Source: a phage | Strand: one strand, 5' to 3' | Sequence record: NC_136442.1 | DNA: 50,809 nucleotides | Shown: piece after piece, positions 1 to 50,809 of the stretch | How the letters are laid out: every line of letters starts with the position of its first letter | Position numbering within the stretch: position 1 is the first letter of the stretch | Position numbers and translations under genes: made by a program | Notes under the pieces: model-generated | The model's input: the letters and a program-made list of their open reading frames with translations, nothing else | Database searches by the model: none | What the model was told of the DNA's origin: nothing

Positions 1-127
1 CGGCGGTATCACTATCGACTCTATCGCAGAGCTTGAGGATATTGACGGCAAAGGTACGAAAGGTTGCTTGGTTTACGAAAAAGATCCAATGAACATGAGC
101 ATTGAGATTCCAGAAGCGTTTAACATG
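1..127. repeat. terminal duplication, identical to 50683-50809 (circular closure or assembly overlap)
   Basis: Exact 127-nt identity between window start and end, read directly. Confidence 0.95.
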
Positions 128-247
128 CTTCCGGCGCAGCCAAAAGACCTGCATTTCAAGGTTCCTTGCACTTCCAAGTGTACTGGCCTTACGATTTATC
201 GTCCGTTTACGATGGTGCTCATTACCGGCTTGAAAAAAGCTGAGTAA
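1..247 (+). CDS. major capsid protein, C-terminal part (in-frame continuation of 49958..50809 across the junction; stop TAA 245-247)
   Basis: Frame continuity through the duplicated junction; position between head proteins and head-tail connector genes. Confidence 0.7.
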   Translation, partial: GGITIDSIAELEDIDGKGTKGCLVYEKDPMNMSIEIPEAFNMLPAQPKDLHFKVPCTSKCTGLTIYRPFTMVLITGLKKAE

Positions 248-258
248 TTAGATAACAT

Positions 259-287
259 GGGGAGCCTTAAGGGTTCCCCTTTTTTAT
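259..287 (+). terminator. intrinsic terminator after major capsid gene
   Basis: GGGGAGCC-TTAA-GGGTTCCCC hairpin followed by TTTTTTATTT. Confidence 0.7.
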
Positions 288-303
288 TTATGGAGTACAC
301 AAA

Positions 304-570
304 ATGAGCAAAAATTTAAAACTTAAAGTAACTGGCGTTTGCATGATTATTATGGACGGTAAGCGTTATCATCCTGGTGATGAAATTGAAATTGAATCTG
401 AACGCATTAATGATTCCGCAGTTGAATACCTGATCGCTCGCGGTGATGTGGAAGTTAAAGACAATTCCGAAATTAACGAGCAAATCAAGGCGAAAGCGGA
501 GAAGAAGCGCAAAAAAGATCCTACCGAGGGCAAGAGCCGCAAAGAGCTAGAGGACGGCGGCGAATATTAA
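304..570 (+). CDS. hypothetical protein (88 aa, lysine-rich C-terminus)
   Basis: ORF with GGAG RBS 8 nt upstream; located in head/neck module. Confidence 0.6.
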
Positions 571-616
571 TAATTGGGGCGCTTATGCGCCCTTTGTCAC
601 ATCTGGAGAAAACAAA

Positions 617-1036
617 ATGGTAGATGAATTTTACACAGACGCTGAAATCATGCAGCAAATCGTAAAGTTAGCGCCGCCAATGCAACAAGTTGATCCCGAT
701 TTAATTGTGGCATGGATTGAGCTTGCTAAAGAATTTGTTTGCAAAAAACGGTTTAAAAACTCATACCCGAAAGCGGTTGCGCTTTACACTCTTCACCTTA
801 TGACCTTAGACGGGGCAATGAAACAGGAAGGTGAAAGCGTAGAAAGCTATTCCCGCCGCGTTTCCTCGTTCACTCTGACTGGTGAGTTTAGTCAGACGTT
901 TGATCGAATTTCTTCCGATACAAGCGGAAAGCAGATCCGACAAACGCCGTGGGGCAAAATGTACGAAGTGTTAAACCGTAAGCACGGTGGCGGCTTTGGC
1001 CTTGTGACTGGATTGCGCCGGAGATGCTGCCGATGA
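617..1036 (+). CDS. head-tail connector protein (gp6-like adaptor)
   Basis: 139-aa ORF, GGAG RBS, size and position typical of siphovirus head-tail adaptor. Confidence 0.55.
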
Positions 1037-1404
1037 ACTACAATGAGATTGCAAGAATGGCTACTGCTGGGATTAAATTTTTCAGCGACGCTAACGGTAT
1101 GTTTAAGTGCATCACGCAGCAGGGAGGGGTTGAGATTATCGGCGGGGAGGAAGTTACCAAGCCGGAGATTTCAGTGATGATAAAGGGGCTTGTTAGATCT
1201 CCGAGGACTAGAGAGGTTGACGGTGAAACAATCCGAGTAACCGACAAGTTGGGGATATTCACCAATGAAACTGAGATCAAAAATGGTTATCAGATTGAAA
1301 TTGATGGCGAACGTTATGTTGTCGTTGAAGCAAGACCAGTCAGGCAGACTAACATCACGGCGGCTTATCGTCCGATATTAAGGAGGATTGCTGTGCATGG
1401 CTGA
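1033..1404 (+). CDS. putative head-tail joining / head closure protein
   Basis: ATGA start-stop overlap with upstream gene; neck module synteny. Confidence 0.5.
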
Positions 1405-1840
1405 TAATTATAAGATCAGGGAATTTCACGGTGATATAAGCAGGTGGATTGATTCAGTAAGCAGCGGCCTTGTTGATTGCGTTGAAATGTTCGCGACAAA
1501 CGTCCACGAGGATCTTGTAAATCGCTCGCCAGTTGATACGGGCCGATATAAAGCCAACTGGCAGATAACAGCAAACAAGCCGCCGCTATATGCGCTCAAC
1601 CAATACGATCGCGATGGTGGTAAAACCATTGCAGAAGGTAAGCGAGCAATATATGCAATCATGCGTGGCGGTGGCGCGGTGCGGTCAATCTATTTTTCAA
1701 ACATGCTCATTTACGCCAACGCGCTTGAATACGGGCATTCAAAACAAGCGCCGTCAGGCGTACTTGGAATCGTGGCGGTAAAGCTGCGATCTTATATGGC
1801 TAAGGCAATAAAGGATTCGAGGGCAAAAAATGCACTATGA
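1397..1840 (+). CDS. HK97 gp10-like neck/tail component
   Basis: C-terminal NMLIYANALEYGHS resembles the HK97 gp10 family signature; AGGAGG RBS upstream. Confidence 0.55.
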   Translation: MADNYKIREFHGDISRWIDSVSSGLVDCVEMFATNVHEDLVNRSPVDTGRYKANWQITANKPPLYALNQYDRDGGKTIAEGKRAIYAIMRGGGAVRSIYFSNMLIYANALEYGHSKQAPSGVLGIVAVKLRSYMAKAIKDSRAKNAL

Positions 1841-2231
1841 TTTAATGTTGGCGGCAAGAAAGGCGCTGGCGGCTGAATATGAATCACAATTTAAGATAGC
1901 CTATGAAAACGTTGATTTTGTGCCGCCTGGAGATGGTTCTATGTGGTTAAAATTTAACTACATGGAAGCAGACACGGATCGCATATCTCTTGATAGAAAA
2001 TGTGTTTCTTATATCGGTTTGGTTCAGGTTGGGATTGTTATTCCTCCTGGCGGTGGCACTGATAAAGCGCGTTTGCTGGCTAAAGAGATTGCGAGATTTT
2101 TCTATGATGGTAGAATGCTTGAAACTGGCTATATTAGCGAGGGGGCAAACGTCCACGCATTACTAAAAAGTGAAACAGGTTGGTTCTTGCCGATCCGTTT
2201 CAGTGTTAGGCTTGATACAAAGGAGGAATAA
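1830..2231 (+). CDS. putative tail terminator / tail completion protein
   Basis: 133-aa ORF immediately upstream of major tail gene; synteny. Confidence 0.5.
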   Translation: MHYDLMLAARKALAAEYESQFKIAYENVDFVPPGDGSMWLKFNYMEADTDRISLDRKCVSYIGLVQVGIVIPPGGGTDKARLLAKEIARFFYDGRMLETGYISEGANVHALLKSETGWFLPIRFSVRLDTKEE

Positions 2232-2233
2232 TC

Positions 2234-2896
2234 ATGCACTTGCCTAATGGTTCTCAAATTTTCATCGGCGTTAATATGGGTGATCCGATTCAGGCTACGG
2301 CTATTTCAAATGCTGATGATCCTGTTTTTACTACTGACAATACTCAAAATATTGAGAAGGGCGCTTATGTTCTTATTGAAACATCTTCCTGGGGAAAACT
2401 TGTTAGTCGAGTCCTTCGAGTAAAGGAAGTAACTAGCAATCAAAGTGTTACTCTTGAGGGTGTAAGCACGAAAGACACCAATGTGTTTCCTGCTGGTTCT
2501 AATACAGCAACCTTCCGAGAAGTAAAATCATGGGTAGAGATTCCTTGCGTACAGGATCTTGCGCAGGACGGCGGCGAGCAACAGTATTACACTTATCAGT
2601 GTTTGGCTGACGACCAGGAGCAGCAGTTACCGACCTATAAGAGCGCCGTTTCTCTTACCTACACTTTCGCGCATGAATATGATAATCCGATTTATCCGAT
2701 CTTACGCGAGGCTGAGGAATCCGGCGACGTAACCGCTTTGCGTATGTACGTTCCGAAAGCTAAAGAGATGCGTTGCTGGGCTGGCGTATTGTCTTTTAAT
2801 GACATTCCGCAAACCACTATGAACGAAATGGAAACTGTTTCCCTTTCCGTATCTCTGAAAGGTCGATTCACGTTCTTACCTTCTGACGTTAAGTAA
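2234..2896 (+). CDS. major tail protein
   Basis: Strong RBS AAGGAGGA, 220 aa, followed by strong terminator, immediately upstream of the G/GT chaperone and tape measure. Confidence 0.7.
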   Translation: MHLPNGSQIFIGVNMGDPIQATAISNADDPVFTTDNTQNIEKGAYVLIETSSWGKLVSRVLRVKEVTSNQSVTLEGVSTKDTNVFPAGSNTATFREVKSWVEIPCVQDLAQDGGEQQYYTYQCLADDQEQQLPTYKSAVSLTYTFAHEYDNPIYPILREAEESGDVTALRMYVPKAKEMRCWAGVLSFNDIPQTTMNEMETVSLSVSLKGRFTFLPSDVK

Positions 2897-2901
2897 AACA
2901 A

Positions 2902-2922
2902 GGGGCGTTGCGCCCCTTTTTT
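2902..2922. terminator. bidirectional intrinsic terminator after major tail gene
   Basis: GGGGCGTTGCGCCCC hairpin flanked by A-run upstream and T-run downstream. Confidence 0.8.
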
Positions 2923-2962
2923 CATTCCTGTAAAATCAATCTATCAAATAAATTAATTCCAC

Positions 2963-2981
2963 TTTTAACAAAAAGTGCTAT
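2963..2981 (-). promoter_or_regulatory. 20-nt family motif in reverse orientation (TTTTAACAAAAAGTGCTAT) abutting the RBS of the tail chaperone gene
   Basis: Motif read directly; followed immediately by AAGGAG and ATG 2996. Confidence 0.6.
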
Positions 2982-2995
2982 AAGGAGATCTTGAG

Positions 2996-3313
2996 ATGGC
3001 AAAGATGAAACTAACGTTAGGCCCACTGCCTGATTTTAAACTGCCTGTTTCTTTCGTGCTTCCAAATGGTGATGAGCAAGTTATTGTTTTCACTGTGCGC
3101 CACAAGAAGGCAAGCGAGATTCACGAACGATACACGGCAGAAAAGCCGATGAGCGACGTAGAAATGATCACCTTCCTTGCTTCCGGTTGGGATCTGGAAG
3201 ATGAATTTAACGAGGAAAACGTTGCTAAATTGCTGGATTATTACCCTTCTGCGTCATTATCGCTGACTGGTCATTATATGAAAGCACTTGCGGGGCAGCG
3301 GGTAAAAAACTAA
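2996..3313 (+). CDS. tail assembly chaperone G
   Basis: 105-aa ORF between major tail and tape measure genes, ending in a slippery heptamer. Confidence 0.75.
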   Translation: MAKMKLTLGPLPDFKLPVSFVLPNGDEQVIVFTVRHKKASEIHERYTAEKPMSDVEMITFLASGWDLEDEFNEENVAKLLDYYPSASLSLTGHYMKALAGQRVKN

Positions 3314-3630
3314 AGCGGGCGGTTTACCTGTTTTACCTCAAGCCGCCAACTGACGCACAATTAGAGGCCGTCGGCCTATCCCGTTCAGACTACGAAGGGG
3401 AGGAGCCGCCGGAGGTAATTTTTGATGAATCAATGTTTCAATCTTGGGATCTGTTTTGCGCTATGCAGACGCAATGGAGATCGACTAGCGGCAGCGTGTA
3501 TGGGTTCGACTATAACGTTTTGCCTATGCTTTTTGACATTTACAAGATTGATGATCGGGAGATGGCGCTAAATGATTTGCGCATCATGGAACAAAAGGCG
3601 CTAGAAATGATTCATTCAAACAAAACATAA
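2996..3630 (+). CDS. tail assembly chaperone G-T fusion produced by -1 frameshift at 3304-3310
   Basis: -1 frame (KKLKRAVYLF...MFQSWDLF...) contiguous with listed ORF 3433..3630; conserved G/GT arrangement upstream of tape measure. Confidence 0.65.
3304..3310 (+). other. programmed -1 ribosomal frameshift site (slippery heptamer A AAA AAC)
   Basis: X XXY YYZ heptamer at the end of G; the -1 frame is open from 3304 to 3630 with no stop. Confidence 0.7.
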
Positions 3631-3650
3631 GCGCCGCGAGGCGCTTTTTT
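3629..3650 (+). terminator. intrinsic terminator / attenuator after GT
   Basis: AAGCGCC-GCGA-GGCGCTT hairpin plus TTTTTT. Confidence 0.65.
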
Positions 3651-3669
3651 AATATCTGGAGGTTTTAAA

Positions 3670-6351
3670 ATGGCTGAAAAATACGCTGGCCTAACGCTAG
3701 GCGTTGACGTGTCGCAGGTCAACAATGCTGTTAAATCATTGCAGCAATTCAAGAAGGCAAACGACGACGCAAAAAAAAGCGTTAATGAATTTGTTGATTC
3801 TGAGGTTGTGGCCCGACAGCAAGCAAAACAGCTTGCAGAAGAACTGGCGCGCCAGAAAGCAGAATTTAAGAAAATCCAGGAGTCAATTGATCCCACCGCA
3901 TCAAAGATGGATAAGCTGAGAAAGGCAGCGACACAGCTTGATGCGCTATGGAAAAAGGGCGTTGTTCCTGATCAGACTTTTTTTGAGCTTGGGGCAATTC
4001 TTGAGACGCAGCAAAACAAGCTGATCGCAACCAAAAAAGCGATGACAGAGGAAGGCCGCGCGGCGCTTGAGGAATCAAAGAACAAGGCGCGTGCAGCGGA
4101 AGAGGCTAAAAAATTCGTCCAGGCTTTGCGTGAACAGGAAGAAGCAGCAGGAAAAAGCAAGTCTGAATTGCTGGAAATGAAAGCGGCACAGCTTGGAGTT
4201 AGCCAGGAGGCAGCACCTTACATCGCAAGGATGAAAGAGCAGGAAAAGCAGATCCAGAAACTTGGTATTTCTACAGGCCAATACAAACAAGCAATGCAGC
4301 AATTGCCAATGCAGATCACAGACGTGGTGACTTCACTTGCTTCTGGTATGCCCGTTTGGTTGGTCGCAGTCCAGCAGGGTGGACAGATCAAGGATTCTTT
4401 TGGTGGTGCATCCAATGCTTTAAAAGCGTTGCTATCTTTCCTGAATCCGGTAAACGTGGCGTTTGGTTTGCTTTCCGGCACGCTGGCAATTGCTGCATAT
4501 AATGCCCACAAAGCACAGACAGAGCTTGAGGCAATTAAAAAAACCGTTCAGGAAACAACTGGCTTGAGTGGTGAGTTTGCCGAAAAGATTGCTATAGGAA
4601 TCCAGGAGCTTTCCGACAAGACAGGCGAAAGCGCCGAAGATCTGGCAAAGGCTTACATAACAACGAAAGACGGCGCGAGCGAGGCGATTAAAAAACTGGT
4701 TGACGTTGGAATGACTTATGATGACGCAAAAAAGAAAGTCAACGAGTACAAGGGCGCGTCTAGCTTTGTCAGCTTGAATAACGAAATTGCAAACCACAAA
4801 AACAAAGTCCTTGAGCTGGGCGAGTCGTGGTATGAAGTTTTGAAAGCTAAGCGTGATTACGCTTCCCCGTCCGGCGGCCTGTTAGGTAAAGAGCTTGGAT
4901 ATGTTAATCCTATGCTTAAGTTTGCACTTAACACTTATGAAGACATTGGAAAGGTCGTAAAAGATGCGAATAAGGACATGGCGGAGCGAGCGGAGCGAAT
5001 CGACAAAGAAAACCTGTCATTAAACAGAGTGAGAGCGGCGCAAGAGGCTTTAAACAAAGCCATTGAGGATCAGAAGGGCGTGGCGCGTTCGGCTGATGAA
5101 GAACTGAAAAAGCGCGCGGCTGAAAACGTGGAGTTCAGACGCAAAGAGCTTGAGGAGATCAAGAAGCAGGAGCAGAAAAAGAAAGAGGCTAAAGGGGGAA
5201 TAGTTCGCGGCCCTACTGAGCAGCTTGATAAAGAGTTGTACGTTTTAAAAGCTCAACTGGAAACTCTTAAAGAGCATCGCACTGTTAACGATGTTATTTC
5301 TCGCCAGCGTAAATCTTTATGGAGCATCGAAAAGCAGATCGAGATCCTGGAGAATGCGCAGAGCAAGCGTAAATTGACCGGAGCGGAACAGGCGCTACTA
5401 AGCGAGCAAAAAGCCGTTCTTGAAATGGCAAGACAAAAAGCGGAGCTAGGGGATCAGATTGTTTTGCAGGAGCGCAAAAACAAACTGGAGCAAGATAGTC
5501 TTAAGTTTATCCGTGAAACGGAGGCGGCTATTGATGCGATTGGCCTTAAGCAACTTGGCTACACTGAAAAGCAGATCGAGCGTGAGCTAGAGTTACGCAA
5601 GCTGCGCACCGACTACGAGGCGCAAGGCGGAAGCGTTAGCGACGAAGTTTTTCAGCAAATGGAGACGAAACTTAAGCTGTATTACCAGGCACAAGACGAG
5701 GCGCAAGGCAACTGGTTAGCCGGAGCAAAGAACGCATGGGAGCTATTCGCGGAAGATGCAAACAATGCCTATGGCAATGTTCAGCAGATTGCAAGCGAGG
5801 CGTTAAACGGCCTTACAAACCAATTAGCGAATTTTATCGCTACTGGCAAGGCAAACTTTAAAGACTTCTCGACGGCTATCATCAAAATGATTATTCAGAT
5901 GATCACGAAAATGGTTGTCTTTAATGCGTTATCTGGCCTGATGGGTGGTCAAACCTGGACGATGGGGAGCTTGCTTAAGAATATTGGCGGATTTGCTGGC
6001 GGTGGATACACTGGCGACGGCGGGAAGTATGAGCCAGCCGGAATTGTTCATAAGGGTGAATTTGTCATGACGAAGGAGGCAACGCAGCGTATCGGAGTAG
6101 GCAACTTGTACCGCATGATGCGAGGCTATGCTAACGGCGGCGTTGTTGGTGGTTCCGGCTATACTGGCGGTGGCACTGTCACTGGTGGAGCACCTCAATT
6201 TAACATCGGTGGGATTGATGTTAGCATCAATAACGGCAATGATCCGAAGGGTATCGAAACTGGTGTTAAGATGATCTTTACTGATATGATTAGACGTTCC
6301 TGTATGCAGGGCGGGGAGGTTTACGAATTTGTTATGAGCAAGCGAGGTTGA
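3670..6351 (+). CDS. tail tape measure protein
   Basis: 893 aa, long coiled-coil-rich ORF with glycine-rich C-terminus, directly after G/GT. Confidence 0.85.
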   Translation: MAEKYAGLTLGVDVSQVNNAVKSLQQFKKANDDAKKSVNEFVDSEVVARQQAKQLAEELARQKAEFKKIQESIDPTASKMDKLRKAATQLDALWKKGVVPDQTFFELGAILETQQNKLIATKKAMTEEGRAALEESKNKARAAEEAKKFVQALREQEEAAGKSKSELLEMKAAQLGVSQEAAPYIARMKEQEKQIQKLGISTGQYKQAMQQLPMQITDVVTSLASGMPVWLVAVQQGGQIKDSFGGASNALKALLSFLNPVNVAFGLLSGTLAIAAYNAHKAQTELEAIKKTVQETTGLSGEFAEKIAIGIQELSDKTGESAEDLAKAYITTKDGASEAIKKLVDVGMTYDDAKKKVNEYKGASSFVSLNNEIANHKNKVLELGESWYEVLKAKRDYASPSGGLLGKELGYVNPMLKFALNTYEDIGKVVKDANKDMAERAERIDKENLSLNRVRAAQEALNKAIEDQKGVARSADEELKKRAAENVEFRRKELEEIKKQEQKKKEAKGGIVRGPTEQLDKELYVLKAQLETLKEHRTVNDVISRQRKSLWSIEKQIEILENAQSKRKLTGAEQALLSEQKAVLEMARQKAELGDQIVLQERKNKLEQDSLKFIRETEAAIDAIGLKQLGYTEKQIERELELRKLRTDYEAQGGSVSDEVFQQMETKLKLYYQAQDEAQGNWLAGAKNAWELFAEDANNAYGNVQQIASEALNGLTNQLANFIATGKANFKDFSTAIIKMIIQMITKMVVFNALSGLMGGQTWTMGSLLKNIGGFAGGGYTGDGGKYEPAGIVHKGEFVMTKEATQRIGVGNLYRMMRGYANGGVVGGSGYTGGGTVTGGAPQFNIGGIDVSINNGNDPKGIETGVKMIFTDMIRRSCMQGGEVYEFVMSKRG

Positions 6352-6704
6352 TAATGAGGCTGGATCAGTTTAAGTGGTGTACACAGGTTCAGAACGGCGG
6401 CGGGGCAATGACGTCATCGAATAACGATCGAGAGATTGCATTCGGTAACGGATACACACAGGTAGCATCTGGAGGTTTTAACACAATCCGGCGAGAGTTT
6501 AGCATTGTTTACGCTGGGCTTGATTACAGAGATGTTGTCAAGTTCCTGAATGAGCACAGGCTAAAGCCTTTCTTGTGGATCATGCCTGATGGAAGCCCTG
6601 GATTGTTCAGGGTGAAAAGCGGCAGCGTCGGCCTTACTCCACTGTCGCCAACCGTTCAGGAAGTAAAAGCCACTTTTACGGAGCAATTTACATCAATGCA
6701 ATAA
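6348..6704 (+). CDS. minor tail protein (lambda M-like)
   Basis: 118 aa, ATGA overlap with tape measure stop; M-L-K-I-J synteny. Confidence 0.6.
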   Translation: MIMRLDQFKWCTQVQNGGGAMTSSNNDREIAFGNGYTQVASGGFNTIRREFSIVYAGLDYRDVVKFLNEHRLKPFLWIMPDGSPGLFRVKSGSVGLTPLSPTVQEVKATFTEQFTSMQ

Positions 6705-6708
6705 TTTA

Positions 6709-6733
6709 AAGCCGCCTTTGTGCGGCTTTTTTC
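6709..6733 (+). terminator. intrinsic terminator
   Basis: AAGCCGC-CTTTGT-GCGGCTT hairpin plus TTTTTC. Confidence 0.6.
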
Positions 6734-6766
6734 TTGATGTTACAATGAGCAAAAAGGAGGTAGAAA

Positions 6767-7528
6767 ATGGCTAATAAAGAATCAGGTAGAGTTGAATTTG
6801 AGAACTGCCTACAAAGTTTGTACCCAGGAGAAATTATAACGCTTGTAGAGATTGACGGGACGAAGTTCGGGGCAAATATTTACCGATTTCACAATGAGAA
6901 CATTTCTTATACTGCCGAAGAATTAATGCAAGCGCAGCAAACCGGAATCTTGCCGCCGAAAGATATTATTTTTCAGGGTGAGGTTTACGGAGCGCGGCCT
7001 TTCGGTGTGAGCGGGATTAACTTCACAAGTAACGGCAGGGCAGATAAGCCTCAACTTATAGTGTCAAACCTTGACAGCAGGGTTAGCGCCATGATCAGAA
7101 ATTACAATGGCATGATGCAAGCAAAGGTGACTTTCTGGATTACGGCAAAGGAATTTATAGGAGAAGACGGAGCAATCAAAGATGGCGCTTACAGAAAATT
7201 GGTTTATTACATTGAGCGCCCAAGCCAGTATAATAGAGAGGTGGCGAAATTTGATCTGACGTCGCCTTACGATATGGATGGACTGATGATCCCGCCGCGC
7301 ATCACTCAAAGCGTTTGCTATTGGGCGCAAAGGGGGTGGTACAGGAGCGGAAAGGGTTGCTCTTATAACGGATCGGCAATGTTCGATAAAGACAATAAGC
7401 CAGTAACAGATCCATCGCAAGACTATTGCGCAGGAACTGTAACGGCTTGCAAATTGAGATTCGGTCAGCAAAACGAGTTGGATTTCGGCGGTTGCGCGGT
7501 GGCGTCACTGCTACGGAGGAATCAATAA
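6767..7528 (+). CDS. minor tail protein L-like
   Basis: 253 aa, strong RBS AAGGAGG, position after M-like gene. Confidence 0.65.
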   Translation: MANKESGRVEFENCLQSLYPGEIITLVEIDGTKFGANIYRFHNENISYTAEELMQAQQTGILPPKDIIFQGEVYGARPFGVSGINFTSNGRADKPQLIVSNLDSRVSAMIRNYNGMMQAKVTFWITAKEFIGEDGAIKDGAYRKLVYYIERPSQYNREVAKFDLTSPYDMDGLMIPPRITQSVCYWAQRGWYRSGKGCSYNGSAMFDKDNKPVTDPSQDYCAGTVTACKLRFGQQNELDFGGCAVASLLRRNQ

Positions 7529-8259
7529 TGATTAGTGCAAAAATTAAACTTGAAATAATGCAGCACGTTAAAGAGGAATACCCTAAAGAGGCTTGCGGCG
7601 TCATAACTCAAAAGTCACGGGTACAGAAATATCACCGCATAACCAACGTGCATGACGATCCAGAAAATCATTTTGAAATGGACGCCGTAGAATACGCTGA
7701 ATCGCTCGACAAAGGCGAATTAATCGCGGTGGTGCATTCCCATTGCGGGGATGGTGCTAGTACGATACCGAGCGCGCACGACTCATGTATGTGCGATGAA
7801 ATGGGTGTGTCGTGGATTATAGTTTCATGGCCCGAAGGTGATATGAGAATTGTCGAGCCGCAGGAAAGGCCGCTTATCGGTCGCCCGTGGTCGCTGGGGT
7901 CGTTCGATTGCTGGGGTCTTATCATGGCGTGGCATAAACAGCACGGAGTAGTATTGAATGACTTCCGAAAACCTTACGAGTGGTGGAAGTCAGAATATGG
8001 TGAAAATCTTTACCAGGATAATTATTTGAAAGAGGGATTTGTTGAAACTAACGAGCCTCCAAAACCTGGTGATATGGTGATTATGCAACTATCATCGCCA
8101 GTCTGGAATCATGCGGGGATTTATTTGGGTAACAACCAGCTATTACATCATGCGTTTGGAAAGCTATCTCGCATCGACTTGTATTCTGGATGGTATCAGG
8201 AGCACACTGTAAAAATTTGCCGACATAAGGATCTGAAATATGACATTGAAAGTAATTAA
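7528..8259 (+). CDS. tail assembly protein K-like (JAB/MPN plus NlpC/P60-like domains)
   Basis: HSHCGDG motif (JAMM-like) and Cys/His C-terminal domain; start chosen at MISAK with GGAGGA RBS and TAATG overlap. Confidence 0.7.
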   Translation: MISAKIKLEIMQHVKEEYPKEACGVITQKSRVQKYHRITNVHDDPENHFEMDAVEYAESLDKGELIAVVHSHCGDGASTIPSAHDSCMCDEMGVSWIIVSWPEGDMRIVEPQERPLIGRPWSLGSFDCWGLIMAWHKQHGVVLNDFRKPYEWWKSEYGENLYQDNYLKEGFVETNEPPKPGDMVIMQLSSPVWNHAGIYLGNNQLLHHAFGKLSRIDLYSGWYQEHTVKICRHKDLKYDIESN

Positions 8260-8836
8260 GCTATCTGGTTCCCTGGGTCGTAGATTTGGCGTCTTTCACA
8301 AAATGGCGGTTGACTCATACCCCGAAGCAATACGCGCGTTATCTTCCCAGGTTGAAGGGTTCAAGGACTACATGCAAAGCGAAGTAGGATCGCGAATGAA
8401 GTATGCTGTATTCGTTGATGGAAAAAACGTTGGTCAGCATGATGAAAAATCATGGAAGTGCGCGCGAGAGGTTCGAATAGTTCCTGTTCCAACTGGTTCT
8501 AAGTCCGGCGGCCTGTTCAATGTTGTTTTTGGTGCTGTAATTATGGCTACTGCGTTCATTACTGGCGGTGCAAGCCTGGCGGCTATGGGCGCTTTTGCAT
8601 CTTCCGCATTTATGATGGGTGGTGCTATCGCGCTTGGCGGTGTCATGCAAATGATCTCGCCGCAGCAGGGCGGAATGAAACTGCAAAGCCAATCAGCAGA
8701 AAATAAGCCTTCTTACGCTTTCGGAGGCGCAGTAAATACCACGGCGGCAGGTTATCCGGTTCCTTTGCCATATGGATATAGGACAGTAGGCGGCGCGATT
8801 TGGTCGGCTGGCAGCTACGCAGAAGATAAAGCATAA
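8240..8836 (+). CDS. tail assembly protein I-like
   Basis: 198 aa, glycine/alanine-rich hydrophobic C-terminal half, overlaps end of K. Confidence 0.65.
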   Translation: MTLKVIKLSGSLGRRFGVFHKMAVDSYPEAIRALSSQVEGFKDYMQSEVGSRMKYAVFVDGKNVGQHDEKSWKCAREVRIVPVPTGSKSGGLFNVVFGAVIMATAFITGGASLAAMGAFASSAFMMGGAIALGGVMQMISPQQGGMKLQSQSAENKPSYAFGGAVNTTAAGYPVPLPYGYRTVGGAIWSAGSYAEDKA

Positions 8837-8843
8837 AAAAATA

Positions 8844-8866
8844 CCCGCCTTGCGCGGGTTTTTTTG
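8844..8866 (+). terminator. intrinsic terminator after I
   Basis: ACCCGCC-TTGC-GCGGGT hairpin plus TTTTTTT. Confidence 0.8.
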
Positions 8867-8914
8867 TGCCTTTATAATGTGCAAACCAAGAAACAGCACA
8901 AAAGGTTAAAAGTC

Positions 8915-11900
8915 ATGGCTAAATATATGATAAGTGGCAGTAAAGGGGGCGGTCAAAAGCCCTACGTGCCAAAAGAGATGGAAGATAACCTGATCTCGAT
9001 AAACAAGATTAAAGTTTTGCTGGCTGTATCTGATGGCGAGTGCGATCCAGATTTTACGTTGCGTGATCTTTATCTTGATGATGTTCCGGTTATTGCCAGC
9101 GATGGCACTGTTAACTACGAGGGAGTTACGGCTGAATATAGGCCAGGTACGCAGACGCAAGATTACATCCAGGGTTTTACTGACACATCAAGTGAGGTTA
9201 CAGTTGCCAGAGATATTACCGGAGACAATCCTTATGTTATTTCTGTTACAAATAAAAACCTATCTGCGGTAAGAATAAAGATCCTGATGCCAGTAGGCAT
9301 TAAAACAGAGGATAATGGCGATCTTGTTGGCGTAAGGGTTGAGTATGCCGTAGATATGGCTGTTGATGGCGGTTCTTATAGCGAGGTTATGAGAGATGTA
9401 ATTGACGGCAAGACAAGATCAGGATACGACCGCAGCAGAAGGATTGATCTTCCTAAGTTTGATGAGCGCGTTTTAATCAGGGTTAAGCGACTTACCCCAG
9501 ACAGCACATCTTCAAAGGTGACTGATAAAATCAAACTGCAAAGTTACGCTGAGGTTGTGGATGCAAAATTCCGTTATCCTCTGACTGGCCTTGTATTTGT
9601 AGAATTTGACAGCGAATTGTTTCCTACACAAATCCCTAACATTTCTATAAAAAAGAAATGGAAGATTATTAATGTGCCAAGCAACTATGATCCAATATCA
9701 AGAGAATATCACGGGTCATGGGATGGGACTTTTAAGAAAGCGTGGTCAAATAATCCTGCATGGGTTCTTTATGATCTGGTGACGAATCAGCGTTATGGGC
9801 TTGACCAGCGAGAGTTAGGGATACAGATCGACAAGTGGAGCTTATACGAGGCAGGCGTTTACTGTGATCAGAAAGTTCCAGACGGTAAGGGCGGTACAGA
9901 GCCTCGCTACCTATGCGATGTGGTGATTCAGAATCAAGTTGAGGCTTATCAGCTAATCCGTGACATTTGCTCAATCTTTCGCGGAATGAGCTTTTGGAAT
10001 GGTGAGAGCTTATCAATCGTGATTGATAAGCCGCGCGATCCATCATACGTGTTTACTAATGAAAACGTCATCAACGGTGATTTTCAGTACACAACCGCAA
10101 GCGAAAAAAGCATGTACACGCAATGTAATGTGACGTTTGACGACGAACAAAACATGTATCAACAGGACGTCGAGGGGGTTTTTGATACTGAGGCGGCATT
10201 ACGATTTGGATACAATCCAACAAGCATTACAGCGATCGGGTGTACACGCAGGAGCGAAGCGAATCGTCGAGGTCGGTGGGTTTTGAAAACAAACCTTAGA
10301 AGCACTACTGTAAACTTTGCTACTGGACTGGAGGGGATGATTCCATCCATAGGTGATGTGATTGCTATCGCTGATAATTTTCAGAGCAGCAATCTAACGT
10401 TAAATCTTTCGGGCCGAGTAATGGAAGTTTCAGGCTTGCAAGTTTTCGTTCCGTTTAAAGTTGATGCGCGTCCTGGTGATTTTATTATCATCAATAAGCC
10501 GGACGGCAAGCCAGTTAAGCGAACGATCTCAAAGGTGAGCGCGGACGGAAAAACCATTGAGTTAAATATTGGCTTTGGTTTTGATGTTAAGCCAGACACT
10601 GTTTTTGCGATTGACCGTACTGACCTTGCGTTGCAGCAATACGTTGTGACCACTATCAGCAAGGGAGATGACGAAAACGAGTTTACCTATTCAATCACGG
10701 CTGTGGAGTACGATCCGAACAAATACGACGAGATTGATTATGGCGTAAACATTGATGACAGGCCTACTTCAATTGTTCAGCCTGACGTGATGGCAGCGCC
10801 GGAGAATGTTCAGATCTCATCTTATTCTCGCGTCGTGCAGGGTGTTAGCGTTGAAACTATGGTTGTTTCATGGGATAAGGTTCCTTACGCATCGCTTTAT
10901 GAAATGCAGTGGCGAAAAGGTGATGGTAACTGGCTGAATACGCCGCAGACCGCTAACAAAGAGATAGAGGTAGAAGGAATTTATTCAGGCAACTACCAAG
11001 TAAGGGTGAGATCCGTTTCTGCAAGCGGTAACACTTCCCCGTGGTCAAAGATTGCAACAGCTACCCTGACAGGTAAAGTTGGCGAGCCAGGAGCGCCGAT
11101 TAATCTTACAGCTTCTGATAATGAAGTTTTTGGCATTCGTGTCAAATGGGGCATGCCGGAAGGATCTGGCGATACGGCTTACATTGAGCTTCACCAATCG
11201 CCAGATGGAACGGTGGAAAACTCAAGTTTGCTTACGCTGATTCCATATCCTCAATATGAGTATTGGCATAGCACGTTACCAGCGGGTAAAGTTGTATGGT
11301 ATAGAATCCGTAGCGTTGACAGGATCGGCAACGTTTCAGGCTGGACTGACTTTGTTCGTGGCATGGCGTCAGATGATGTTGAATCTGTTTTAGGCGACAT
11401 TCTTGACAAGATTTTTGATACCGAAGCTGGTCAAGAAATCAAAGAGAACGCCATAGACAGTGCCAACAAAATCAAAGACCAGGCGCAATCAATCATCCAG
11501 AACGCATTGGCAAATGATTCTGATGTTAGAGTTATGAAAAAGGAGAATGGGAAACGGAAAGCTGAATTTAGGCAATCTATACAGATGATTGCTGATGAAA
11601 CAGAGGCAAGGGTAACAGCGTTAACGCAATTAAAAGCAGAATTTGATGAGGAGATAACTAGCGAAGTAACAAGACTTGATCAGGCGATCGCAACAGAATC
11701 AGAAACGCGAGCAACAGCTATAGAGGAATTAAAATCACAGATTGGTGATGATATTCAGGGGCAGTTAACGAGAGTTGAGGAAGCGATTGCAAGCGAAACA
11801 GAAGCGCGCGTTTCTGCCGATACTGCATTAACGGCAAAGTTTGGTGATCTTGAGTCAGCACTTACTGAAAAACTTGATTCATGGGCTGGCGTTGATTCCG

Positions 11901-12340
11901 TTGGTGCTCAATATTCAATGAAGCTGGGCCTAACCTATAACGGTCAGCAGTACAGCGCCGGAATGGTTATGCAGTTAACGCAATCACCGCAAGGATTAAT
12001 ATCACAGATTCTGTTTGACGCTAACAGATTCGCGATCATGACAAGTTCTAGCGGCGGGGTATATACGCTTCCTTTCGTGGTTGAGAATAACCAGGTTTTC
12101 ATCAATAGCTTACTTGTGAAAGATGGTTCAATAACTAATGCTATGATTGGAAACTTTATTCAGTCAAACAATTTTGTTCAAAATCAGCAAGGTTGGAGGC
12201 TTGATAAAAACGGAATATTTGAAAACTACGGATCAACTCCAGGAGAGGGAGCTACTAAATTCACCAACGAAGGATTGAAGGTAAAAGATGCAAACGGAGT
12301 ATTGAGGGTTGAAGTCGGAAGGATTACCGGAAGCTGGTAA
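8915..12340 (+). CDS. host specificity protein J-like (central tail fibre / tip)
   Basis: About 1140 aa, last gene of the lambda-like tail tip cluster; start chosen at MAKYMISGSK. Confidence 0.8.
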   Translation: MAKYMISGSKGGGQKPYVPKEMEDNLISINKIKVLLAVSDGECDPDFTLRDLYLDDVPVIASDGTVNYEGVTAEYRPGTQTQDYIQGFTDTSSEVTVARDITGDNPYVISVTNKNLSAVRIKILMPVGIKTEDNGDLVGVRVEYAVDMAVDGGSYSEVMRDVIDGKTRSGYDRSRRIDLPKFDERVLIRVKRLTPDSTSSKVTDKIKLQSYAEVVDAKFRYPLTGLVFVEFDSELFPTQIPNISIKKKWKIINVPSNYDPISREYHGSWDGTFKKAWSNNPAWVLYDLVTNQRYGLDQRELGIQIDKWSLYEAGVYCDQKVPDGKGGTEPRYLCDVVIQNQVEAYQLIRDICSIFRGMSFWNGESLSIVIDKPRDPSYVFTNENVINGDFQYTTASEKSMYTQCNVTFDDEQNMYQQDVEGVFDTEAALRFGYNPTSITAIGCTRRSEANRRGRWVLKTNLRSTTVNFATGLEGMIPSIGDVIAIADNFQSSNLTLNLSGRVMEVSGLQVFVPFKVDARPGDFIIINKPDGKPVKRTISKVSADGKTIELNIGFGFDVKPDTVFAIDRTDLALQQYVVTTISKGDDENEFTYSITAVEYDPNKYDEIDYGVNIDDRPTSIVQPDVMAAPENVQISSYSRVVQGVSVETMVVSWDKVPYASLYEMQWRKGDGNWLNTPQTANKEIEVEGIYSGNYQVRVRSVSASGNTSPWSKIATATLTGKVGEPGAPINLTASDNEVFGIRVKWGMPEGSGDTAYIELHQSPDGTVENSSLLTLIPYPQYEYWHSTLPAGKVVWYRIRSVDRIGNVSGWTDFVRGMASDDVESVLGDILDKIFDTEAGQEIKENAIDSANKIKDQAQSIIQNALANDSDVRVMKKENGKRKAEFRQSIQMIADETEARVTALTQLKAEFDEEITSEVTRLDQAIATESETRATAIEELKSQIGDDIQGQLTRVEEAIASETEARVSADTALTAKFGDLESALTEKLDSWAGVDSVGAQYSMKLGLTYNGQQYSAGMVMQLTQSPQGLISQILFDANRFAIMTSSSGGVYTLPFVVENNQVFINSLLVKDGSITNAMIGNFIQSNNFVQNQQGWRLDKNGIFENYGSTPGEGATKFTNEGLKVKDANGVLRVEVGRITGSW

Positions 12341-12345
12341 AAAAA

Positions 12346-12368
12346 GGGGGCATAGCCCCCTTTAATTT
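12346..12368. terminator. bidirectional terminator between J and the leftward locus
   Basis: GGGGGC-ATA-GCCCCC hairpin flanked by A-run and T-run. Confidence 0.8.
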
Positions 12369-12982
12369 TAATCATAGTGTGATGCATTTATAACCAAAAC
12401 AGATGAGGCGGTGTAAATACCAACAGGTCCAGGGGTTTGTGCAACCTGCCTGGAAAAAGAGTAGATCCCGTTACCATACGCGGCAGCTTGAGACTCAAAA
12501 ATCATAAATCCACCTAAAGCCGGATTAGGTACAGAGTTTAACGCTGTTAGTGATGGCATTATTGCGCAAGGGTAGCCCAGGTTAACATCAAACGCGATCC
12601 CGCTCACACCAACTTGCTTTGCATCAAGCGGCCTCATTTTTCCATGATAAACCATTTCACCATGAGCGTTATAAAACGCTATGCCGTGACTACCTGGAGG
12701 AGTCACCATGTTACTAAAAGCATAAACAATAACCTCCCCTTGATTATCAGATCTATCAATTCTTATTGCGTGCCTTCCGCCATTGTTAAATTGCGTAAAT
12801 GATATGTATGATTTAGCAGTCAATCTAACAAAGAAAAAACATACCCTATCAACAGGAATTGACGAAGTAAAAACGGTTCCGGTATTAGCAGATATTACGG
12901 CCCGATCAATTAGATTAACTGGAGTGAAATCTGGACTTAACCATAACGATCCGTCTGGTTTTTTTATACTCATCCCGTACAT
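12368..12982 (-). CDS. hypothetical protein, candidate receptor-binding protein (or C-terminal part of one)
   Basis: 204-aa ORF downstream of J on the opposite strand; ATG chosen after GGGGG RBS; a T5G5 run separates it from the upstream ORF in another frame. Confidence 0.5.
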   Translation of the reverse strand: MYGMSIKKPDGSLWLSPDFTPVNLIDRAVISANTGTVFTSSIPVDRVCFFFVRLTAKSYISFTQFNNGGRHAIRIDRSDNQGEVIVYAFSNMVTPPGSHGIAFYNAHGEMVYHGKMRPLDAKQVGVSGIAFDVNLGYPCAIMPSLTALNSVPNPALGGFMIFESQAAAYGNGIYSFSRQVAQTPGPVGIYTASSVLVINASHYD

Positions 12983-12984
12983 TA

Positions 12985-13263
12985 TCACCCCCAAAAAGTA
13001 TATATATATCTTGAATCAGATCCAGAAAGCCCACTCCATGTAACGGTGTCGCCACTTACCCCTAAGTTTGGCGCTCCAGGGTCGCCACCACGCCAGGAAT
13101 TCATGCCAACATATATTGCTTTCAATGATTTACCTGGTGGCCTGTTTTGGTAAGTCTTGCTACCTGATGGCTGAGTGAATTTATCAAGGAAGAAAACAGG
13201 CGTTAAAAGTCCTGTAACTTCCCTTCCTCGATCGTCATATATTGCATAACCATATTGCGCCAT
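12985..13263 (-). CDS. hypothetical protein (92 aa), possibly N-terminal part of a frameshifted receptor-binding gene
   Basis: GAGGTG RBS; ends in TGA inside a TTTTTGGGGG run just upstream of the next ORF. Confidence 0.5.
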   Translation of the reverse strand: MAQYGYAIYDDRGREVTGLLTPVFFLDKFTQPSGSKTYQNRPPGKSLKAIYVGMNSWRGGDPGAPNLGVSGDTVTWSGLSGSDSRYIYTFWG

Positions 13264-13532
13264 TAATTACACCTCAAATCAATAAATTTACTTTCATTTT
13301 GCCAACGGTTGATAAATTTAACTTCTTTATTGTCAACGCTCAACCTGTATTGCTTTTGGCTGAATCTGTTTTCGCGTACTGCATTAATTTTAACTTCATG
13401 GAATCCGTTAACAGGGAATGTTTTAACGTTAAATTTTGCCGTGCAGTCGATCTCATTGAAGTTGCCAGTAGGAGACGCTGCGCACCCGGTCAGAGCGGCT
13501 ACAGTGGCGATAACTGCGATTAATTTTTTCAT
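13263..13532 (-). CDS. lipoprotein, candidate superinfection-exclusion protein (Cor/Llp-like role)
   Basis: N-terminus MKKLIAVIATVAALTGC carries a lipobox; AAGGAG RBS 8 nt upstream of ATG at 13532. Confidence 0.6.
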   Translation of the reverse strand: MKKLIAVIATVAALTGCAASPTGNFNEIDCTAKFNVKTFPVNGFHEVKINAVRENRFSQKQYRLSVDNKEVKFINRWQNESKFIDLRCN

Positions 13533-13563
13533 CTTCAATACTCCTTAGTTGTCGTTGCCTGTA

Positions 13564-13606
13564 ACTATACACGATCCGACAAGCGGCGTTTAGCAAAAAG
13601 TGCTAC
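13564..13606 (-). promoter_or_regulatory. motif-type promoter cassette (variant GTAGCACTTTTTGCTAAAC, 18-nt spacer, TATAGT) for the lipoprotein gene
   Basis: Motif, spacing and -10-like hexamer read on the minus strand. Confidence 0.55.
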
Positions 13607-13975
13607 TTGTTATTTTTTGTTTTTCGGCGTTATCGAATTTAAGGCGGCGTAAATTTAGCGCAAATTTTAGCCAACATAAGGGCAATAAACAATCAATAAA
13701 ATAGATATATACATATAAAATCAATAGTTTATTTATTTATGTATGTATATTTGTTTTTTCTTGTTATCTGTGTTTCTTGTGGTTTTGGTTGTTTGTGGTG
13801 ATTTTTCTTTCTGAGTATCTGTATGTGCCATCATTCATGTGTATGTATATAATCCGGCGTATCTGAGAGAACAAGGGAACAAGAAAAATAACACATATTA
13901 ATCATTGACTTACGTTTCAAATTTGTTTTATTGCAATCTAAGAACGTTTAGAAAACAGAAAAAACAAAACAGCTA

Positions 13976-14003
13976 TTGACTAAATCAACCAAATGGCTAC
14001 AAT
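13976..14003 (+). promoter_or_regulatory. sigma70-type promoter TTGACT-16-TACAAT driving the exonuclease-Erf-SSB module
   Basis: Near-consensus -35 and -10 at correct spacing, 30 nt upstream of the RBS/ATG at 14034. Confidence 0.65.
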
Positions 14004-14033
14004 GCACACACAAAGCAACAAGGAGCATCAAAG

Positions 14034-15089
14034 ATGAGTGATTTTAACGCCTACACTAGCGAAGAAATGAGCAATGAGCTTTATCATGATCCTAACGCGT
14101 GGACGGCTGAATACGTCAGCGGTTCCAGCTTGGCGGAGATTTACAGCACTTGCCCGGCGTACTGGAAGTACAAGCCTCGCCAGGAAACTAAGGCACTTGT
14201 TTTCGGTACGCAGTCGCATACCAATTTTGAAAGCAAGGAGTTATTCGAAAAAACATATCGCCGCGCACCGTCGCAGGATGACTTTAAAGATCTGATCACA
14301 AGCCAAACTGCGTTAGCTGCAAAGCTGAAATCTTTTGGCCTGAAAGGTACAACGGGTAAGCAATATCCAGAATTGCTGGAAATGCTGTACAAGTGCGGTG
14401 AGGATCTCAATGTATGGTGGCTTATCGAAATGATGGCAGAATGCCAGGCCGCAGCGGACGGAGTGCAGTTAATCGACGCGAAAGATTATGATGCCTGTGT
14501 AGCGATGCGGCGCGTACTTGAGGCAATACCTGAGCATAATGCTTGCATGAATAGCCCAACCGCGCAGCGTGAAATGTCAATATTCGGGATCATCAATGGC
14601 GTAAAAGTTAAAGTGCGCCTTGATCACGTTGACGTAAACAAGGATGTAAAGGCCACAATCATTAACGGTTACGACGAAAAAGGCCGACCGATTTATGAAG
14701 AAGTCATCTATCCAGAAGCTGTGATTATCACTGACTATAAAACAACGGTTAGCGCAAATCCGGTTGACTTCCAGCGCCTGGCTTACAATCACGGCTATTA
14801 TCTCAAAATGGCTTTGCAGCATGATTTATTTAAAAAGGCGTATCCAGACGAGGAAAGGCCAGTAATTGTGAGATTGCTTGCTCAAGAGAAGAAAGAGCCT
14901 TACTTGCCGCTCGCATTCCGCATGAACATTGAGCAATTGAAGATCGGGCGTATCCAGTACATGAGCGTGATCAACAAGTTCAACGTTTGCCAACAGTTAG
15001 ATGAATGGCCTTCGTATGCAAACGGGCAGCCAGAAATTGATCTTGATACTCCTGATTGGGTGCGCGCTCAATTCAGGCAGTATCTATAA
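14034..15089 (+). CDS. PD-(D/E)XK family exonuclease (recombination exonuclease)
   Basis: RLDHVD ... ITDYKT motif pattern; adjacent to Erf and SSB. Confidence 0.65.
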   Translation: MSDFNAYTSEEMSNELYHDPNAWTAEYVSGSSLAEIYSTCPAYWKYKPRQETKALVFGTQSHTNFESKELFEKTYRRAPSQDDFKDLITSQTALAAKLKSFGLKGTTGKQYPELLEMLYKCGEDLNVWWLIEMMAECQAAADGVQLIDAKDYDACVAMRRVLEAIPEHNACMNSPTAQREMSIFGIINGVKVKVRLDHVDVNKDVKATIINGYDEKGRPIYEEVIYPEAVIITDYKTTVSANPVDFQRLAYNHGYYLKMALQHDLFKKAYPDEERPVIVRLLAQEKKEPYLPLAFRMNIEQLKIGRIQYMSVINKFNVCQQLDEWPSYANGQPEIDLDTPDWVRAQFRQYL

Positions 15090-15164
15090 CAAACTAAACA
15101 AATAGCTAAACTTTTATAATGGTTGGTGATATAATTCGCCAACCAGATAACAGGAGAATTAGAG

Positions 15165-15422
15165 ATGACAGATAAAGACAATGCCACATTATTGCATTTA
15201 GAACGATTCATTGATCGAGTAACCATTGCAATGAAAGAATTTATTAAGCCGATGAACATTAAAGAGTCGGAAGAAATGAAGACTTACATCAAGGACGTGG
15301 TTGCATCCATTGACAACGTTATCCTTGTTGCAACGATGAGCAAGGGAAACAAAGAGCGCGAGAGGTTGGTTGCTGAATCAACAGAAGAATTTATTAAAAT
15401 GCTTGAAAGCGAGAAGGAATAA
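15165..15422 (+). CDS. hypothetical acidic protein (85 aa)
   Basis: ORF with AGGAGA RBS between exonuclease and Erf genes. Confidence 0.55.
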   Translation: MTDKDNATLLHLERFIDRVTIAMKEFIKPMNIKESEEMKTYIKDVVASIDNVILVATMSKGNKERERLVAESTEEFIKMLESEKE

Positions 15423-16079
<657 letters not shown>

Positions 16080-16122
16080 TAAACGGGGCGCTTGCGCCCC
16101 TTTTGTCATAGGAGAAAACAAA

Positions 16123-16575
16123 ATGCACGTTATTACAGGTGAGATCCGAAAAGAGCCAAAAGTAAAGCAAATGCCTAACGGCAGCACGCTATATGTTGTT
16201 GAGCTTTCCGAACGATATAAAGACCGTGAAGGTAATTGGCAGTATACAAACTATGTGTTTTTCTTTAACGCGAAAACAGACGGCCTGAATGGTTGGTATG
16301 CTGAGGCGTTCCAGGTAGGCAAGGTTATTTCTGTTTCCTGCGATACATTGCGAGTTGAAACGCGAGAATACAACGGAAAGATTTACAGCACAGTGCAGCC
16401 TGGCGGATTTGCAAATCTGCTATTTAGCCAGCGCGGAGAAAGCCAGCAGCAATATCAGCAGCGAACGCAAGGAGGCTGGGGGCAACCACAACAGCAACAG
16501 CAACAAAACCATCAACAGCAACCACAGCAAAGCAATCAGCCGCCGATTGACTTTGATGATGACATCCCTTTCTGA
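16123..16575 (+). CDS. ssb: single-stranded DNA-binding protein
   Basis: OB-fold-like N-terminus, Q-rich linker, acidic C-terminal tail DFDDDIPF typical of SSB. Confidence 0.8.
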   Translation: MHVITGEIRKEPKVKQMPNGSTLYVVELSERYKDREGNWQYTNYVFFFNAKTDGLNGWYAEAFQVGKVISVSCDTLRVETREYNGKIYSTVQPGGFANLLFSQRGESQQQYQQRTQGGWGQPQQQQQQNHQQQPQQSNQPPIDFDDDIPF

Positions 16576-16584
16576 TAACAAAAA

Positions 16585-16610
16585 GCCCCGCATATGCGGG
16601 GCATATTTTA
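16585..16610. terminator. bidirectional terminator between ssb and the tail fibre gene
   Basis: GCCCCGC-ATAT-GCGGGGC hairpin flanked by A-run and T-rich tract. Confidence 0.75.
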
Positions 16611-18740
16611 TTTATCACTTAACTTTGAAATTAAATTTCTAATTTCGTTAATTTCTGATTTTAACATTTCTATTTCCTCTTGCTGTTTTTTTATTAATTC
16701 CTCTTGTCTATCTGAGTCATAGATCATCTCATTTATAGCATTTACAAGCAATGCAGTAACGCCGCTATAACTTACACCCAAGTAATCAGAGTCTGATATT
16801 TTGTAAACAGCCTCCGGTAAAACATTTTGCACATCTTGAGCTATTACCCCAGCCTCTTCTGAGTACAAAGAATGTTCATCTTCATCAATATTATTTCTCT
16901 TAAAATAAGTATAACCTTTTATTGATTTTACCTTATCTTTGGCTGATTTGATCTCTTTTAAATTTGCTTTAAGCCTGATGTCAGAAGTGCTAACCCATTG
17001 AACGCATGATGCGTAACCAGCATCGTTAAATGAGTAAATCGCCCCCCTTACATTAAATCGAGTATCACAAGATCCTGAACTATATCTAACAACATCAAGA
17101 CCAGCAACCCAATCTCCTCCCCATCTAACAGCCTTAAAAACGTTTGATGCTGCATCATCTCCTGGCAACTCAACAAGAAGGCCTGCCGCTCGATCCCTCC
17201 AGTCAACAAAGCCACCCCCAGATACTTGACCGCCAATTAGAGCATTGCCTCCGCCAATTCTAGATCCTGAAACTCTAATGCCATTTGCGTTATTATCAAT
17301 AGGCCATATGTTTAAAAGACCGTTAAGATGAAAGTTTTGAGGATCAAATGATGCAACGTTTCTACCATTACAAAAAACCTGCAATACTCCGTCGCCGCCT
17401 TGCTTAAACCCGGTGTCGCTATCACCTATAACTAACGAATTAGACCCAAGTGAATTTATAATGCCTCTACCAATTGTTATTGTATTGTAATTTATGGCGT
17501 TTCCGCTTTCGTCAAATTGATAATAGTTTGTATCTCCACCTTCTCTTGTTACCTGTATTGTTGCTTTAGCTGTACCACCTATAATTTCATTGTAGACCCT
17601 TGAGTATGAAAGCTGCACACCTTCTGCGTTCTTGTTTCTAAGGTAAAGAATGCCTGATGCTTCTCCGTTGTTGTTATCAAGATTTACCCCCAAGAATACA
17701 GGGATATGATTTGTCGCAAGCCCTAAATTGTGCCTTACTCCATCGGGAGTTGTTGCGCCTGTACCGCCAGCGCCAATAGAAAGCGCATATGTAGCGTTAT
17801 CACTATTACTTGCAACTCTCCATTCTCCATTGTTAGCAATCCTCAATTCATAGCTTGCTTGCGGATTAGTAAAGCTGTTGTAATCGCCAGGCGTTGAATG
17901 AGAAGCCGGATCATTGCTAATTACCGCTTGAACCTGCAACACTTTTCTTGCTTCAGCCTTATCAGTAAGATCATTAAGGTTTTGATCCTTATGGAGAATA
18001 TTTTCAGGATTTACTTGTTGCGCCCATTGCATAGCCTCATCTCTTGCAGATTCAGCGGCTGATTTTGCACTTTCAGCATAATTCTTGGCATTGTCAGCCT
18101 CATTTTTAGCATTAATTGCGCCATCTCTAGCCGATTCAGCCTCTGATTTAATGCTTGTAACCTCAACAACTGCAGAGTCCTTTATTTGCTGAGTCTGATC
18201 TTTAATTGATTGAGCCTCGTTTTTTATGGCGTTAGTTTCGCTTACTGCGTCATCTTTGATCTTCTGAGTTTCAGCTAGGGCAGAATCCTTTATCTGTTGA
18301 GTGTCATTTTTTAATTGCTCAGTGGCTGCGCGATCTGTTGCTACTTGTTGCGCAGACTCCTTAACTTGATTCACCAGATCCTTTAAGCCATCCAAATCAA
18401 AATCTTTAAAAAACTCTATTGCTTCTGCAATTTCTGTTTCCTTGCTCTGGTAATAACGCAAAGTTTCCGCTACATCCTGCGCAAGCCCGTCAATCGTTAA
18501 CGAGTCATGAAGCAAGATCAGGTAATTTGTTTGTTGAACTACTTCACCGCCAGTAGTAATGGCGCGAATGCTTGTATCGCTAATCACCTCTGTGATCACG
18601 GCAGCTTGCAAAGGTTGAGTAAGAAAGAAAATAGTTGCACCTGGGCGAATCAATGTTAATTGCTCGCGCCATTTTGTGTCGTAACCAGTAACATAACCTT
18701 GAGCGTCCATCGACGCTTGGCCTTGTCTGTAAATCGCCAT
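16608..18740 (-). CDS. tail fibre protein with C-terminal intramolecular chaperone (peptidase S74-like) domain
   Basis: 710 aa; central coiled-coil repeats and Gly-rich region; C-terminal chaperone-type segment ending ...[15 protein letters not shown]; start MAIYRQG after AGGAGGA RBS. Confidence 0.7.
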
Positions 18741-18757
18741 TTGTAAAATCCTCCTAA

Positions 18758-18778
18758 ATAGCACTTTTTGCTAATGAC
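18758..18778 (+). promoter_or_regulatory. 20-nt family motif (variant ATAGCACTTTTTGCTAATGAC) directly abutting the tail fibre RBS on the opposite strand
   Basis: Motif read directly; lies between the primase terminator and the tail fibre start. Confidence 0.55.
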
Positions 18779-18814
18779 AATGCAGATAATAGCATTTTCA
18801 AATGCAAAAAAAAA

Positions 18815-18840
18815 CCCCGCATAAGCGGGGCAATACTAGC
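18815..18840 (-). terminator. intrinsic terminator after primase gene
   Basis: CCCCGC-TTAT-GCGGGG hairpin followed by T9 on the minus strand. Confidence 0.8.
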
Positions 18841-18846
18841 GGAGTT

Positions 18847-19776
18847 TTATAGCAGTGATTCGGGCTTGTATAGTTTTCTTTCTACGCCCTGTTTAAAATT
18901 ATCGTTAACAGGCATCATTATGTCAAGACCTCTTTCCTCTGCTGCGATTATCACATCACGATCATCTTTCCGGCAGACTACGCGCATCCTTCTTTCTCCT
19001 TTATATCTATGCGCAACCATTTCAAGATTTGAAGGAGTAAAGCAAGCCCACACCTCTTGACCAGTTGATAAATGAACATGTTGGGAGTCAACCCAATCAA
19101 GGCACAAATAGATCGTCTTATCTGTGCTACCTGTTTTAACAACAGATCCGCGCGTGTAGTCGCGAGCTAAAAACCAATCCTTTCCATCCTCATCAATGAA
19201 AAGCACGTTACACATTTCATCATCAAGCCCGTCATCATGCACCAAGTGACAAGGTAGCGCGTGAATGTATCGACCATCCTTGACGCCGCAATCATAATGA
19301 CAACCTTCCGGCGGATATATCCCCTCATAAACGCTTAAAGGTGTGCGATCGAATTTTAATGTTTTTGCCATCACTTTTTCGCAGCATTCATGACTTGCCT
19401 GTTTCCCGAACGAGTAACCAGAAGAACGCGAAGCGCGCTTGTTTGCTCTGATCCTGTAATCCTGCGGCACTTTTCCGAGGAAGCGGCCCAAAATGTTGAT
19501 GGCCTCGCTGTAAGGTTCGCCAGTTAATTTCATTAACCAGCCGATCCCCGTGTCGTTACCGCACACGTTGCAGATCGCGCCGCCGTCGCCCTCTTCATTT
19601 AGCTTATCAGTCCATCTAAAACGATCCTTACCGCCGCAGTGTGGGCAAGGCTGATGCTTTTTGTTGAAAACATCGCTATGCAGTCCGCAAATGCTTTGTA
19701 GTGCTTCACGCCATAACCCCTTCATATATGGCAAAACGTCTTCTTTCTGATAGGTCATAAAGTTTTCAGTATTCAT
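18847..19776 (-). CDS. DNA primase (zinc-binding plus TOPRIM-like)
   Basis: CPHCGG...C zinc-finger motif and acidic DxD/E clusters; start MNTENF chosen over upstream in-frame codons. Confidence 0.55.
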   Translation of the reverse strand: MNTENFMTYQKEDVLPYMKGLWREALQSICGLHSDVFNKKHQPCPHCGGKDRFRWTDKLNEEGDGGAICNVCGNDTGIGWLMKLTGEPYSEAINILGRFLGKVPQDYRIRANKRASRSSGYSFGKQASHECCEKVMAKTLKFDRTPLSVYEGIYPPEGCHYDCGVKDGRYIHALPCHLVHDDGLDDEMCNVLFIDEDGKDWFLARDYTRGSVVKTGSTDKTIYLCLDWVDSQHVHLSTGQEVWACFTPSNLEMVAHRYKGERRMRVVCRKDDRDVIIAAEERGLDIMMPVNDNFKQGVERKLYKPESLL

Positions 19777-19788
19777 GGCAAACCCCAA

Positions 19789-19824
19789 TAAAAAAGCCCA
19801 GCAAATATTATCATTTCGCTGGGC
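19789..19824 (-). terminator. intrinsic terminator between HTH gene and primase gene
   Basis: GCCCAGC ... GCTGGGC hairpin followed by T6 on the minus strand. Confidence 0.6.
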
Positions 19825-19831
19825 CTTATCA

Positions 19832-20308
19832 TTAGCTATTCGTGCTGTTATCACCTTTGTAGAATCGTCCGCCTGGTTCGTAGTCTGAATTTTTGACTAC
19901 GCGCAACATTTCGTATTTGTCGCAACGGGTAGTAAGAGGCTTGCCGTTAGAATCAAACCGCAGATCTGGACGACAAAACGAGGCGCGGTATCCTTTGCAT
20001 CCATTATATTTGTAGTCGTTATGCACCTTTTGTGCTCCAGCGGCTGAAATCATACCACGCTTTCGCCACTGGTTAACGACTTGCTGAGATACGCGCAGAC
20101 GTCGAGCCATAGCAGGAACACCGCCGTAATACTCGATCAGAATGTCAAGGCGAGATTTTAGGCTTGCTTTTACCTCATCTCGCAGGATAAGAAATCCGGT
20201 TCGGTGTTTTCGTGGCTTTTTGTCTTTACCTCGTCGCGTTCCGTTGTTACCGTTAATAGTGCGCTTGTCGATCTCACCCGTAGACACTGCAATTCGTGCA
20301 TCTTTCAT
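19832..20308 (-). CDS. basic HTH DNA-binding protein (Cro/YdaS-like helix-turn-helix)
   Basis: GGVPAMARRLRVSQQVVNQWRKRG helix-turn-helix-like segment; arginine/lysine-rich N-terminus. Confidence 0.55.
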   Translation of the reverse strand: MKDARIAVSTGEIDKRTINGNNGTRRGKDKKPRKHRTGFLILRDEVKASLKSRLDILIEYYGGVPAMARRLRVSQQVVNQWRKRGMISAAGAQKVHNDYKYNGCKGYRASFCRPDLRFDSNGKPLTTRCDKYEMLRVVKNSDYEPGGRFYKGDNSTNS

Positions 20309-20319
20309 CTAGTCACCTC

Positions 20320-20363
20320 ATAGCATTTTTTGTTAAAACAGTTTATTGTAATGAGTCTATTAT
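20320..20363 (+). promoter_or_regulatory. motif-type promoter cassette (ATAGCATTTTTTGTTAAAAC, 18 nt, TATTAT) upstream of helicase
   Basis: Motif and spacing read directly; divergent to the HTH gene. Confidence 0.6.
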
Positions 20364-20395
20364 ATACTCCAAATGGCATTTTTTAAAGGTTTAAG

Positions 20396-22393
20396 ATGAT
20401 TCCAAATATCGAAAAACAAATATCAGCGTTAGGCGAGGCAGTAATAAAAAGCATCCAAGAGCGATTCACTGTTGGCAATATAGTGCCTTATCCTTATCAG
20501 TGCGTTGCGTATGCCGAGATCGCAAAGCGCATGAAAAACTATGAGCATCCTTTCTTTGTTAAGGCTTCTGTGTCGGCTGGCAAAACATTGATGTTTGCGA
20601 TGGTTGCGGCGCAATGCCGCAAAATGGGATTGAAAATGATGGTCCTTGCTCGCCAGGCTGAAATTGTTGATCAGGATTCGGAAGAGATCAGCAATCTTGG
20701 CGTGCCAAACTCAATCTATTGCGCCGGACTGAAAACAAAAAGCGCATACTTTCCGATCGTAGTCGGTTCTGAGGGCACTGTAGTAAACGGATTGTTTAAG
20801 TCGTTAGGTGATTATGTTCCGCACGTTATCGGTATTGATGAATGTCACCAGGTGGATTGGGAGGATCTCGCTGATGCGATAGAAAATAATGAATCTTACC
20901 AGCAGATGACCACTAAGAAGGATTTGCCTGTACTGATTGGAGAAGAACAGCAATTTGATTCCAATGGCGATCCAATGTTCGGAACAGGGCGCACACAGTA
21001 CACCGTAATAATCATGGAAATGATGCGCAGGTGTCGCGAGGCATACGGGCACGAATTGCGAATATTCGGTATGACTGGATCTGAGTTTCGCGGCGTGGTT
21101 CCAATACTGGTTGAAGATAAGAACAAAAAGGGATTCTGGCGTGAGCAGGTGACTAACATAGACACAAACTACTTAATCAAATTTGGTTCGGTAGTGCCAA
21201 CAAATTTCGGCGACGTAGGCGACCTGGGGTATGACCTTTCAGAGTTCGAAGCCAGTAGCGAGGATGGCGTTTCAGACTTTGACGCTAAAACATTGCGCAA
21301 GATGGAAGAAAAAATCCATCAAGACGCAACAATGACACAGAAAATCATGGCTAAAGTCCATGAGATATGCAAAGACAGGAACGGAGTTTTAGTTACATGC
21401 GCAGGGGAAAGGCACTGCAAGGAGGCCGCCGCCGCACTGCCTCCAGGCGTTGAATACAGGATCATAACTGGCAAGACTGGAGACAATCAGCGTAAAGAGT
21501 GGCTGAGGGAGGCATACGATGGAAAAGTAAAATACATCTTCCAGGTACAGGCGCTTACCACTGGCGTTAACGTTCCGTTTTGGGATACTTCGGTAATACT
21601 GAGAAAGATAGGATCTCTAACATTGCTTATCCAGCTTTTGGGGCGCGGTATGCGACTGCTTAAGCAATGGCACATTGAGCAGGGATTCAAGAAAAAAGAC
21701 CATCTTGTATTGGATTTTGCCGGTACTATGGATGAGTTAGGGGATTTGTATTTCGATCCAATCCTTGAGCAAGCGCAATTCCAAAAGAGATTTACAAACG
21801 GGAAAGAGCCTAAGACTTGTCCGATATGTGGAACGCTAAACAGCTTTTACGCTCGCCGATGTATGCACGTAGACGATAACGGGAAGAGATGCGAGCATTT
21901 TTGGACTTACAGAATTTGCGAGGACCAGGTAGATCCGAGAACGAAAAAGATAATCAAGCGCGGTTGCGGAACAAAAAACGACGTAGTGGCGAGAGTATGC
22001 CGTTGTTGCGATATTTCTCTTGTCGATCCTAACGAGAAGTTAAGCGGCAAGCACTACACCAAAAACGATTGGTGCAACGTTAAATCTTTCCGCGTTGATA
22101 TGACGAAAAACCAGAAAGGAATTGTTTTTTGCTATGAGCTTGAGGCCAACGGCGACACGTTCAAGGCATACGAAAGATTTTTCCCTGAGTCAGAAAGCAA
22201 CATTTGCCGGACGATATGGAGAAAAATAGCATTGCAGCACATACCGGATCGCAAGATTGCTGGTATGGTGGCGAGCTATAGAAATGCGCGTAAAATAATG
22301 TCATACGCTCATCACATCATGCCTCCTGTACGCGTAACGCATCGCAAAAACGGCAAAGGTGAGGATAACATTGCAAAACGGGAGTTTGTTTAA
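20396..22393 (+). CDS. superfamily 2 DNA helicase (DECH box) with C-terminal Cys-rich zinc-finger region
   Basis: Walker A-like SAGKT, motif II GIDECHQ, motif VI QLLGRGMR, CxxC pairs in C-terminus. Confidence 0.75.
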   Translation: MIPNIEKQISALGEAVIKSIQERFTVGNIVPYPYQCVAYAEIAKRMKNYEHPFFVKASVSAGKTLMFAMVAAQCRKMGLKMMVLARQAEIVDQDSEEISNLGVPNSIYCAGLKTKSAYFPIVVGSEGTVVNGLFKSLGDYVPHVIGIDECHQVDWEDLADAIENNESYQQMTTKKDLPVLIGEEQQFDSNGDPMFGTGRTQYTVIIMEMMRRCREAYGHELRIFGMTGSEFRGVVPILVEDKNKKGFWREQVTNIDTNYLIKFGSVVPTNFGDVGDLGYDLSEFEASSEDGVSDFDAKTLRKMEEKIHQDATMTQKIMAKVHEICKDRNGVLVTCAGERHCKEAAAALPPGVEYRIITGKTGDNQRKEWLREAYDGKVKYIFQVQALTTGVNVPFWDTSVILRKIGSLTLLIQLLGRGMRLLKQWHIEQGFKKKDHLVLDFAGTMDELGDLYFDPILEQAQFQKRFTNGKEPKTCPICGTLNSFYARRCMHVDDNGKRCEHFWTYRICEDQVDPRTKKIIKRGCGTKNDVVARVCRCCDISLVDPNEKLSGKHYTKNDWCNVKSFRVDMTKNQKGIVFCYELEANGDTFKAYERFFPESESNICRTIWRKIALQHIPDRKIAGMVASYRNARKIMSYAHHIMPPVRVTHRKNGKGEDNIAKREFV

Positions 22394-22812
22394 TGGCTAT
22401 AACTGATAAAGGCGATTATCTTGAGTTTTACGAAAGGGATCCAACCGACACGAGAAGGGAAGTTAATCACCAGATAGATAGTTTTCAGTGGTTGACTTAT
22501 GCTCATCCTTATTTGCTGGCGTGGCATACGGTAAACGAGAATGAGAAGTCTAAAGCAACGGCGATGATTGATCAGCAGTCCGGCTTGGTTAAGGGAGTAA
22601 GCGATTTCATCATCCTGATTGGTTTAAACGGAAAATACCCCTTTGCAGCGATTGAGATCAAACGAGTGAATAAATCAGGCAAGGGGAAAGCATCACCAGT
22701 CAGCGATGAACAAAAGGCTTTTTTGCGTCGCGTTCGCAGCTTAGGAGGATTCGCTGCGGTAGCCTACGGATTCAATCAGTTTAAGTTGGCTATTGAATAC
22801 ATGCTTAAATAG
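22393..22812 (+). CDS. VRR-NUC domain nuclease
   Basis: GVSDF...IEIK PD-(D/E)XK-type motif in a roughly 140-aa protein after the helicase. Confidence 0.55.
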   Translation: MAITDKGDYLEFYERDPTDTRREVNHQIDSFQWLTYAHPYLLAWHTVNENEKSKATAMIDQQSGLVKGVSDFIILIGLNGKYPFAAIEIKRVNKSGKGKASPVSDEQKAFLRRVRSLGGFAAVAYGFNQFKLAIEYMLK

Positions 22813-22852
22813 CACTTTTTGTTAAAACTGGCGCGATGGATTGCGCCATAAT
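22809..22852 (+). promoter_or_regulatory. motif-type promoter cassette (motif, hairpin spacer, CATAAT) upstream of dam
   Basis: Consensus motif 22809-22828; inverted repeat GGCGCGATGGATTGCGCC in spacer; hexamer 22847-22852. Confidence 0.6.
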
Positions 22853-22892
22853 TCAATAACACGAGATGGCTTTTAATAGCGGAGAAATGAAA

Positions 22893-23618
22893 ATGGCTAA
22901 AGATATTTTAGATAAAGACACCCATGACGCATTCGTTAGCTTTGAGCAGTTGGAGAGAGAAACGTTTATAGGGAATGCCCTTGCAACTGGAGGCCATTAC
23001 CAGGCAGTAAAGCAAAATCAATATTATAAGGTAAGCGGAAACCGATACGCTGGAAGCACTACGCCGGACGTTGTGCGAGATATGTGGAGCACGCCTCAAG
23101 AGATCGTGGAGTGGATGGAATCAGAATTTGGTGAATACGATCTCGACGCGGCAGCAAGCCAGGAAAACGCAGTTTGCGAGAAGTTCTATAGCAAGGAAAC
23201 AAACTGCTTAAAGCGTTGGTGGGGTAGCAACAAGCACGTATGGCTTAACCCGCCGTACAGCAACCCAACTCCATTTATCAAGAAAGCAATTGAGCAAATG
23301 GAGCACAACAACCAAATTGATGTTTTGTTGCCAGCAGAAAACTCTACAGCATGGTTTTATGAGGCGCAGAAAAACGCGGCTGAAATCATCTGGATCACTG
23401 GTGAGGTTTACGAAGAGGGTGGAGTAGAATACTCCCGCACCGGAAGAATTGCCTTTGTGTCTGGATTGACTGGTGAGCCTGTGCAGGGCAACAACAAGGG
23501 AAGCGTGATTTTTGTCATGCGCAAACTTAAAGAAGGCGAGGAGCAGAAAACGCGATACGTTAAGATCAGCGATATTTGCCCTTCTGTAACCGAACGTCGC
23601 GCACGCAAACGGAGCTAA
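22893..23618 (+). CDS. dam: DNA N6-adenine methyltransferase (phage Dam-like)
   Basis: DLDAAAS and NPPYS motifs; start chosen 8 nt after GGAG. Confidence 0.7.
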   Translation: MAKDILDKDTHDAFVSFEQLERETFIGNALATGGHYQAVKQNQYYKVSGNRYAGSTTPDVVRDMWSTPQEIVEWMESEFGEYDLDAAASQENAVCEKFYSKETNCLKRWWGSNKHVWLNPPYSNPTPFIKKAIEQMEHNNQIDVLLPAENSTAWFYEAQKNAAEIIWITGEVYEEGGVEYSRTGRIAFVSGLTGEPVQGNNKGSVIFVMRKLKEGEEQKTRYVKISDICPSVTERRARKRS

Positions 23619-23622
23619 CACG

Positions 23623-23880
23623 ATGAAAAAAGAGAGAAGCGTTTATTTAAATGAAACTGGCGAATGGTTGTTATTTCGCGCTATGGTGTGCGATGCACTT
23701 GATAAAAATCCTAACGTGAAAAAGATGATTGATTGCGATCCGTGGGAATTTTCAAGCGCATTAGATATGAGCTTTGAGGAGACAAAAAAACTCCCGCTTG
23801 AAAAATGGCACGAACAAATCAGAAATGACATGCAAGAGTTTGTCGATTCGTGGAATTTTCAGCACGGAATGATCCACTAA
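23623..23880 (+). CDS. hypothetical protein (85 aa)
   Basis: ORF with GGAG RBS; stop overlaps next motif. Confidence 0.55.
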   Translation: MKKERSVYLNETGEWLLFRAMVCDALDKNPNVKKMIDCDPWEFSSALDMSFEETKKLPLEKWHEQIRNDMQEFVDSWNFQHGMIH

Positions 23881-23923
23881 TAGCACTTTTTGTTAAAACG
23901 CCCGACCTAGTGTCGGGCATAAT
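23880..23923 (+). promoter_or_regulatory. motif-type promoter cassette (motif, hairpin GCCCGACCTAGTGTCGGGC, CATAAT)
   Basis: Read directly. Confidence 0.6.
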
Positions 23924-23955
23924 TATTTCAACGAAGCAAACATGAGGAAATAAAA

Positions 23956-24135
23956 ATGGTGGTATTCGATAAACGCGCTTTTAATCTTGCTCAAGAAGTA
24001 GCAAAAGGTTCAGTGGATGGCGGTTCAAAGGAAGGATTCCAGTTTGATTGGGAGATCGCAATGTTTTTACTGAAAGTTGCATACGGTCACGCACCAATTG
24101 AACAAGCGGAGGCATATTATAAGCATGAAGGTTGA
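23956..24135 (+). CDS. hypothetical protein (59 aa)
   Basis: ATG preceded by GAGGAAATAAAA; below the ORF-track size cutoff. Confidence 0.45.
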   Translation: MVVFDKRAFNLAQEVAKGSVDGGSKEGFQFDWEIAMFLLKVAYGHAPIEQAEAYYKHEG

Positions 24136-24367
24136 GCAAGGAAGAGATGCGGTATGGAATCACGCTAAAGAATGCGGTATTGCCGACGATATAAAGAAGA
24201 TCGCGCAATACTTTGATATTGCAGATGTGAGCATAATTAGCGGCGACAAGATGACTTTCCTCAAGGAAAGGCCGCGAAAAATGGTAAGAGTTCCAGCAGT
24301 TCCAACAAAAATTGATTTCAAAGAGGCAATGGCTAAAATCCGAGAGCCTCGCAAATATTATAAATGA
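24125..24367 (+). CDS. hypothetical protein (80 aa)
   Basis: ORF overlapping previous stop; start uncertain. Confidence 0.45.
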   Translation: MKVEQGRDAVWNHAKECGIADDIKKIAQYFDIADVSIISGDKMTFLKERPRKMVRVPAVPTKIDFKEAMAKIREPRKYYK

Positions 24368-24461
24368 GGATAGTTATCATGTGGCGCTTGTTTGTTCTAC
24401 CGTTACCAGTTATCATCGCTGTTACAGTTATGTACCATATAGTGATGAGATAGGTAGCAGA

Positions 24462-25577
24462 ATGAAAAATGTAAAAATTACAGATGAGAAATTCAAGATC
24501 GAACGGGCGGCAGGTAAGACATATAAACAGATCGCTCAAGAGTACGGAATGAATGTGAGAAGCGTCGAGCGTCGCGCGGCGCGTCTTGCAAAGCAAGGAC
24601 AGCTATCGACCATCGGAGCGCCTGGTTTTGGTGTTCATGGTGAGTCAGTAATGACTGACAAAGAAGGAAATATAATCCTCAAGTGGACCAAAACCAGCAA
24701 GGATAAAGAGCAATTAGAGGCATTGATGCGCGCAGCTATGGAGGCGTTTAGCGAGGAAGTGCCGCGATTAGATCCAGTTCCATTGCAGGAGCGTAATTAT
24801 AATGAAACGCTTTCATTGTATCCGATCTTTGACATGCACTTAGGCGCTATGGCCCATAAGCACGAATGCGGCGAAAATTGGGATACTGCGACGGCAGAGC
24901 GCGTTATGAATAACTTTATCGACTATGCTTTGATGTGCGCGCCGGACAGCGAAAAGGCTGTTATCCTGATTGGTGGCGATATGCTTCATAGCGATGGCCT
25001 GGAGGCTGTGACACCTGCAAGCGGTCACGTACTTGATCAAGATAGCCGATATGCAAAATTGGTTTACGTTGCAATCCGTGCAATGCGTCGCGCAATTAAT
25101 AAAATGCTGTTAAAGCATAAACATGTTGAGGTTCAGATCGTAGAGGGGAATCACGACCAATCAGGAATGATTTGGCTACGCGCAGCAATGGCGGCAGCAT
25201 ATGAGAACGAGCCGCGCGTTTACGTTGATGTTTCTCCTCGCGTTGTTCACCACACGCAATACGGAAAAACTTTCCTTGCGTACCATCACGGGCACACAGT
25301 GCGTAAACCGGAGACTTTGCTAATGATGTGCGCGTCAGATTGGCGGGAGGACTTCGGAAACTCAAAAACGATGTATGCGCACGTAGGGCACTGGCATCAC
25401 CAGACCGTGACGGAAACGTCGCTTGGGATCGTGGAGGTGCATAGCACCCTGGCGGCAAAAGACGCATACGCCGCGCGCGGTGGCTGGAGATCTCGACGCC
25501 GTGCAGCGGTTATCATTTACGACAAAGAGCATGGAGAAGTTGGGCGATTTGTTCACTATCCAGAAATGATGAATTGA
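24462..25577 (+). CDS. calcineurin-like metallophosphoesterase with N-terminal HTH-like segment
   Basis: FDMHLG, GGDMLHSD, EGNHDQ, YHHGH metallophosphatase motifs; N-terminal KTYKQIAQEYGMNVRSVERRAARL. Confidence 0.6.
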   Translation: MKNVKITDEKFKIERAAGKTYKQIAQEYGMNVRSVERRAARLAKQGQLSTIGAPGFGVHGESVMTDKEGNIILKWTKTSKDKEQLEALMRAAMEAFSEEVPRLDPVPLQERNYNETLSLYPIFDMHLGAMAHKHECGENWDTATAERVMNNFIDYALMCAPDSEKAVILIGGDMLHSDGLEAVTPASGHVLDQDSRYAKLVYVAIRAMRRAINKMLLKHKHVEVQIVEGNHDQSGMIWLRAAMAAAYENEPRVYVDVSPRVVHHTQYGKTFLAYHHGHTVRKPETLLMMCASDWREDFGNSKTMYAHVGHWHHQTVTETSLGIVEVHSTLAAKDAYAARGGWRSRRRAAVIIYDKEHGEVGRFVHYPEMMN

Positions 25578-25626
25578 TGAATTTTTATTTAAATCAATGA
25601 CAAATTAAATCAAAAACTTGCAAAGT

Positions 25627-25652
25627 GGCGGCGTTTGTCGCCTCTTTTTTTT
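25627..25652 (+). terminator. intrinsic terminator upstream of lysis cassette
   Basis: GGCGGCG-TTTG-TCGCC hairpin followed by T8. Confidence 0.65.
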
Positions 25653-25722
25653 GTTTAATTTTTTACCATGTGCGTTTATCATGCGGTCAATATATTGACT
25701 TTAATTAATATGGAGAATAAAA

Positions 25723-25938
25723 ATGAAAGATTTTATTAACGCAGCTACCGCCGGATCTGGCGGTTCATCTATCGCAAGCGCCGCTACAGGGCAGTTAACC
25801 ATTGCTATTGCCAGTTTTATTTTAATGGCTGCATTCGGTGCGTGGGGCGCTTACCTTCGCTGGCGTGATAGTAAAAAATTCCACGAGGCGATCGAAAAAG
25901 GTGATATTCAAAAAGCTATTGAGATCAGGGGCAAGTAA
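25723..25938 (+). CDS. holin (small, possibly pinholin-type)
   Basis: 71 aa, hydrophobic helix [21 protein letters not shown], charged C-terminus, directly upstream of endolysin. Confidence 0.7.
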
Positions 25939-26429
25939 TGAGCATAAAGAACAGGGTAGCGGCTGCGGCCTTTGGCGTTGCGGTTGCCTTGACTTCTCCA
26001 CTTCTTGAAGAGATCGAAGGGGTAAGATACAAGCCATACAAAGATATTGCGGGGGTATGGACGGTTTGCGCAGGAATCACCGGACCCGATGTTATCCTGG
26101 GGAAAACGTACACTAAAAAAGAGTGTGATGCTTTGTTGGCTAAGCATATCCAGGTTGCCAAAAAGGAAGTTGACAAGCAAGTTAAGGTTGACATTCCTGA
26201 TAGTATGCGTGCAGCAATGTACTCATTCACTTACAATGCAGGTGTGGGAGCTTTCAGAAATTCAACAATGCTGAAACTCATCAACCAGGGGAAATTAAAA
26301 GATGCTTGCGATCAGCTTTATCGTTGGACGTATTACCATAACCCCAAAACAGGAAGGCGCGAGAAGTCTAAAGGCTTACTTAACAGGCGCAATGTCGAAT
26401 ACAAATATTGCACAATGGATCTGAAATGA
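25938..26429 (+). CDS. endolysin, lysozyme-like with N-terminal signal-anchor-release (SAR) domain
   Basis: Catalytic-type E-x8-D-x5-T ([16 protein letters not shown]) after a weakly hydrophobic N-terminus [18 protein letters not shown]. Confidence 0.7.
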
Positions 26430-26821
26430 TGAAGAAATTTTTACTTACACCAATCGCAATGGCGGTGATCTTGTCTGGATGTTCAAGCGTTACGCCACTG
26501 ACCGGATTAATCGGCAGTAAGCCGGAAATCACAGCACAGGCTGGCGCGGAGAACGTGAAGCAGACAGTTGGCATTACAGCAAAGCAGGACGCCAGCACAA
26601 AACAGAAAACCACAATAAAGGAATCTGCGGTTGACAAGGTTGACACGTCCAGCAAGAAGGATTTCACAACATCAACCATTCAGGCCAATACCATCAAGGC
26701 AGACAAAATTCAGGTCGTGCAGGGTAATAACGGCAGATGGTACGATCCAATAATCATATGCGTGGTTGTGTTAATTGTGCTGATTTGTCTTTACTGGAGA
26801 GAAAAGAAAAAGGAGGCTTAA
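26426..26821 (+). CDS. unimolecular spanin (T1 gp11-like): lipoprotein signal plus C-terminal transmembrane helix
   Basis: Lipobox ILSGC at the N-terminus and C-terminal [15 protein letters not shown] helix in one polypeptide. Confidence 0.7.
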
Positions 26822-26840
26822 TGCCTCCTTTATTTTTATG
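26808..26840. terminator. bidirectional terminator between lysis cassette and leftward early genes
   Basis: AAGGAGGC-TTAA-TGCCTCCTT hairpin with flanking A/T runs. Confidence 0.7.
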
Positions 26841-27060
26841 CGTCGGGCCACATATGAGTTTCGTTTGTTGGCTTGTTCGATTCGTCGTACTGCCTTACTT
26901 CAATGCTGCAAGTGTCGCCATACATTCCTGCAATCTTGCGCTCATTTTCAACAGCCGATTGCTCACTCCATCCAAAATCCCTGTCATAAATTGTCGGGAT
27001 TTCAGCAGAAGATCCGTTGTCATGATTATATACGCGAACTACTAAAAACTTGCTGGACAT
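26836..27060 (-). CDS. hypothetical protein (74 aa)
   Basis: ORF downstream of a motif cassette with conserved leader and RBS. Confidence 0.55.
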   Translation of the reverse strand: MSSKFLVVRVYNHDNGSSAEIPTIYDRDFGWSEQSAVENERKIAGMYGDTCSIEVRQYDESNKPTNETHMWPDA

Positions 27061-27096
27061 AATTTTACCTTTTGGTTGTTTCGTTTCGATGAAACA

Positions 27097-27140
27097 AATA
27101 TACCCGACACTAGGCCGGGCGTTTTAACAAAAAATGCTAT
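27097..27140 (-). promoter_or_regulatory. motif-type promoter cassette (ATAGCATTTTTTGTTAAAAC, hairpin spacer, TATATT)
   Basis: Read on minus strand; hairpin GCCCGGCCTAGTGTCGGGT nearly identical to the one at 23900. Confidence 0.6.
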
Positions 27141-27331
27141 TCCATACGCTTTACCGTAACCAGTAATACACCATCATCATTGCATAAAACATGTTCAGTG
27201 GTGCTAAAAGCGCGCATATCTGAATAAAGTAGCGTAAGTAAAGCATGAATAAAATCCTCATGTGATATTGAATTTACGGCGCAGTGCTTCAAGATCTTGT
27301 CTATTAGCTTTTGCCTGGAACAATTCATCAT
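27137..27331 (-). CDS. hypothetical protein (64 aa)
   Basis: AGGGGAG RBS 7 nt upstream; stop TAG embedded in motif as for many early genes; overlaps 3' end of the upstream ORF. Confidence 0.45.
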   Translation of the reverse strand: MMNCSRQKLIDKILKHCAVNSISHEDFIHALLTLLYSDMRAFSTTEHVLCNDDGVLLVTVKRME

Positions 27332-27653
27332 CGCCCATCTCCCCTATTCTCGCCATATCCCTGATCCAGTCGTTGCGCATACCATCCAGGCTATACAATT
27401 CGAATCCGAAAGGCCGCTTTGACGATCCTTTGGACCAGTATTTTCCGCAGACCCCATCTATATAACCAGCCGTCATCATTCTTGCGCAAAATTCCTTAGA
27501 TGCAAGGCTGGCGAACATTCGCGGCGTAAGTCCGGCGGCCCTTGCGAGCCGCTCACATTCTCTATGCTGATAGATAAATTTGGCTATGTGCTGCCTGTTA
27601 AACCAGTCGTATGACTCACACCATTTATACAGATCAAGCAAAAACATAATCAT
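27258..27653 (-). CDS. hypothetical protein (131 aa)
   Basis: ATGA start-stop coupling with upstream ATPase gene. Confidence 0.55.
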   Translation of the reverse strand: MIMFLLDLYKWCESYDWFNRQHIAKFIYQHRECERLARAAGLTPRMFASLASKEFCARMMTAGYIDGVCGKYWSKGSSKRPFGFELYSLDGMRNDWIRDMARIGEMGDDELFQAKANRQDLEALRRKFNIT

Positions 27654-29230
27654 CCCAGCAGTATTGGATTGACAAAAATAACACCATTAATAACACAAAC
27701 ATAATTTCTTTCTTCCAGCATTGGCAGCAAGTGCCCTTCTATCCTCTTCATTACGCCAGCTTGACCAACGAAAGGTTTTACCTTTCTCGCTGATTCGTAC
27801 AGGGCGCGAATATTCAGAATCCCTTTATTAGCCTTGCCGTGTCTAGTGATCAATTCAATCAATTTGCCCATTTCAGCATCATCACCAGCATAACCAGAAG
27901 CATTGGCGGCGCTAATGTATGTTTTGCTCAATTCCTGAAACATGATCAGCGCCTCTTGCATTGTTTCCACGTCGATCTCTTTCGACTTCTGCGGGTATCC
28001 GGCAGGATTAAACCAGTTGCGGATAACATGCAGGACGGAAGCAAGCCTGATCACCTGTTTATCCATTTTACCCAGCGCACCGCGTAACATTGTATGAGAA
28101 TACTTTCCGCCGTCTGCAAGATGCGGTTCCATATCCTGGCGAGCAATGTTGAGCACTCGCATAGCTGAACGGCTTATTTTCAGCGATATATTTGATTCGC
28201 TCATGATGTTATGCACCAATTGATAATATTGGGCCTTCAATTCAGGATCCACCGCCTCATAGGTAGAATCACCATTTTCATCAATGAATGAGCGACGGCC
28301 TAAGAATGATTCCTCACGGACCAACAAAAAGCGCTCACTCACACCGATACCGCGCGATCCAGCGTCCATGATTCCGCTTATCGTTTCATCCTGGGCTATA
28401 ACGCTCATACATCCAAGCGCGCGAAAACTCATGTTATTGTCAGCATTAGCACGGGCAATTGATACGTGACCATTATCCCACGCCTTAAGCACTAGCTCGC
28501 TGTTAGTCTTCCTTTCGCTATTGGCATAGGTCAAGCCTAACAGGCTGTTAATACTTGTTGCTTCGTCAGATATTACGGCAAAGTTACCTTGCTTGTTGTT
28601 GATTTTCGCCAAGCCTTCTGGAGTGGTATCTGAAACAGGGAAAGTTATATCACACATCTTTTCCAGCTTCTCCTCCAGATCCTCTTTTTCCTGGTATAGA
28701 GATTCCATATCAGCGCCTGATCTTTCGCTTTTCATCTCCTTTGCAAGACCTGCCAACTTTGCCTGTATTTTCTTTCTTTCCTTGCGGCGTTGCTCGTTGA
28801 TCTTCTCAACTTCCGCAATCATCGGAGCAATAGCCATACTGTTGATCGCAGATTTACCAGTTGACGGCGGCTGGCTTGTAACGACGTAAAGCGCAGTCGG
28901 CTGATCGGTTCCGTGATAGTCAACTGTAAAGCGTCCAAGCATAGCGGCAGAAATGCAGCCGATAAAGTGCATGTAAGCCGATGATTCAGGGAATTGAACT
29001 GATCGCGCAATGCTGCGTGATAACTTGCCGACAACATCAATATCATTACCAAGAGAAATAACGGGGTAGCGATCGTGACCGCTATTTACATCCTTCACGT
29101 CGCCCCAAAAGCTGGACGACTGGCGATAGCCGTTAGCCTGAATTGATACGCGAACTGGTGAAAGGTTCTGGCTTTCAGCCATAGCGATTATTTGCTGTGG
29201 AGTTAATTTGTTCGTTTCTAATGAAAACAT
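27650..29230 (-). CDS. P-loop NTPase, putative replication helicase/primase-associated ATPase (DUF3987-like)
   Basis: Walker A-like SQPPSTGKS, 526 aa, AAGGAG RBS. Confidence 0.55.
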   Translation of the reverse strand: MFSLETNKLTPQQIIAMAESQNLSPVRVSIQANGYRQSSSFWGDVKDVNSGHDRYPVISLGNDIDVVGKLSRSIARSVQFPESSAYMHFIGCISAAMLGRFTVDYHGTDQPTALYVVTSQPPSTGKSAINSMAIAPMIAEVEKINEQRRKERKKIQAKLAGLAKEMKSERSGADMESLYQEKEDLEEKLEKMCDITFPVSDTTPEGLAKINNKQGNFAVISDEATSINSLLGLTYANSERKTNSELVLKAWDNGHVSIARANADNNMSFRALGCMSVIAQDETISGIMDAGSRGIGVSERFLLVREESFLGRRSFIDENGDSTYEAVDPELKAQYYQLVHNIMSESNISLKISRSAMRVLNIARQDMEPHLADGGKYSHTMLRGALGKMDKQVIRLASVLHVIRNWFNPAGYPQKSKEIDVETMQEALIMFQELSKTYISAANASGYAGDDAEMGKLIELITRHGKANKGILNIRALYESARKVKPFVGQAGVMKRIEGHLLPMLEERNYVCVINGVIFVNPILLG

Positions 29231-29258
29231 TCGTTAGCTTCTCCTTTGTGGGCCGTAA

Positions 29259-29302
29259 ATTTTAACGGCCCAATACTACCCCGTTTTGTCAAAAAGTGCT
29301 AT
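29259..29302 (-). promoter_or_regulatory. motif-type promoter cassette (variant ATAGCACTTTTTGACAAAAC, 18 nt, TAAAAT)
   Basis: Read on minus strand. Confidence 0.6.
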
Positions 29303-29520
29303 TTGATCCGCTCTATTGCAACCAGAAGTCGATCAGGCTGGCGGTCGCTGTAGCATTCTCCTGTAATCCCATCCTTAAACGTAAAGTAAAGCGCCTTATG
29401 ATATGAAAAACCAATCAGCCAACCTACCGCCGTTTTTTTGATGGGCCTGACTATATCGCCAGGCTTGAAAGTCTTTGTGGTAGAATGCGTTACTTTGTAA
29501 CGGTTTTCACTGTTTATCAC
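29299..29520 (-). CDS. hypothetical protein (73 aa, GTG start)
   Basis: GTGA overlap with upstream stop; GAGGGT RBS. Confidence 0.45.
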   Translation of the reverse strand: MINSENRYKVTHSTTKTFKPGDIVRPIKKTAVGWLIGFSYHKALYFTFKDGITGECYSDRQPDRLLVAIERIK

Positions 29521-29903
29521 AGATATTTACCCTCAAAAAGATAACAGCCGCCAGCAGAGAATCCGACCTCTTCACGGTACAGGTTCCAGCGATCGCCGCA
29601 CTCATCAAAAACATAACCCGCAACGCTTCCAAGCGGTCGCCCTTTCTCGATCTGGTATCGCTTGCCCTGCTTAAAGTGCTTTTTGCACGGCATGTTATGA
29701 TCTACAAACGTGCAAAGAACGGTTTTTGTGTTAATGGCGCGGTAATCATCTCGGTTTGCTGGAAGCCAGCGGCTACCCTTAACAAGCGTCTTAACCTGGA
29801 ACTCTTCCACCTCGATCACATCATCACTTCCTGCAATCTTCTGATAAACCGTTTTAAAACGGCCTTTCATCAATACGTTGGTTTCATTACAGACAACATT
29901 CAT
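29517..29903 (-). CDS. hypothetical protein (128 aa, Cys/His-containing)
   Basis: AAGGAG RBS; first gene after motif cassette. Confidence 0.6.
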   Translation of the reverse strand: MNVVCNETNVLMKGRFKTVYQKIAGSDDVIEVEEFQVKTLVKGSRWLPANRDDYRAINTKTVLCTFVDHNMPCKKHFKQGKRYQIEKGRPLGSVAGYVFDECGDRWNLYREEVGFSAGGCYLFEGKYL

Positions 29904-29932
29904 GATCAGATCTCCTTTGTTTGTTCGATGTG

Positions 29933-29976
29933 ATTATGCCAGGTTTTTACACCTGGCTTTTAACAAAAAGTGCTAT
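29933..29976 (-). promoter_or_regulatory. motif-type promoter cassette (motif, hairpin CCAGGTGTAAAAACCTGG, CATAAT)
   Basis: Read on minus strand. Confidence 0.6.
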
Positions 29977-30689
29977 TTTGAGTTTGACTCAAAGACGGCG
30001 CGAGCAAATCCGCGCGGAGTGAGGGAGCGGATCATCTTTGTGCGCGATGACTTACCGCCAGTTTTGGCCCAGCCTGGATTATCTTTGTCTTCCTCTTTCG
30101 GCAGGATTAAAGCGCGCGGAGGAATAACAAAGCCGTTGCCAGTCCAGAGGCACGTTTTCTTAAAATAGCGATCCCGTGCCGGAATAATATCAGGGAAGTC
30201 GGGATGTTTATCATCTTCCGGCAGATAGCCAGCGTAATCGCACGGATGGAACGTATAATCAGGCTTACGCCATAACGTTGACAACTTGCCAACCGGATTT
30301 TCGATCATGTAAGGAACACCGAAATAATCAGCTATATCAGCCGCAATTCTGCAAGTGTCGGCGGCCTCATCCTGGAATGATGGATTCTCAAGGCGTTTTT
30401 TGGCCCAATGGCGAGATCCGCTATTTGCAAGGTCGGTGCATGGTGGGAAGGCCATAATAAAATCAGGATTGCCCCACTCATTATTGATTGCCTTAACATA
30501 AAAAGCATCATCAATCCAGACGTTAACGTATTCGATATTCTCATGCTGTATGCGCACTGACTGGTAATCACCGTGATCGCCGCCGTCAGCATTAAAGCAA
30601 ATGCACTTATAGCCATTATCAGCCCAATCTTTAACGGCTTTACCAGATCCATCAAATAGGGAGAATATTAAACCTTTATACATCGTCAT
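29973..30689 (-). CDS. putative DNA (cytosine-5)-methyltransferase-like protein
   Basis: LFDGSG (motif I-like), PPC (motif IV-like), ENPVG (motif VI-like) in canonical order; alternative start at 30683. Confidence 0.45.
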   Translation of the reverse strand: MTMYKGLIFSLFDGSGKAVKDWADNGYKCICFNADGGDHGDYQSVRIQHENIEYVNVWIDDAFYVKAINNEWGNPDFIMAFPPCTDLANSGSRHWAKKRLENPSFQDEAADTCRIAADIADYFGVPYMIENPVGKLSTLWRKPDYTFHPCDYAGYLPEDDKHPDFPDIIPARDRYFKKTCLWTGNGFVIPPRALILPKEEDKDNPGWAKTGGKSSRTKMIRSLTPRGFARAVFESNSK

Positions 30690-30693
30690 TACC

Positions 30694-30918
30694 TCAAAAC
30701 GGAAAACAGCGCGCACAACCAGGATCGAAATCGCATCCACAATCATTAACAATCATAGTGGGATCTGCAAATATTGCGCTTGACTCAAGATCCATATCCA
30801 TATCACCTAAAGCCTCATCAAGAGTCTTAATTTTATATGCCACTTCAAGCGCCGCCTCTTTATTTAGTCCGGCATCTTCTGCCATTTGAAGGCGCTCAAA
30901 AAAACCATCTTGACTCAT
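30694..30918 (-). CDS. hypothetical acidic protein with C-terminal CGCDFDPGCARC motif
   Basis: 74-aa ORF, TGA/ATG coupling with upstream mini-gene. Confidence 0.5.
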   Translation of the reverse strand: MSQDGFFERLQMAEDAGLNKEAALEVAYKIKTLDEALGDMDMDLESSAIFADPTMIVNDCGCDFDPGCARCFPF

Positions 30919-31031
30919 CGCATAATCCCCTTAATAACAGCCAAGATAATAGCCAGGCCAGCAGCAGTAACCAAAAATCCAACCGCGCCAATAATCGAAT
31001 AAAAAAAGAAATCAATAGCTTTATCTATCAT
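30915..31031 (-). CDS. small hydrophobic membrane peptide (38 aa)
   Basis: MIDKAIDFFFYSIIGAVGFLVTAAGLAIILAVIKGIMR; GAGGTGG RBS; ATGA coupling to downstream gene; below ORF-track cutoff. Confidence 0.45.
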   Translation of the reverse strand: MIDKAIDFFFYSIIGAVGFLVTAAGLAIILAVIKGIMR

Positions 31032-31072
31032 TTTCCACCTCATTTAAAAGGCGGCAAACGCCGCCAGATTAA

Positions 31073-31300
31073 TTAAAGAGCGCGCCAACTTTGAATATAG
31101 AAAGCGTTTTCTTCCAGTAATTCTTTTACCTGATCTTTATTGTATTTGCGCACCTTGCCGCCTGGATGGATACCAATAAGATAGCCGCCTTTGCCCTCGG
31201 TAATAGTGATTTGGCTAATTCCGCAGGACTTATCAAGTTTTACAGCCACGCGGTGATGAGCGTCAATAGTTGCCATAATGTTTAAAACTTTTGCTTTCAT
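31073..31300 (-). CDS. hypothetical protein (75 aa)
   Basis: GAGGA RBS. Confidence 0.55.
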   Translation of the reverse strand: MKAKVLNIMATIDAHHRVAVKLDKSCGISQITITEGKGGYLIGIHPGGKVRKYNKDQVKELLEENAFYIQSWRAL

Positions 31301-31455
31301 TTAAATATCCTCAATTGAAATATGAATGACGTGGCGCTCTTTTTCCGTCGCCGCCGTAATGGTCATTTGCAACCGCCACCATCCAGGCATTTTTGAATAT
31401 AAAAAGCCTCATTTCTTATTTTTCAGCTTAAATTTATGAAATGGAATACCCGCCA

Positions 31456-31737
31456 TTATACGATCCCAGTTACGTTAAAACTTACAGCCTTTGTTGCGCT
31501 AAATACATAAGCATCAACAGCGCCGCCAAATACACGAATTTTACCCTGGCCGTACTGCGCATTCATATTTCGCCAAACCGTTCTATTAGAGCAGAATGCG
31601 CTACCAGTCTTAATAAGCGTATCCATCTCTTTTCTTAGATCGCGATAGTCCAGCCAGAATCTAAAGGCACGCTGTTTAATTCGCGCCGCCTTGATTTTTT
31701 CTCTTGCGCTATTGAAATCATTCTTTTCGTATGCCAT
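31456..31737 (-). CDS. hypothetical protein (93 aa)
   Basis: TAATG overlap with upstream gene. Confidence 0.5.
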   Translation of the reverse strand: MAYEKNDFNSAREKIKAARIKQRAFRFWLDYRDLRKEMDTLIKTGSAFCSNRTVWRNMNAQYGQGKIRVFGGAVDAYVFSATKAVSFNVTGIV

Positions 31738-31934
31738 TAAATGATCTCCATGTATGTTTCAAAGCCATTTAACTTGAACAGGCCGTTTTCACATTTGCGC
31801 ACGTTCCAAGTTAGCCCTGAGTGGTACGCCTCCATATCATCAAGGTCAATGGTGATTTCAGCACCTTTCTTAAACAAACCTTTTTCGTGAGACTTGTCGC
31901 GCTTAACAACTTTAACATCAACCTGATTTTCCAT
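31737..31934 (-). CDS. hypothetical protein (65 aa)
   Basis: Start MENQVDV follows cassette leader ...CATCGACAACAAGCGAGGATTTAAAG. Confidence 0.55.
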   Translation of the reverse strand: MENQVDVKVVKRDKSHEKGLFKKGAEITIDLDDMEAYHSGLTWNVRKCENGLFKLNGFETYMEII

Positions 31935-31965
31935 CTTTAAATCCTCGCTTGTTGTCGATGGGTGT

Positions 31966-32009
31966 AATATACCATTCAGGCGCACATCGTTTTTAACAAA
32001 AAGTGCTAT
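31966..32009 (-). promoter_or_regulatory. motif-type promoter cassette (motif with extra A, TATATT)
   Basis: Read on minus strand. Confidence 0.6.
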
Positions 32010-32296
32010 TCAACAACTTTTCCAGTTAAAGAGATAAGTTGCCTTGTGATCTTGTGGCGGCGATACTTACGCGCAACAACCGGAAGGTTTTCACCGCTTT
32101 GATGACCAAAGCAGATCGGCAATTCACCTTCAAGGGAGCGGAAGCCACCAAATTCAAGATCCCGCACTGGCTTAGCGCGCCAGGCTTCAATAAATCCGCG
32201 CTCGTCACGAGTGATATAGCGGTATATATTTGGGAGGGGCAATTGTATCCCCTCAAAATCAACTGTGTCGGTGTAGCTGTAAAACTTAGAACTCAT
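32006..32296 (-). CDS. hypothetical protein (96 aa from ATG 32296; frame open further upstream)
   Basis: GGAG RBS before ATG 32296; stop TAG embedded in motif. Confidence 0.5.
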   Translation of the reverse strand: MSSKFYSYTDTVDFEGIQLPLPNIYRYITRDERGFIEAWRAKPVRDLEFGGFRSLEGELPICFGHQSGENLPVVARKYRRHKITRQLISLTGKVVE

Positions 32297-32471
32297 AGTC
32301 AACAACTCCAAACTCGTTAACGATTTGCGCCTTGTAGAATCCGCCATTTTTCGCAAGGTTGTAGCAAGCGGCTACGGTTTCAAATTCGCGCGCTTCCGGC
32401 TGGCTGTTTTCGTGTTCCCAGGTAATCAGAGTAACCATTTTCAAATCCTCGCATTCGTTGTCGATGCGTGT

Positions 32472-32515
32472 AATGTACAGGAATACGAGGATTGAGTTTT
32501 AACAAAAAGTGCTAT
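32472..32515 (-). promoter_or_regulatory. motif-type promoter cassette (consensus motif, 18 nt, TACATT)
   Basis: Read on minus strand; leader ACACGCATCGACAACGAA. Confidence 0.6.
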
Positions 32516-32779
32516 TTAGTCCAGGAATTCGATTTCACGCTCTCCAGTTAACGGATCCACAAGCCAGAATCCGAGCGGTTCGCCGTGAACACCGCCATAG
32601 AATCCAAGCGCCGTCAGATCTTCACCTTTAACGAATACCAGATTCCCGCTACGGCTTACGTGAGACACGTTAACGATAACCGGAAATGTGCGATCCTTAA
32701 ATGCAGGCCGCAGGGCGTAACATCCGTTGTTGAGCAAACGTGCTTTGCGCTTAACTGGAATAGGTGCATTAATTTTCAT
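32516..32779 (-). CDS. hypothetical protein (87 aa)
   Basis: GGAG RBS; stop adjacent to motif. Confidence 0.55.
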   Translation of the reverse strand: MKINAPIPVKRKARLLNNGCYALRPAFKDRTFPVIVNVSHVSRSGNLVFVKGEDLTALGFYGGVHGEPLGFWLVDPLTGEREIEFLD

Positions 32780-32791
32780 GGTTATTACTCC

Positions 32792-33004
32792 TTATCGTAA
32801 AGATTTAAAGACGTATAGTTTACTGCGGTAACTATATATCCGCATTGTTATTTCTCGCAGTGCAATATATTCCTTCCTGTTTTCCGGCAGACTGGCGAGC
32901 AACAACAGGCAGTATTTATAAGCGCGGTCAAGATTCCTTTCCGTGCCCCTGCAATATCCCTTGTTGCGCCTGGAGCGGTACAGCCATAACAATTTCTTGA
33001 ACAT
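32792..33004 (-). CDS. hypothetical basic protein (70 aa); coding status uncertain
   Basis: ATG 2 nt after upstream stop; arginine-rich, weak RBS. Confidence 0.3.
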   Translation of the reverse strand: MFKKLLWLYRSRRNKGYCRGTERNLDRAYKYCLLLLASLPENRKEYIALREITMRIYSYRSKLYVFKSLR

Positions 33005-33005
33005 T

Positions 33006-33215
33006 TCAGATACGCCCATATAGATCACAGACTTCGTTGATAAAACAGCGTTGAGACTCTTTATCCTGCTTCTCAAACATCGCACGGCACTCATAGCGGT
33101 GATTATGTACGATGACAACAACCATATTTTCAGGTGCTGACGGGTTACGCGCGGAAGCGTCGCAGATTGAAACATCCATACCCATCTCATGTGCTTTCTT
33201 GATCACATCCAACAT
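33006..33215 (-). CDS. hypothetical protein (69 aa)
   Basis: AGGAG RBS 9 nt upstream of ATG 33215. Confidence 0.5.
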   Translation of the reverse strand: MLDVIKKAHEMGMDVSICDASARNPSAPENMVVVIVHNHRYECRAMFEKQDKESQRCFINEVCDLYGRI

Positions 33216-33469
33216 TTTTTCTTCTCCTGCAATAAGCAAACATCATTGATAAAATCAGCACGGCCCTTAATGTTGCTGATGTGGAACGTCTTTTCAGCGT
33301 ACAGGCCATCACCTTCAATCACGATCATTACGCGAGTCGGTTTATTTACGGGCGCACACGAAAAGAGTGGTCGCGCCGGAAGAAATTTAGTAGCCACATC
33401 CAGGTTAGCCCTGGCGGCCCTGCAAAACGCCTCCGCCAGATCCAAATCATTTTCGGTAATCACCGCCAT
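33203..33469 (-). CDS. hypothetical protein (88 aa)
   Basis: TAATG coupling with upstream gene. Confidence 0.5.
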   Translation of the reverse strand: MAVITENDLDLAEAFCRAARANLDVATKFLPARPLFSCAPVNKPTRVMIVIEGDGLYAEKTFHISNIKGRADFINDVCLLQEKKKCWM

Positions 33470-33741
33470 TACTTCTTGATCTCCTCACTGATAAATTTCA
33501 GCACCTGACGCAAGAAAACCTCGTTGTTGATAGTCGCTGGCAATTCTTCTTTCACTTCTTGCGGCAGATAGATATTGCCGTGCCAGGTCAAGCAATCGTA
33601 GTTGATACGATAAGAGCAAAGCCACTCGCAATCGTTATCTGCTTCCCAAATGCAGAGTTGCAGAACATCGCCAAAATCTTCAACAGTCAGATCCAGACCG
33701 TGACGCTTAGCGAAATTGAAAGTGGTTTTGCTGATGTTCAT
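33469..33741 (-). CDS. hypothetical protein (90 aa), first gene of the leftward early block
   Basis: Follows motif cassette; AGGAGA RBS. Confidence 0.6.
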   Translation of the reverse strand: MNISKTTFNFAKRHGLDLTVEDFGDVLQLCIWEADNDCEWLCSYRINYDCLTWHGNIYLPQEVKEELPATINNEVFLRQVLKFISEEIKK

Positions 33742-33775
33742 TGCTATCTCCTGAGCGGTTCGTTTCGATGTGTGT

Positions 33776-33819
33776 AATGTACCCGATCAGGTGGCCTGAG
33801 TTTTAACAAAAAGTGCTAT
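33776..33819 (-). promoter_or_regulatory. motif-type promoter cassette (consensus motif, 18 nt, TACATT)
   Basis: Read on minus strand; leader ACACACATCGAAACGAAC. Confidence 0.6.
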
Positions 33820-33850
33820 TTGACGGTTAGAGCCAGGATTGTGATCGAAA

Positions 33851-33938
33851 TAATCAGAAGTAATCATTCGTAATCAAATCACGTCAAAATGATGATTGCC
33901 TTTGCAAATTTGATGAGAAAAGTAATCACGTTTAATCA
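33851..33938. repeat. five TAATCA direct repeats phased at 10-bp intervals (33851, 33861, 33871, 33923, 33933)
   Basis: Read directly; helical phasing in a non-coding divergent region. Confidence 0.8.
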
Positions 33939-34358
33939 TTGGTTGCAGGGGAGATAGTGAAACATTCCCCTCTTGCCTCACTTTTCCGCCTGGCTGTCAG
34001 TGGTTGTTATGTTCCGTTCCCGCCTGTTCTTTTGTTGACCTTCCGCAAAATACGATAACAAAAAATAACAAACAATACCTATATAATACATTGAAAAATA
34101 AGGATTATTTATTTATATGTATCTATATATTCTCTTTTGTTATCTTGGTTATTGTGGTATTTGGTGGGGGTATATAGTTTTTGTGTATCTATATGTGTGT
34201 ATGGGTATGTAAGGGCATATATATCTATATGGCACTTTCCGCGAGAAAACTTCGATAACAATCAATGATAACATTGATTTATAAGGAAAAATAACGCCTA
34301 TATTGTTATTGTGCCACCATATAAAATTGATAAAACACGCGGGAACAAGAAAAAACAG

Positions 34359-34387
34359 TTGACACATTAAATAGCATTATTGATAAT
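34359..34387 (+). promoter_or_regulatory. consensus sigma70-type promoter TTGACA-17-GATAAT for the rightward early block
   Basis: Perfect -35, 17-nt spacer, -10 GATAAT, followed by AGGAGG RBS and ATG 34416. Confidence 0.7.
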
Positions 34388-34415
34388 GCCGACACCTAAC
34401 AACCAGGAGGCAGAA

Positions 34416-34880
34416 ATGAGCGAGCAATCATTCACTGACACGCTGCGCCGTGCAGCTATTATGCTGGCTAATGGCGAGGAAGAGACGATTAAGATTCCTG
34501 ACGCGTATTTGCAGGTCCACATGTTCGGCAAGAAGTCGGCAAGCAATCCGGCGGCCTACATTCGCCAGATCATGAGTCGAGTGCCAGAAGTCGCCGAGCG
34601 GGGGCGCGTATCCGTTACCCGTGGCGTTTACGGGCCGGAAGATGAAAACTTCGGTAGCACTTTCTACGAGGTGCGCATTGTTGAAGGCCGTCGCAAGGTT
34701 TACAACAAAGAGGCACTGGAAAGGGCAGTACGCCAGGCTAAGCGCAAAGTTGCAGAGGCGATCATTGATATGTCACCCAACCTGGCAAACTATGCGCCGG
34801 AAGAGTATGAAACATTATCAAAGGCCGTCGCTGACTTTCACGCGATGATCAAAAAAACTTTCCTGGAGGATGAGCAATGA
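34416..34880 (+). CDS. hypothetical protein (154 aa), first rightward early gene
   Basis: AGGAGG RBS 6 nt upstream; immediately downstream of the consensus promoter. Confidence 0.65.
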   Translation: MSEQSFTDTLRRAAIMLANGEEETIKIPDAYLQVHMFGKKSASNPAAYIRQIMSRVPEVAERGRVSVTRGVYGPEDENFGSTFYEVRIVEGRRKVYNKEALERAVRQAKRKVAEAIIDMSPNLANYAPEEYETLSKAVADFHAMIKKTFLEDEQ

Positions 34881-35137
34881 AAAAGGCGTTAATCGGTGTT
34901 TTGGTGGCAATGACACTCCTGACCGGATGCGAAAAGGCATCAGAATCAACGGTTGTCGTAGGCGTGGAGTCAGATTTCAAAGTCGGCCGCCTGTTCACTG
35001 TTGACGGATGCACAGCATACAGATTCTATGATAACGGTCGCGCGATCTATTACACCAATTGCAAAGGCGCAACGGATAGCACGTACAACAGCGGAAAGAA
35101 CGTAATGCACCAGCAAGTCACAACAGATATTAAATAG
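34877..35137 (+). CDS. lipoprotein (86 aa)
   Basis: Signal MKKALIGVLVAMTLLTGC with lipobox; ATGA overlap with upstream gene. Confidence 0.6.
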   Translation: MKKALIGVLVAMTLLTGCEKASESTVVVGVESDFKVGRLFTVDGCTAYRFYDNGRAIYYTNCKGATDSTYNSGKNVMHQQVTTDIK

Positions 35138-35177
35138 CACTTTTTGTTAAAACGCCAGGCGCAAAGCCTGGCATAAT
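35134..35177 (+). promoter_or_regulatory. motif-type promoter cassette (consensus motif, hairpin GCCAGGCGCAAAGCCTGGC, CATAAT)
   Basis: Read directly; leader AGCCTCATCGAAACGAGA then GAGGAA RBS. Confidence 0.65.
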
Positions 35178-35209
35178 AGCCTCATCGAAACGAGATTGAG
35201 GAAACAAAA

Positions 35210-35395
35210 ATGGCACGTCGCATCACCAAAGACCTTAAAGTTCTTAACAAAGAAAACGTAGTTAAAATCCTGGTTATCTGGGGCTACAACGAAGAAACAG
35301 CAAAGCAGAAGGTAGAGGCAGGTTATGACCTGGCTGTAAAAGCAATGCCAAACGACGACGCCAAAGGCATTGCAAACTATGTAGCTTTCTTTTAA
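35210..35395 (+). CDS. hypothetical protein (61 aa)
   Basis: ORF after cassette with RBS. Confidence 0.55.
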   Translation: MARRITKDLKVLNKENVVKILVIWGYNEETAKQKVEAGYDLAVKAMPNDDAKGIANYVAFF

Positions 35396-35410
35396 TTAGC
35401 AGGTGAATAA

Positions 35411-35596
35411 ATGAAAACGAAATTAGTCCATAAATCAGAAATCAAGATCGGCGATACTGTGATTCACAACGGAGAGCTTAGAACGGTTGGCAAAGAGTCA
35501 ATAAGCCACGATGAATTTATGGGGATTTTGTTGTTCGGTGACTCTTATCGTCTTGGTTACAAGATGGTTGAGCTTGTGGAAGAGGTAAAATTCTAA
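35411..35596 (+). CDS. hypothetical protein (61 aa)
   Basis: GGTGA RBS; stop adjacent to next motif. Confidence 0.5.
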   Translation: MKTKLVHKSEIKIGDTVIHNGELRTVGKESISHDEFMGILLFGDSYRLGYKMVELVEEVKF

Positions 35597-35640
35597 ATAG
35601 CACTTTTTGTTAAAACTCAAAAACGACAACCAGGCATAAT
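35597..35640 (+). promoter_or_regulatory. motif-type promoter cassette (consensus motif, 18 nt, CATAAT)
   Basis: Read directly; leader contains hairpin GGGGCGGCACGGCGTCGCCC. Confidence 0.6.
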
Positions 35641-35695
35641 AAATCACATGGGGCGGCACGGCGTCGCCCAGTAAAACCAATCAGGAGAAAGCATC

Positions 35696-36586
35696 ATGTT
35701 AAAACTTACTGACATTAAATTCCCGATCACCTTCGAATCTCGCGGCGTTGGTCATTTCATGTTTACCGACGAGAAGACATGCACTAAGTTTAACGAATAC
35801 GGAAGTCCAAACGCTTCAACAATGGAGATTGAACACTTCATTGAAGCGCACAATAAACACTACAACTCACTCAGAGACTACGGTTACGCAATGCCAGGCT
35901 ACACCTGTTTCCACTACAAGCCATATAAAGGCCAGGTGTTGCCAGTGCGCTCACCGGAACGCGCAGAGATTCCGATGGTCGAGATGAAAACCTGCGACTA
36001 TAAAAAATTGTGGTGCTTAAGTGTGGACAATATCAAGTATCCGATCACGTTCCGCTCCGCTGGTAATTCAACGATTCGCTACACATCGCGCGACAATGGC
36101 GTTTATAGCAGTGGTCAGAAATCAGAGCTTAAGGTGGATTTCTTTGTTAATGGTCATAATAAATACAATCCGCACAATGAAAAAGATAAGATTTACTATG
36201 TGGAAGACATTACAAAACACTTGTTTGGAGAAACTCCATTCGGCGGCGGAAAGACGTCAATTCAAAAAATAATTGGCGAGGAGATCCACAAAGCGGCTGC
36301 CGAAATGAAAGCGCCTGGAGGCTGGCGTATTGATAAGAGCGCCTTTGCAAATCAAGAAATCGTAACGCAGGGCGCGATTGAAGATATGCCAGTTGCAGCC
36401 ACGCTAAAAGGAGTCCGGCTTGATGATGGTGTGTGGTTTGAATTAACGGCTACACCAAAGACGATCGAGATTCATGATGATGTTGTTATCCTCCTGCTTC
36501 ACTACGGCGGCACTAAAAATCGGACTGTTGCAGGTGAGATCAGCATCAAGCGCGGAACGACGGTTAAGTGGAAGGTAAAGATTTGA
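35696..36586 (+). CDS. hypothetical protein (296 aa) with internal tandem duplication
   Basis: Segments DIKFPITFESRGVGH and NIKYPITFRSAGNST repeated within the protein; AGGAGA RBS. Confidence 0.65.
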   Translation: MLKLTDIKFPITFESRGVGHFMFTDEKTCTKFNEYGSPNASTMEIEHFIEAHNKHYNSLRDYGYAMPGYTCFHYKPYKGQVLPVRSPERAEIPMVEMKTCDYKKLWCLSVDNIKYPITFRSAGNSTIRYTSRDNGVYSSGQKSELKVDFFVNGHNKYNPHNEKDKIYYVEDITKHLFGETPFGGGKTSIQKIIGEEIHKAAAEMKAPGGWRIDKSAFANQEIVTQGAIEDMPVAATLKGVRLDDGVWFELTATPKTIEIHDDVVILLLHYGGTKNRTVAGEISIKRGTTVKWKVKI

Positions 36587-36662
36587 GTTTGTTCACTGCG
36601 GCGCACGTCGCCGCATGGATCGGATTGTTTGCCTACCTGTTTAGATTTTATTGAGGTGAGAG

Positions 36663-36815
36663 ATGGCTACCTGGATTTTGCTGATTCTTATGATTGATGG
36701 CGGCGTTGACCATATCGAAATGAATAGCCAGCAATCTTGCATTGAGGCACGAGAGCAGATCAAGAACAACAACAGGTTTTATGCGTACACTCACACGCTA
36801 TGTATTAAGAAATAG
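36663..36815 (+). CDS. hypothetical small hydrophobic protein (50 aa)
   Basis: GAGGTGAGAG RBS; stop TAG lies inside next motif; below ORF-track cutoff. Confidence 0.45.
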   Translation: MATWILLILMIDGGVDHIEMNSQQSCIEAREQIKNNNRFYAYTHTLCIKK

Positions 36816-36854
36816 CACTTTTTGTTAAAACTCAAATGTGGGGCCAGGTATAAT
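36812..36854 (+). promoter_or_regulatory. motif-type promoter cassette (consensus motif, TATAAT inside hairpin GGCCAGG...GGCC)
   Basis: Read directly. Confidence 0.6.
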
Positions 36855-36884
36855 GGCCTCACTTTCAACGAAGGAGATAAAACG

Positions 36885-37115
36885 ATGTACATTAAAAAGA
36901 AGATGAAATGCGTTTCCGTTAACTATGCTTGCTCTGGCATGTTCAAGCCTGGCGAAATCTATACGGCGCAAAAACTGAAATCATCAACCGGATCTTTTTA
37001 CGTGAGCAATAGTAAGGGGCATCGCATGTTCCTGAACGGCGGCGAAGGCACTAAGGTTATGGCACACGCTATGGTAATGGCTGAATTTGAGGAAGTGAAA
37101 GATGAAAACAAATAA
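36885..37115 (+). CDS. hypothetical protein (76 aa)
   Basis: AAGGAGA RBS before ATG 36885. Confidence 0.55.
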   Translation: MYIKKKMKCVSVNYACSGMFKPGEIYTAQKLKSSTGSFYVSNSKGHRMFLNGGEGTKVMAHAMVMAEFEEVKDENK

Positions 37116-37323
37116 GCGCGTCAAGCACAGGTTTACTGATAACCACGGCGACGCGATTGATGTATACAAGTTCGGAGATCGCGTGTTTATTGATGGCACG
37201 TTTGAAGGTGGGCGTAGGCCGGATTTTAGGTCGATACTTACCGTTGACCAAGTGCGCAAGCTGGCAGATAAGTTAAATGATCTGGCAGATGAAATAGAAT
37301 ACAAGCAAATCCATTTTAATTGA
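37102..37323 (+). CDS. hypothetical protein (73 aa)
   Basis: Overlaps previous gene end; GAGGAAG upstream. Confidence 0.5.
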   Translation: MKTNKRVKHRFTDNHGDAIDVYKFGDRVFIDGTFEGGRRPDFRSILTVDQVRKLADKLNDLADEIEYKQIHFN

Positions 37324-37334
37324 TAGGTTTGATA

Positions 37335-38045
37335 ATGAAAAAATACACTTTCGAACTGTGGGGCAAGAAGTACGAATTTACGACAAGCAAGCCGATTGTT
37401 ATCGTTGACCTAGACGGCACACTATCGGACGGATCGCATCGTTTGCATTTGCTGCCAACTGAAAACTTGCACCTTACGGAATCGTGGCGCGAGTTTAACA
37501 GGGCCGCCGCCGGAGATTCACCTATTAAAAGCACTATCGCGGTTATTAACGGTTTATGGGTGTCGGGATTTGCCATCGTCATCTTGACCGGACGCAGCGA
37601 CGAGGTTCGCTATGAAACCTGCAAATGGTTGAATGAGAACGGCGTGAAGTTTGACGAAATCATCATGCGCCGCCATGAGGACAACCGAAAGGATACGGTT
37701 ATTAAAGAAGAAGCCTTGCGCGCTATTGGCCTGGACAACATTGTTTGCGCCTTTGACGATTCGCCGAACGTGGTTAAGCACTTCCGCAGCTTGGGGATCA
37801 CAACCTATCAGGTCACGGAATACGACAAGCCACACGCTCACATACAATCTCACGGCGTGGAATCAATCAAGATAACGAAGCGCGCCCGATTCGTTGGCAG
37901 CAAAGATAGCCTTGTCAATGCCAGCTTTACCAGAGGAATAGCCTATGACGTTGTTTCTTATCATGACAAGAGTTTTATAGTTCATGATGATTCTGGATGC
38001 GCCTGGTCATTCAATCATAGTGACGGCGATTTTGTTAATGCGTAA
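37335..38045 (+). CDS. HAD-superfamily phosphatase (nucleotidase or polynucleotide 3-phosphatase-like)
   Basis: Motif I VIVDLDGTLSDG (DxDGT) near the N-terminus; ATG at 37335 chosen over TTG at 37320. Confidence 0.55.
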   Translation: MKKYTFELWGKKYEFTTSKPIVIVDLDGTLSDGSHRLHLLPTENLHLTESWREFNRAAAGDSPIKSTIAVINGLWVSGFAIVILTGRSDEVRYETCKWLNENGVKFDEIIMRRHEDNRKDTVIKEEALRAIGLDNIVCAFDDSPNVVKHFRSLGITTYQVTEYDKPHAHIQSHGVESIKITKRARFVGSKDSLVNASFTRGIAYDVVSYHDKSFIVHDDSGCAWSFNHSDGDFVNA

Positions 38046-38088
38046 TAGCACTTTTTGTTAAAACATCTCAACGGGCTTGCGGTATAGT
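38045..38088 (+). promoter_or_regulatory. motif-type promoter cassette (consensus motif, 18 nt, TATAGT within hairpin GGGCTT...AAGCCC)
   Basis: Read directly; leader CATCAACAACAAACGAGGA. Confidence 0.6.
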
Positions 38089-38119
38089 AAGCCCATCAAC
38101 AACAAACGAGGATTAAATC

Positions 38120-38383
38120 ATGGCTAACAAGATCGAATTTTTCAAAGCGGTAGACATTATTGATGGCGCGCCTAGCTTCTTTGCGAACCATTCTATTGAC
38201 GGCAAGGATATTGGGTACAACGTTATCCGTCGAGATGGAATATCAAAACTTAGTGACCTGGTAGGCCATATTGTGTCAATCGGGAAATGCGCATGGCCCG
38301 ATTCGCCACGAGAGCCGCGCCGCCGCGACATGATTAATCCTGAATTGCTTTACACGCTGGTAGTAGAGGGAGAAAATAAATGA
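38120..38383 (+). CDS. hypothetical protein (87 aa)
   Basis: GAGGA RBS. Confidence 0.55.
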   Translation: MANKIEFFKAVDIIDGAPSFFANHSIDGKDIGYNVIRRDGISKLSDLVGHIVSIGKCAWPDSPREPRRRDMINPELLYTLVVEGENK

Positions 38384-38565
38384 TTTGGTTACTTGCTTTT
38401 TTGGTTGTTTTTCTTTACATTTCAGGCTTGTTTACGTTCCGCGCGTTGGTGAAATATTCTGACGCGACAGACAAAGACGATAAAATCGTTCTCGCTTTCT
38501 GGTTTGTTTGGGTGTGGTTAGCAATTTACGAGATCATCAGAGACAAACAGAAATTTGAGTGGTGA
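38380..38565 (+). CDS. small membrane protein (61 aa, two hydrophobic segments)
   Basis: ATGA coupling; LLAFLVVFLYISGLF and LAFWFVWVWLAIY segments. Confidence 0.5.
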   Translation: MIWLLAFLVVFLYISGLFTFRALVKYSDATDKDDKIVLAFWFVWVWLAIYEIIRDKQKFEW

Positions 38566-38622
38566 TTCTTGCTATGGCGCATTCATGCAGTGCGCCATGT
38601 TGAGAAAACCTAAAGGGGGGAA

Positions 38623-38853
38623 ATGATGCGTAACTTTGAAAAAATCATTACCAAAAAGAAGCGTCGCGGGTACGATGAGCATGTGGAGCTTGTGAAAAGC
38701 AACGCAAGAAGCGCAACGAAGACAAGAAGCGCGGGAAAAAATTTAATGCGATTTTTCGCTATGGAGGAAACTAAATGCAATTGCCACCATTTAACGAAAA
38801 AAGCGAAGAGATTGCCAAAACTGCATGTCACCTTCGAGAGCTTGCCGACATGA
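38623..38853 (+). CDS. hypothetical basic protein (76 aa)
   Basis: Strong RBS AAAGGGGGG; overlaps start of next ORF. Confidence 0.45.
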   Translation: MMRNFEKIITKKKRRGYDEHVELVKSNARSATKTRSAGKNLMRFFAMEETKCNCHHLTKKAKRLPKLHVTFESLPT

Positions 38854-38966
38854 TAGAGCGCGGTCAGGTTATGATTGTCAATATGGCTATCAAAAGCGAG
38901 AATAGAAATTTCAAGGTTTTAAGCGAGACAACAGAAATTACTGTGTTGAAAGCAAGGGGAGAATAA
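38775..38966 (+). CDS. hypothetical protein (63 aa)
   Basis: Strong RBS GGAGGA 7 nt upstream; overlaps 3' end of the previous ORF in another frame. Confidence 0.45.
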   Translation: MQLPPFNEKSEEIAKTACHLRELADMIERGQVMIVNMAIKSENRNFKVLSETTEITVLKARGE

Positions 38967-38968
38967 TC

Positions 38969-39559
38969 ATGAAGCGAGACATTATTATCCTTAATGGGCC
39001 ACCTGGTTGTGGAAAGGACACTATTGCAGCTTACCTAACGGGCCATCGTTACCCAGCGGTTAAGGCGTCATTCAAACAGCCGATGTTCGATATTGCGTTT
39101 TCCATGCTGGGCGTGTACCGATACGATGAATTTATGGACCTGTACAACGACCGAGAACAAAAAGAAAAGCCTCAAGTTATCTTAGGCGGCAAGTCACCTC
39201 GACAATTCATGATCTGGATTAGCGAGGATGTAATGAAGCCAGTTTTTGGGGATCACTATTTCGGGCGTCGAATGGTTGAAGAGATTCACGAGATGTACCG
39301 AGATTTGGCGGTTGTGATCAGTGATGGCGGATTCCCCGAAGAAATCAAGCCGCTGGTTAAGGCGGGGCATGAGGTGCATATTTGCCGATTGCATCGCGAC
39401 GGCTTCACGTTTGCTGGCGATTCGAGAGACTACATTGACCTGAGCGGTTATCACTATCGAATCCATCACTATGATTTCCACTTGCAGGACGGTAAGCCGG
39501 AACTGGCTGTAAACGAGATCGTCAATGCTGTCAAATGGAAGCACACACAGATTAAATAG
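38969..39559 (+). CDS. P-loop nucleotide kinase (dNMP kinase-like)
   Basis: Walker A NGPPGCGKDT near the N-terminus; GGGGAGAATAATC RBS. Confidence 0.6.
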   Translation: MKRDIIILNGPPGCGKDTIAAYLTGHRYPAVKASFKQPMFDIAFSMLGVYRYDEFMDLYNDREQKEKPQVILGGKSPRQFMIWISEDVMKPVFGDHYFGRRMVEEIHEMYRDLAVVISDGGFPEEIKPLVKAGHEVHICRLHRDGFTFAGDSRDYIDLSGYHYRIHHYDFHLQDGKPELAVNEIVNAVKWKHTQIK

Positions 39560-39599
39560 CACGAATTGCTAAACGCGGGGTTATCGGCCCCGCTATAAT
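39556..39599 (+). promoter_or_regulatory. motif-type promoter cassette (variant ATAGCACGAATTGCTAAAC, hairpin CGGGGTTATCGGCCCCG, TATAAT)
   Basis: Read directly. Confidence 0.55.
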
Positions 39600-39629
39600 G
39601 CTCACATCAACAAGCAAGAGGAAATCACA

Positions 39630-40010
39630 ATGGTTAACATTCGAAAAATCCGCGTCGGCACTAAATTCTTAGTTACTTACGCAATTCCAGATAGCGGAAT
39701 GAAGAAGGGCCAGATTGTTAAGGTTGATAGCAAAAGGTTCGGAATCCCTGGTATCAATGGATATCTAATCAATAGAGATCTTGGATTCGACGGCTTCGCT
39801 ATCCGTGCGCTTGAGGGCATTGTTGCAACTCTTAAACGAATCACTAATCATCGCGGCTGCCCAATCAAGACGATTAAAGCGCCAGTAAATTACGGCAAAC
39901 TGGATAATCGTCGAATCCGCCGCCTGGCGCGTAACGCGTTAAAATTCCGTGGCGTAGGCGATGATTTCTACTATGGATACAAGAGGATTGCGCGCAATGC
40001 TGGGAAATAA
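39630..40010 (+). CDS. hypothetical protein (126 aa)
   Basis: AGAGGAAA RBS. Confidence 0.6.
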   Translation: MVNIRKIRVGTKFLVTYAIPDSGMKKGQIVKVDSKRFGIPGINGYLINRDLGFDGFAIRALEGIVATLKRITNHRGCPIKTIKAPVNYGKLDNRRIRRLARNALKFRGVGDDFYYGYKRIARNAGK

Positions 40011-40109
40011 CAATAACGCAACGAATCCTAAGCCACCTTTTGATTTTCATTCCGCAATGATTGCGGTATTATCAATGCTACTTTTTCTTTATAGCATGAG
40101 GGCGCTACT

Positions 40110-40358
40110 ATGGTTTTTAACGCATTGAAACGACTGTTTAAGCCGGAATACCGGATCGTATTTTGCCGCGACTGTTCTACTTATCATGTGCAGCGACGCA
40201 GCTTAGGCGGCAATTGGCACTATGTTACAGACGACTTTTTCGGCATCATTGCCACTGAATTTAAGTATTACAGTGATGCTTATATGTACGTCAAGAATCG
40301 CCACCGCTTACGCAAGTGTCGTTTTTCCGTGCTGATTCACGTTAATGATTGTTACTGA
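40110..40358 (+). CDS. hypothetical protein (82 aa, Cys-containing)
   Basis: GAGGG RBS; preceded by a hairpin-plus-TATTAT element without the motif. Confidence 0.5.
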   Translation: MVFNALKRLFKPEYRIVFCRDCSTYHVQRRSLGGNWHYVTDDFFGIIATEFKYYSDAYMYVKNRHRLRKCRFSVLIHVNDCY

Positions 40359-40365
40359 GGTGAAA

Positions 40366-40557
40366 ATGAAAACTGGCATTATTATTCTTTTTCTGATCCT
40401 TTTCGGCAGCTATTTAACCATTAACTATGAGGGCATTATGGCCTTTTGGGGCAACTTGATGATGTTTACCGCTGGTTCGATTGCTGGCTACTCTGACGGG
40501 AAAAAGGATGGCGTTCGCAAGATGCTGATGGGGCTTAAACAAAATAAGGGGATCTGA
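40366..40557 (+). CDS. small membrane protein (63 aa)
   Basis: GAGGTGAAA RBS; two hydrophobic segments. Confidence 0.5.
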   Translation: MKTGIIILFLILFGSYLTINYEGIMAFWGNLMMFTAGSIAGYSDGKKDGVRKMLMGLKQNKGI

Positions 40558-40558
40558 A

Positions 40559-40849
40559 ATGGCAAACAAAACTTACCGCAAACTACTGGTTAACGCTTTT
40601 GAAAATATCGCGCAGTGTAACAAGTGGAACGACTCTAAACACTCGCCAATCACAATGAAGCGCGCCGGATTCAAAAATGCTCGTTCATGGGCGCGAGCTT
40701 TCGCAGCTTGCTATATGCCGGATGGTGGACTAGGAGCGATGAACGAGTTTTTGATCAACATGATAGAGGAAGCTGCGCGAGATGATCGACCGCTGACACA
40801 GCGAGATTTTGATGATTTCGCGCGCGATGAGCTTTACTATCTGAGCTAA
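40559..40849 (+). CDS. hypothetical protein (96 aa)
   Basis: ORF ends at TAA adjacent to next motif. Confidence 0.55.
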   Translation: MANKTYRKLLVNAFENIAQCNKWNDSKHSPITMKRAGFKNARSWARAFAACYMPDGGLGAMNEFLINMIEEAARDDRPLTQRDFDDFARDELYYLS

Positions 40850-40892
40850 TAGCACTTTTTGTTAAAACTTCCGCAAGGGCATTTGGTAAAGT
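40849..40892 (+). promoter_or_regulatory. motif-type promoter cassette (consensus motif, 18 nt, TAAAGT within hairpin AGGGCA...TGCCCT)
   Basis: Read directly. Confidence 0.6.
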
Positions 40893-40924
40893 GCCCTTAT
40901 TGAAGCGAAACAGAGGAAAGCGCA

Positions 40925-41137
40925 ATGAAAATCAAAATCACCAAAATCGACACTATCAACGGCGACGGATCAATCACTCTTGAGCAATGCGGTTTGGTTG
41001 TTGGTGATGTGCTGGAAGTTGACGGACATTTCAGCGACGGATCTTATTGTGTTATTGCGCCGCGTAACAGCGAGTTTATCAAGGCTGGCGACAATATTAG
41101 TGTTAACCATGACGAATGCGAGGTAGTAGAAGAATGA
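40925..41137 (+). CDS. hypothetical protein (70 aa)
   Basis: AGAGGAAAG RBS. Confidence 0.55.
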   Translation: MKIKITKIDTINGDGSITLEQCGLVVGDVLEVDGHFSDGSYCVIAPRNSEFIKAGDNISVNHDECEVVEE

Positions 41138-41397
41138 TCACGATTAACCTGTCAGAGCAGCAAGCGCGCATTATGTTGTCTGCCTTCGGTTGGCGAGACA
41201 ATGACGGTTTACAGGCCACAGTTAAAATTTATGAGCCAGTGGCGCGTGAAGTTTTCAGCCAGCTAGAACACGCATTTGATCCTGCTGGGACTGAGCAAGC
41301 GGAAACTGCCGCATGGTTCGGAGAGAACGGATACAGAGATCAGCAAGTCGAAAACTGGAAGCGCATAAACGAGACTATGGAGGAATCAGGTTTATGA
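41134..41397 (+). CDS. hypothetical protein (87 aa)
   Basis: ATGA coupling; GAGGTAG RBS. Confidence 0.5.
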   Translation: MITINLSEQQARIMLSAFGWRDNDGLQATVKIYEPVAREVFSQLEHAFDPAGTEQAETAAWFGENGYRDQQVENWKRINETMEESGL

Positions 41398-41708
41398 TTT
41401 ACATTCACTACTACCAAATCGGAACTAACGAGAACAAAAAAGAGCATCGTTTCATCCACGATGATTTGGACAAGGCAAAGGCACAGCAACAGGTTTTAGG
41501 CGGCGTCATTCAGGCTTTTGAGCCTGTAGAAGATATTGAGTACCGCGAGCATTTAAAAGATGTTGTTATTGATGAGATCTCTTGCTTGATTGATGATATG
41601 ACAAATCACGGCCCTGGTTCCCCGTGGGAAGACGCAGGATCTGTAACGTGGGACAAGGCCAAAATTAAGACGCTAAACAACTTTCGAGAGATTCTCGACG
41701 GTTTTTAA
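41394..41708 (+). CDS. hypothetical protein (104 aa)
   Basis: GGAGGA RBS; ATGA coupling. Confidence 0.55.
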   Translation: MIYIHYYQIGTNENKKEHRFIHDDLDKAKAQQQVLGGVIQAFEPVEDIEYREHLKDVVIDEISCLIDDMTNHGPGSPWEDAGSVTWDKAKIKTLNNFREILDGF

Positions 41709-41778
41709 TTAAAAACGCATAGCCGTTAGAGCACCTCAATCGCATTCTAACGAGCTATTTTTCTGGTAAGGTGATTTA

Positions 41779-41907
41779 ATGGATGAGTACAAACAACCTT
41801 CGCAGTGGTGCAAAGAGAAGCAAGAAGAGGCACTGGAGCGCGGAGATGTGGAAGAAGCTATGAACTATTTCAAACTTGCGGAAGAATGGAAGGGGAGAGG
41901 GTACTGA
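41779..41907 (+). CDS. hypothetical small protein (42 aa)
   Basis: AAGGTGA RBS; TGATG coupling to next ORF; below ORF-track cutoff. Confidence 0.35.
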   Translation: MDEYKQPSQWCKEKQEEALERGDVEEAMNYFKLAEEWKGRGY

Positions 41908-42137
41908 TGTTCGGCATGAATGAGGCGCAATTCAACGCAGCTAAACGCCAGGCTAAAAAGTGCGGCGAGGCGATGAAAGCGGATGTGGAAAAGCGCGGGA
42001 AGTATGTTGATGAAGTAATGAAGGGCATCATTGCAGAACACTACCAGCCAATCGCGCCAATGTTGACGATCACTCAATTCATTTGGCTGTGTGGTTACTT
42101 GCGCGGACGTTGGGGGAACGCTTTCGACAGGGAATGA
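41907..42137 (+). CDS. hypothetical protein (76 aa)
   Basis: In-frame ATG inside listed ORF 41805..42137, coupled to the upstream mini-ORF. Confidence 0.5.
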   Translation: MFGMNEAQFNAAKRQAKKCGEAMKADVEKRGKYVDEVMKGIIAEHYQPIAPMLTITQFIWLCGYLRGRWGNAFDRE

Positions 42138-42286
42138 TTGACAACTCTTTCCTGATTGGTTAGCATGGCGTCGTTTACATAAGAGCGGCTTAGTCCGAAC
42201 GCGTGACGCGATAGTCACACAACAACGGCGATATGCAGGAGGTTTTTGCAATGCAAAATAATCCGTAAGACGTATCGCCTTTTTTA
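42138..42286 (+). promoter_or_regulatory. candidate structured leader or small RNA: TTGACA-17-TAGCAT promoter, nested hairpins, 5-codon mini-ORF with AGGAGG RBS, hairpin plus T6
   Basis: Elements read directly in a 150-nt non-coding gap. Confidence 0.35.
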
Positions 42287-42299
42287 ATGGAGATTCAAA

Positions 42300-42533
42300 A
42301 TGATCAAATACAAATTAACCGTTTCTTTCCGTGATACCGTTATTCATCCTTTCTACAATAGCTTTGTTAACAGCTTTACAGTAGAAGTTACAGAGGATCA
42401 GCTAGACGGTGACGAAACTTGCATTTCTATTGGAAATGTTGCTTACCCGATTCACAACATTACCAGCATTAAGCGTGAGGTTGTCGCTGATGAATTACAA
42501 AGTGAAGATGACGATCCGGCGAATGGGGCGTAA
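42300..42533 (+). CDS. hypothetical protein (77 aa)
   Basis: GGAG RBS. Confidence 0.55.
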   Translation: MIKYKLTVSFRDTVIHPFYNSFVNSFTVEVTEDQLDGDETCISIGNVAYPIHNITSIKREVVADELQSEDDDPANGA

Positions 42534-42675
42534 TTGCCAATCATGCAAACAGGAATATGAATGCGTAGTTGATGCTCTTGATGAACTGGAAGCGGTAGCA
42601 AAAGCAAAAGAGCAATCGGGCGCTAATCCTGAAACACATCAATTTTCAATTAACCTTGTGAGGACTTTACAATGA
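42523..42675 (+). CDS. hypothetical protein (50 aa, Cys-containing); start uncertain
   Basis: In-frame ATG within listed ORF 42409..42675; ATGA coupling to next gene. Confidence 0.35.
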   Translation: MGRNCQSCKQEYECVVDALDELEAVAKAKEQSGANPETHQFSINLVRTLQ

Positions 42676-42896
42676 TCGCATTATCTTTCTGCATTGGTTT
42701 TATCATGGCTATCATTATCTTTTCCGTTGTCATGCGCTTTGCTTATAAGTTCGTGATCAATAAAGGCTGGTACGCTTCTGCAATCTGGAGCGAAAAACAA
42801 AAGAAATGGCTTGTTCGTGGTCAATACCTGACAATCGGTAGCAAGATCCTTAATTCCATTCGAGCCAAAGATGGGAAAGTAAAATATACAGCTTAA
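42672..42896 (+). CDS. small membrane protein (74 aa)
   Basis: N-terminal hydrophobic helix; followed by terminator. Confidence 0.5.
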   Translation: MIALSFCIGFIMAIIIFSVVMRFAYKFVINKGWYASAIWSEKQKKWLVRGQYLTIGSKILNSIRAKDGKVKYTA

Positions 42897-42902
42897 AAAT
42901 CA

Positions 42903-42927
42903 CCCGCCGCACGGCGGGTTTTTTATT
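42903..42927 (+). terminator. intrinsic terminator closing the rightward early block
   Basis: CCCGCCG-CA-CGGCGGG hairpin plus TTTTTTATT. Confidence 0.8.
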
Positions 42928-42937
42928 GCCCGTTGTT

Positions 42938-42946
42938 TGGTATAAT
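42938..42946 (+). promoter_or_regulatory. extended -10 promoter (TGG TATAAT) upstream of terminase small subunit
   Basis: TGnTATAAT read directly, about 28 nt upstream of the RBS/ATG. Confidence 0.5.
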
Positions 42947-42974
42947 CAGGCATCTAACCAAAGGAGGATTAACA

Positions 42975-43502
42975 ATGGCTAAAAATGTTGAGCCTGCTGT
43001 AAAGGCATTAAATTTCAAAGAGTTATACAATAAAACTTATGGAGATATTGTTACGCTAAACAACCGCCACAAGTACACGCCGGAACAGGTTTTTGATATG
43101 GCGATCCGATATTTCACTTGGGCCGAAGAGAATCACATCCAGGCGGCTGAAACCGCTTCCTTTCAGGGTGACGTGTACGAGAGCAGAGTTTACAAGCCTC
43201 GCGTTTTCACGGTTAACGGATTCAGCTTGTATCTCGGCGTGACTGAGGCCGCCGTAAGCAAATGGCGTAAAGAGCCTGGATTCTGCGATGTGATGGAGTT
43301 TGTTGATAAAGTAATTTACGAGCAAAAATTCCAGCTTGCGGCAAATAACATGATTAATGCTGGGTTTATCGGTAAAGAGATCGGAGTAGAGAAGCCAGCA
43401 ACAGTGAGCGTCGAAGCGAGCGCGGCAGCTAATGCAAGCATTGACGCAGTAACTGCCGATGAGGTGAAAGAGGCTGTTATTGATATTCTGGAGCAACTTT
43501 AA
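42975..43502 (+). CDS. terS: terminase small subunit
   Basis: 175-aa ORF with AAGGAGG RBS directly upstream of the terminase large subunit, ATGA coupled. Confidence 0.65.
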   Translation: MAKNVEPAVKALNFKELYNKTYGDIVTLNNRHKYTPEQVFDMAIRYFTWAEENHIQAAETASFQGDVYESRVYKPRVFTVNGFSLYLGVTEAAVSKWRKEPGFCDVMEFVDKVIYEQKFQLAANNMINAGFIGKEIGVEKPATVSVEASAAANASIDAVTADEVKEAVIDILEQL

Positions 43503-45070
43503 TGATCATATGGGAAGATTTGACGGCGGCGCAAAAGCGAGCCATTAAAGAAATCAGCGAGCATTCATTCGAAAAGATGATCAGAATCTGGTTCCAATTG
43601 TTGCAGGGGCAAAAATTCCAGAGCAACTGGCATTTTAGCTTATTGTGCAGTGAGGTAGAGAAGATCATCAATGGAGAGTCGCAGAATGTGATTTTCAACA
43701 TTACGCCAGGTAGCGGTAAGACTGAGATTTTCTCGATCCACATGTCACCATACGCGTCATTGAAAAGCCGGAAGGTGAGAAACCTTAACCTTTCGTTTAG
43801 TGATGGCCTTGTCCAGCAAAACAGCAACCGGATAAAGGAGATTATTGGTTCTCCTGAGTGGCAAGAGCTATGGCCTGGAAAACTGGCAAAGGCGAGCGCT
43901 AAAGATCTGATAGTCACCGAAGGCGGCAAGGTTAAATTGCAAGTTAACTCACGTTCTATTGGCGGCCAGGTAACAGGTTTGCGTGGCGGCTATATGGACG
44001 ATGGTTTTACTGGTATGCTGGTTCTTGACGATCCAGACAAGCCGGATGATATGCTTTCTAAGGTAAAGCGCGAGGCTATTCACATGCGGTTAAAAAACAC
44101 AGTGCGATCGCGTCGAATGAAAGACACCACGCCAATTGTTATGGTGCAACAGCGACTACACGTTAATGATTCCACCTGGTTCATGCTTAATGGCGGGATG
44201 GGTGGTATTGAGTTTAAAGTCGTGAGCATTCCGGCGCTGGTTACGAAAGAATACCGCGAAACGCTTCCTGATTGGTTGAAGCCTGAATTTGATCGTGATG
44301 TGCTGTCAAGTAAGCCAGTGATGATAGATGGCGTCGCTCATTATTCATTTTGGCCTGCGAAGGAAAGCGCTGAGGAGTTGCTTGCATTGCGCAATGCAGA
44401 TCCTTACACGTTCTCCAGCCAATACCAACAGCAACCAATCGCGCTTGGCGGGAACGTGTTTAAAACAGAGTGGTTCCAGTATTACGGCAGCGGCGAAAAG
44501 TGCGCACTACCAAAACCGGATCGCTTTGAATACACATTTATTACTGGAGATACCGCGCAGAAGGCCGGAGAGCTTAACGACTATTCGGTTTTTTGTTATT
44601 GGGGGATGTATAAGAATCGCGTTTACTTCATTGATGGCATTCGCGGAAAGTGGGAAGCGCCGGATCTTGAATTAAATTTTATTGCCTTCGTTAACCAGTG
44701 CTGGAAGCGCAATAAGGAGTGTGGCAGCTTGCGACGTATCCACATTGAGGATAAGGCCAGCGGCACGGGTTTGATTCAGGGGGCCAAAAAGAAGATCCCG
44801 ATTGATATAAATCCCGTTCAGCGAAGCAATGACAAGGTGACGCGAGCAATGGACGCCGCGCCAGTAATGAGGGCCGGACGTGTGGCGCTGCCAGAAAATC
44901 ACCCAATGCTGCCTGAGATACTGGCAGAGGTTGCAGCATTCACTTTTGATGATTCTCATCCCCATGATGATATTGTCGATAATATAGTTGATGCTGTTAA
45001 CGTCGAAATGAACTTGGCAGATGATCCGGTGGCAAGGATGAAAAAGCTGGCTGGTCTACGCAATAAATAG
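43502..45070 (+). CDS. terL: terminase large subunit
   Basis: ATPase-type motifs (PGSGKT Walker A-like, VLDDPD Walker B-like) and C-terminal acidic nuclease-type region; 522 aa. Confidence 0.8.
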   Translation: MIIWEDLTAAQKRAIKEISEHSFEKMIRIWFQLLQGQKFQSNWHFSLLCSEVEKIINGESQNVIFNITPGSGKTEIFSIHMSPYASLKSRKVRNLNLSFSDGLVQQNSNRIKEIIGSPEWQELWPGKLAKASAKDLIVTEGGKVKLQVNSRSIGGQVTGLRGGYMDDGFTGMLVLDDPDKPDDMLSKVKREAIHMRLKNTVRSRRMKDTTPIVMVQQRLHVNDSTWFMLNGGMGGIEFKVVSIPALVTKEYRETLPDWLKPEFDRDVLSSKPVMIDGVAHYSFWPAKESAEELLALRNADPYTFSSQYQQQPIALGGNVFKTEWFQYYGSGEKCALPKPDRFEYTFITGDTAQKAGELNDYSVFCYWGMYKNRVYFIDGIRGKWEAPDLELNFIAFVNQCWKRNKECGSLRRIHIEDKASGTGLIQGAKKKIPIDINPVQRSNDKVTRAMDAAPVMRAGRVALPENHPMLPEILAEVAAFTFDDSHPHDDIVDNIVDAVNVEMNLADDPVARMKKLAGLRNK

Positions 45071-45096
45071 CACTAATTGCTAAAAAGTTATATAAT
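45067..45096 (+). promoter_or_regulatory. motif variant (ATAGCACTAATTGCTAAAAAG) with TATAAT upstream of portal
   Basis: Read directly; hexamer lies 3 nt upstream of a terminator hairpin. Confidence 0.5.
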
Positions 45097-45098
45097 CA

Positions 45099-45124
45099 AG
45101 GCTGGATTTTTCCAGCCTTTTTTA
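45099..45124 (+). terminator. intrinsic terminator between terL and portal
   Basis: AGGCTGGA-TTTT-TCCAGCCT hairpin plus TTTTTT. Confidence 0.75.
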
Positions 45125-45140
45125 TTATGGAGATTTGACG

Positions 45141-46433
45141 ATGAGTGAAAAAACAAGGCTAGTTAAGGCCGATGGGTACAACGAGATTTTCAAGGGCAGC
45201 AAGGGCAATGGGCGTGTGGAGTTGCCTTTCTTTATGCAAGGGTTCGAATACACCACGCACGCTGATTTTTACATTCGCGACGGCCTAGCAAAACGAATCA
45301 TCGACGTTGTTCCAGAAGAAATGGTGACGCCTGGATTTAATATTGACGGCGTGGAAGACGAGGAAAGTTTTAGATCTTTGTGGGATGAGAAGCGACTAAA
45401 CGATAAAATCATTGATGCGCTTTGCTGGTCGCGTCTTTTTGGTGGCGCTGCAATCGTGGCAATCGTTCAGGATGGAAGGGCATTAAAGTCACCTGTAGCG
45501 CCTGGTGCAATCCTTGAAGATGTTCGCGTTTACGATCGCTTTCAGGTTCGCGTAGAAAAGCGCGAAACTAATCCACGTAAGGTGCGATATGGTGAGCCAT
45601 TAATTTACACCATTTCACCTGGTGCGGACTTGCCAGAATATCAGGTTCACTATTCGCGAGTCTGTATTATCGACGGTGAGCGGCTACCAAATCAGCGACG
45701 TCAGTCAAATGATGGTTGGGGTGAGTCAATCCTGAATAAGCGATTGGTTGAGGCTATTTGTGATTACAACTACTGCGAAAACTTAGCAACTCAATTGTTG
45801 CGACGTAAGCAACAGGCAGTATGGAAAGCTAAAGGACTTGCCGATCTTTGTGATGATGATGATGGTGTTAACGCCGCACGTTTGCGCCTTGCTCAAGTTG
45901 ATGATGAGGGTGGCGTAGGCCGCGCGATCGGCATTGATGCGGAAGATGAGGAATATGATGTTTTAAATTCTGATATTTCCGGCGTCGATTCATTCCTGGA
46001 AAAGAAGATGGATCGCATTGTATCTCTTTCCGGCATCCATGAAATCATCCTCAAAAACAAGAACGTTGGCGGTGTTAGCGCGAGCCAAAACACGGCGCTT
46101 GAAACCTTCTACAAGCTGATCGATCGAAAGCGAAAGGAAGAATACAAACCAATCCTTGAATTTCTGATCCCGTTCCTGATTCAAGAGGAAGAATGGAGTA
46201 TTCACTTTGCGCCGTTAAGCGTTCCCAGCGAAAAGGACCAGGCCGAGATCTTGAACAAGAATATTGATTCTTTGAGCAAGGCTATTGACGGTCAATTCAT
46301 GGATACAGAGGAGGCGCGCGACACATTGCGAGCCATTGCGCCTAACGTTAAACTAAAGGACGGCAATAACATTAAATTACCTGAGCAGGACGTAGAGCCG
46401 GAGCCAGGAACAACCGAGGGTAGCAATCAATGA
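45141..46433 (+). CDS. portal protein
   Basis: 430 aa directly after terminase large; GGAG RBS 8 nt upstream; ATG chosen over TTG at 45135. Confidence 0.7.
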   Translation: MSEKTRLVKADGYNEIFKGSKGNGRVELPFFMQGFEYTTHADFYIRDGLAKRIIDVVPEEMVTPGFNIDGVEDEESFRSLWDEKRLNDKIIDALCWSRLFGGAAIVAIVQDGRALKSPVAPGAILEDVRVYDRFQVRVEKRETNPRKVRYGEPLIYTISPGADLPEYQVHYSRVCIIDGERLPNQRRQSNDGWGESILNKRLVEAICDYNYCENLATQLLRRKQQAVWKAKGLADLCDDDDGVNAARLRLAQVDDEGGVGRAIGIDAEDEEYDVLNSDISGVDSFLEKKMDRIVSLSGIHEIILKNKNVGGVSASQNTALETFYKLIDRKRKEEYKPILEFLIPFLIQEEEWSIHFAPLSVPSEKDQAEILNKNIDSLSKAIDGQFMDTEEARDTLRAIAPNVKLKDGNNIKLPEQDVEPEPGTTEGSNQ

Positions 46434-47185
46434 TAGTGAAAGGCGTCGTTAAACAATGGCGCTTTCCTGAAGCAAGCGAGCGGCAATTGCGCCGCTCAAT
46501 TCAGGAGGCGATAAGGGATCTTGTTGTGCTGATGCGCAGCAAAACAAAGGAAATGAAATTTGACGCGGACACCGAAGAAATCAACGCCGCAGAGGATGAG
46601 ATTAGTAGCTTCGCGTTAAAGCTAATAGCTGGCATCGCCGCATCACTTCCGGTTATCGGCCTTGCTGTTTATAAATTCAACGCAAAGCAATTTATTAACG
46701 TAGCGAAATCAACGGGAGGCAAGTCAAATTCCGCCGTTATCATCCTTATGGCTATTGGGGCCAATGCGAATGAGAGTTGGTATAGGACGCTATACGGTCA
46801 ATGGCATGACATGACGATCGCATCTCTTCAAAAACTATTTGGAAACATTGTGTCTGACTGGTCAACCAATATCAGATCGGCAAACTTTCGCGGAATGAGA
46901 GATAGTCAGGTTAATGAATTGGCTGGTAAGAGGTTCGCAGTTTATAGCTCTTGGGGTAAGACAAGGGCGGAAAACATCATAGGCGCTTGGAATAGTAGAC
47001 TCATGCGCCAGCGTCTGTATGATGCAAAAGTAACTCATTATTTTTGGCATGGTATGCTTGATGACAGAGAGCGATTGCAGCATGTACAATGGGAAGGTAA
47101 GCGCATTGCGCTAGATTCTGAACATGATTTTCCTGGTGAGCCTTTCGGTTGTCGTTGTTGGGCAATACCAGATTGGAACGGTTAA
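46430..47185 (+). CDS. head morphogenesis protein (SPP1 gp7-like minor head protein)
   Basis: 251 aa, ATGA coupled to portal, conserved position. Confidence 0.6.
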   Translation: MIVKGVVKQWRFPEASERQLRRSIQEAIRDLVVLMRSKTKEMKFDADTEEINAAEDEISSFALKLIAGIAASLPVIGLAVYKFNAKQFINVAKSTGGKSNSAVIILMAIGANANESWYRTLYGQWHDMTIASLQKLFGNIVSDWSTNIRSANFRGMRDSQVNELAGKRFAVYSSWGKTRAENIIGAWNSRLMRQRLYDAKVTHYFWHGMLDDRERLQHVQWEGKRIALDSEHDFPGEPFGCRCWAIPDWNG

Positions 47186-47195
47186 GAGGTATTAA

Positions 47196-48311
47196 ATGAA
47201 AGCAAAACAAAGATTTGATAGCGCCAAAGTAAAGGCGCACTTTGATGATAACGGGTTTTTAGTTGATCGCCCTATCGTGGCGCGAATTGGTTTACAAGTC
47301 TATCAGACTCCTTTCGGTGAGCGCAGAGAATTTCGTCCTGCGTCCGAAGTATTCAAGGCCGACTCGCTCGCCACCTTTGCAGGTAAGCCGGTCACGGTTG
47401 GTCACGTCACGGTAACGCCAGAAAACGCAGAAAAGGTTGTGGTTGGTTCTTGTGCTGGCGCTGGTGTGCCGAACGGGATCGGCGTAGAGGTTCCGTTAAG
47501 CATTTACTCAAAACGAGCAATCGAAAGCGCGAAGAAGCGAGACACGGCGGAAATTTCAGTTGGTTATACATCGGTTGATATTGATAAACCAGGCTGGGGC
47601 AATAATAAAACTGGTGAGTACGTTTTCGATGAGGATGTTAGCGAAGACTGGAAACCTGATTCTCCTGATTGGGTTAAGTTTGATGCAATCCAGACTGAAA
47701 TCAAGGTAAACCACATCGCGTTAGTTTTCCGAGGTCGAGCTGGCATTGCAAAATTAAACCTTGATAGCCAGCAAGATTTTCCGTATAGTGACGATGTTAT
47801 TAACAACAAAGAGGATCAAATCATGACTGTAAAAATTAAACTGGATGGCGCTGTAGAGTTTGACGTGCCAAAAGCAGTTGCGGATCACATTGAATCACTG
47901 AAAGCTGATGCCAAAGCACAGAAAGAAAAGGCGGACGGCCTGGAAGCTGAGCGAGATGCACTGCAAACCAAAGTAGATGGCATTCAGGATCAGATTGATG
48001 CCGCAGTCAAGAAAGCCAAAGAAGATGCCGCGCAACATGCTCAATTAGTAGCAGACGCTAAAGAGTTAGGCATCAAGTGCGACGGCCTGGATGCGAAAGC
48101 AATCAAGGTTGCATACATCAAAGAAGTTATGGGCAATGACGTTTCCGATAAAACTGATGCCTATATCGAAACAGCTTTCGACATCGCCAAAAACTCTGAT
48201 AAAATGGCGGCACAGCGTAAGAGTATTAAAGGTGACTCTTTCGCTAATGAAAAACAGGATGACGCAGGTTCTAAGCTGAATCCTAACGCTCGTTTTGAGA
48301 AACTGAAATAA
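47196..48311 (+). CDS. putative prohead scaffold/core protein (coiled-coil C-terminus)
   Basis: 371 aa; alanine/lysine/glutamate-rich coiled-coil segment after residue 210; position between morphogenesis and head proteins. Confidence 0.5.
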   Translation: MKAKQRFDSAKVKAHFDDNGFLVDRPIVARIGLQVYQTPFGERREFRPASEVFKADSLATFAGKPVTVGHVTVTPENAEKVVVGSCAGAGVPNGIGVEVPLSIYSKRAIESAKKRDTAEISVGYTSVDIDKPGWGNNKTGEYVFDEDVSEDWKPDSPDWVKFDAIQTEIKVNHIALVFRGRAGIAKLNLDSQQDFPYSDDVINNKEDQIMTVKIKLDGAVEFDVPKAVADHIESLKADAKAQKEKADGLEAERDALQTKVDGIQDQIDAAVKKAKEDAAQHAQLVADAKELGIKCDGLDAKAIKVAYIKEVMGNDVSDKTDAYIETAFDIAKNSDKMAAQRKSIKGDSFANEKQDDAGSKLNPNARFEKLK

Positions 48312-48323
48312 GGAGTAATTAAA

Positions 48324-48803
48324 ATGGCTAAAATTGGAGCAAGTTATTTTGACACTATGGCGATCGCACTACCTGGCATGGTTGCCGACACTTCTAAATA
48401 CAACATTGACGGCGCTTGCGTCGTTAGTGAAGGTGGGGAAATTCTTGTTGGTACTGCCGTGCAGGTTGTCGCAGTGCAAGCGGTTGAAGGTCATAAACTT
48501 ATTAAGCGCATGGAAACAGGAAAATATCCTTACGGTGTGGCAATTCGTTCTCACTGGCAAACTGTTAACTCTCAAGGACAGATGGTTTATGAAGAAGGAA
48601 GCGCAATCAACGTAATGACATCTGGCAGAGTTTGGATTCGTTCAAGGTCCAGCGCAGCACCAGTCTTCGGCACTGCCGTTAAACTTGATGTTGATGGTCA
48701 TGAAAAATCAGACGGTTCAATCACTACTAACTGGACATACGCTGGCGGATTTGTCAAATATAAAGATATTAATCTTGTAGAAGTTCAGTTGCAGCAACTG
48801 TAA
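48324..48803 (+). CDS. head structural protein (paralogue of 48863 gene N-terminal domain)
   Basis: Shares YNIDGACV, PYG(V/I)A(I/F)RS, GRVW, AGGFVK segments with the next ORF; AAGGAG RBS. Confidence 0.55.
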   Translation: MAKIGASYFDTMAIALPGMVADTSKYNIDGACVVSEGGEILVGTAVQVVAVQAVEGHKLIKRMETGKYPYGVAIRSHWQTVNSQGQMVYEEGSAINVMTSGRVWIRSRSSAAPVFGTAVKLDVDGHEKSDGSITTNWTYAGGFVKYKDINLVEVQLQQL

Positions 48804-48862
48804 TTAGAGTTTAATATTGGGACCATCCAAAAGGATGGTCCTTTTTTTATGGAGAAATTATT

Positions 48863-49876
48863 ATGGCTTATGAAAATTTAATGATGCACTATGCATGTCC
48901 TGGCAATCTCTCTGATACTTCAACCTATAACATTGATGGCGCTTGTGTTGCTCAAGGTGATATTGAGTTTGGATCAGCGGTTCGGGTTGTCGGAATAGTG
49001 GATGGAATGAGGGTTGTGACGGCGCTTTCTGATGGTGAAACTCCTTACGGCATCGCTTTTCGTTCCCAATATGAGCACCTGAGCGGTAAAATTCTCGACG
49101 GAGAGGTGTGTAACGTCGTTTCTCAAGGTCGGGTGTGGGCGCTTACTTCTCTTAGTGAAGCCCCGAAATCATTCTCAAAACTAAGAATCGGTGTTGGAGG
49201 AGTAGTAACTGGCGTAGATGATTATGTTGGTTGGACCTTTGCTGGTGGCTTTGTTAAGCATGAAGACGGTCACATTATTGAGGTTCAGGTGAAGCAAAAT
49301 GCTCTAATCGTTCCACCCCCTCCGCCTCCTGTGGTGCTGGTAGAGTCTGCAACAATTAACACTGACAAGGAGAGTCCGCAGCCAAACAATGCTCCTGTAA
49401 AATGCAGTATCACAGTAGAGCCTGGCAACGCCACAGATAAAACTGGTGTTTGGTCTGTTGATGCTGTAAACATTGCGACTATTGATGCCGATACAGGTAT
49501 TCTAACTCCTGTTGGTAGTGATGCATTCGGTAGTGTAAACGTAAATTGGACTGCTAACGATGGAAGCAAGACTAAGGCCACGATTGTTTATCAATTCGAA
49601 AAAGCTGTTGTTAGCGTCGCTAGTGCAACCGTAAGCCTTGAGAAAAATTCTGCAATTGTTGGTGAAGCCGTTCAGGCGAGCGTTGTCGTTGCTCCAGAGG
49701 GTGCTACAAATAAATCCGGTTCTTGGTCTTTGTCAAGTGGTGATTTTGCATCTGTAGATCCTGGTACTGGACTAGTAACTACTATCGCCGCTGGCGAGGT
49801 TGATGTTATCTGGACCGCTGCTGATGGTTCTGGCGTTAAAGGTCAGCAAAGACTAACCATCACCGATCCTGAATAA
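48863..49876 (+). CDS. head structural protein with proline linker and two C-terminal Ig-like (Big_2-like) repeats
   Basis: N-terminal domain paralogous to the previous ORF; PPPPPP linker; two similar roughly 80-aa beta-rich repeats. Confidence 0.55.
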   Translation: MAYENLMMHYACPGNLSDTSTYNIDGACVAQGDIEFGSAVRVVGIVDGMRVVTALSDGETPYGIAFRSQYEHLSGKILDGEVCNVVSQGRVWALTSLSEAPKSFSKLRIGVGGVVTGVDDYVGWTFAGGFVKHEDGHIIEVQVKQNALIVPPPPPPVVLVESATINTDKESPQPNNAPVKCSITVEPGNATDKTGVWSVDAVNIATIDADTGILTPVGSDAFGSVNVNWTANDGSKTKATIVYQFEKAVVSVASATVSLEKNSAIVGEAVQASVVVAPEGATNKSGSWSLSSGDFASVDPGTGLVTTIAAGEVDVIWTAADGSGVKGQQRLTITDPE

Positions 49877-49888
49877 CATAAAAACGCT

Positions 49889-49916
49889 TTGACGCTTTAA
49901 CAAAAAGTGCTATCAT
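49889..49916 (+). promoter_or_regulatory. sigma70-type promoter TTGACG-16-TATCAT upstream of major capsid gene
   Basis: Read directly; spacer is formed by the family motif in reverse orientation. Confidence 0.5.
49895..49913 (-). promoter_or_regulatory. 20-nt family motif, reverse orientation (CTTTAACAAAAAGTGCTAT)
   Basis: Read directly. Confidence 0.6.
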
Positions 49917-49919
49917 CTA

Positions 49920-49945
49920 GGCCGTTACATTTAACGGCCTTTTAT
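49920..49945 (+). terminator. terminator-like hairpin immediately upstream of the capsid RBS
   Basis: GGCCGTTACATTTAACGGCC plus TTTTAT. Confidence 0.55.
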
Positions 49946-49957
49946 GGAGGAAACAAA

Positions 49958-50809
49958 ATGGCTAAAAAATATGATGAATTAGATGCTACTATTGTAGCAA
50001 ATCATTTGCAGATTCAGGGTGTTAAGTCCGACGCTTCTGATATGGGTATTTGGACCGCTCAAGAGCTACACAAGATCCGCTCTAACGCATACGAGAAAGA
50101 GTATCCGGCAGGTTCCGCGCTTCGCGTATTCCCTGTAACAAACGAGCTTTCTGATACTGACAAGACTTTCGAATATCAGACTTTTGATAAGGTTGGCTAC
50201 GCGAAAATTATCGCCGACTACACCGATGATCTGCCGACTGTGGACGCGTTGATGACTTCTGAGTTTGGCAAAGTGTTCCGCCTGGGTAACGCTTATCTGA
50301 TCTCCATTGATGAGATTAAAGCAGGTCAGCGAACTGGCAAGAGCCTGTCAACTCGCAAGGCTAACGCTGCGCAAAATGCACATGATCAGTTGATTAACTT
50401 CCTGGTGTTCAAGGGTTCCAAGCCTCACAAGATCGTTTCCGTTTTCGATCATCCTAACCTTACGAAAATTGTTTCTAAAGGCTGGATGAGCAATGACGGC
50501 AATACCAAGTTCCCGCAGGTAGCAAGCGATGAACTGGAGGCTGCAATCGAAACGATCGAGGAAGTGACCAAAGGCCAGCACCGCGCGACCAACATCCTGA
50601 TCCCGCCGTCCATGCGTAAAGTCCTAACGGTTCGAATGGAAAATACCACTGAAAGTTATCTTGAATACTTTCAGAAGCAAAACGGCGGTATCACTATCGA
50701 CTCTATCGCAGAGCTTGAGGATATTGACGGCAAAGGTACGAAAGGTTGCTTGGTTTACGAAAAAGATCCAATGAACATGAGCATTGAGATTCCAGAAGCG
50801 TTTAACATG
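49958..50809 (+). CDS. major capsid protein, N-terminal 284 codons (continues at 1..247)
   Basis: GGAGG RBS; ORF runs to the window end and continues in frame through the duplicated junction. Confidence 0.7.
   Translation, partial: MAKKYDELDATIVANHLQIQGVKSDASDMGIWTAQELHKIRSNAYEKEYPAGSALRVFPVTNELSDTDKTFEYQTFDKVGYAKIIADYTDDLPTVDALMTSEFGKVFRLGNAYLISIDEIKAGQRTGKSLSTRKANAAQNAHDQLINFLVFKGSKPHKIVSVFDHPNLTKIVSKGWMSNDGNTKFPQVASDELEAAIETIEEVTKGQHRATNILIPPSMRKVLTVRMENTTESYLEYFQKQNGGITIDSIAELEDIDGKGTKGCLVYEKDPMNMSIEIPEAFNM
50683..50809. repeat. terminal duplication, identical to 1-127
   Basis: Exact identity read directly. Confidence 0.95.

What the first reader, a model, noticed from the sequence alone, without database searches (positions are those of the whole stretch)
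3304..3630. Programmed -1 frameshift producing the G-T tail chaperone
The tail chaperone ORF ends ...GTA AAA AAC TAA. The heptamer A AAA AAC (3304-3310) is a classical slippery site, and the -1 frame is open from there through listed ORF 3433..3630 with no stop. The conserved G/GT arrangement sits immediately upstream of the tape measure gene. The GGGG at 3292-3295 upstream and the hairpin at 3629-3650 are possible stimulators.
Basis: partly seen in the sequence, partly recalled or inferred. Interest (0 to 1): 0.45.

Follow-up and report, generated by a model that had tools for sequence, protein, structure and literature searches.

The report
Known tail-chaperone frameshift, T1-like phage
This is the usual ribosomal -1 frameshift by which long-tailed phages make a short and a long form of their tail-assembly chaperone, here in a T1-like coliphage; the site is real and strongly conserved, but it is already known and annotated in phage T1.

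Summary
ORF 2996-3313 (105 aa, Pfam Phage_TAC_4) ends GTA AAA AAC TAA. The in-phase heptamer A_AAA_AAC lies at 3304-3310. The -1 frame is open from 3229 to 3630 and has no ATG, GTG or TTG before ATG 3433.

The window is a Warwickvirus (Drexlerviridae, the T1-like phages). Among 92 distinct related G/T regions, 83 keep A_AAA_AAC directly against the G stop codon, with a -1 ORF of at least 95 codons. Rarer relatives carry other classical slip motifs at the same place (G_GGA_AAC, A_AAG).

The 41 codons between the junction and ATG 3433 evolve as coding sequence in the -1 frame. The Pfam DUF1799 match starts 19 residues upstream of that Met, which has no usable Shine-Dalgarno sequence. So the T part is made as a G-T fusion of 211 aa.

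The T1 GenBank record already annotates this frameshift product, and a paper on a T1-like phage mentions it. The closest Warwickvirus records still list two separate ORFs.

GGGG 3292-3295 is not conserved. The hairpin at 3629-3646 looks like a terminator and lies about 320 nt downstream. A better candidate is a hairpin at 3318-3347, 7 nt after the heptamer. There is no experimental proof for this phage. The finding is ordinary and of low interest.

The parts
2234..2896 (+). Major tail (tail tube) protein gene, the upstream neighbour
   Evidence: Pfam Phage_tail_3, E 1e-63. Annotated as major tail protein in relatives.
2900..2918 (+). Terminator-like hairpin plus T-run between the tube gene and G (context)
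   Evidence: 8-bp stem, 6 GC pairs, followed by TTTTTCATT.
2982..2987 (+). Shine-Dalgarno sequence AAGGAG of G, 8 nt before ATG 2996
   Evidence: Read from the sequence.
2996..3313 (+). G: short tail assembly (tape measure) chaperone, 105 aa, 0 frame
   Evidence: Pfam Phage_TAC_4, E 2e-29, residues 1-104. PHROG 17368/569. Annotated as tape measure chaperone in relatives.
3304..3310 (+). Slippery heptamer A_AAA_AAC, in phase
   Evidence: It is the only in-phase X_XXY_YYZ in G. It is present with a -1 ORF of at least 95 codons in 84 of 92 distinct related regions, directly against the stop codon in 83 of them.
3311..3313 (+). G stop codon TAA, directly against the heptamer
   Evidence: The contact is conserved, with TAA or TGA, in relatives down to 34% G identity.
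3318..3347 (+). Candidate stimulatory hairpin: 8-bp stem 3318-3325 / 3340-3347, 14-nt loop, 7-nt spacer after the heptamer
   Evidence: MFE -13.2 kcal/mol. Only 1% of synonymous recodings fold as well, and 20 of 23 distinct relatives are at 5% or less. No compensatory covariation, and the hairpin is lost in 3 lineages. Inferred, not proven.
3310..3630 (+). T segment, read in the -1 frame after the slip. The GT fusion is join(2996..3310,3310..3630), 211 aa
   Evidence: The frame is open. Pfam DUF1799 matches fusion residues 128-206. PHROG 17368 positions 108-211 follow on directly from G at positions 1-107. Codon-position entropy shows coding in the -1 frame.
3433..3435 (+). Internal Met codon, used as a start codon in most GenBank records of close relatives; probably not a real start
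   Evidence: No SD-like motif 4-12 nt upstream in any relative. The domain and the conserved protein sequence extend upstream of it.
3629..3646 (+). Terminator-like hairpin plus T-run after the T stop; not a frameshift stimulator
   Evidence: 7-bp stem, 5 GC pairs, followed by TTTTTAAT. The equivalent element is annotated as a rho-independent terminator in T1.
3670..6351 (+). Tape measure protein gene, the downstream neighbour
   Evidence: Pfam TMP_2, E 2e-35, and Tape_meas_lam_C, E 2e-22.

Best explanation
Most ribosomes translating the chaperone gene G (2996-3313) terminate at TAA 3311 and make the 105-aa chaperone. A small fraction slip back one base on A_AAA_AAC (3304-3310). They then continue in the -1 frame from 3310 to the stop at 3628-3630 and make a 211-aa G-T fusion.

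By analogy with lambda gpG/gpGT, the G part of both forms coats the tape measure protein (3670-6351). The T part (DUF1799) recruits the tail tube protein (2234-2896), so that the tube polymerises around the tape measure. Both chaperones then leave the tail.

The slip site is intrinsically weak in E. coli, which suits a low GT:G ratio. The hairpin at 3318-3347, 7 nt downstream, and the adjoining stop codon may tune that ratio.

Shown here: the sequence anatomy, its conservation, the coding signature of the linker and the family assignments. Inferred: the frameshift itself, its efficiency, the role of the hairpin and the binding partners.
For: (1) Anatomy. In-phase A_AAA_AAC sits directly against the stop codon. 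The -1 frame is open for 108 codons from the heptamer onward and has no start codon before 3433.

(2) Gene order. Tail tube, G, T, tape measure.

(3) Conservation. 83 of 92 distinct related regions, down to 34% G identity, keep A_AAA_AAC plus stop with a -1 ORF of at least 95 codons. One has G_GGA_AAC plus stop. Three have the tetramer A_AAG. One has A_AAA_AAC plus one codon plus stop. The -1 frame upstream of the heptamer closes at variable distances (7-169 nt), so only the part after the heptamer is conserved.

(4) Coding signature. The linker between the junction and Met 3433 has mean entropy 0.42/0.34/1.10 at codon positions 1/2/3 of the -1 frame. The region after the Met has 0.49/0.24/1.05. 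No conserved start codon lies in the linker.

(5) Domain extent. The DUF1799 match begins at fusion residue 128, whereas Met 3433 is residue 147. PHROG 17368 (213 positions) matches G at 1-107 and T at 108-211.

(6) Translation signals. No SD at functional spacing lies before ATG 3433 in any relative, whereas G and the tape measure gene have AAGGAG and GGAGG.

(7) Prior annotation. The T1 record AY216660 annotates a two-piece CDS, 'tape measure chaperone, frameshift product', at the orthologous site, which has the same heptamer. [quoted passage not shown]

(8) Motif strength. A_AA.A_AA.C is frameshift-prone but of low efficiency in E. coli and is used in a proven IS case (PMC4066793; PMC5009743).

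(9) Hairpin. It is more stable than 99% of synonymous recodings.
Against: - There are no protein-level data for this phage, and none that I found for any Drexlerviridae member. The evidence is comparative only.
- A conserved Met codon at 3433 leaves room for some independent initiation.
- There is no detectable sequence similarity to lambda gpG or gpT (hhalign probability under 1%). The model of the T part has low confidence (pLDDT 65), and its fold search returned only close relatives. The proposed binding partners therefore rest on analogy.
- The hairpin shows no compensatory covariation and is absent in three lineages.
Confidence: 0.9

Rival explanations
1. Two independent genes. T is translated on its own from ATG 3433 as a 65-aa protein, as annotated in most GenBank records of the closest relatives, and no fusion is made.
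For: ATG 3433 is conserved in all 43 distinct Drexlerviridae sequences aligned. The records for Poky, vB_EcoS-95, JLBYU16 and PeterMerian annotate a separate ORF of 198 nt, 65 codons plus the stop.
Against: - The 41 codons upstream of the ATG are conserved as protein and show third-position variation in the -1 frame, although that frame has no start codon.
- The DUF1799 match starts 19 residues upstream of the Met.
- No SD lies 4-12 nt upstream in any relative.
- The Met is conserved as an ordinary internal residue of the domain.
- Gene callers elsewhere extend the -1 ORF to 123-136 aa, which shows that the annotated starts are arbitrary.
Confidence: 0.04
2. Transcriptional slippage. RNA polymerase adds one A in the A6 run, producing a minority of A7 mRNAs that encode the same fusion protein in a single frame.
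For: The slip site contains a homopolymeric A6 run. Some relatives have A7 (GAAAAAAAC). An insertion of one A would yield exactly the same fusion protein.
Against: - Six A residues is shorter than the runs known to support productive slippage by bacterial RNA polymerase (about 8-9 or more; general knowledge, reviewed in PMC5009743).
- Relatives that keep the same arrangement use G_GGA_AAC or GCA_AAG, which have no long homopolymer but are classical ribosomal slip motifs.
- The motif is always in the X_XXY_YYZ phase, which matters for ribosomes and not for polymerase.
Confidence: 0.04
3. Artefact or decay. A single G-T gene has been broken by a sequencing error or a recent mutation in the A-run.
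For: Homopolymer miscalls do occur in this very run. Three related contigs have A5 instead of A6.
Against: 83 distinct sequences from independent isolates and metagenomes share A6 plus C plus stop with the same frame relationship. No relative has G and T in a single frame.
Confidence: 0.01

Closest known systems
Phage T1 tape measure chaperone pair (AY216660, CPTT1_038/039), and T1-like phages such as Citrobacter phage Stevie
   Same: Orthologous genes: 56% G identity, the same Pfam families and the same family, Drexlerviridae. The heptamer plus stop, A_AAA_AAC TAA, is identical. The T frame has the same length, the same terminator-like hairpin follows T, and the same downstream hairpin is present. 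The frameshift product is annotated in the T1 record and mentioned for Stevie.
   Different: A different subfamily and genus (Tempevirinae, Warwickvirus). In the window the inner part of the downstream hairpin is lost (CAG changed to CTC), so the hairpin is weaker (-13.2 against -15.9 kcal/mol). The closest Warwickvirus records do not annotate the fusion.
Lambda gpG/gpGT (slip site G_GGA_AAG; Levin 1993; Xu, Hendrix and Duda 2004, 2013, 2014, as summarised in PMC5009743)
   Same: The same position between the major tail and tape measure genes. Two overlapping ORFs, with a -1 slip on a heptamer near the end of G. The T ORF has no translation start of its own. A low-efficiency shift sets the G:GT ratio.
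   Different: No detectable sequence similarity for G or T, and different Pfam families (Phage_TAC_4 and DUF1799 here). The heptamer differs (A_AAA_AAC, weak in E. coli). In lambda the slip site lies about 6 codons before the G stop; here it touches the stop.
IS1 insA-insB' frameshift at A_AAA_AAC
   Same: The same heptamer, used for -1 frameshifting by E. coli ribosomes. PMC4066793 lists an IS cluster with this motif as a proven case of low efficiency with no established stimulator. The identification of that cluster as IS1 is from my own knowledge.
   Different: Unrelated proteins with an unrelated function (a transposase fusion).
E. coli dnaX gamma/tau frameshift (A_AAA_AAG, with an upstream SD-like element and a downstream hairpin)
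   Same: A -1 slip on an A-rich heptamer with a hairpin a few nucleotides downstream.
   Different: dnaX uses the highly efficient AAG codon and a conserved SD-like element (PMC5009743). Here the last codon is AAC and the upstream GGGG is not conserved. In dnaX the shift truncates the protein; here it extends it.

Membership tests
Tail assembly chaperone G/GT programmed frameshift of long-tailed phages (as defined by Xu et al. 2004) | Two ORFs lie between the major tail (tube) gene and the tape measure gene | tested here: met
   Tube gene 2234-2896, G 2996-3313, T frame to 3630, tape measure gene 3670-6351.
Tail assembly chaperone G/GT programmed frameshift of long-tailed phages (as defined by Xu et al. 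2004) | The second ORF overlaps the end of the first in the -1 (or +1) frame and lacks its own start codon and SD | tested here: met
   The -1 frame is open from 3229. The first start codon is at 3433, with no SD at functional spacing in any relative. Conserved coding sequence lies upstream of it.
Tail assembly chaperone G/GT programmed frameshift of long-tailed phages (as defined by Xu et al. 2004) | A canonical slippery sequence, in phase, lies within the overlap | tested here: met
   A_AAA_AAC at 3304-3310 is the only in-phase heptamer in G.
Tail assembly chaperone G/GT programmed frameshift of long-tailed phages (as defined by Xu et al. 2004) | The arrangement is conserved among diverged relatives | tested here: met
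   88 of 92 distinct regions have a recognised slip motif at the end of G and a -1 ORF of at least 95 codons.
Tail assembly chaperone G/GT programmed frameshift of long-tailed phages (as defined by Xu et al. 2004) | The fusion protein is actually produced at a low, fixed ratio and is needed for tail assembly | not testable with these tools
   This needs a western blot or mass spectrometry of infected cells, a reporter assay and genetics.
Pfam Phage_TAC_4 (PF08748) tail assembly chaperones | Score above the curated gathering threshold over the full domain | tested here: met
   102.7 bits against a cut-off of 21.1; residues 1-104 match profile positions 1-123 of 124.
Pfam DUF1799 (PF08809), the T part | Score above the curated gathering threshold over the full domain | tested here: met
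   45.3 bits against a cut-off of 26; fusion residues 128-206 match profile positions 3-80 of 80.
Lambda gpG / gpT protein families (sequence homology) | Detectable sequence or profile similarity to lambda G and T | tested here: not met
   hhalign probability 0.1% for G and 0.2% for T, using shallow profiles. This is a positional and functional analogue. Homology was neither shown nor excluded.
dnaX-type stimulation by an upstream SD-like element | A conserved SD-like sequence lies about 6-17 nt upstream of the motif | tested here: not met
   GGGG 3292-3295 changes to AGGG, TGGT and CGGA in relatives, following synonymous variation.
-1 frameshift with a downstream stimulatory RNA structure | A stable structure lies 5-9 nt after the heptamer and is conserved beyond what the coding sequence requires | tested here: inconclusive
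   The hairpin at 3318-3347 has a 7-nt spacer. It is more stable than 99% of synonymous recodings, and 20 of 23 relatives are at 5% or less. Synonymous variation is reduced in codons 1-13 (H3 0.85 against 1.0-1.3). However, there is no compensatory covariation, the z-score against dinucleotide shuffles is only -1.1, and three lineages lack it.

The most novel reading that the evidence does not exclude
The hairpin at 3318-3347, together with the stop codon directly against the heptamer, forms a family-specific stimulatory module. It raises the otherwise very weak A_AAA_AAC slip in E. coli to the GT:G ratio needed for tail assembly. Lineages that lost the hairpin (L022, L052, L054) or switched to A_AAG (L053-56) have compensated in other ways. 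A minor variant of this reading is that a third product, T alone, starting at ATG 3433, is also made.
Probability: 0.3. Interest if true: 0.25.

Novelty: already known. Interest (0 to 1): 0.12.

Why it matters
The main value is correct annotation. The closest Warwickvirus and other Tempevirinae records list G and a truncated 65-aa 'hypothetical protein' (or only G), and RefSeq and PHROG label both as 'tail length tape measure protein'. The correct description is a chaperone plus a 211-aa frameshift product, join(2996..3310,3310..3630). It adds nothing new to the biology of frameshifting. [quoted passage not shown]

Tried and rejected
- **Upstream GGGG as a stimulator or second slip site** (in-phase G_GGG tetramer at 3292). 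Rejected as a conserved element, because it varies with synonymous changes in relatives.
- **Hairpin 3629-3646 as a stimulator.** Rejected. It is about 320 nt downstream, terminator-like, and annotated as a terminator in T1.
- **Covariation test of the hairpin at 3318-3347.** No compensatory changes were found: 80% of cells are paired, but the covariation score is no better than shuffles. The synonymous-recoding test gave the only positive signal.
- **Rfam scan of 2850-3720.** Nothing at the slip site, and only sub-threshold sRNA-like hits over the terminator at 2889-2973.
- **Sequence link to lambda G and T by hhalign.** None found.
- **Solved structures.** No relative in the PDB.
- **Large protein search with the fusion.** Only 3 hits, all T-frame ORFs of 123-136 aa. 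It was of little use beyond showing that gene callers choose arbitrary starts.
- **AlphaFold2 model of the T part from 4 sequences.** pLDDT 64.9. The Foldseek search of BFVD returned only Drexlerviridae 'tape measure chaperone' entries and no fold-level link to lambda T.
- **Other AAAAAAC copies in the window as further frameshift sites.** None qualifies.

Full report
**What is in the sequence**

The window around the finding reads ...GCG GGG CAG CGG GTA AAA AAC TAA AGC GGG CGG....

- ORF 2996-3313 encodes 105 aa ending ...AGQRVKN*. It has a strong Shine-Dalgarno sequence, AAGGAG at 2982-2987.
- In the phase of that ORF, A_AAA_AAC occupies 3304-3310. It is the only in-phase X_XXY_YYZ heptamer in the gene.
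- The stop codon TAA (3311-3313) follows the heptamer directly.
- The -1 frame is open from 3229 to its stop at 3628-3630, and its first ATG, GTG or TTG is ATG 3433.
- The +1 frame closes 13 codons after the G stop.

The bare heptamer is not rarer than chance: there are 28 copies in the window against 22.6 expected. However, no other copy combines the correct phase in a long ORF, a nearby 0-frame stop and a long open -1 frame.

**What the genes are**

- The ORF product matches Pfam Phage_TAC_4 (tail assembly chaperone) over its full length, E 2e-29.
- The -1 frame product matches DUF1799 over fusion residues 128-206.
- Upstream lie a tail terminator protein gene and the tail tube gene (Phage_tail_3).
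- Downstream is an 893-aa tape measure protein (TMP_2 plus Tape_meas_lam_C).
- A single PHROG profile of 213 positions (phrog_17368) matches G at positions 1-107 and the T part at 108-211. That family was therefore built from contiguous G-T products.

The window is a T1-like phage. It is 97.7% identical over 4.2 kb to Escherichia phages vB_EcoD_Poky and vB_EcoS-95 (Drexlerviridae, Tempevirinae, Warwickvirus). Over 2996-3669 it is 99.7% identical to PeterMerian.

**Comparative test of the frameshift**

I collected 110 related loci from IMG/VR and GenBank, which give 92 distinct G/T regions including the window's own.

| Configuration at the end of G | Distinct regions |
|---|---|
| A_AAA_AAC directly against the stop (TAA or TGA), -1 ORF of at least 95 codons | 83 |
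| G_GGA_AAC plus stop | 1 |
| Tetramer A_AAG (GCA_AAG GTC TAA) | 3 |
| A_AAA_AAC plus one codon plus stop | 1 |
| A_AAA_AAC plus stop, but -1 ORF truncated | 1 |
| A5 instead of A6; two of the three have further frame breaks | 3 |

The first group reaches down to 34% G identity. The A5 cases are most likely homopolymer miscalls. Upstream of the heptamer the -1 frame closes at variable distances (7-169 nt), so only the part after the heptamer is conserved.

In 43 distinct Drexlerviridae sequences, the 41 codons between the junction and Met 3433 have mean entropies of 0.42, 0.34 and 1.10 at -1 frame codon positions 1, 2 and 3. The region after the Met gives 0.49, 0.24 and 1.05, which is practically the same. 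This stretch is therefore protein-coding in the -1 frame, yet it has no conserved start codon. The only candidates are sporadic Leu TTG or Met codons in some lineages, and the window has none.

The DUF1799 match starts 19 residues upstream of Met 3433, which is fusion residue 147. No relative has an SD-like motif 4-12 nt before that Met. In the window, GGAGG lies 17 nt away and forms part of a conserved Glu-Val.

Together these results leave ribosomal frameshifting from G as the only economical way to express the T part.

**Mechanism**

The slip is a -1 shift on A_AAA_AAC, followed by reading from 3310 (CTA AAG CGG...). The product is join(2996..3310,3310..3630), 211 aa.

Residue 105 depends on the timing of the slip:
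- Asn, if both tRNAs slip after AAC has been decoded.
- Lys, if peptidyl-tRNA-Lys slips while the A site is empty.

The searches used the Lys version. This does not affect any result.

In E. coli, A_AA.A_AA.C is frameshift-prone but weak. It is much weaker than A_AAA_AAG, yet it is used in a proven IS case (PMC4066793; PMC5009743). A weak site fits the low GT:G ratio known for lambda, about 1:30, where G coats the tape measure protein and the T domain recruits the tail tube protein (PMC5009743). The roles of G and T in this phage are inferred by analogy. Neither part shows sequence similarity to lambda G or T. A low-confidence model of T (pLDDT 65) found only close relatives.

**Stimulators**

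- GGGG 3292-3295 lies in Ala-Gly-Gln codons that vary synonymously in relatives (GCA GGG, GCT GGT, GCC GGA).
- The hairpin at 3629-3646 plus its T-run is about 320 nt downstream. It looks like an intrinsic terminator, and the T1 record annotates it as one.

A better candidate lies 7 nt after the heptamer. An 8-bp stem pairs 3318-3325 (GGCGGUUU) with 3340-3347 (AAGCCGCC), at -13.2 kcal/mol. Most relatives have the same stem extended by an inner helix, at -15 to -20 kcal/mol.

Evidence for this hairpin:
- When the encoded peptide is kept and codons are resampled from this phage's usage, only 1% of recodings fold as well as the window sequence. In 20 of 23 distinct relatives the figure is 5% or less.
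- Synonymous variability is lower in codons 1-13 after the junction (0.85 against 1.0-1.3 bits).

Evidence against it:
- There are no compensatory double changes.
- The z-score against dinucleotide shuffles is only -1.1.
- Three lineages have lost it (L022, L052, L054).
- The sequences are phylogenetically related, so the counts are not independent.

I rate the hairpin as a plausible but unproven stimulator. The strictly conserved contact between the stop codon and the heptamer may also contribute, or it may only reflect the conserved C-terminus of G.

**Rival explanations**

- Independent initiation at ATG 3433, as annotated in Poky, vB_EcoS-95, JLBYU16 and PeterMerian. The linker's coding signature, the extent of the domain and the missing SD all contradict it.
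- Transcriptional slippage on A6. This is unlikely because the run is short, and because relatives with G_GGA_AAC or A_AAG keep the arrangement without a homopolymer.
- A sequencing artefact. This is excluded by 83 concordant independent sequences.

**Comparison with what is known**

This is the conserved G/GT tail-chaperone frameshift of long-tailed phages (Levin 1993; Xu, Hendrix and Duda 2004; reviewed in PMC5009743). For this particular protein family it is already on record:
- The updated T1 GenBank entry AY216660 carries a two-piece CDS, 'tape measure chaperone, frameshift product', at the orthologous site, which has the identical A_AAA_AAC TAA.

The closest Warwickvirus and other Tempevirinae records checked do not annotate the fusion. 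They list two ORFs, or only G (swan01, haarsle), and RefSeq labels both ORFs 'tail length tape measure protein'. The practical result is therefore a correction to the annotation, not a discovery.

**Verdict**

- Observation: confirmed.
- Interpretation: supported, except for the two proposed stimulators and the suggestion of virion mass spectrometry.
- Novelty: already known.
- Interest: low, 0.12.
- Confidence that a -1 ribosomal frameshift at 3304-3310 produces a G-T fusion: about 0.9. The remaining doubt is the lack of any protein-level evidence.

Noticed in passing
window 2900-2918 and 3629-3646: Terminator-like GC hairpins with T-runs bracket the G/T pair. One follows the tail tube gene and one lies between the T stop and the tape measure gene. 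The T1 record annotates the second as a rho-independent terminator. They may step down transcription along the tail operon.
   Followed up: partly
L010:1808-1822; L026:1804-1815 (same contig as L072); L069 (45,806-bp contig, the same length as the Citrobacter phage HCF1 record): Three related contigs read GTAAAAACTAA, with A5 instead of A6, which puts T in the +1 frame relative to G. L026 and L069 have additional frame breaks, so these are probably homopolymer miscalls and not a different recoding mode.
   Followed up: partly
L027:785-794; L053, L055 and L056 (end of G); L074 (end of G): Natural swaps of the slip motif occur at the same position: G_GGA_AAC TAA in L027, GCA_AAG GTC TAA (tetramer A_AAG) in L053/55/56, and A_AAA_AAC TCA TAG in L074. 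All have a -1 ORF of at least 100 codons.
   Followed up: partly
window 3318-3347: A hairpin lies 7 nt downstream of the heptamer. It is far more stable than synonymous recodings of the same peptide and is conserved in most Drexlerviridae. In the window its inner helix is broken by a Gln-to-Leu change (CAG to CTC).
   Followed up: yes
window 3422-3571 (+): A 49-codon 0-frame ORF has an internal ATG at 3425, 9 nt after GGAGG 3411-3415. It lies inside the T coding region in another frame and looks like a chance ORF. Its conservation was not tested.
   Followed up: no
window 30395-30401 (-), ORFs 29973-30752 (-) and 30332-30655 (-): This is the only other AAAAAAC copy with a long upstream ORF and a long -1 frame. 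Here the -1 frame is the real 259-aa gene and the 0 frame is a shadow ORF, so it is not a frameshift candidate.
   Followed up: yes
window 2889-2973 (-): A sub-threshold Rfam match to the Salmonella sRNA STnc50 (33.8 bits against a gathering score of 55, E 9e-4) overlaps the intergenic terminator between the tube gene and G. It is probably driven by the terminator hairpin.
   Followed up: no
RefSeq records NC_048132 and NC_048202; PHROGs 17368, 569 and 680: The chaperone ORFs G and T are labelled 'tail length tape measure protein' in RefSeq and PHROG annotation. This misnomer spreads to new genomes. Several records (swan01, haarsle) omit the T ORF altogether.
   Followed up: partly

Follow-up and report, generated by a model that had tools for sequence, protein, structure and literature searches.

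The tail tips of several siphoviruses combine a receptor-binding protein (RBP) with a small lipoprotein directed against the same receptor. In phage T5, the monomeric RBP pb5, which recognises FhuA, sits on the tip of a trimeric central fibre, and an adjacent gene encodes the receptor-blocking lipoprotein Llp (PMC9586334). Besides Llp and FhuA, the pair of Rtp45 and LptD provides a second precedent for a receptor-blocking lipoprotein (PMC9586334, PMC12685063), and the LptD-binding RBP of phage Oekolampad (Bas18; hereafter RBP-Oeko), a homologue of Rtp44, has been solved (PDB 9RPT, chain C; PMC12685063). Among the phages of the BASEL collection, BtuB was determined experimentally as the terminal receptor of Bas04 (FritzSarasin; BASEL S5 Table, PMC8594841) and is likewise the terminal receptor of Bas06 (KarlJaspers; Maffei et al., 2021, PMC8594841). 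This published account identifies RBP loci by their position immediately downstream of the gpJ homologue and treats the locus as a unit, without describing two of its ORFs as a split RBP.

Here, we analyse the corresponding locus in a phage genome of 50,809 nucleotides (NC_136442.1; this whole stretch is referred to as the window). We consider it likely, with good confidence, that the locus is the BtuB module of a Warwickvirus-like phage in which the RBP is divided between two coupled genes. In this T1-type coliphage, the leftward operon of a Cor-like lipoprotein, ORF92 and ORF204, convergent with the gpJ-like gene, would constitute a receptor-specificity module, and ORF92 and ORF204 are genuine, translationally coupled genes.

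The gpJ-like central tail fibre or tail-tip protein of 1141 aa (8915..12340, plus strand in the ORF list; its counterparts in Bas04 and Kalemo bear the annotation J-like tail tip protein) is the presumed docking partner of the RBP. The locus follows immediately downstream of it on the minus strand, where three ORFs are present as first described: ORF204 (12368..12982), ORF92 (12985..13263), and the gene for an 89-aa lipoprotein, MKKLIAVIATVAALTGC... (13263..13532). J and ORF204 converge, ending at 12340 and 12368, respectively, and the same arrangement is found in Bas04, Bas06, and Bas18. Between the two genes, the sequence and a terminator scan revealed a GC-rich hairpin, AAAGGGGGCATAGCCCCCTTT (12343..12363), which is followed by a T-run when read on the minus strand and is likely a bidirectional terminator serving both. 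The lipoprotein gene is the first of the operon, and its stop codon overlaps the start of ORF92 (TAATG). We place its own start at the ATG at 13532 rather than at the TTG at 13538, because a Shine-Dalgarno sequence, AAGGAG (13541..13546, minus strand), is located 8 nt upstream of that ATG; the resulting 270-nt coding sequence is annotated identically in Kalemo and Bas04. Upstream of the lipoprotein gene, the minus strand yielded no sigma-70-like promoter, with matches no commoner than in shuffled sequence.

The lipoprotein carries a hydrophobic signal segment and the lipobox LTGC with Ala at position +2 (MKKLIAVIATVAALTG-C), and matches phrog_1119, 'Cor superinfection exclusion protein', over its full length (E = 1e-7), together with a weak match to Pfam LPAM_1. 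Its identity amounts to 97.8% with Bas04 and 54% with Bas06, both BtuB phages, and to 27-28% with FhuA-type Cor proteins (27% for Bas05). By analogy to Llp and Rtp45, this putative outer-membrane protein is presumed to be a superinfection-exclusion factor acting on BtuB, and would block the receptor from the periplasmic side in infected cells. The whole locus is essentially the same allele as in the sister phage Bas04, in which genes for 89, 92, and 204 aa (bas04_0023 to bas04_0025) occupy the same position, share the junction, and are 97.8-100% identical (ORF204, 100% to bas04_0023; ORF92, 98.9%). Based on this near-identity, BtuB is most likely the receptor of the window phage. More generally, the RBP allele tracks the experimentally determined terminal receptor: Bas06, a BtuB phage of another genus, has the same three-gene set convergent with gpJ at 54-72% identity, whereas in Bas05, an FhuA phage of the same genus, the pair is ~27% identical and the layout differs. 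FhuA had also been considered as the receptor, as suggested by the KanT1 paper, and was rejected in view of the BASEL S5 Table entry for Bas04. Contact of the RBP with BtuB is predicted from the fold match to a solved RBP-receptor complex. The original prediction had placed a receptor-binding locus and its cognate exclusion lipoprotein downstream of J by position only; the Cor-family match, the Bas04 allele, and the RBP fold of ORF204 now back this assignment.

ORF92 and ORF204 meet at a junction (12983..12997, minus strand) composed of a T5G5 run, a TGA stop codon, and the 2-nt spacer TA: ORF92 ends in ...ACT TTT TGG GGG TGA, and ORF204 starts with ATG after the TA. The run itself, correctly noted at the boundary of the two ORFs, maps to 12988..12997 and is the sole T5G5 on either strand of the window, which contains six adjacent homopolymer pairs of at least 5+5 overall. 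Judging from the sequence, the run is no switch but simply encodes Thr-Phe-Trp-Gly, the conserved C-terminus of ORF92, and its G-rich end (GGGGGTGA) doubles as the Shine-Dalgarno sequence of ORF204; one variant junction reads TGGAGGTGA, which is near-consensus. With the ORF92 end overlapping the ORF204 ribosome-binding site, production of the two chains would tend to be co-ordinated. The downstream ORF had been assigned to the +1 frame, but lies in the -1 (= +2) frame. The idea that a single-base indel would yield one protein of about 300 aa was right for a 1-nt insertion, which joins the ORFs into 298 aa, and wrong for a 1-nt deletion, which runs into a dead end after 115 aa; the only other route to a fusion is a 2-nt deletion (297 aa).

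Comparison with homologues showed that the two-gene state is the rule. Sequence searches returned ORF204 homologues of 204-210 aa (14/14) and ORF92 homologues of 91-93 aa (8/8; ORF92 matches phrog_557 with E = 4e-20), and the two genes sit side by side in 277-299 phage records from Drexlerviridae, Dhillonvirus, Queuovirinae, and Stx podophages. The ORF92 family invariably terminates in ...IYT[F/Y]WG, directly followed by the stop codon. Among ~90 loci, relatives have TTC, TAC, or TAT instead of the T-run but keep the Trp-Gly codons and the stop, with one exception (locus L037, stop loss by TGA to GGA); T5G5 is thus not preserved as a nucleotide sequence beyond coding need, given that the Phe/Tyr codon varies. 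The distance from stop to start is -1, 0, 1, 2, 3, or 5 nt at these loci. The first of them, with 2- and 5-nt spacers, had suggested a conserved -1 frame relation, which was broken by Bas06 (T4G5, spacer of 1 nt), Bas05 (0 nt), and locus L006 (3 nt). At close range, the junction aligns without gaps in all 60 listed of 66 matching phage records (81 nt to 81 nt; 80 to 80 in four), both IMG/VR matches contain the 10-nt tract, and tract-length polymorphism is absent from these 60 records and two contigs. Since the homologues are likewise two ORFs of matching sizes and at least 60 assemblies display no variation in tract length, ORF92 and ORF204 are separate genes in their own right, which was one of the three outcomes initially envisaged.

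Nevertheless, there is an evolutionary basis for regarding ORF92 and ORF204 as parts of one ~300-aa protein, because single-chain homologues exist elsewhere. An exhaustive profile search identified ~12 clusters of 307-325 aa, which align end to end and colinearly with ORF92 plus ORF204: residues 15-79 match the ORF92 family (hhalign, 94.9% probability, E = 5e-8) and residues 101-311 the ORF204 family (99.4%, E = 5e-22). The two window proteins together would therefore correspond to the 310-320-aa RBP made as one chain by related small siphoviruses, with ORF92 as the N-terminal, probably tail-proximal domain and ORF204 as the middle and distal domains. Formation of an ORF92-ORF204 heterodimer and its docking on J are predicted, and the packing of the two chains was deduced from a natural single-chain homologue. 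Single-chain genes directly follow J on the same strand at 80/80 loci examined (tblastn for J homologues), and a convergent small lipoprotein gene is present at 61/96 loci. In ES18 and Bas05, the split pair is in the tail operon directly after J; in Cyrano-like phages of ~108 kb it lies away from any J gene and outside the tail module; and in Stx phages and JenP1 it is present without the lipoprotein. The J C-terminus did not clearly co-vary with RBP type, as the difference over the last ~40 residues (68% vs 76% identity) is too small.

ORF92 and ORF204 are both predicted to adopt all-beta soluble folds, with two beta-rich domains in ORF204, and the ORF204 model matches the solved phage RBP 9rpt_C over 146 aligned residues. 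Sequence similarity to RBP-Oeko is marginal: a broad ORF204-family HMM matched its residues 205-305 with E = 1.5e-4 in a single-sequence search, hhalign gave probabilities of no more than 1.5%, and a PDB profile search returned no match. The case for common descent with the LptD type therefore depends chiefly on fold and synteny. Searching Pfam, PADLOC, and the PDB by sequence yielded nothing useful. A motif of ~22 residues ([YW]G-x-x-hydrophobic-aromatic-[DN]-x-x-G...) is shared by the ORF92 N-terminus and both halves of ORF204, in low-confidence segments of the monomer model, and a motif-profile scan of all 266 open stretches of the window matched three sites, all in ORF92 and ORF204. Within ORF204, only this motif of ~22-35 residues is detectable as a repeat (hhalign, 66-81% probability, E about 1e-5). 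A full-domain internal repeat was rejected, since hhalign showed no whole-domain similarity, as was a copy of the triple motif in the J tail (GWRLDKNG, VKDANGVLRV), as the profile scan matched only the ORF92 and ORF204 sites. Each of the three modules would start with this motif, and the motifs may each dock on one J chain, such that the RBP may act as a pseudo-threefold adaptor that makes a monomeric receptor binder out of a trimeric fibre.

Several other explanations of the junction deserve consideration. One is that a single RBP gene of ~300 aa was split artificially, through errors in sequencing or assembly, or genuinely, through a recent frameshift mutation; this was conceivable given that homopolymers are prone to error, that a 1-nt insertion in T5G5 restores a clean fusion, and that ~320-aa single-chain homologues are known in other lineages. 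However, the same tract and two-ORF structure recur in at least 60 independently deposited genomes, several phage families retain the stop codon right after Trp-Gly at protein identities of 39-72% and despite different junction sequences, and fused homologues occur only at ~25% identity or below, with none found above this value by sequence search; we regard this explanation as effectively refuted already and next to impossible. Slipped-strand phase variation, switching between a two-chain and a fused RBP or between on and off, could be imagined for a 10-nt double homopolymer at a gene boundary of a host-range locus, in particular as a +1 slip would generate a protein resembling the natural single-chain forms. 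Five-base runs are short for efficient slippage, though, no length variants exist in at least 60 phage records or the two IMG/VR contigs, the conserved T-F-W-G codons account for the tract, and relatives lack the T-run or, in the case of Bas06, combine T4G5 with another spacer. Phase variation is hence extremely improbable. Programmed -1 ribosomal frameshifting at G GGG UGA, yielding a minor ORF92-ORF204 fusion beside the separate chains, appears hardly more credible, and we consider it very improbable: ORF204 is in the -1 frame and the Gly codon in the P site is able to pair anew after slipping back by one base within the G-run, with a stop codon waiting in the A site, but the junction lacks a canonical X XXY YYZ heptamer, homologous junctions cover all three frame relations, and the G-run is missing from one variant (TGG AGG TGA). 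In the BtuB-like/Stx clade, 83/87 loci with a small upstream ORF have spacers of 2 or 5 nt, two lengths with an equal frame relation; these loci are close relatives and therefore not independent. Features of the lambda G/GT-type -1 frameshift, i.e. a slippery heptamer or a conserved frame relation, were both missing from the junction.

The roles of the two proteins could also differ from those proposed here. Small chaperones encoded beside fibre genes are common, and ORF204 by itself produces the strong RBP fold match, so that ORF92 could be a chaperone or assembly adaptor that is not kept at the tail tip; in a 2026 preprint, the RBP of such loci is likewise accompanied by one or two 'accessory proteins'. 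Yet, the domain equivalent to ORF92 is covalently included in the single-chain homologues and in RBP-Oeko, the alignment to 9rpt_C extends to 207 residues for the single-chain model compared to 146 for ORF204 alone, and the N-terminal motif of ORF92 is the one found in both ORF204 halves, which renders a pure helper function unlikely. A role of both proteins outside the virion, as membrane-associated factors that support Cor in superinfection exclusion (proposed for the T1/KanT1 cassette; PMC13164509), would fit their co-transcription and translational coupling with the lipoprotein in the window and the position of the pair outside the tail module in Cyrano-like phages. We judge it improbable, as neither ORF92 nor ORF204 contains a signal peptide or transmembrane-like segment, both models show soluble folds that match those of a solved RBP, ES18, Bas05, and all 80 single-chain loci have the genes behind J in the tail operon and cor on the opposite strand, JenP1 and Stx phages carry the pair without any lipoprotein, and PADLOC matches are lacking. 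The split RBP remains our preferred reading. The flagged homopolymer junction itself matters little: it marks an ordinary boundary between coupled genes, and the locus has already been published for a sister phage, with BtuB as the typed receptor.

The FhuA-associated cassettes of T1, N15 (gp22/gp23/cor), HK022, phi80, ES18 (gp30/gp31/cor), and Bas05 also contain a pair of ~100 and 200-217 aa with Cor beside J, belong to the same families (phrog_557, phrog_425, phrog_1119), and repeat the N-terminal motif in ES18 gp30 and gp31. In contrast to the window, identity is ~27%, the pair is on the J strand in the tail operon with cor convergent, the junction geometry is -1 or 0 nt instead of 2 nt, and the receptor is FhuA; for the window phage, BtuB and not FhuA is to be expected. 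The single chains of 307-326 aa from Pantoea, Erwinia, Pseudescherichia, and Enterobacter prophages and Pantoea phage Vid5 (gp23) are colinear with the pair at 21-25% identity and located directly after J, often with a convergent small lipoprotein, but have ~9 additional linker residues in place of the window's stop, spacer, and start. Given that the pair is one protein elsewhere, ORF92 and ORF204 (plus the lipoprotein) should be moved jointly in specificity swaps between small siphoviruses.

Similar to the window, Bas18 has the RBP gene convergent with J, and its RBP shares the fold of ORF204. Its RBP is, however, a single polypeptide of 321 aa that binds LptD, at 12-16% identity to the window proteins, and its exclusion lipoprotein (Rtp45 or bas18_0026) is unrelated in sequence to that of the window. 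The single ~310-320-aa polypeptide typical of RBP-Oeko and Rtp44 is absent here, and the split is conserved in all close and mid-distance relatives. It is possible, albeit doubtful, that the BtuB- and FhuA-type pairs of T1-like, lambda-like, and Stx phages and the single chains of LptD-binding phages (Oekolampad/Rtp) and Pantoea/Erwinia prophages all go back to one ancient RBP architecture of three modules; receptor-specificity families that are now called unrelated would then have a common origin. No sequence or fold similarity to T5 pb5 was found, and the likeness to pb5 and Llp is one of function. BF23, with an RBP and Llp for BtuB, has the same functional arrangement as T5. Linking split pairs and single chains to the solved LptD RBP also provides a structure on which the BtuB and FhuA binders of T1-like phages, uncharacterised to date, could be modelled.

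The window carries the leftward locus as originally predicted, with a lipoprotein gene (13263..13532; 89 aa, MKKLIAVIATVAALTG-C), ORF92 (12985..13263) and ORF204 (12368..12982) on the minus strand, and a T5G5 run (12988..12997) within the 3' end of ORF92. Stop codon of the lipoprotein gene and start codon of ORF92 share the sequence TAATG; ORF92 ends in ACT TTT TGG GGG TGA, followed by TA and the ATG of ORF204. Exactly between the stops of ORF204 and the convergent tail-tip gene J (8915..12340) lies a GC-rich hairpin (AAAGGGGGCATAGCCCCCTTT, 12343..12363), probably a bidirectional terminator. Upstream, a ~500-nt AT-rich intergenic stretch (13533-14033) separates the lipoprotein gene from a rightward exonuclease VIII-like gene; the Kalemo annotation places three tiny CDSs in the matching region. 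The sigma-70-like sites of this stretch are on the plus strand only (13825-13853 and 13976-14003), and no promoter for the leftward operon was found among them.

The T5G5 run had been suggested to reflect a sequencing error, a phase-variable tract or the border of two genuinely separate genes. A single-base insertion indeed fuses both ORFs (298 aa; 297 aa by a 2-nt deletion), but with respect to ORF92, ORF204 is read in the -1 frame rather than the proposed +1 frame, and a 1-nt deletion leads to a 115-aa dead end. Four agreeing lines of evidence identify the junction as a real gene boundary. In a search of 5.8 billion proteins, all relatives of ORF204 and ORF92 measured 204-210 aa and 91-93 aa, respectively. 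The ORF92 family always ends in ...IYT[F/Y]WG, and T5G5 is therefore merely the Thr-Phe-Trp-Gly codons. Among ~90 loci from IMG/VR and GenBank (39-72% protein identity), the T-run is gone in relatives (TTC, TAC or TAT instead), and the stop directly after W-G is retained in all except L037, a locus from an Stx-type prophage (IMGVR_UViG_2630968342_000010, ~position 2981). Here, a TGA-to-GGA change (TGGGGGGGAGTTGTATG) causes the small ORF to read on out of frame, which could indicate a pseudogene or a sequencing error.

An 81-nt query spanning the junction aligned without gaps in 60/60 phage records listed, of 66 matching, and a gapped pattern permitting 8-12 nt between the flanks recovered only 10-nt tracts in IMG/VR. 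Given homologues with two ORFs of matching sizes and no tract-length variants in at least 60 records, these assemblies argue against sequencing error and phase variation, and for two separate genes. The spacer to the next ATG ranges from -1 nt (phage ES18) through 0 (BASEL phage Bas05), 1 (Bas06), 2 (window and JenP1) and 3 (homologous locus L006) to 5 nt (Stx phages), covering all three frame relations. Programmed frameshifting is unsupported, since the junction has no canonical slippery heptamer and the loci no conserved frame relation. The arrangement is most simply explained by coupled translation, in which ORF92 supplies the ribosome-binding site of ORF204 through its G-rich end; one junction variant, TGGAGGTGA, is a near-consensus Shine-Dalgarno sequence.

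The region is 99.8% identical to phage NorthRox and 97.9% to BASEL phage Bas04 FritzSarasin (Warwickvirus, Drexlerviridae). Relatives have matching annotations, with three CDSs of 615, 279 and 270 nt. The lipoprotein matched phrog_1119 ("Cor superinfection exclusion protein", E = 1e-7). ORF92 and ORF204 were assigned to phrog_557 (E = 4e-20, profile length 100) and phrog_425 (E = 3e-49, profile length 224), and thus fall into separate families with profile lengths fitting the observed sizes. Neither ORF contains a signal peptide or transmembrane-like segment (maximum 19-residue Kyte-Doolittle scores of 0.55 and 1.28, respectively; no hydrophobic segment) and the names of both PHROG families therefore look unfounded. 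Structure models predict soluble all-beta folds for both proteins.

In a 2026 paper on phage KanT1, cor is grouped with an "outer membrane protein" and a "membrane-associated protein" in a cassette carried by the FhuA-dependent phages T1, HK022, N15, ES18 and phi80 (PMC13164509). FhuA, the receptor that this cassette would suggest, was rejected in view of the BASEL S5 Table (PMC8594841), which lists BtuB as terminal receptor of Bas04 and of Bas06 (Hanrivervirus), and FhuA for Bas05, also a Warwickvirus. Bas04 has the layout of the window, with identities of 97.8% (lipoprotein), 98.9% (ORF92) and 100% (ORF204), and Bas06 likewise displays the minus-strand three-gene arrangement (54%, 72% and 66%). 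In Bas05 (27% each) and FhuA-dependent ES18 (28%, 18% and 27%), the pair is located on the J strand with cor convergent. Because identity and layout match Bas04 and Bas06, not Bas05 or ES18, the window allele is BtuB-type, and the FhuA-type pair is remotely homologous to it.

Profile searching, run exhaustively over 1.84 billion cluster representatives, yielded 126 relatives, most of 200-235 aa. About a dozen clusters comprise proteins of 307-325 aa, ORF204-like from ~residue 100, and profile-profile comparison showed these to be colinear with ORF92 and then ORF204: residues 15-79 resemble the ORF92 family (94.9% probability, E = 5e-8) and residues 101-311 the ORF204 family (99.4%, E = 5e-22). 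Concatenated ORF92+ORF204 aligns end to end with the single chains (21-25% identity), and stop, spacer and start of the window map to a linker to which the single chains add ~9 residues. Single-chain genes occur in prophages of Pantoea, Erwinia, Pseudescherichia, Enterobacter and related bacteria, and include gp23 of Pantoea phage Vid5. They directly follow, in the same orientation, a J homologue of full length (80/80 IMG/VR loci), with a convergent small lipoprotein at 61/96 loci, a genomic context that points to the tail.

A ~22-residue motif, [YWH]G-x-x-hydrophobic-aromatic-[ND]-x-x-G..., recurs at the N-termini of ORF92 and ORF204 and at ORF204 residue ~98 (hhalign probabilities between sites of 66-81%, E ~1e-5); its profile matches only these three sites among 266 open stretches of the window. 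The motif segments coincide with low-confidence parts of the single-chain model (residues 1-20, 94-118 and 205-217), which would fit parts ordered only when partner-bound. One might speculate that the three segments dock on the three chains of a J trimer.

Overlaps and Shine-Dalgarno sequences suggest that lipoprotein, ORF92 and ORF204 form one leftward operon with coupled translation. Considering colinearity and fold, ORF92 and ORF204 would assemble into a two-chain receptor-binding protein (RBP) equivalent to the single-chain RBPs, in which ORF92 may provide the tail-proximal part attached to the J tip, and the distal part of ORF204 may bind BtuB; the receptor is assigned through identity to Bas04, and the contact domain is presumed. 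By analogy with Llp-FhuA and Rtp45-LptD, the lipoprotein would be exported to the outer membrane to block BtuB in infected cells.

The pair also occurs in other phages. Short-tailed Stx-converting phages, with Shigella phage 75/02 Stx (NC_029120.1, 5004-5905) and about 100 Stx-converting phage records, contain it at 45-52% identity; here it directly follows a 'tail fiber protein' gene and precedes lom, the spacer is 5 nt, and the Cor-like lipoprotein is absent. In the Nonagvirus phages JenP1 (NC_029028.1, 4717-5615) and JenP2, the pair (42-52% identity) lies opposite J with no lipoprotein gene upstream, and some lineages thus either dispense with the exclusion gene or carry it at another site. 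'Campylobacter phage' records MG065681 (A139), MG065643 (E6) and MG065640 (A14b), of 47-50 kb, carry T1-like RBP loci, which share 65-72% identity with the pair of the window or, in A14b, are FhuA-type; these look like coliphage-type genomes, and the host assignment may be wrong. The ~108 kb phages Cyrano (OV696614.1, 4717-5615) and PhiR41_1 (PV340561.1) encode the pair at 39-50% identity, but within an accessory region where its neighbours are TciA/TciB-like and Ead/Ea22-like genes and no J gene adjoins it. This placement is the main observation not fitting a simple reading of an RBP docked on J.

There is nothing unusual about the flagged junction, and both the locus and its correlation with the receptor have been published (Maffei et al., 2021). 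The KanT1 paper reported no structural matches for either of the two and proposed that they act in exclusion (PMC13164509), whereas our results lead in a different direction, towards an RBP-type fold with single-chain counterparts. Our limited literature search found no statement linking BtuB/FhuA pairs, single-chain counterparts and the LptD RBP fold; to read the pair as a split RBP therefore adds something useful, if modest. A PDB profile search gave no match; Foldseek against BFVD showed that many Proteobacteria phages have uncharacterised proteins with the fold, in two sizes (~205-260 aa and ~310-335 aa). Positions 94-193 of the ORF204-family profile show marginal but colinear similarity (E = 1.5e-4) to residues 205-305 of RBP-Oeko, the RBP of BASEL phage Bas18. 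Together, the data point to BtuB and FhuA pairs as remote mutual homologues that have single-chain counterparts and the same fold as the LptD RBP. [quoted passage not shown] Similar to the window, Bas18 has its RBP gene behind a lipoprotein gene, both opposite to J; however, its RBP is the product of one 321-aa gene, whereas the window uses two ORFs.

What the first reader, a model, noticed from the sequence alone, without database searches (positions are those of the whole stretch)
13539..14033. AT-rich structured element, copy A, between the lipoprotein gene and the recombination module
A 495-bp non-coding gap in an otherwise tightly packed genome, with TA/TG-alternating tracts, the blocks shared with copy B, a leftward motif cassette (13564-13606) and the rightward TTGACT-16-TACAAT promoter (13976-14003). 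It separates the late tail/receptor region from the exonuclease-Erf-SSB genes, so it is a candidate early promoter hub and possibly a replication or recombination initiation site.
Basis: partly seen in the sequence, partly recalled or inferred. Interest (0 to 1): 0.55.

Follow-up and report, generated by a model that had tools for sequence, protein, structure and literature searches.

The report
Conserved promoter and candidate origin module
This 500-base non-coding gap in a T1-like coliphage holds two outward-facing promoters around a deeply conserved, easily melted TA-rich core flanked by phage-specific short repeats, which makes it (with its twin 20 kb away) the best candidate so far for the unknown replication origin or early-gene switch of this phage family.

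Summary
The window is a Warwickvirus (Drexlerviridae, T1-like) genome. Positions 13533-14033 are a non-coding gap between cor (leftward) and exonuclease VIII-Erf-SSB (rightward).

The leftward cassette is one of 20 copies of the family's known 21-nt-repeat promoter class. The rightward TTGACT-16-TACAAT promoter is one of only two intergenic canonical sigma-70 promoters in the genome; the other sits in copy B.

The roughly 340 bp between them has four notable properties:
- It is homologous to copy B (local alignment z about 20).
- Its architecture is kept across the family, and gap length stays 470-551 bp.
- It contains the least stable duplex of the genome. The same holds in T1 and SRT8.
- It has an IHF-consensus site at the centre of a dyad, flanked by phased arrays of short repeats (TTGTT(A/C)TC here, GTGTAACA in T1) in the same orientation order in A and B.

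Because the repeat differs between clades that share a host, the binder should be phage-encoded.

My best reading (0.45) is an iteron-flanked unwinding element, meaning a replication origin coupled to early transcription. The main rival (0.3) is an early-to-late transcription switch. There is no sign of RNA, peptide or packaging function. Nothing has been tested experimentally.

The parts
13533..14033 (.). Whole non-coding module (copy A) between the cor start codon (13532-13530, minus strand) and the exonuclease VIII start codon (14034).
   Evidence: The gap length is 470-551 bp and GC is 0.31-0.35 in the 19 related loci where the cor flank could be placed, even though the cor allele differs between them.
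13564..13569 (-). -10 element TATAGT of the leftward 21-nt-repeat-class promoter for cor.
   Evidence: 20 cassettes genome-wide, most with a -10-like hexamer about 18-19 nt after the repeat. The hexamer is conserved in the alignment.
13588..13607 (-). 21-nt direct repeat (AGTAGCACTTTTTGCTAAAC). It contains the palindrome TAGCA-N5-TGCTA, centred about -42 from the inferred start site.
   Evidence: It matches the consensus aaATAGCACnnnTTGnTAAAA described for TLS, T1 and Rtp, whose function is unknown (PMC11447400).
13609..13635 (+). Left array of short repeats (TTGTTAT / TTGTTTTTC / GCGTTATC) spaced about 10 bp apart.
   Evidence: Relatives carry TGTTCT-N-TGTTCTC-N-TGTTCTC or TGTTTTC-TGTTCCA-TGTTCAC at exact 10-bp spacing.
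13636..13667 (.). GC box followed by a tandem GCG(T/C)AAATTT(T)A x2. TAAATTTAGC is invariant in Tempevirinae.
13673..13692 (-). Reverse-oriented repeats (AACA at 13673 and 13688) on the left flank of the TA core.
   Evidence: The consensus across copies A and B is AACAAAAAgAACAAA.
13696..13751 (.). TA-rich core 1. It is among the two least stable duplex stretches of the genome and is the candidate DNA unwinding element.
   Evidence: nearest-neighbour dG, z about 4.5, ranked 1st or 2nd at windows of 30, 50, 100 and 200 bp. The gap A and gap B cores of T1, SRT8, KarlJaspers and MatMar rank 1st and 2nd in the same way.
13719..13731 (+). IHF consensus match AATCAATAGTTTA (WATCAANNNNTTR) at the centre of the dyad.
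   Evidence: only 5 matches in the whole genome. The match is kept at the same place in 13 of the 43 gap A loci (and in 5 of 15 gap B loci), with the N positions varying.
13688..13765 (.). Imperfect dyad with arms 13688-13720 and 13733-13765 (33 nt, 73% complementary).
   Evidence: The equivalent in copy B is 34054-34068 / 34130-34144 at 87%.
13750..13795 (+). Central forward array of repeats (TGTT at 13752, 13762, 13771 and 13790).
   Evidence: One search shows the phasing (0 of 500 shuffles reach it). One search shows the TGTT/AACA cores are 64% invariant against 37% elsewhere (p = 2e-4).
13796..13837 (.). T/G-rich spacer. Its sequence varies between relatives but its composition is kept.
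13838..13853 (.). TA core 2, containing TGTATGTATAT, an exact repeat of 13740-13750.
13854..13861 (.). Conserved CCGGCG box.
13867..13893 (-). Right array of reverse-oriented repeats, GAGAACAAGGGAACAAGAAAAATAACA.
13899..13912 (+). Conserved block TAATCATTGACTTA. It is an IHF-like site with one mismatch here and is a perfect match in many relatives. It lies about 100 nt upstream of the inferred start site of the rightward promoter.
   Evidence: 23 gap A loci have a perfect consensus match about 133-141 nt upstream of the exonuclease start codon, on the opposite strand in the T1 group.
13950..13972 (-). A-rich tract AGAAAACAGAAAAAACAAAACAG. It is both an UP-element-like tract and a third reverse-oriented repeat array.
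13976..14003 (+). Canonical sigma-70 promoter: TTGACT, 16-nt spacer, TACAAT. The inferred start site is near 14010.
   Evidence: It corresponds in position to TLS P51.
14020..14036 (+). Ribosome binding site AAGGAG and the ATG of exonuclease VIII.
33742..34415 (.). Copy B, the paralogous module with the same order of parts plus an extra segment of about 180 bp (33822-34000).

Best explanation
Copy A is a composite cis-acting control region conserved across T1-like phages.

Promoters at the edges. Two promoters fire outward. The leftward one is a phage-specific 21-nt-repeat-class promoter for cor. The rightward one is a strong host-type sigma-70 promoter with an A-rich upstream tract, serving exonuclease VIII, Erf and SSB. 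It is one of only two such promoters in the genome and therefore probably immediate-early.

The module between them. About 340 bp are organised like an iteron-type replication origin:
- A roughly 50-bp TA-rich dyad that is the easiest DNA in the genome to melt.
- An IHF-consensus site at the centre of that dyad.
- Phased (about 10 bp) arrays of a short repeat, TTGTT(A/C)TC, in mirrored orientation on both sides.

The repeat sequence differs between clades that infect the same host (T1 uses GTGTAACA, SRT8 uses TGTAATC), so its binder should be a phage protein.

Proposed mechanism (inferred, not shown). After early expression, a phage DNA-binding protein occupies the repeat arrays. One candidate is the winged-helix C-terminal domain of the MCM-like DUF3987 replicative helicase, working with the P4-alpha-like primase. 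IHF bends the centre. Negative supercoiling behind the two diverging RNA polymerases helps melt the TA core, and helicase and primase are then loaded. Copy B would be a second origin or a cooperating element.

What is shown here: the anatomy, its statistics, its conservation, and the paralogy of A and B.
What is inferred: protein binding, unwinding and replication initiation.
For: - A and B are homologous over about 145 nt (z about 19.7). They have the identical order and orientation of repeat arrays, TA cores and promoter.
- TGTT/AACA sites are enriched: 14 vs 7.1 +/- 2.2 in A and 14 vs 5.4 +/- 2.2 in B. Pairs spaced 9-11 bp apart number 3 and 3, against 0.17 and 0.12 expected, and no shuffle out of 500 reaches that.
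- The repeat cores are phylogenetic footprints: 64% invariant vs 37% elsewhere, p = 2e-4.
- In T1, TGT[AT]AC[AC] occurs 10 times in gap A, 5 times in gap B and only 10 times in the other 47.6 kb. TGTWACA occurs only in the two gaps. The repeats and the TA core are invariant while the sequences between them vary.
- Clade-specific repeat variants sit in the same architecture.
- The TA cores of A and B are the two least stable windows in this genome, in T1 and in SRT8, and in the 25-kb segments of KarlJaspers and MatMar that were examined.
- There is a dyad centred on an IHF consensus, which is conserved with variable N positions.
- Gap length is held at 470-551 bp in 19 loci although the neighbouring cor allele is swapped.
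- The phage encodes a primase whose match covers the N-terminal half of longer primase family profiles (PHROG 510), and the T1 primase is annotated as similar to a P4-like alpha replication protein. It also encodes a DUF3987 helicase. The helicase C-terminal 113 aa model as a winged helix (pLDDT 82.8), with the WH domain of MCM4 as best match.
- DUF3987 proteins have been described as MCM-like replicative helicases with a C-terminal wHTH (PMC4889955).
- No origin is known for T1-like phages. The TLS paper found none.
Against: - There are no experimental data of any kind.
- The repeats in this phage are short and degenerate, so the enrichment is significant but modest.
- The module always lies upstream of the early sigma-70 promoter, and its right-most repeat array coincides with the UP-element position. 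A purely transcriptional role would explain that equally well.
- In SRT8 the repeat variants of A and B differ (TGTAATC vs TGTATAAG/TTAGACA). That weakens the idea of one common binder.
- There is no concerted evolution of A and B.
- There are no DnaA boxes, and GATC is scarce.
- Winged-helix folds are ubiquitous, and the Foldseek E-values are weak (0.03). Binding of the helicase to these repeats is therefore a guess.
- Gene orientation fits B as a bidirectional origin better than it fits A.
Confidence: 0.45

Rival explanations
1. Early-to-late transcription switch region with no origin function. The repeats would be operators for a phage-encoded regulator. Together with IHF bending of the flexible TA-rich centre, it would build a looped nucleoprotein complex. 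That complex would shut off, or first stimulate, the immediate-early sigma-70 promoter, as in the phi29 p4/p6 switch region or the Mu operator/IHF region.
For: - Both copies sit directly upstream of the only two intergenic canonical sigma-70 promoters, and in TLS the module is kept even without a leftward promoter.
- The right-most repeat array overlaps the -40 to -60 region.
- A conserved IHF-like site lies about 100 nt upstream of the start site in most clades.
- In T1 gap B, repeats lie just downstream of the TTGACA hexamer and so overlap the position of a core promoter.
- The spacers of both early promoters carry a sequence resembling half of the 21-nt repeat (AAAT(A/G)GC). This hints at repression by the factor that binds that repeat.
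- A Cro/YdaS-like HTH protein is encoded.
Against: - Repression does not explain why the centre must be the least stable DNA of the genome in every genome examined.
- It does not explain why repeat arrays extend 350 bp upstream in mirrored orientation around that centre.
- In this phage no repeat overlaps the -35/-10 core of the promoter in copy A.
Confidence: 0.3
2. Passive architectural DNA. The region would be an AT-rich promoter-upstream stretch that serves host factors only (RNA polymerase alpha subunits, IHF, Fis, H-NS) or acts as a sink for supercoils between divergent promoters, with no phage-specific binding protein.
For: - AT-rich upstream regions and IHF sites are common at strong phage promoters (established knowledge).
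- IHF consensus matches are present.
- The region lies between divergent promoters.
Against: - The short repeats are clade-specific although the host is the same. Host-factor sites should not change in that way.
- Helical phasing of A/T tracts is not exceptional (z <= 3, not among the genome's top windows), so intrinsic curvature is not supported.
- Strong block-wise conservation extends over 340 bp.
Confidence: 0.1
3. Packaging or recombination initiation site: a secondary pac-like or cut site feeding the adjacent exonuclease/Erf system.
For: - Position 1 of the T1 record, which is the start of the annotated terminal redundancy, lies inside T1's gap B.
- Several relatives' records are linearised in gap B, and one (BEC3) is linearised inside gap A.
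Against: - The segment of gap B around the T1 record start corresponds to the B-specific part (33822-34000), which copy A lacks.
- Where a record is linearised is largely a matter of convention.
- Nothing in copy A resembles a terminase site.
Confidence: 0.05
4. The gap encodes a small RNA or small peptides.
For: - Some GenBank records annotate three tiny ORFs here.
- The plus-strand fold has z = -2.0.
Against: - The ORFs are disrupted in relatives.
- There is no Rfam match at the gathering threshold or at E <= 1.
- The minus-strand fold has z = -1.1.
- No conserved internal promoter-terminator pair exists.
- The fold signal comes from the DNA dyad.
Confidence: 0.03

Closest known systems
21-nt intergenic direct repeats and the predicted sigma-70 promoters P51/P01 of phage TLS (also T1, Rtp, Rogue1), PMC11447400
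   Same: The leftward cassette matches the consensus aaATAGCACnnnTTGnTAAAA, points with transcription, and lies 74 nt upstream of the start codon. The rightward promoter occupies the same position as TLS P51, directly upstream of the exonuclease gene.
   Different: That paper does not describe the TA-rich core or the short phased repeats. It states that no iterons or origin were found. The function of the 21-nt repeat is listed there as an open question.
Satellite phage P4 ori and crr, with the alpha primase-helicase (own knowledge)
   Same: There are two cis regions kilobases apart that share short repeats. The P4 type I iteron TGTTCACC resembles TGTTCAC/TGTTCTC/TGTTATC here and in TLS. The T1 primase is annotated as similar to a P4-like alpha replication protein, and this phage's primase matches the N-terminal half of longer primase family profiles. 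In P4 the repeats are recognised by a winged-helix domain.
   Different: Primase and helicase are separate genes here, and the helicase is DUF3987 (MCM-like). No homology to the P4 origin-binding domain was shown. The repeats differ between clades. The resemblance to the P4 iteron is recalled from memory and was not tested.
Bacillus phage SPP1 oriL/oriR and lambda ori (own knowledge)
   Same: Initiator repeats lie next to an AT-rich unwinding region. SPP1 has two copies per genome. Lambda couples its origin to nearby early transcription.
   Different: Those origins lie in or beside the initiator gene. No dedicated initiator gene is recognisable here.
Archaeal origins: an AT-rich unwinding element flanked by inverted ORB repeats bound through winged-helix domains, loading MCM (own knowledge)
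   Same: The anatomy is mirrored repeats around an unwinding element. The helicase is MCM-like with a C-terminal winged helix.
   Different: No Orc1/Cdc6 homologue was found, and the repeats are much shorter.
phi29 early/late switch region (p4/p6) and the phage Mu operator/IHF region (own knowledge)
   Same: Each is a divergent early and later promoter pair with multiple regulator sites and a bend in between.
   Different: Those regions are not the genome's stability minimum. No p4-like or p6-like protein was identified here.

Membership tests
Canonical sigma-70 promoter | -35 and -10 hexamers close to TTGACA/TATAAT with a 16-18 nt spacer | tested here: met
   TTGACT, 16-nt spacer, TACAAT: 10 of 12 positions match.
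Canonical sigma-70 promoter | The match is more than chance | tested here: inconclusive
   The count of consensus matches equals the shuffle expectation (3 vs 3.6). However, this site is nearly invariant across clades, T1 included. It is one of only two intergenic sites with an A-rich upstream tract.
Canonical sigma-70 promoter | Mapped transcription start and activity | not testable with these tools
   No transcript data for Drexlerviridae were found.
Drexlerviridae 21-nt direct-repeat element | Consensus aaATAGCACnnnTTGnTAAAA | tested here: met
   AGTAGCACTTTTTGCTAAAC scores one mismatch against the specified positions of the search pattern ATAGCACNNNTTGNTAAA (consensus).
Drexlerviridae 21-nt direct-repeat element | Intergenic, pointing with transcription, about 76 nt upstream of a start codon | tested here: met
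   The repeat starts at 13606 and the cor ATG is at 13532, a distance of 74 nt on the same strand.
Iteron-type replication origin | Several copies of a short repeat, clustered and phased | tested here: met
   Enrichment and 9-11 bp phasing exceed the shuffles in A and in B. T1 shows 58-fold density. The repeats are footprints in alignments.
Iteron-type replication origin | Adjacent AT-rich DNA unwinding element | tested here: met
   This is the least stable duplex of the genome by nearest-neighbour energy. Stress-induced opening itself was not computed.
Iteron-type replication origin | An element-encoded initiator that binds the repeats | not testable with these tools
   Only candidates exist: the winged-helix domain of the DUF3987 helicase and the Cro/YdaS-like protein.
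Iteron-type replication origin | Supports initiation of replication | not testable with these tools
   This needs marker-frequency analysis or plasmid amplification assays.
Host DnaA-dependent (oriC-like) origin | Clustered DnaA boxes and GATC sites | tested here: not met
   There is no perfect DnaA box. One 1-mismatch site per gap is about the genome-wide rate (1.74 per kb). There is 1 GATC in 501 bp against 6 per kb genome-wide.
P4 ori/crr system | Type I iteron TGTTCACC bound by the alpha C-terminal domain | tested here: inconclusive
   TGTTCAC occurs in TLS gap A, and TGTTCTC/TGTTCCC/TGTTATC occur here. No sequence match of the primase or helicase to any solved structure was found. The P4 iteron is recalled from memory.
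Structured non-coding RNA | Match to a known family, or a stable conserved fold | tested here: not met
   Rfam gives no match. Fold z-scores are -2.0 and -1.1.
Protein-coding gene | Reading frame conserved in relatives | tested here: not met
   Frames are broken in relatives.
Intrinsically curved promoter-upstream DNA | A/T tracts phased at 10-11 bp | tested here: not met
   Periodicity power has z <= 3 and is not among the genome's top windows.

The most novel reading that the evidence does not exclude
Copies A and B are the long-sought replication origins of T1-like phages. They would be a paralogous pair of unwinding elements, each flanked by clade-specific repeats. A phage protein would recognise them, perhaps the winged-helix domain of the MCM-like DUF3987 helicase. 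Each is fused to one of the only two host-type early promoters, so early transcription would license origin firing. The two may cooperate at a distance as P4 ori and crr do.
Probability: 0.3. Interest if true: 0.7.

Novelty: new member of a known kind. Interest (0 to 1): 0.55.

Why it matters
T1-like phages (Drexlerviridae) are classic, abundant laboratory and environmental coliphages, yet their replication origin and the control of their early transcription are unknown. The latest reannotation of TLS reports finding no iterons or origin, and it lists the regulatory repeats as an open question.

This work pins down two short, family-wide conserved non-coding modules with defined parts: an unwinding core, an IHF site, phased clade-specific repeats, and the only two host-type promoters. 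That turns the open questions into simple experiments. It also gives annotators a reason not to call the spurious small ORFs placed there in several GenBank records.

Tried and rejected
- Rfam at the gathering threshold on the whole window, and at E <= 1 on 13400-14150: no match.
- RNA folding of both strands: weak z-scores, and the signal comes from the DNA dyad.
- Small ORFs: not conserved.
- Intrinsic curvature from phased A/T tracts: not exceptional.
- DnaA boxes and GATC clustering: absent.
- Concerted evolution or gene conversion between A and B: not seen. Same-genome A-B scores are no higher than cross-genome scores.
- Copies of the module in plasmids or in 5,426 E. coli genomes, which might have indicated satellites hijacking an origin: no match.
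- Sequence search of the primase and helicase against solved structures: nothing.
- Pfam on about 30 early proteins for further DNA-binding candidates: only the Cro/YdaS-like protein.
- Concordance of repeat type between A and B in further clades: obtained only for SRT8, where the variants differ. Two attempts to fetch gap B of other clades through flanking proteins missed those contigs.
- Literature searches for a T1-family origin, transcript maps or any description of this region: nothing beyond the TLS paper.

Full report
**Identity and context.** The window is a complete T1-like siphophage genome. The first and last 127 bases are identical, which is an assembly overlap. The finding region is 99-100% identical to Escherichia phages Kalemo, tiwna and NorthRox. 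Tiwna belongs to Warwickvirus, Tempevirinae, Drexlerviridae. The gap lies between three leftward genes ending with the Cor lipoprotein gene (13263-13532) and the rightward exonuclease VIII gene (14034-15089). Downstream follow an 85-aa ORF, Erf and SSB. Copy B (33742-34415) is likewise a divergent gap.

**Check of the observation.**
- The gap is non-coding. The tiny ORFs annotated in some records are broken by frameshifts and stops in relatives with conserved DNA.
- GC is 0.318.
- A and B share about 145 nt of real similarity: local score 78 against 22.8 +/- 2.8 in shuffles.
- The leftward cassette consists of a -10 TATAGT at 13564-13569 and a 21-nt repeat at 13588-13607. It is one of 20 cassettes with the same layout, namely the repeat, usually a -10-like hexamer about 18-19 nt later, and often a CATCGAAAC-type leader.
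- This repeat is the one described for TLS, T1 and Rtp as 'aaATAGCACnnnTTGnTAAAA', whose function is unknown (PMC11447400).
- The rightward promoter is TTGACT, a 16-nt spacer and TACAAT. The consensus match alone is not above chance. However, the site is almost invariant from Warwickvirus to T1. It corresponds in position to TLS P51, upstream of the exonuclease gene. Together with the promoter of copy B, it is the only intergenic canonical sigma-70 promoter with an A-rich upstream tract in the genome.

**Conservation.**
- The non-coding gap is found in 152 phage records, at 67-100% identity where most of it aligns.
- In the 19 of 43 IMG/VR loci where the cor flank could be placed, the gap keeps a length of 470-551 bp and a GC of 0.31-0.35. 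This holds even though the neighbouring cor allele is exchanged between otherwise near-identical gaps.
- Alignments show alternating conserved and variable blocks.
- Orthologous A copies are far more alike than A and B of one genome, and there is no sign of gene conversion. A and B are therefore old paralogues held similar by selection.

**Anatomy of the central 340 bp.**
- *TA-rich core.* The core at 13696-13751, and its twin at 34080-34130, are the two least stable duplex windows of the genome at every window size tried (z about 4.5). The gap A and gap B cores also rank first and second in the whole genomes of T1 and SRT8 and in the 25-kb segments of KarlJaspers and MatMar.
- *Dyad and IHF site.* The core is an imperfect dyad with arms 13688-13720 and 13733-13765. 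At its centre is AATCAATAGTTTA, a perfect match to the IHF consensus WATCAANNNNTTR. There are only five matches genome-wide. The match is kept at the same place in several clades and in some B copies, with the N positions varying. A second conserved IHF-like block lies about 100 nt upstream of the rightward start site in most clades.
- *Short repeats.* Around the core lie arrays of a short repeat with a TGTT core, TTGTT(A/C)TC. Counts are 14 sites against 7.1 +/- 2.2 in A and 14 against 5.4 +/- 2.2 in B. Consecutive sites 9-11 bp apart occur three times in each copy, against 0.17 and 0.12 expected (0 of 500 shuffles).
- *Shared orientation order.* The order is the same in both copies: forward, two reverse, TA core 1, forward array, T/G-rich spacer plus TA core 2, reverse array, one forward, reverse array, then the -35 hexamer.
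- *Footprints.* The repeat cores are preferentially invariant among ten Tempevirinae sequences, 64% against 37% (p = 2e-4).

**The repeat is clade-specific.**
- T1 and its close relatives use GTGTAACA/TGTTACA in the same places. There are 10 sites in gap A, 5 in gap B and 10 in the remaining 47.6 kb. TGTWACA occurs only in the two gaps. The repeats and TA core are invariant while the sequence between them varies.
- SRT8 uses TGTAATC. ESCO41 and another clade use TGTAAC, with TGTCAC as well in the latter. TLS uses TGTTCAC/TGTTCCA.
- Since T1, TLS and this phage all grow on E. coli K-12, a host protein is an unlikely reader of these repeats. A phage-encoded, co-evolving DNA-binding protein is the economical explanation (inference).
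- In SRT8 the arrays of A (ATGTAATCA-type) and B (TGTATAAG, TTAGACA) differ beyond a shared ATGTA core with 9-bp period. One binder for both copies is therefore not assured in every clade.

**Candidate readers.** Pfam and PHROG scans of the replication and early proteins gave the following:
- A primase with a T7/P4-type zinc ribbon. It matches only the N-terminal half of longer primase family profiles (PHROG 510).
- A DUF3987 helicase.
- A 157-aa Cro/YdaS-like HTH protein.
- No other recognisable DNA binder.

DUF3987 proteins have been described as MCM-like (SF6) replicative helicases with a C-terminal winged helix (PMC4889955). A model of the last 113 residues has pLDDT 82.8 and a helix-strand-helix-helix-hairpin topology. 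Its best structural matches are the winged-helix domain of MCM4 and other winged-helix domains, with weak E-values. This shows that a plausible reader exists. It does not show that it binds here.

**Interpretation.**
- The anatomy is that of an iteron-type origin: mirrored initiator-type repeats around the genome's easiest-to-melt DNA, a bending-protein site in the middle, transcription diverging from both sides, and two copies per genome. Comparable systems, from my own knowledge, are lambda, SPP1 oriL/oriR, P4 ori/crr and archaeal ORB/unwinding-element origins. I rate this reading at 0.45.
- The main alternative (0.3) is that the same protein-DNA complex serves only to switch off, or modulate, the two immediate-early promoters, as in the phi29 or Mu control regions. 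The constant position upstream of the sigma-70 promoters fits this. So does the overlap of the last array with the UP-element position. So does a sequence resembling half of the 21-nt repeat in the spacers of both early promoters (13990-13997 and 34368-34376).
- The two readings are not exclusive.
- Passive architectural DNA (0.1) is disfavoured by the clade-specific repeats and by the lack of unusual A-tract phasing.
- Packaging or recombination initiation (0.05) lacks support. The part of gap B that corresponds to the T1 record start is missing from A.
- An RNA or peptide product (0.03) is disfavoured.

**Novelty.** The two promoters are already predicted or known as a class. The central module, its paralogy, its stability minimum and its clade-specific phased repeats were not found in any paper searched. 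The TLS reannotation states that no iterons or origin could be found. If it is an origin, it is a new member of a known kind. The result is interesting mainly because it makes an old open question directly testable for a classic phage family.

Noticed in passing
window 1-127 and 50683-50809: The two stretches are exactly identical over 127 bases. This is most likely an assembly overlap of a circularly closing contig, so the unique genome is 50,682 bp.
   Followed up: no
20 sites genome-wide, e.g. 22809, 23880, 35134, 35597, 36812 (+) and 33819, 32515, 32009, 29976 (-): The 21-nt-repeat cassettes share one layout. The repeat contains the palindrome TAGCA-N5-TG(C/T)TA, centred about 42 nt upstream of the start site. 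A -10-like hexamer usually follows 18-19 nt later, often with a leader of the CATCGAAAC type. The repeat's TTGTTA lies 22 nt from the -10, too far to act as a -35 element, so the layout resembles an activator-dependent (class II-like) phage promoter. The 157-aa Cro/YdaS-like protein (19832-20308, minus strand) is a candidate binder.
   Followed up: partly
window 13990-13997 and 34368-34376: The spacers of both early sigma-70 promoters contain AAAT(A/G)GC, which resembles the 5' half of the 21-nt repeat. It is conserved in relatives (AAATAGCTACAAT). The repeat-binding factor might repress the early promoters through it.
   Followed up: no
window 33822-34000: Copy B carries about 180 bp that copy A lacks. 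This segment has four (G/T)TAATCA repeats and a GGGGAG...CCCCTC hairpin. The T1 record start, which is the start of its terminal redundancy, lies in the corresponding part of T1 gap B. Several relatives' records are linearised about 206-223 bp from the flanking gene. This is a possible pac region.
   Followed up: partly
L008 vs window, left edge of gap A: Gaps that are 91% identical are flanked by different Cor alleles: one T1-type, the other the type found in this window. A mosaic exchange boundary therefore lies at the left end of the module.
   Followed up: no
window 15165-15422: An 85-aa ORF between exonuclease VIII and erf is absent from Kalemo and MatMar and present in haarsle and KarlJaspers. 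Databases label it 'tail length tape measure protein' (PHROG 11265), which looks like a propagated misannotation.
   Followed up: no
phage records MG0656xx: Eighteen records named 'Campylobacter phage' match the non-coding gap of this coliphage over about 95% of its length at about 73-75% identity, like other Drexlerviridae. They probably carry a wrong host label or are contaminants.
   Followed up: no
MN158217.1 (phage BEC3), position 1 = window about 13744: This record is linearised inside TA core 1 of gap A. It may be an assembly break in AT-rich DNA. It could also reflect a real end, but no evidence supports that.
   Followed up: no
window 31737-31985 (minus strand): This small early protein matches Pfam PF25180, 'phage antiviral trigger protein Gp54' (E = 4e-38).
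   Followed up: no
L124 (phage SRT8) 5600-6114 and 35987-36698: In SRT8 the short repeats of gap A (TGTAATC, six copies) and gap B (TGTATAAG tandem array, TTAGACA) differ. They share only an ATGTA core with a 9-bp period. The two modules may therefore have different readers in some clades.
   Followed up: partly
window 16086-16113: A terminator-like hairpin, GGGCGCTTGCGCCC followed by TTTTG, lies directly after erf and before or overlapping the ssb start. It may attenuate transcription within the early operon.
   Followed up: no

What the first reader, a model, noticed from the sequence alone, without database searches (positions are those of the whole stretch)
18740..18778. Same motif in opposite orientation directly abutting the Shine-Dalgarno of three genes
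Upstream of the tail fibre gene (motif 18758-18778, minus-strand reading ...AAAAAGTGCTATTTAGGAGGA...ATG), the tail chaperone G gene (2963-2981, ...AAAAAGTGCTATAAGGAG...ATG 2996) and the HTH regulator gene (20320-20339 read on the minus strand, ...AAAAAATGCTATGAGGTGA...ATG 20308), the motif ends 0-3 nt before the RBS. At the capsid gene (49895-49913) it instead forms the spacer of a TTGACG-16-TATCAT promoter. In these mRNAs the motif would be part of the 5' UTR next to the ribosome-binding site. It may therefore act twice: as an upstream promoter element on one strand and as a translational or transcriptional operator on the other. At 20306-20395 this gives a compact divergent unit in which the HTH gene and the helicase promoter share one motif.
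Basis: partly seen in the sequence, partly recalled or inferred. Interest (0 to 1): 0.6.

Follow-up and report, generated by a model that had tools for sequence, protein, structure and literature searches.

The report
Host marbox sites wired into phage
The repeated 18-20 bp motif of this T1-like coliphage matches the binding site (marbox) of the host stress regulators MarA/SoxS/Rob; most copies look like activator-dependent early promoters, and the inverted copies next to ribosome-binding sites lie where the same host protein would block conventional promoters of the phage regulator, capsid and tail genes.

Summary
The window is a T1-like phage (99% identical to Escherichia phage tiwna). The motif occurs about 20 times against 0.5 expected. 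It lies inverted 0-3 nt from the SD of the tail chaperone, tail fibre and HTH-regulator genes, and inside the spacer of the capsid promoter.

The same repeat is published for phage TLS as a repeat of unknown function. Its core GCACTTTTTGTTAAA matches the published E. coli marbox consensus GCAHWWWWTGYYAAA at 15 of 15 positions.

In 16 units the box is followed after exactly 18 bp by a -10 hexamer, with no -35. That is the orientation and spacing of the real micF class II promoter. No AraC-type protein is encoded in the window.

The inverted or late-gene boxes are not at activating distance for the adjacent gene. Their centres lie at about -19 (capsid), +13 (fibre), +24 (regulator) and +30 (chaperone) of predicted sigma-70 promoters.

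I infer they act as DNA operators and promoter-interference devices, as at pbpG. A translational operator has no support. Touching the SD is mostly genome compaction, because the same end of the box touches or supplies the upstream stop codon in 14 other copies.

Nothing here is experimentally tested, and no transcription start is mapped.

The parts
18758..18777 (+). Marbox upstream of the tail fibre gene. The marbox sense is on the + strand, so it is backward relative to the minus-strand gene. Sequence ATAGCACTTTTTGCTAATGA.
   Evidence: 14/15 to GCAHWWWWTGYYAAA. There is no -10 hexamer 18 bp beyond it on the + strand. The site is conserved in T1, Rtp, ACG-M12 and Henu7.
18786..18794 (-). Predicted extended -10 (TGcTATTAT) of the tail fibre promoter. 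It places the marbox at about +5 to +22.
   Evidence: Read from the sequence. Equivalent elements are TGcTATAAT in Henu7, TGcTACAAT in Rtp and ACG-M12, and TTGCAA-17-TAAAAT in T1. Not mapped experimentally.
18814..18831 (-). Intrinsic terminator after the primase gene, upstream of the fibre promoter.
18738..18754 (-). SD GGAGG (18754-18750) and start codon (18740-18738) of the tail fibre gene.
2962..2981 (-). Marbox between the major tail gene and the tail chaperone gene. The marbox sense is on the minus strand, so it is backward relative to the + strand chaperone gene.
   Evidence: 15/15.
2938..2943 (-). -10-like TAGATT exactly 18 bp after the 20-bp box. This is an antisense class II promoter pointing into the terminator.
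   Evidence: T1 has TAAGAT at the same spacing.
2908..2936 (+). Weak predicted sigma-70 promoter TTGCGC-17-TAAAAT for the chaperone gene. Its -35 lies in the terminator stem.
   Evidence: 8/12. Equivalent promoters are present in T1, TLS, Henu7, ESP2949-1 and Kp1513.
2900..2918 (.). Bidirectional terminator-like hairpin.
   Evidence: called on both strands.
20320..20363 (+). Class II unit for the helicase gene: marbox 20320-20339, an 18-bp gap, then -10 TATTAT at 20358-20363. The same box abuts the SD of the minus-strand HTH regulator gene.
20359..20387 (-). Sigma-70 promoter of the HTH regulator gene (TTTAAA-17-TATAAT). Its -10 overlaps the helicase -10 on the other strand. The marbox centre falls at about +24.
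   Evidence: It corresponds to TLS promoter P57.
20371..20381 (.). Unique palindrome AAATGgCATTT in the spacer of the regulator promoter. It is a candidate operator for the Cro-like regulator itself.
   Evidence: the only perfect copy in the window. The same palindrome is in TLS P57.
19832..20308 (-). Gene for the phage Cro-like HTH regulator (158 aa).
49889..49916 (+). Capsid gene promoter TTGACG-16-TGcTATCAT, with a backward marbox (49894-49913) filling the spacer. The box centre is at about -19.
   Evidence: Conserved in T1, TLS, Henu7 and ESP2949-1.
8893..8912 (+). Forward marbox-like box ACAGCACAAAAGGTTAAAAG, 2 nt before the ATG (8915) of the tail-tip J gene, with the SD inside it. It follows terminator -> TATAAT (8873-8878).
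   Evidence: The same arrangement is in T1 and TLS.
45067..45086 (+). Forward marbox overlapping the terminase stop codon and the -35/spacer region of a TATAAT. It lies ahead of a hairpin and the portal gene.
13563..13606 (-). Class II unit (marbox to -10).
22809..22852 (+). Class II unit (marbox, 18 bp, CATAAT).
23880..23923 (+). Class II unit.
27097..27140 (-). Class II unit.
29259..29302 (-). Class II unit.
29933..29976 (-). Class II unit.
31966..32009 (-). Class II unit.
32472..32515 (-). Class II unit.
33776..33819 (-). Class II unit.
35134..35177 (+). Class II unit.
35597..35640 (+). Class II unit.
36812..36855 (+). Class II unit (17-bp gap).
38045..38088 (+). Class II unit.
39556..39599 (+). 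Class II unit (GAA-type box, as in T1, TLS and Rtp).
40849..40892 (+). Class II unit.

Best explanation
The motif is a marbox, the asymmetric DNA site bound as a monomer by the host AraC-family activators MarA, SoxS and Rob (RamA in Klebsiella).

In 16 units the box faces the gene and is followed after 18 bp by a -10 hexamer with no -35. These are class II, activator-dependent promoters like E. coli micF, and they drive the phage early and replication genes.

The copies in this finding are the same box placed where it cannot activate the adjacent gene.
- It fills the spacer of the capsid promoter (centre about -19).
- It lies just downstream of predicted sigma-70 promoters of the tail fibre gene (about +5 to +22), the Cro-like regulator gene (about +16 to +33) and the tail chaperone gene (about +22 to +39).

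Inferred mechanism: when a MarA-like protein occupies these boxes it hinders RNA polymerase at those promoters. At the regulator and chaperone sites it also recruits polymerase to an oppositely directed class II promoter whose -10 overlaps or abuts the -10 of the sigma-70 promoter. One host protein would therefore switch early genes on and hold the regulator, capsid and tail promoters down. The box touches the SD because the genome is packed tightly, not because it acts on translation.

What is shown: the sequence match, orientation, spacing, absence of a -35, conservation across genera, and the absence of a phage AraC-type gene.

What is inferred: protein binding, the transcription start sites, and the sign of regulation at the inverted boxes.
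For: Consensus match.
- The published consensus is GCAHWWWWTGYYAAA (PMC6900184). The phage core GCACTTTTTGTTAAA matches 15/15.
- The window holds 24 hits with up to 1 mismatch against 2.33 expected, and 0 of 100 shuffles reach that.

Bipartite, asymmetric architecture.
- Over 93 copies in 5 genomes, GCAC and AAA are invariant and 7 bp apart, and A1, C7, T11, A17 and A18 are invariant and not symmetric.
- micF is described as CACT-7X-AAA at about -41 (PMC8811837).

Direct comparison with the real micF promoter fetched from E. coli.
- micF reads ACAGCACTGAATGTCAAAAC-N18-TAGAAT-N7-+1.
- The phage unit reads ATAGCACTTTTTGTTAAAAC-N18-TAtAaT.
- Orientation is the same, the gap is the same 18 bp, and the boxes share 15/20 positions.

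Geometry across genomes.
- 77 of 108 consensus hits in 6 genomes have a -10-like hexamer exactly 18 bp after the box. The background frequency is 2.2% per position.
- The match to TTGACA in those units averages about 1.8/6. Class II promoters lack a -35, with a mean of 1.9/6 (PMC10268841).

Source of the binding protein.
- The window encodes no MarA/SoxS-like protein: best phmmer E = 0.18, with the query sequences validated.
- The box is invariant in phages of Escherichia, Klebsiella and Cronobacter and in Vibrio phage Vc1, although the recognition helix of the phage HTH protein varies.

Precedent for repression.
- A marbox overlapping the spacer of the pbpG promoter gives direct repression by MarA/SoxS.
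- The lpxC box overlaps P1 while sitting in class II position for P2 (PMC12052159).

Position of the late-gene and regulator boxes.
- All boxes next to late genes or the regulator gene sit in or just downstream of sigma-70-type promoters. None sits at class I or class II distance for the adjacent gene.
- They are conserved across genera while their flanks diverge.
Against: - There is no binding, transcript-mapping or genetic data for any T1-like phage in the searchable literature. Every promoter and start site here is a prediction.
- Rob is reported to be sequestered and inactive without an inducer (PMC12052159). MarA and SoxS are scarce in unstressed cells (my own knowledge). It is therefore unclear which host protein would serve about 16 promoters early in infection.
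- A monomeric activator bound at +22 to +39 (chaperone) or +16 to +33 (regulator) is a doubtful roadblock on its own.
- The chaperone box is present in only 2 of 8 genera. TLS and ESP2949-1 lack the fibre box.
- If the host protein persisted, the capsid and fibre promoters would stay repressed. Relief late in infection needs a further, untested step.
Confidence: 0.5

Rival explanations
1. The inverted copies do nothing for the adjacent gene. They are class II promoters serving the other strand (helicase; a short antisense transcript at the chaperone site) or decayed remnants of such units. They touch the SD only because every unit in this compact genome sits flush against its neighbour.
For: - The regulator and chaperone sites have an intact -10 at the 18-bp gap on the other strand.
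- The ATAG end of the box is flush with, or supplies, the stop codon in 14 other copies.
- The chaperone box occurs in only 2 of 8 genera. At that location Rtp and ACG-M12 carry a forward unit driving an extra gene.
- TLS and ESP2949-1 lack the fibre box.
Against: - The fibre box has no -10 on the other strand in any genome, yet it is kept in 5 genera with its half-sites intact while the central triplet and the flanks vary.
- The capsid box is kept inside the promoter spacer in 5 genera.
- The J-gene box is kept in T1, TLS and the window.
- Every late-gene box coincides with a sigma-70-type promoter.
Confidence: 0.25
2. The box is bound by the phage's own Cro-like HTH regulator (T1 gp23 family) as a dimer on the partial dyad TAGCA-N5-TG(C/T)TA. 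It would activate from about -41 and repress, including autorepression, at the inverted sites.
For: - The partial dyad holds in 96-99% of copies at four position pairs.
- The regulator gene always sits next to a box (8 of 8 genera).
- It has one of the few strong sigma-70 promoters in the genome.
- It has a Cro fold.
Against: - The invariant positions A1, C7, T11, A17 and A18 break the dyad, with 0% symmetry at pairs 1/17 and 7/11.
- The recognition helix varies among homologues, while the box is identical in their genomes.
- The box, its orientation and the 18-bp gap reproduce micF exactly.
- A different, unique palindrome sits in the regulator's own promoter spacer.
Confidence: 0.07
3. Transcribed into the 5' UTR next to the SD, the motif is an RNA operator that controls translation, either through a bound protein or by pairing with the complementary motif carried on read-through early mRNAs.
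For: - Predicted promoters place the box inside the 5' UTR, 0-3 nt from the SD.
- Early read-through transcripts would carry an 18-nt perfect complement.
Against: - The UTRs show no significant structure.
- The J gene carries the box in the opposite orientation and with the SD inside it, so there is no common RNA sequence.
- The gap to the SD varies from 0 to 9 nt between genera.
- The element matches a DNA-binding consensus.
Confidence: 0.07
4. The inverted box itself supplies an extended -10 (TGcTATnnn) and is the promoter of the adjacent gene.
For: - At the capsid gene the TGcTAT of the box is the extended -10 of TTGACG-16-TATCAT. This is conserved as TATTAT, TATATT and TATGAT in T1, TLS and ESP2949-1.
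- Fibre promoters in several genera also use TGcTAT(A/T)AT.
Against: - At the fibre, chaperone and regulator sites the hexamer after TGc lacks the essential final T in most genomes (TATTTA, TATAAG, TATGAG, TATAGG).
- A start 7 nt downstream of it would fall inside or beyond the SD.
Confidence: 0.1

Closest known systems
E. coli micF promoter, the class II mar/sox/rob promoter solved in complex with RNA polymerase and RamA (the RamA complex is PMC8811837)
   Same: - The 20-bp box is nearly the same: ACAGCACTGAATGTCAAAAC against ATAGCACTTTTTGTTAAAAC, 15/20.
- Orientation is the same (GCAC distal, AAA proximal).
- The gap to the -10 is the same 18 bp.
- Neither has a -35.
   Different: - The phage carries about 16 such units in a 51-kb virulent genome, with near-consensus boxes.
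- The stop codon of the upstream gene is often the TAG of the box.
- The leader start CATCGAAAC is conserved.
- Binding by the host proteins is untested.
Marbox-mediated repression at pbpG (box in the promoter spacer; PMC12052159), and at rob, purA and hdeA (Schneiders and Levy 2004, 2006; McMurry and Levy 2010; recalled from memory, those papers were not readable here)
   Same: The capsid promoter has the box inside its 16-bp spacer in backward orientation. The fibre box overlaps the region covered by polymerase (+5 to +22).
   Different: - Repression has not been shown for the phage.
- The regulator and chaperone boxes lie further downstream (+16 to +39) than any case I could document.
The 21-nt direct repeats of phage TLS, also noted in T1, Rtp and Rogue1 (PMC11447400, 2024)
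   Same: It is the same element: aaATAGCACnnnTTGnTAAAA, 18 intergenic copies.
   Different: - That paper states the function is unknown and offers stoperator, enhancer site or UP element as guesses.
- It says all copies lie in the direction of transcription.
- It does not mention the marbox, the fixed distance to a -10, or the inverted copies, although its own table lists DR7 on the opposite strand at the capsid gene.
E. coli lpxC P1/P2 (PMC12052159)
   Same: One marbox overlaps the core of one promoter while sitting in class II position for another. The regulator/helicase and chaperone/antisense pairs are arranged the same way.
   Different: In the phage the two promoters face each other on opposite strands, with overlapping or adjacent -10 hexamers.
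Phage T4 middle promoters (MotA box replaces the -35)
   Same: It works alike: a -10 with no -35, and an activator box that defines a temporal class of phage promoters.
   Different: T4 encodes its own activator (MotA) and co-factor (AsiA), and the box is centred at -30. Here the box matches the site of a host activator, is centred near -41, and no phage AraC-type protein is found.

Membership tests
Marbox (MarA/SoxS/Rob/RamA binding site) | Match to the consensus GCAHWWWWTGYYAAA | tested here: met
   18 perfect hits plus 6 with one mismatch in the window, against 2.33 expected. The consensus is quoted from PMC6900184.
Marbox (MarA/SoxS/Rob/RamA binding site) | Asymmetric, bipartite site: GCAC and AAA elements 7 bp apart, read by the two HTH motifs of a monomer | tested here: met
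   In 93 copies GCAC and AAA are invariant and the flanking positions are invariant but not symmetric. The CACT-7X-AAA description is from PMC8811837.
Marbox (MarA/SoxS/Rob/RamA binding site) | Bound by MarA, SoxS or Rob protein | not testable with these tools
   This needs EMSA, footprinting or ChIP. No such data were found in the literature searched.
Class II mar/sox/rob promoter | Box in forward orientation overlapping the -35 position, centred near -41 | tested here: met
   The 18-bp gap between the 20-bp box and the -10 is identical to real micF. It is present in 77 of 108 hits across 6 genomes. The centre is -40.5 or -41.5 for a start 7 or 8 nt after the -10. Starts are predicted, not mapped.
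Class II mar/sox/rob promoter | No recognisable -35, canonical -10 | tested here: met
   Most units match TTGACA at 0-3 of 6 positions, mean about 1.8. The -10 consensus is TAtAaT. The reference value of 1.9 is from PMC10268841.
Class II mar/sox/rob promoter | Transcription depends on the activator | not testable with these tools
   This needs in vitro transcription or reporters in a marA soxS rob mutant.
Class I mar/sox/rob promoter (backward box at -62 or -72), considered for the inverted copies | A -35/-10 promoter 55-85 bp downstream of the backward box | tested here: not met
   No such promoter lies downstream of the chaperone, fibre or regulator boxes. The only candidate at the capsid site has its -10 over the ATG.
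Marbox repression by overlap with the core promoter (pbpG type) | Box overlaps the -35/spacer/-10 or the polymerase footprint of an activator-independent promoter | tested here: met
   - Capsid: the box lies in the spacer of TTGACG-16-TATCAT.
- Fibre: the box lies at about +5 to +22 of a predicted extended -10 promoter.
- Regulator and chaperone: overlap is only partial or absent (centres at +24 and +30).
Marbox repression by overlap with the core promoter (pbpG type) | Demonstrated decrease of transcription when the protein is present | not testable with these tools
   No experimental data exist for these phages.
Operator of a dimeric Cro/CI-type phage regulator | Dyad-symmetric site, with specificity that tracks the recognition helix | tested here: not met
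   The dyad is only partial, with 0% symmetry at pairs 1/17 and 7/11. The recognition helix is variable while the box is invariant, including in Vibrio phage Vc1.
Translational (RNA) operator in a 5' UTR | A common RNA sequence or structure adjacent to the SD of the regulated genes | tested here: not met
   The folds are not better than shuffles. The J gene carries the complement orientation. The spacing to the SD is variable. Presence in the transcript is only predicted.
Stoperator (mycobacteriophage L5 type; suggested in PMC11447400) | Asymmetric sites bound by the phage's own repressor, oriented with transcription, that silence read-through | tested here: inconclusive
   - The sites are asymmetric and mostly co-oriented with transcription.
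- The fixed 18-bp link to a -10 points to initiation rather than to a block.
- No L5-like repressor or integrase is listed in the tiwna, T1 or TLS annotation tables.

The most novel reading that the evidence does not exclude
T1-like phages use the host MarA/SoxS/Rob stress activators as the master switch of their developmental programme. The host protein fires about 16 class II early promoters. Through boxes placed in or behind conventional promoters, it also holds down the capsid, tail fibre, tail tip, chaperone and regulator genes. As the genome replicates, thousands of near-consensus boxes titrate the activator, which releases the late promoters. Phage growth would then be tuned by antibiotic, oxidative or bile-salt stress signals, and the phage would act as a sink for the host's multidrug-resistance regulators.
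Probability: 0.25. Interest if true: 0.85.

Novelty: new variant of a known kind. Interest (0 to 1): 0.68.

Why it matters
[quoted passage not shown] The match to the marbox turns that question into direct experiments. These are gel shifts with MarA, SoxS and Rob, infection of a triple mutant, and reporter assays.

If the reading is right, a large family of virulent phages (about 850 records carry the neighbouring regulator gene) runs most of its early transcription through the host regulators that also control multidrug resistance. That bears on three things:
- phage therapy given together with antibiotics;
- T1 contamination of fermenters;
- the general question of how phages without their own polymerase or sigma factor time their genes.

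The inverted copies would be the negative half of that circuit.

Tried and rejected
I rejected this on three grounds. The invariant positions are asymmetric. The recognition helix varies while the box does not. The box matches the marbox and micF exactly.
2. Co-variation with a distant homologue led nowhere. Klebsiella phage RSU-F4K5 is not a Drexlerviridae phage, lacks the box and has only a short HTH protein.
3. RNA structure in the 5' UTRs is not significant.
4. There is no class I promoter downstream of the inverted boxes.
5. I considered several readings from memory and dropped each on a stated mismatch:
   - sigma-54 promoter: the spacing is wrong and the invariant GG is missing;
   - IHF site: two mismatches to the core;
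   - T4 MotA box: the position is wrong;
   - TTGnTA as a -35: it would need a 22-bp spacer;
   - UP element: the invariant GCAC is not explained.
6. Literature searches for transcriptomes or mapped start sites of T1-like phages found nothing.
7. The papers on repression at rob, purA and hdeA could not be opened. Those precedents rest on memory. The pbpG case was read.
8. TLS, ESP2949-1 and ACG-M12 were therefore read by eye through get_sequence and the DNA search.
Full report
**What the window is.** The window is a complete or nearly complete T1-like phage genome of the family Drexlerviridae. It is 99.4% identical over 5 kb to Escherichia phage tiwna, genus Warwickvirus (annotation).
- The gene upstream of 18740 is the side tail fibre.
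- 2996 starts the tape-measure chaperone.
- 20308 starts a 158-aa "transcriptional regulator".
- 20396 starts a helicase.
- 49959 starts the major capsid protein.

**Checking the observation.**
- The 12-mer AAAAAGTGCTAT with up to 1 mismatch occurs 18 times against 0.55 expected.
- The 18-mer TTTAACAAAAAGTGCTAT with up to 4 mismatches occurs 20 times.
- At the chaperone and regulator genes the box is directly followed by the SD. At the fibre gene 3 nt intervene.
- At the capsid gene the box fills the spacer of TTGACG-16-TGcTATCAT, which the promoter scan also called.

**The common form of the motif.** Read in the direction of the downstream gene, 16 copies have one fixed layout:

ATAGCACTTTTTGTTAAAAC - 18 bp - TAtAaT - about 6 nt - CATCGAAAC... 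- SD - ATG.

The spacing is rigid.
- In the window, T1, Rtp and Klebsiella phage 1513, 53 of 70 copies have the -10 hexamer at exactly this distance.
- There is no -35.

The same repeat is in the literature. The 2024 re-annotation of phage TLS reports 18 intergenic copies of aaATAGCACnnnTTGnTAAAA, says similar repeats occur in T1, Rtp and Rogue1, offers stoperator, enhancer site or UP element as guesses, and lists its function as an open question (PMC11447400).

**What the motif is.** I first suspected the neighbouring phage HTH protein binding a dyad TAGCA-N5-TGCTA. Three results argued against that.
- Over 93 copies in five genomes the dyad is only partial. Positions A1, C7, T11, A17 and A18 are invariant and not symmetric.
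- The phage protein has an all-alpha Cro fold (AlphaFold mean pLDDT 86; best structural matches Xfaso-1 Cro and N15 Cro). Its recognition helix varies widely among 36 homologues.
- The box is identical in their genomes, including Vibrio phage Vc1, Klebsiella phage 1513 and Cronobacter phage ESP2949-1.

An invariant, asymmetric site shared by phages of many enterobacterial hosts points to a conserved host protein. The box matches the E. coli marbox.
- The consensus quoted in PMC6900184 is GCAHWWWWTGYYAAA. The phage core GCACTTTTTGTTAAA fits at 15 of 15 positions, and the T1/TLS variant GCACGAATTGCTAAA at 14 of 15.
- The window has 24 hits with up to 1 mismatch against 2.33 expected.
- MarA-family proteins bind as monomers, with one HTH reading GCAC and the other reading AAA 7 bp away. 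micF is described as CACT-7X-AAA at about -41 (PMC8811837). The phage box reads CACT-TTTTGTT-AAA.

**Geometry test against a real promoter.** I fetched the micF promoter from an E. coli chromosome. It reads:

ACAGCACTGAATGTCAAAAC - 18 bp - TAGAAT - 7 nt - +1

The phage units have the same orientation and the same 18-bp gap, and share 15 of 20 box positions.
- Across six genomes, 77 of 108 consensus hits have a -10-like hexamer exactly 18 bp after the box. The background is 2.2% per position.
- The -35 position matches TTGACA at about 1.8 of 6.
- This agrees with published descriptions of class II promoters. They have a forward orientation, sites clustered near -41, no recognisable -35 (mean 1.9 matches) and a canonical -10 (PMC10268841; PMC12052159).

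The window encodes no AraC-type protein. The best phmmer E-value against all six-frame ORFs is 0.18. I found no paper linking marboxes or MarA/SoxS/Rob to T1-like phages.

**The copies in this finding.** In marbox terms they are backward boxes. None is at activating distance for the adjacent gene, and no class I promoter lies 55-85 bp downstream. Each one coincides with a conventional promoter.

- *Capsid.* The box lies in the spacer, centre about -19. This is conserved in T1, TLS, Henu7 and ESP2949-1.
- *Tail fibre.* The order is terminator, then extended -10 TGcTATTAT (18794-18786), then the box at about +5 to +22, then SD. The same order occurs in T1, Rtp, ACG-M12 and Henu7. The two half-sites are kept while the central triplet and the flanks differ. 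TLS and ESP2949-1 keep the promoter but lack the box.
- *Regulator.*
  - The promoter TTTAAA-17-TATAAT (20387-20359) matches TLS promoter P57.
  - It fires through the box, whose centre is at about +24.
  - Its -10 overlaps, on the other strand, the -10 of the class II helicase promoter.
  - The box lies next to the regulator SD in 8 of 8 genera.
- *Chaperone.*
  - A weak promoter TTGCGC-17-TAAAAT overlaps the terminator. It is followed by the box, centre about +30.
  - On the other strand the box has TAGATT at the 18-bp gap. This is an antisense class II promoter aimed into a bidirectional terminator.
  - T1 has the same layout. Six other genera lack it.
  - A forward box lies 2 nt before the ATG of the tail-tip J gene, with the SD inside it. 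It is conserved in T1 and TLS.
  - A forward box overlaps the -35/spacer of a TATAAT ahead of the portal gene.

**How the inverted copies most likely work.** There is a direct precedent for repression by position. A marbox overlapping the spacer of the pbpG promoter makes MarA and SoxS direct repressors. The lpxC box overlaps promoter P1 while activating P2 from class II position (PMC12052159). From memory, rob, purA and hdeA are also repressed through backward boxes over the core promoter; I could not open those papers.

I therefore infer that the inverted and late-gene boxes are DNA operators.
- Occupancy by a MarA-like protein hinders polymerase at the capsid and fibre promoters.
- At the regulator and chaperone sites it additionally recruits polymerase to an opposing promoter with an overlapping or adjacent -10.

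This step is inference. Confidence is higher that the motif is a marbox at class II geometry (about 0.8) than that the inverted copies repress (about 0.45).

**Why the box touches the SD.** The ATAG end of the box sits flush against whatever lies upstream.
- In 9 copies the TAG of the box is the stop codon of the upstream gene.
- In 5 more copies the stop codon abuts or overlaps the box by 1 nt.
- In relatives the gap to the SD grows to 7-9 nt.

Contact with the SD is therefore mainly compaction. An RNA or translational role has no support.
- The UTR folds are no better than shuffles.
- The J gene carries the box in the other orientation, so the mRNAs do not share an RNA sequence.

**Open problems.**
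- Rob is reported to be inactive unless induced. MarA and SoxS are scarce without stress (my own knowledge). Which host protein serves the phage, and whether an immediate-early phage product activates or stabilises it, is unknown.
- The strong activator-independent promoters in intergenic early regions are few: 13976 (recE), 20387 (regulator) and 34359 (left end). TLS has the same three. That would fit a cascade, but it is untested.
- How late promoters would be released is also unknown. Titration of the activator by replicating genomes is one possibility.

**Novelty.** The repeat itself is already described, with function unknown. Three things appear to be new relative to the literature I could search:
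- its identity with the marbox;
- its micF-type geometry;
- the split between activating boxes at early genes and core-overlapping boxes at late and regulator genes.

In kind it is a new variant of a known system, the mar/sox/rob promoter classes, used wholesale by a virulent phage.

Noticed in passing
window 8893-8912 (also T1 L002 25019-25038 and TLS L003 24906-24926): A forward marbox-like box ACAGCACAAAAGGTTAAAAG sits 2-4 nt before the start codon of the tail-tip J gene, and the SD (AAGG) is inside the box. It follows terminator -> (TG)TATAAT. This is a further box-next-to-RBS case, in the opposite orientation to those in the finding.
   Followed up: partly
window, many class II units, e.g. 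38063-38100, 40867-40900, 27097-27122; Rtp L004 3094-3130; T1 L002 4361-4395: A 5-7 bp inverted repeat lies near the -10. In some units it precedes the -10 and looks like a terminator with the -10 as its T-tract; the T1 record annotates several of these as terminators. In other units it flanks the -10 (GGGGTA...TACCCC, GGGCTT...AAGCCC, AGGGCA...TGCCCT). The arm sequences differ between copies but stay complementary.
   Followed up: no
window, 6-7 nt after each predicted -10, e.g. 27078-27092, 33757-33770, 35184-35196: A conserved leader start CATCGA(A/C)A(A/C)GAA is shared by most units in all genera examined. It marks the predicted transcription start and gives a C/A-rich 5' end.
   Followed up: no
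window 49889-49945; 45087-45120; 16024-16110; 18926-18810: There is a recurrent order: promoter, then terminator-like hairpin, then SD, then gene. It occurs at the capsid, portal, ssb and tail fibre genes. Strong sigma-70-like promoters sit just upstream of hairpins that also end the preceding gene.
   Followed up: no
window 20371-20381 (TLS L003 about 35890-35900): The palindrome AAATGgCATTT lies in the spacer of the regulator's own promoter and is the only perfect copy in the window. TLS has AAATGcCATTT at the same place. Other genera have different inverted repeats there (T1 GTAACGTTTAC, Kp1513 CGCATAGTTGCG), which may track the variable recognition helix of the Cro-like regulator.
   Followed up: partly
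window 19832-20308 (-), protein residues 14-33 and 106-129: In the regulator family the most conserved parts are not the HTH. They are a basic N-terminal segment DKRTINGNNGTRRGKDKKPRK (low model confidence) and a C-terminal GYRASFCRPDLRFDSNGKPL segment. Neither has a known function.
   Followed up: no
window 18105-18119 (-): A perfect match to the marbox consensus (GCAATTAATGCTAAA) lies inside the tail fibre coding sequence, co-oriented with the gene. It may be chance.
   Followed up: no
window 2893-2931 (-): The antisense class II promoter at the chaperone site would make an RNA of about 40 nt ending at the bidirectional terminator. That RNA would be complementary to the 3' end of the major tail mRNA. 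In T1 the minus-strand hairpin is not followed by a T-tract.
   Followed up: no
window 18786-18797 (-): A partial second copy of the box end (gAAAATGCTATtat) forms the extended -10 of the fibre promoter. Several late promoters in the family use TGCTAT(N)AT as an extended -10.
   Followed up: partly
Rtp L004 16303-16380; ACG-M12 L008 13125-13200: At the position of the window's inverted chaperone box, Rtp and ACG-M12 carry a forward class II unit driving an extra small gene inserted between the major tail and chaperone genes.
   Followed up: partly

Follow-up and report, generated by a model that had tools for sequence, protein, structure and literature searches.

Genes of the helicase-primase region

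The window analyzed here, i.e., the whole stretch of 50,809 nucleotides (sequence record NC_136442.1), is the genome of a T1-like siphovirus (Drexlerviridae, Tempevirinae, Warwickvirus). It is 99.3% identical to Escherichia phage tiwna across positions 18800-22400, and mapping of the tiwna proteins onto the window indicates that it represents a circular permutation of essentially the whole genome. The region of interest encompasses a gene for a helix-turn-helix (HTH) protein and its two neighbors:

20396..22393, plus strand: SF2 helicase gene, divergent to the HTH gene and driven by a promoter that contains a 20-nucleotide repeat (20-mer).
19832..20308, minus strand: coding sequence, stop codon included, of a 158-aa basic Cro-type HTH protein (phrog_2856), with an ATG start.
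18847..19776, minus strand: primase gene (Zn_Ribbon_Prim), downstream of the HTH unit.

The HTH gene is the sole regulator gene predicted in this genome, and its counterparts are the sole annotated regulators of T1 and tiwna. About 850 Drexlerviridae phage records, all of them genomes of ~50 kb, contain the gene; these syntenic homologues, together with a confidently predicted fold, rule out a chance reading frame. The first-pass annotation described the product as an Arg/Lys-rich protein of 158 aa with a Cro/YdaS-like HTH, and proposed it as a reasonable candidate for the factor that recognizes the 20-mer. The extent and the basic character of the protein are confirmed: it contains 35 K+R versus 16 D+E residues and has a pI of 10.2, rising to 11.4 for residues 1-40.

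A Cro-type protein with two additional conserved modules

The HTH protein is homologous to T1 gp23 (ST23), TLS gp57 and tiwna gp48, with 100% identity to tiwna gp48 and the proteins of the tiwna group and 58% identity to those of the T1 group. These are direct orthologues, alike in synteny, in the anatomy of promoter and terminator and in the neighboring direct repeat, and none of them differs structurally from the protein encoded in the window. In many GenBank records, the protein is already annotated as a “(putative) transcriptional regulator”, and the gene is ordinary in kind; a literature search retrieved no experimental work on the protein and no escape mutants in the gene.

The assignment to the Cro/YdaS-like HTH proteins proved correct. 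The protein has a full-length profile match to the “transcriptional regulator” family phrog_2856 (E = 1.6e-72; residues 4-144 aligned with positions 2-142 of the 165 in the profile). Residues 55-90 score below the gathering thresholds of the Pfam families YdaS_toxin (PF15943; 28.7 bits, only just short of the threshold of 30) and P22_Cro (PF14549; 19.9 bits, threshold 30.2), and many orthologues have precomputed matches to PF15943 or PF14549. Structure prediction and a fold search, which had been suggested as a check, yielded a Cro-type, all-alpha, lambda-repressor-like fold with a helix-turn-helix, and a sequence profile search of the PDB retrieved the same Cro proteins (E about 8e-4). In the AlphaFold model, built with 29 diverse homologues, residues 31 to ~150 are confident (means of ~85-98 over 10-residue blocks), and residues 1-30, at about 55, appear to be disordered. 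The HTH protein has no Pfam match to HTH_18 or HTH_AraC, and MarA and Rob are absent from its fold matches; it is not a member of the AraC family.

Three segments can be delineated in the protein:

Residues 12-34: invariant N-terminal arm.
Residues 44-101: HTH core.
C-terminal part: conserved GYRASFCRPDLRFD module.

The family alignment holds a surprise in the contrast between its conserved ends and its variable recognition helix. The basic arm (DKRxxNGNNGTRRGxDxxxRK; mean entropy 0.71 bits) and the C-terminal module (0.69 bits) are the most conserved segments of the family, whereas the putative recognition helix (helix 3, aa 75-84) is the most variable one (1.99 bits), with more than 3 bits at residues 75 and 79, which are among the usual base-contact positions.

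No similarity of either the arm or the C-terminal module to Pfam families was detected at E-values up to 10. Shorter relatives that lack the arm retain the HTH and the ASFCRPDL module and are still encoded between helicase and primase. An exhaustive profile search with clustering at 50% identity produced few full-length representatives, the remaining matches being generic small Cro/YdaS proteins. By fold and sequence, the HTH protein is an uncharacterized member of the P22-Cro/YdaS kind with two extra conserved modules. P22 Cro and Xfaso-1 Cro are likewise small, basic proteins encoded at a divergent promoter that heads replication genes; the HTH protein, however, is ~100 residues longer, the additions including a basic arm of 35 aa and the C-terminal module. 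Unlike classical Cro, it is found in virulent phages and has neither a repressor partner nor a tripartite operator.

The HTH transcription unit and its interdigitated promoters

The divergent control region upstream of the HTH gene contains the following elements:

20382..20387, minus strand: -35 hexamer TTTAAA of the HTH-gene sigma-70 promoter, separated from the -10 hexamer by a 17-bp spacer; inside the helicase 5' leader, adjoining its Shine-Dalgarno (SD) sequence.
20370..20380, no strand assigned: 5-1-5 palindrome AAATGGCATTT, located between the -10 and -35 hexamers of the HTH-gene promoter, a candidate local operator.
20358..20364, both strands: shared -10 block, with TATTAT at 20358-20363 (plus) for the helicase and TATAAT at 20359-20364 (minus) for the HTH gene.
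20320..20339, plus strand: 20-mer ATAGCATTTTTTGTTAAAAC, the marbox-type element of the helicase promoter, at -50..-31.
20309..20319, minus strand: leader segment with the SD sequence GAGG (reverse complement of 20316-20319), the eleven bases from the start codon to the 20-mer.

The first-pass annotation placed the start of the gene 12 nt from the motif copy; eleven bases lie between the two, and the overlap of the -10 hexamers of the two directions is as it was described. An independent consensus scan returned the HTH-gene promoter (10 of 12 positions matched) and no other strong sigma-70-like site in this region. Its alignment with P57, the promoter predicted for gp57 of phage TLS, is base for base; the TLS genome yielded just three predicted sigma-70 promoters, P57 among them (PMC11447400, Table S1). 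The intergenic sigma-70-like sites of the window are found at the same three places as in TLS, namely before exoVIII, the HTH gene and gp76.

At the other end of the gene, three elements are closely packed:

19830..19848, minus strand: degenerate element of the marbox type, ACAGCACGAATAGCTAATG, which overlaps the HTH gene's final five codons (NSTNS) and its stop codon.
19790..19825, minus strand: intrinsic terminator of the HTH gene, immediately past its stop codon and made up of a GC-rich hairpin and then U6.
19805..19810, minus strand: -10 hexamer TAATAT of the primase promoter, preceded by TGa, in the loop of the HTH-gene terminator.

A 63-nt fold on the minus strand (19778-19840), which comprises the terminator hairpin and a weaker outer stem, has a predicted energy of -26.2 kcal/mol (z -5.2), and T1 has an annotated terminator at the equivalent position. 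With its own sigma-70 promoter (TTTAAA-17-TATAAT), leader and coding sequence, and with the strong terminator directly following, the HTH gene forms a monocistronic unit. The element ACAGCACGAATAGCTAATG is the upstream element of the primase promoter and has copies in TLS (DR10), Stevie, L039, L046 and T1; given this degenerate 20-mer at the end of the HTH gene and the -10 hexamer in the terminator loop, the primase, too, has a promoter of the 20-mer type.

The switch-like divergent promoter that the first-pass annotation had pointed out is real and conserved, with -10 bases shared between opposite strands. Across 80 related IMG/VR loci, which include relatives with only 34-35% protein identity, the interdigitated layout is retained in all 80 (53 distinct sequences), as it is in T1. 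Without exception, these loci have a motif copy 8-12 nt away from the start codon, and the top-scoring sigma-70 promoter on the strand of the HTH gene (9-11 of 12 positions) has its -10 hexamer on the -10 bases of the helicase promoter. The 20-mer at 20320-20339 is located in the transcribed leader of the HTH gene, at about +14..+33. Because the upstream element of each promoter lies within the leader of the other, the two promoters would have to compete for polymerase.

For a Cro-type protein that binds an operator next to its own gene, the candidate sites in this region are the dyad contained in the 20-mer (see below) and the palindrome AAATGGCATTT at 20370-20380. A search of the control region for a classical Cro operator returned only trivial 6-nt palindromes, and neither iterons nor lineage-specific inverted repeats were found there. 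The palindrome AAATGGCATTT is retained in the clades of the window, L005 and TLS, though not in every clade. Covariation between helix 3 and this palindrome was considered and rejected: the clades of the window and TLS share the palindrome yet differ in helix 3.

The 20-mer as a class II marbox

In phage TLS, the repeat was described in 2024 as aaATAGCACnnnTTGnTAAAA, present at 21 locations, 18 of them outside genes; similar repeats were noted in T1, Rtp and Rogue1, and the function was left open between a stoperator, an enhancer site and an UP element (PMC11447400). A frequency matrix derived from 412 unique instances of the motif across the fetched loci gives the consensus aaATAGCACnwwTTGyTAAAa. 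Next come 18 variable bases that often include a GC hairpin, then a TATAAT-like -10 hexamer, with G found at -14, and a C(-1)A(+1) that is conserved as well. With the -10 hexamer at motif positions 39-44 and the CA at 50-51, the motif spans -50..-31 and is centered at ~-40.5 with respect to the start sites so inferred. In the -35 slot, the 20-mer promoters match TTGACA at 0-3 positions. An inverted repeat centered at -42, TAGCA-N5-TG(C/T)TA, is made up of motif positions 2-6 and 12-16, and half of the motif instances contain a perfect 5-N5-5 inverted repeat with this dyad.

More tellingly, the motif matches the E. coli marbox, for which the consensus sequences gcannwwntgnnaaa (PMC12052159) and AYnGCACnnWnnRYYAAAY (PMC3709825) have been published. 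The phage motif agrees with the marbox at all specified positions except 19, the WW center included; the copy at 20320-20339 also has T rather than C at marbox position 7. A search with the published marbox consensus returned 17 exact matches in the window, with 0.12 expected, and 15 matches in T1, with 0.10 expected. Class II marboxes are in the forward orientation, overlap the -35 region, have their center near -41 and occur at promoters without a recognizable -35 hexamer (PMC10268841; PMC8811837). The 20-mer promoters conform to these rules of orientation and position when their inferred start sites are used. On sequence and geometry, the 20-mer can be classified as a consensus class II marbox, the site type of the two-HTH AraC-family proteins MarA, SoxS, Rob and RamA. 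Two motif positions, A3 and T11, are each conserved in 96% of the phage instances and correspond to “n” in the marbox; A3 extends the dyad.

When compared with class II promoters that depend on MarA, SoxS, Rob or RamA (for example, micF, lpxC P2, lpxL P1, rfaY P1 and yadG), the phage promoters are alike in that a forward marbox centered near -41 replaces the -35 hexamer and is followed by a normal -10 hexamer and a CA start. Host marboxes are degenerate, however, whereas the phage copies are nearly identical consensus sites with the extra conserved A3 and T11; furthermore, unlike in the host, ~20 copies drive most of the non-structural genes, and many have a terminator hairpin in the spacer.

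Other interpretations of the motif fared poorly. As an UP element plus -35 hexamer, TTGyTA would lie 22 bp from the -10 hexamer, which is too far, and ATAGCAC does not resemble an A/T tract, so that this reading was rejected as sufficient on its own. As a sigma-54 promoter (TGGCAC-N5-TTGC), on inspection of the sequence, the motif has AG in place of GG and a spacing 2 bp too short, and the sigma-70 -10 hexamer at a fixed distance from the motif also speaks against this possibility. To our knowledge, the 20-mer bears no convincing likeness to the sites of Fis, IHF, CRP, FNR, LexA, DnaA or ArcA. Searches of the literature revealed no link between T1-like phages and the marbox, MarA, SoxS or Rob, and nothing relevant on T1 transcriptomes or start sites.

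The motif is invariant among the 80 IMG/VR loci, their distant relatives and Dibbivirus, that is, from E. coli phages through to a Xanthomonas phage. Because of this invariance, covariation between the recognition helix and the motif could not serve as evidence.

Phyletic patterns and the reader of the 20-mer

A gene of the HTH family and the motif are both present in T1, TLS, Rtp, the contigs L082, L083 and L085, and DIBBI, and both are absent from Sortsne, LPST10, Vibrio phage K220 and KpV2811, which have a related helicase or primase; this co-occurrence is drawn from a small number of independent lineages. In Sortsne and KpV2811, the primase and helicase genes abut directly, without an HTH gene between them.

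Dibbivirus (Xanthomonas phage DIBBI, Pantoea phages AAM37 and PSKM, and contig L085) is a sister lineage. These phages have the same motif promoters and encode a MarA-like HTH_18 protein of their own, which scores above the Pfam threshold; their Cro-like protein is arm-less, and there is no full motif beside its gene. Searches with phmmer, using MarA and the HTH_18 protein of L085 as queries, found no match in the window or in T1, and no MarA-like protein was found in Drexlerviridae proper, which therefore would depend on the host Rob, MarA or SoxS. Unstressed E. coli cells contain little MarA and SoxS, and their Rob, though abundant, is largely aggregated or sequestered (PMC10268841); for this reason, a phage-encoded helper is not far-fetched.

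Because the 20-mer has the features of a class II marbox and Dibbivirus encodes a MarA-like protein, its primary reader is probably of the MarA/SoxS/Rob type, and the Cro-like protein is more likely to be a modulator than the primary reader. The proposal of the first-pass annotation that the HTH protein reads the 20-mer is thus retained in part. The co-occurrence of gene and motif, the status of the gene as the only predicted regulator and the dyad at -42 keep the protein a candidate 20-mer binder or modulator; with its variable recognition helix, the marbox identity of the motif and the MarA-like protein of Dibbivirus, it is no longer the leading candidate for the primary reader.

A model for the control region and its alternatives

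The explanation that we tentatively favor, while holding it to be somewhat short of probable, combines a modulator of the Cro family, marboxes read by a protein of the MarA/SoxS/Rob type, and occlusion of the HTH promoter by the helicase promoter. The HTH protein, with its single HTH, would be made early from its own canonical sigma-70 promoter, its unit being wedged between the helicase and primase promoters, both of the 20-mer type. Since the -10 bases are shared and the upstream elements lie in each other's leaders, RNA polymerase would occupy just one of the helicase and HTH promoters at a time. The activator acting at the 20-mers, a two-HTH protein of the MarA/SoxS/Rob type, would come from the host in the case of Drexlerviridae and be encoded by the phage itself in Dibbivirus, and loading of polymerase at the helicase marbox promoter would shut off the HTH gene. 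The Cro-like protein would then be a feedback modulator of the replication-gene control region rather than a dedicated activator, and might act on other 20-mers as well, through the dyad TAGCA-N5-TG(C/T)TA or through its invariant N-terminal arm.

Several observations sit less comfortably with this marbox model. It is not obviously workable for a fast virulent phage to rely solely on host activators that are scarce or aggregated; the constraint on A3 and T11 could reflect a second, phage-encoded reader; the co-occurrence of the HTH gene and the motif in every lineage examined fits direct recognition as well; and the invariant arm and the C-terminal module could carry a specificity that the argument from helix 3 misses.

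The next best alternative, in our view rather unlikely, is that the HTH protein is a dedicated reader of the 20-mer and a class II activator at all 20-mer promoters, the likeness to the marbox being convergent or incidental. Made first from its sigma-70 promoter, the protein would bind as a dimer to the dyad at -42 and contact region 4 of sigma; it would be self-limiting, as the site at ~+25 of its own transcript would recruit polymerase to the competing helicase promoter. Such a role would account for the joint presence of gene and motif in Drexlerviridae, L082, L083 and Dibbivirus and their joint absence from four phages, for the motif copy 8-12 nt from the start codon in the 80 loci, and for the position of the gene as the only annotated regulator in T1 and tiwna and among the very few genes that have a canonical sigma-70 promoter. 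It also fits the lack of a usable -35 hexamer at the 20-mer promoters, the conservation above 95% of A3 and T11, which are free in the marbox, and the inverted repeat that is perfect in half of the instances, a dyad at -42 being the geometry of dimeric class II activators and the position of lambda cI at OR2 or of a class II CRP site.

Among known systems, lambda cI at OR2 (PRM-PR) and the E. coli face-to-face promoters of bioA/bioBFCD resemble the phage control region in that one site serves two divergent promoters, and by analogy with lambda OR, where a dyad of a size suited to a dimeric HTH protein is likewise at -42 of one promoter, autoregulation through shared DNA seems plausible. In contrast to lambda and bio, however, the -10 hexamers coincide here, the upstream elements lie in each other's leaders, and there is a single site instead of three operators. 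T4 MotA and Mu Mor, phage activators of -35-less middle promoters, would be the functional analogues of a dedicated reader, which, itself made from a host-type promoter, would switch on many promoters with a good -10 hexamer and a phage-specific box instead of the -35 hexamer, but their folds are unrelated, the box in T1-like phages is a host-type marbox at -50..-31 and not a MotA box at -30, and, unlike for MotA, no sigma-appropriation partner is evident for the HTH protein.

What weighs against a dedicated reader is that the DNA-contacting residues are not kept wherever the site is kept: the base contacts of helix 3 (aa 75, 76, 79 and 80) vary freely among phages in which the motif is identical. 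Moreover, the motif fits the marbox at every specified position but 19, and this match to a host site, positional rules included, is too complete to be set aside; Dibbivirus retains the motif and has a MarA-like protein of its own, and a full motif is missing next to its HTH gene; and the control region contains no other palindromic operator. If the protein were needed by nearly all early units, the phage would have to start from only about three host-type promoters.

An improbable alternative is that the HTH protein has no role at the other 20-mer promoters and is either a replication accessory, associated with the origin or with the primase or helicase, or a Cro-like repressor whose action is purely local, at the helicase and primase promoters. 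The gene is always located between helicase and primase, even at 34% identity, and in the arm-less lineages its stop codon overlaps the start of the primase gene, suggestive of translational coupling; neither a polymerase nor a known origin-binding protein is encoded by T1-like phages (PMC11447400); and a variable recognition helix is compatible with lineage-specific local sites. Neither iterons nor lineage-specific inverted repeats, however, were found in the control region, the gene is missing from related phages that have the same helicase-primase pair, and in Drexlerviridae a strong terminator separates the HTH gene from the primase.

Finally, it is highly doubtful that the N-terminal arm is a functional head docking on host Rob, MarA or SoxS or on RNA polymerase, with the HTH protein as an adaptor that mobilizes or replaces the host marbox activators at phage promoters. 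In favor of such a role, the arm (0.71 bits) is, together with the C-terminal module, the most conserved segment and is predicted to be disordered by itself; phages without a MarA-like gene have the armed protein, and Dibbivirus, which has such a gene, the arm-less one; and Rob is abundant yet sequestered in unstressed cells (PMC10268841). Against it, the argument draws on no more than two independent lineages, no likeness of the arm to any known motif was detected, and a basic arm could simply contact DNA.

Implications for T1-like phages

T1-like phages encode neither a polymerase nor a sigma factor, and for studying how they program the host RNA polymerase, the HTH gene is the obvious entry point because it is the only predicted regulator and has the most distinctive promoter context. 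The lead of wider interest is the marbox identity of the direct repeats of Drexlerviridae, which turns a vague question about their reader into a testable one.

In its broadest form, which we consider less than likely, the favored marbox reading is that T1-like phages run most of their non-structural genes from ~20 consensus class II marbox promoters and so couple their early program to MarA, SoxS and Rob, the regulators of stress and antibiotic resistance in the host, with the Cro-like protein as the phage's own handle on it. Reverse-oriented marboxes in or after late promoters (those of the major capsid protein, the tape-measure chaperone and the tail fiber) would then hold these genes back, and the Cro-like protein, expressed only when the helicase marbox promoter is unoccupied, would substitute for, mobilize or compete with the host activators. 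Were gp23 the reader after all, a Cro-fold protein would serve as a class II activator and mimic an AraC-family site, which would also be new.

Therapy cocktails against E. coli and Klebsiella make wide use of Drexlerviridae. On the broad reading, if true, susceptibility to an entire phage family would be tuned by the state of the mar/sox/rob regulon in the host, and if the host Mar, Sox and Rob proteins drive the phage promoters, antibiotic-stress physiology and phage susceptibility would be linked.

Marbox identity and architecture of the motif promoters

The genome-wide 20-mer, already published as the direct repeat of TLS, is a match to the E. coli MarA/SoxS/Rob marbox consensus, and both its position and its orientation are those of a class II site. 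Exact matches to this consensus number 17 in the window (0.12 expected) and 15 in T1 (0.10 expected). No link between the TLS direct repeat and the marbox was found in the literature searched. Copies of the 20-mer in the window include the following:

22809, 23880, 35134, 35597, 36812, 38045, 39556, 40849: 20-mer, listed with no strand sign
27122, 29284, 29958, 31991, 32497, 33801 (-): 20-mer

GC-rich hairpins occur in the 17 bp that separate the motif from the -10 element (window 22830-22846, 23901-23917, 27104-27120 and 35155-35171). Several have a T run behind them, and in T1 these hairpins carry annotation as rho-independent terminators beginning immediately 3' of a motif copy (38973-39001, 39998-40024 and 41980-42007). 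The terminator thus sits inside the next promoter, giving the order motif, terminator, -10. At most motif promoters a conserved C(-1)A(+1) also marks the start, the leader that comes next is rich in A and C (CATCGAAACGA, CATCGACAACAA; for example, window 23925-23940, 33740-33760 and 35180-35195), and the distance from the motif end to the start codon is very regular, at 54-66 nt.

Reverse-oriented copies at late genes

Copies of the motif in reverse orientation are present in the window and are kept in T1, in TLS (direct-repeat copy DR7) and in distant relatives:

2963-2981 (-), 18758-18776 (+), 49895-49913 (-): window
15069-15086 (-), 18833-18850 (-): T1
2894 (-): distant relative L082
5091 (-): distant relative L083

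At the tape-measure chaperone and tail-fibre genes, the reverse motif immediately precedes the Shine-Dalgarno sequence (…TTTTAACAAAAAGTGCTAT-AGGAG…), and one copy falls in the 16-bp spacer of a sigma-70-like major-capsid promoter (TTGACG 49889-49894, TATCAT 49911-49916). In this placement, which resembles that in marbox-mediated repression at pbpG, the copies might act as repression sites. Early mRNAs carry the sense motif at their 3' ends, and the leaders with the reverse motif match its complement perfectly, so antisense pairing is possible as well.

Control-region palindrome and long non-coding gaps

A perfect 5-1-5 palindrome, AAATGGCATTT, at window 20370-20380 lies within the spacer of the HTH-gene promoter and also where the helicase transcript begins; it is common to the window, the TLS clade and the 80%-identity clade, but not to all clades. 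Two regions between divergent units are unusually long non-coding gaps, each with one motif promoter and one near-consensus sigma-70 promoter, and could be the site of pac or origin functions:

13533-14033 (about 500 bp): long non-coding gap
33742-34415 (about 670 bp): long non-coding gap
TTGACT-16-TACAAT: sigma-70 promoter before exoVIII, counterpart of predicted TLS promoter P51
TTGACA-17-GATAAT: sigma-70 promoter before gp76, counterpart of predicted TLS promoter P01

The HTH gene and the motif in related phages

The Dibbivirus myophages (Xanthomonas phage DIBBI and contig L085) share the replication module and the motif promoters (DIBBI features at 30540-30831 and 36382-36792; motif copies within 32052-45705). 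Their HTH protein lacks the N-terminal basic arm, its stop codon overlaps the primase start, and gp47 is a phage-encoded MarA-like gene of the AraC family with a motif copy immediately 3'. In Sortsne and KpV2811, the 15-22 kb examined contained neither an HTH gene nor a motif copy; primase and helicase are directly back to back (9933-10001 and 3125-3200, respectively).

Two observations concern the records themselves. About 20 records labelled 'Campylobacter phage' contain typical coliphage T1-like genomes, and these host labels therefore look doubtful. In Citrobacter phage HCF1, the HTH-protein homologue (P0097) loses all similarity beyond residue 100, pointing to a frameshift or an error in sequencing.

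The primase-promoter motif extends over the HTH-gene 3' end (window 19830-19848 (-); TLS copy DR10; T1 about 35975-35995) and itself encodes the conserved C-terminal tail of the HTH protein (…NSTNS*, …STNC*, …DSTDC*). The DNA element, rather than protein function, is thus the probable reason why the tail is conserved.
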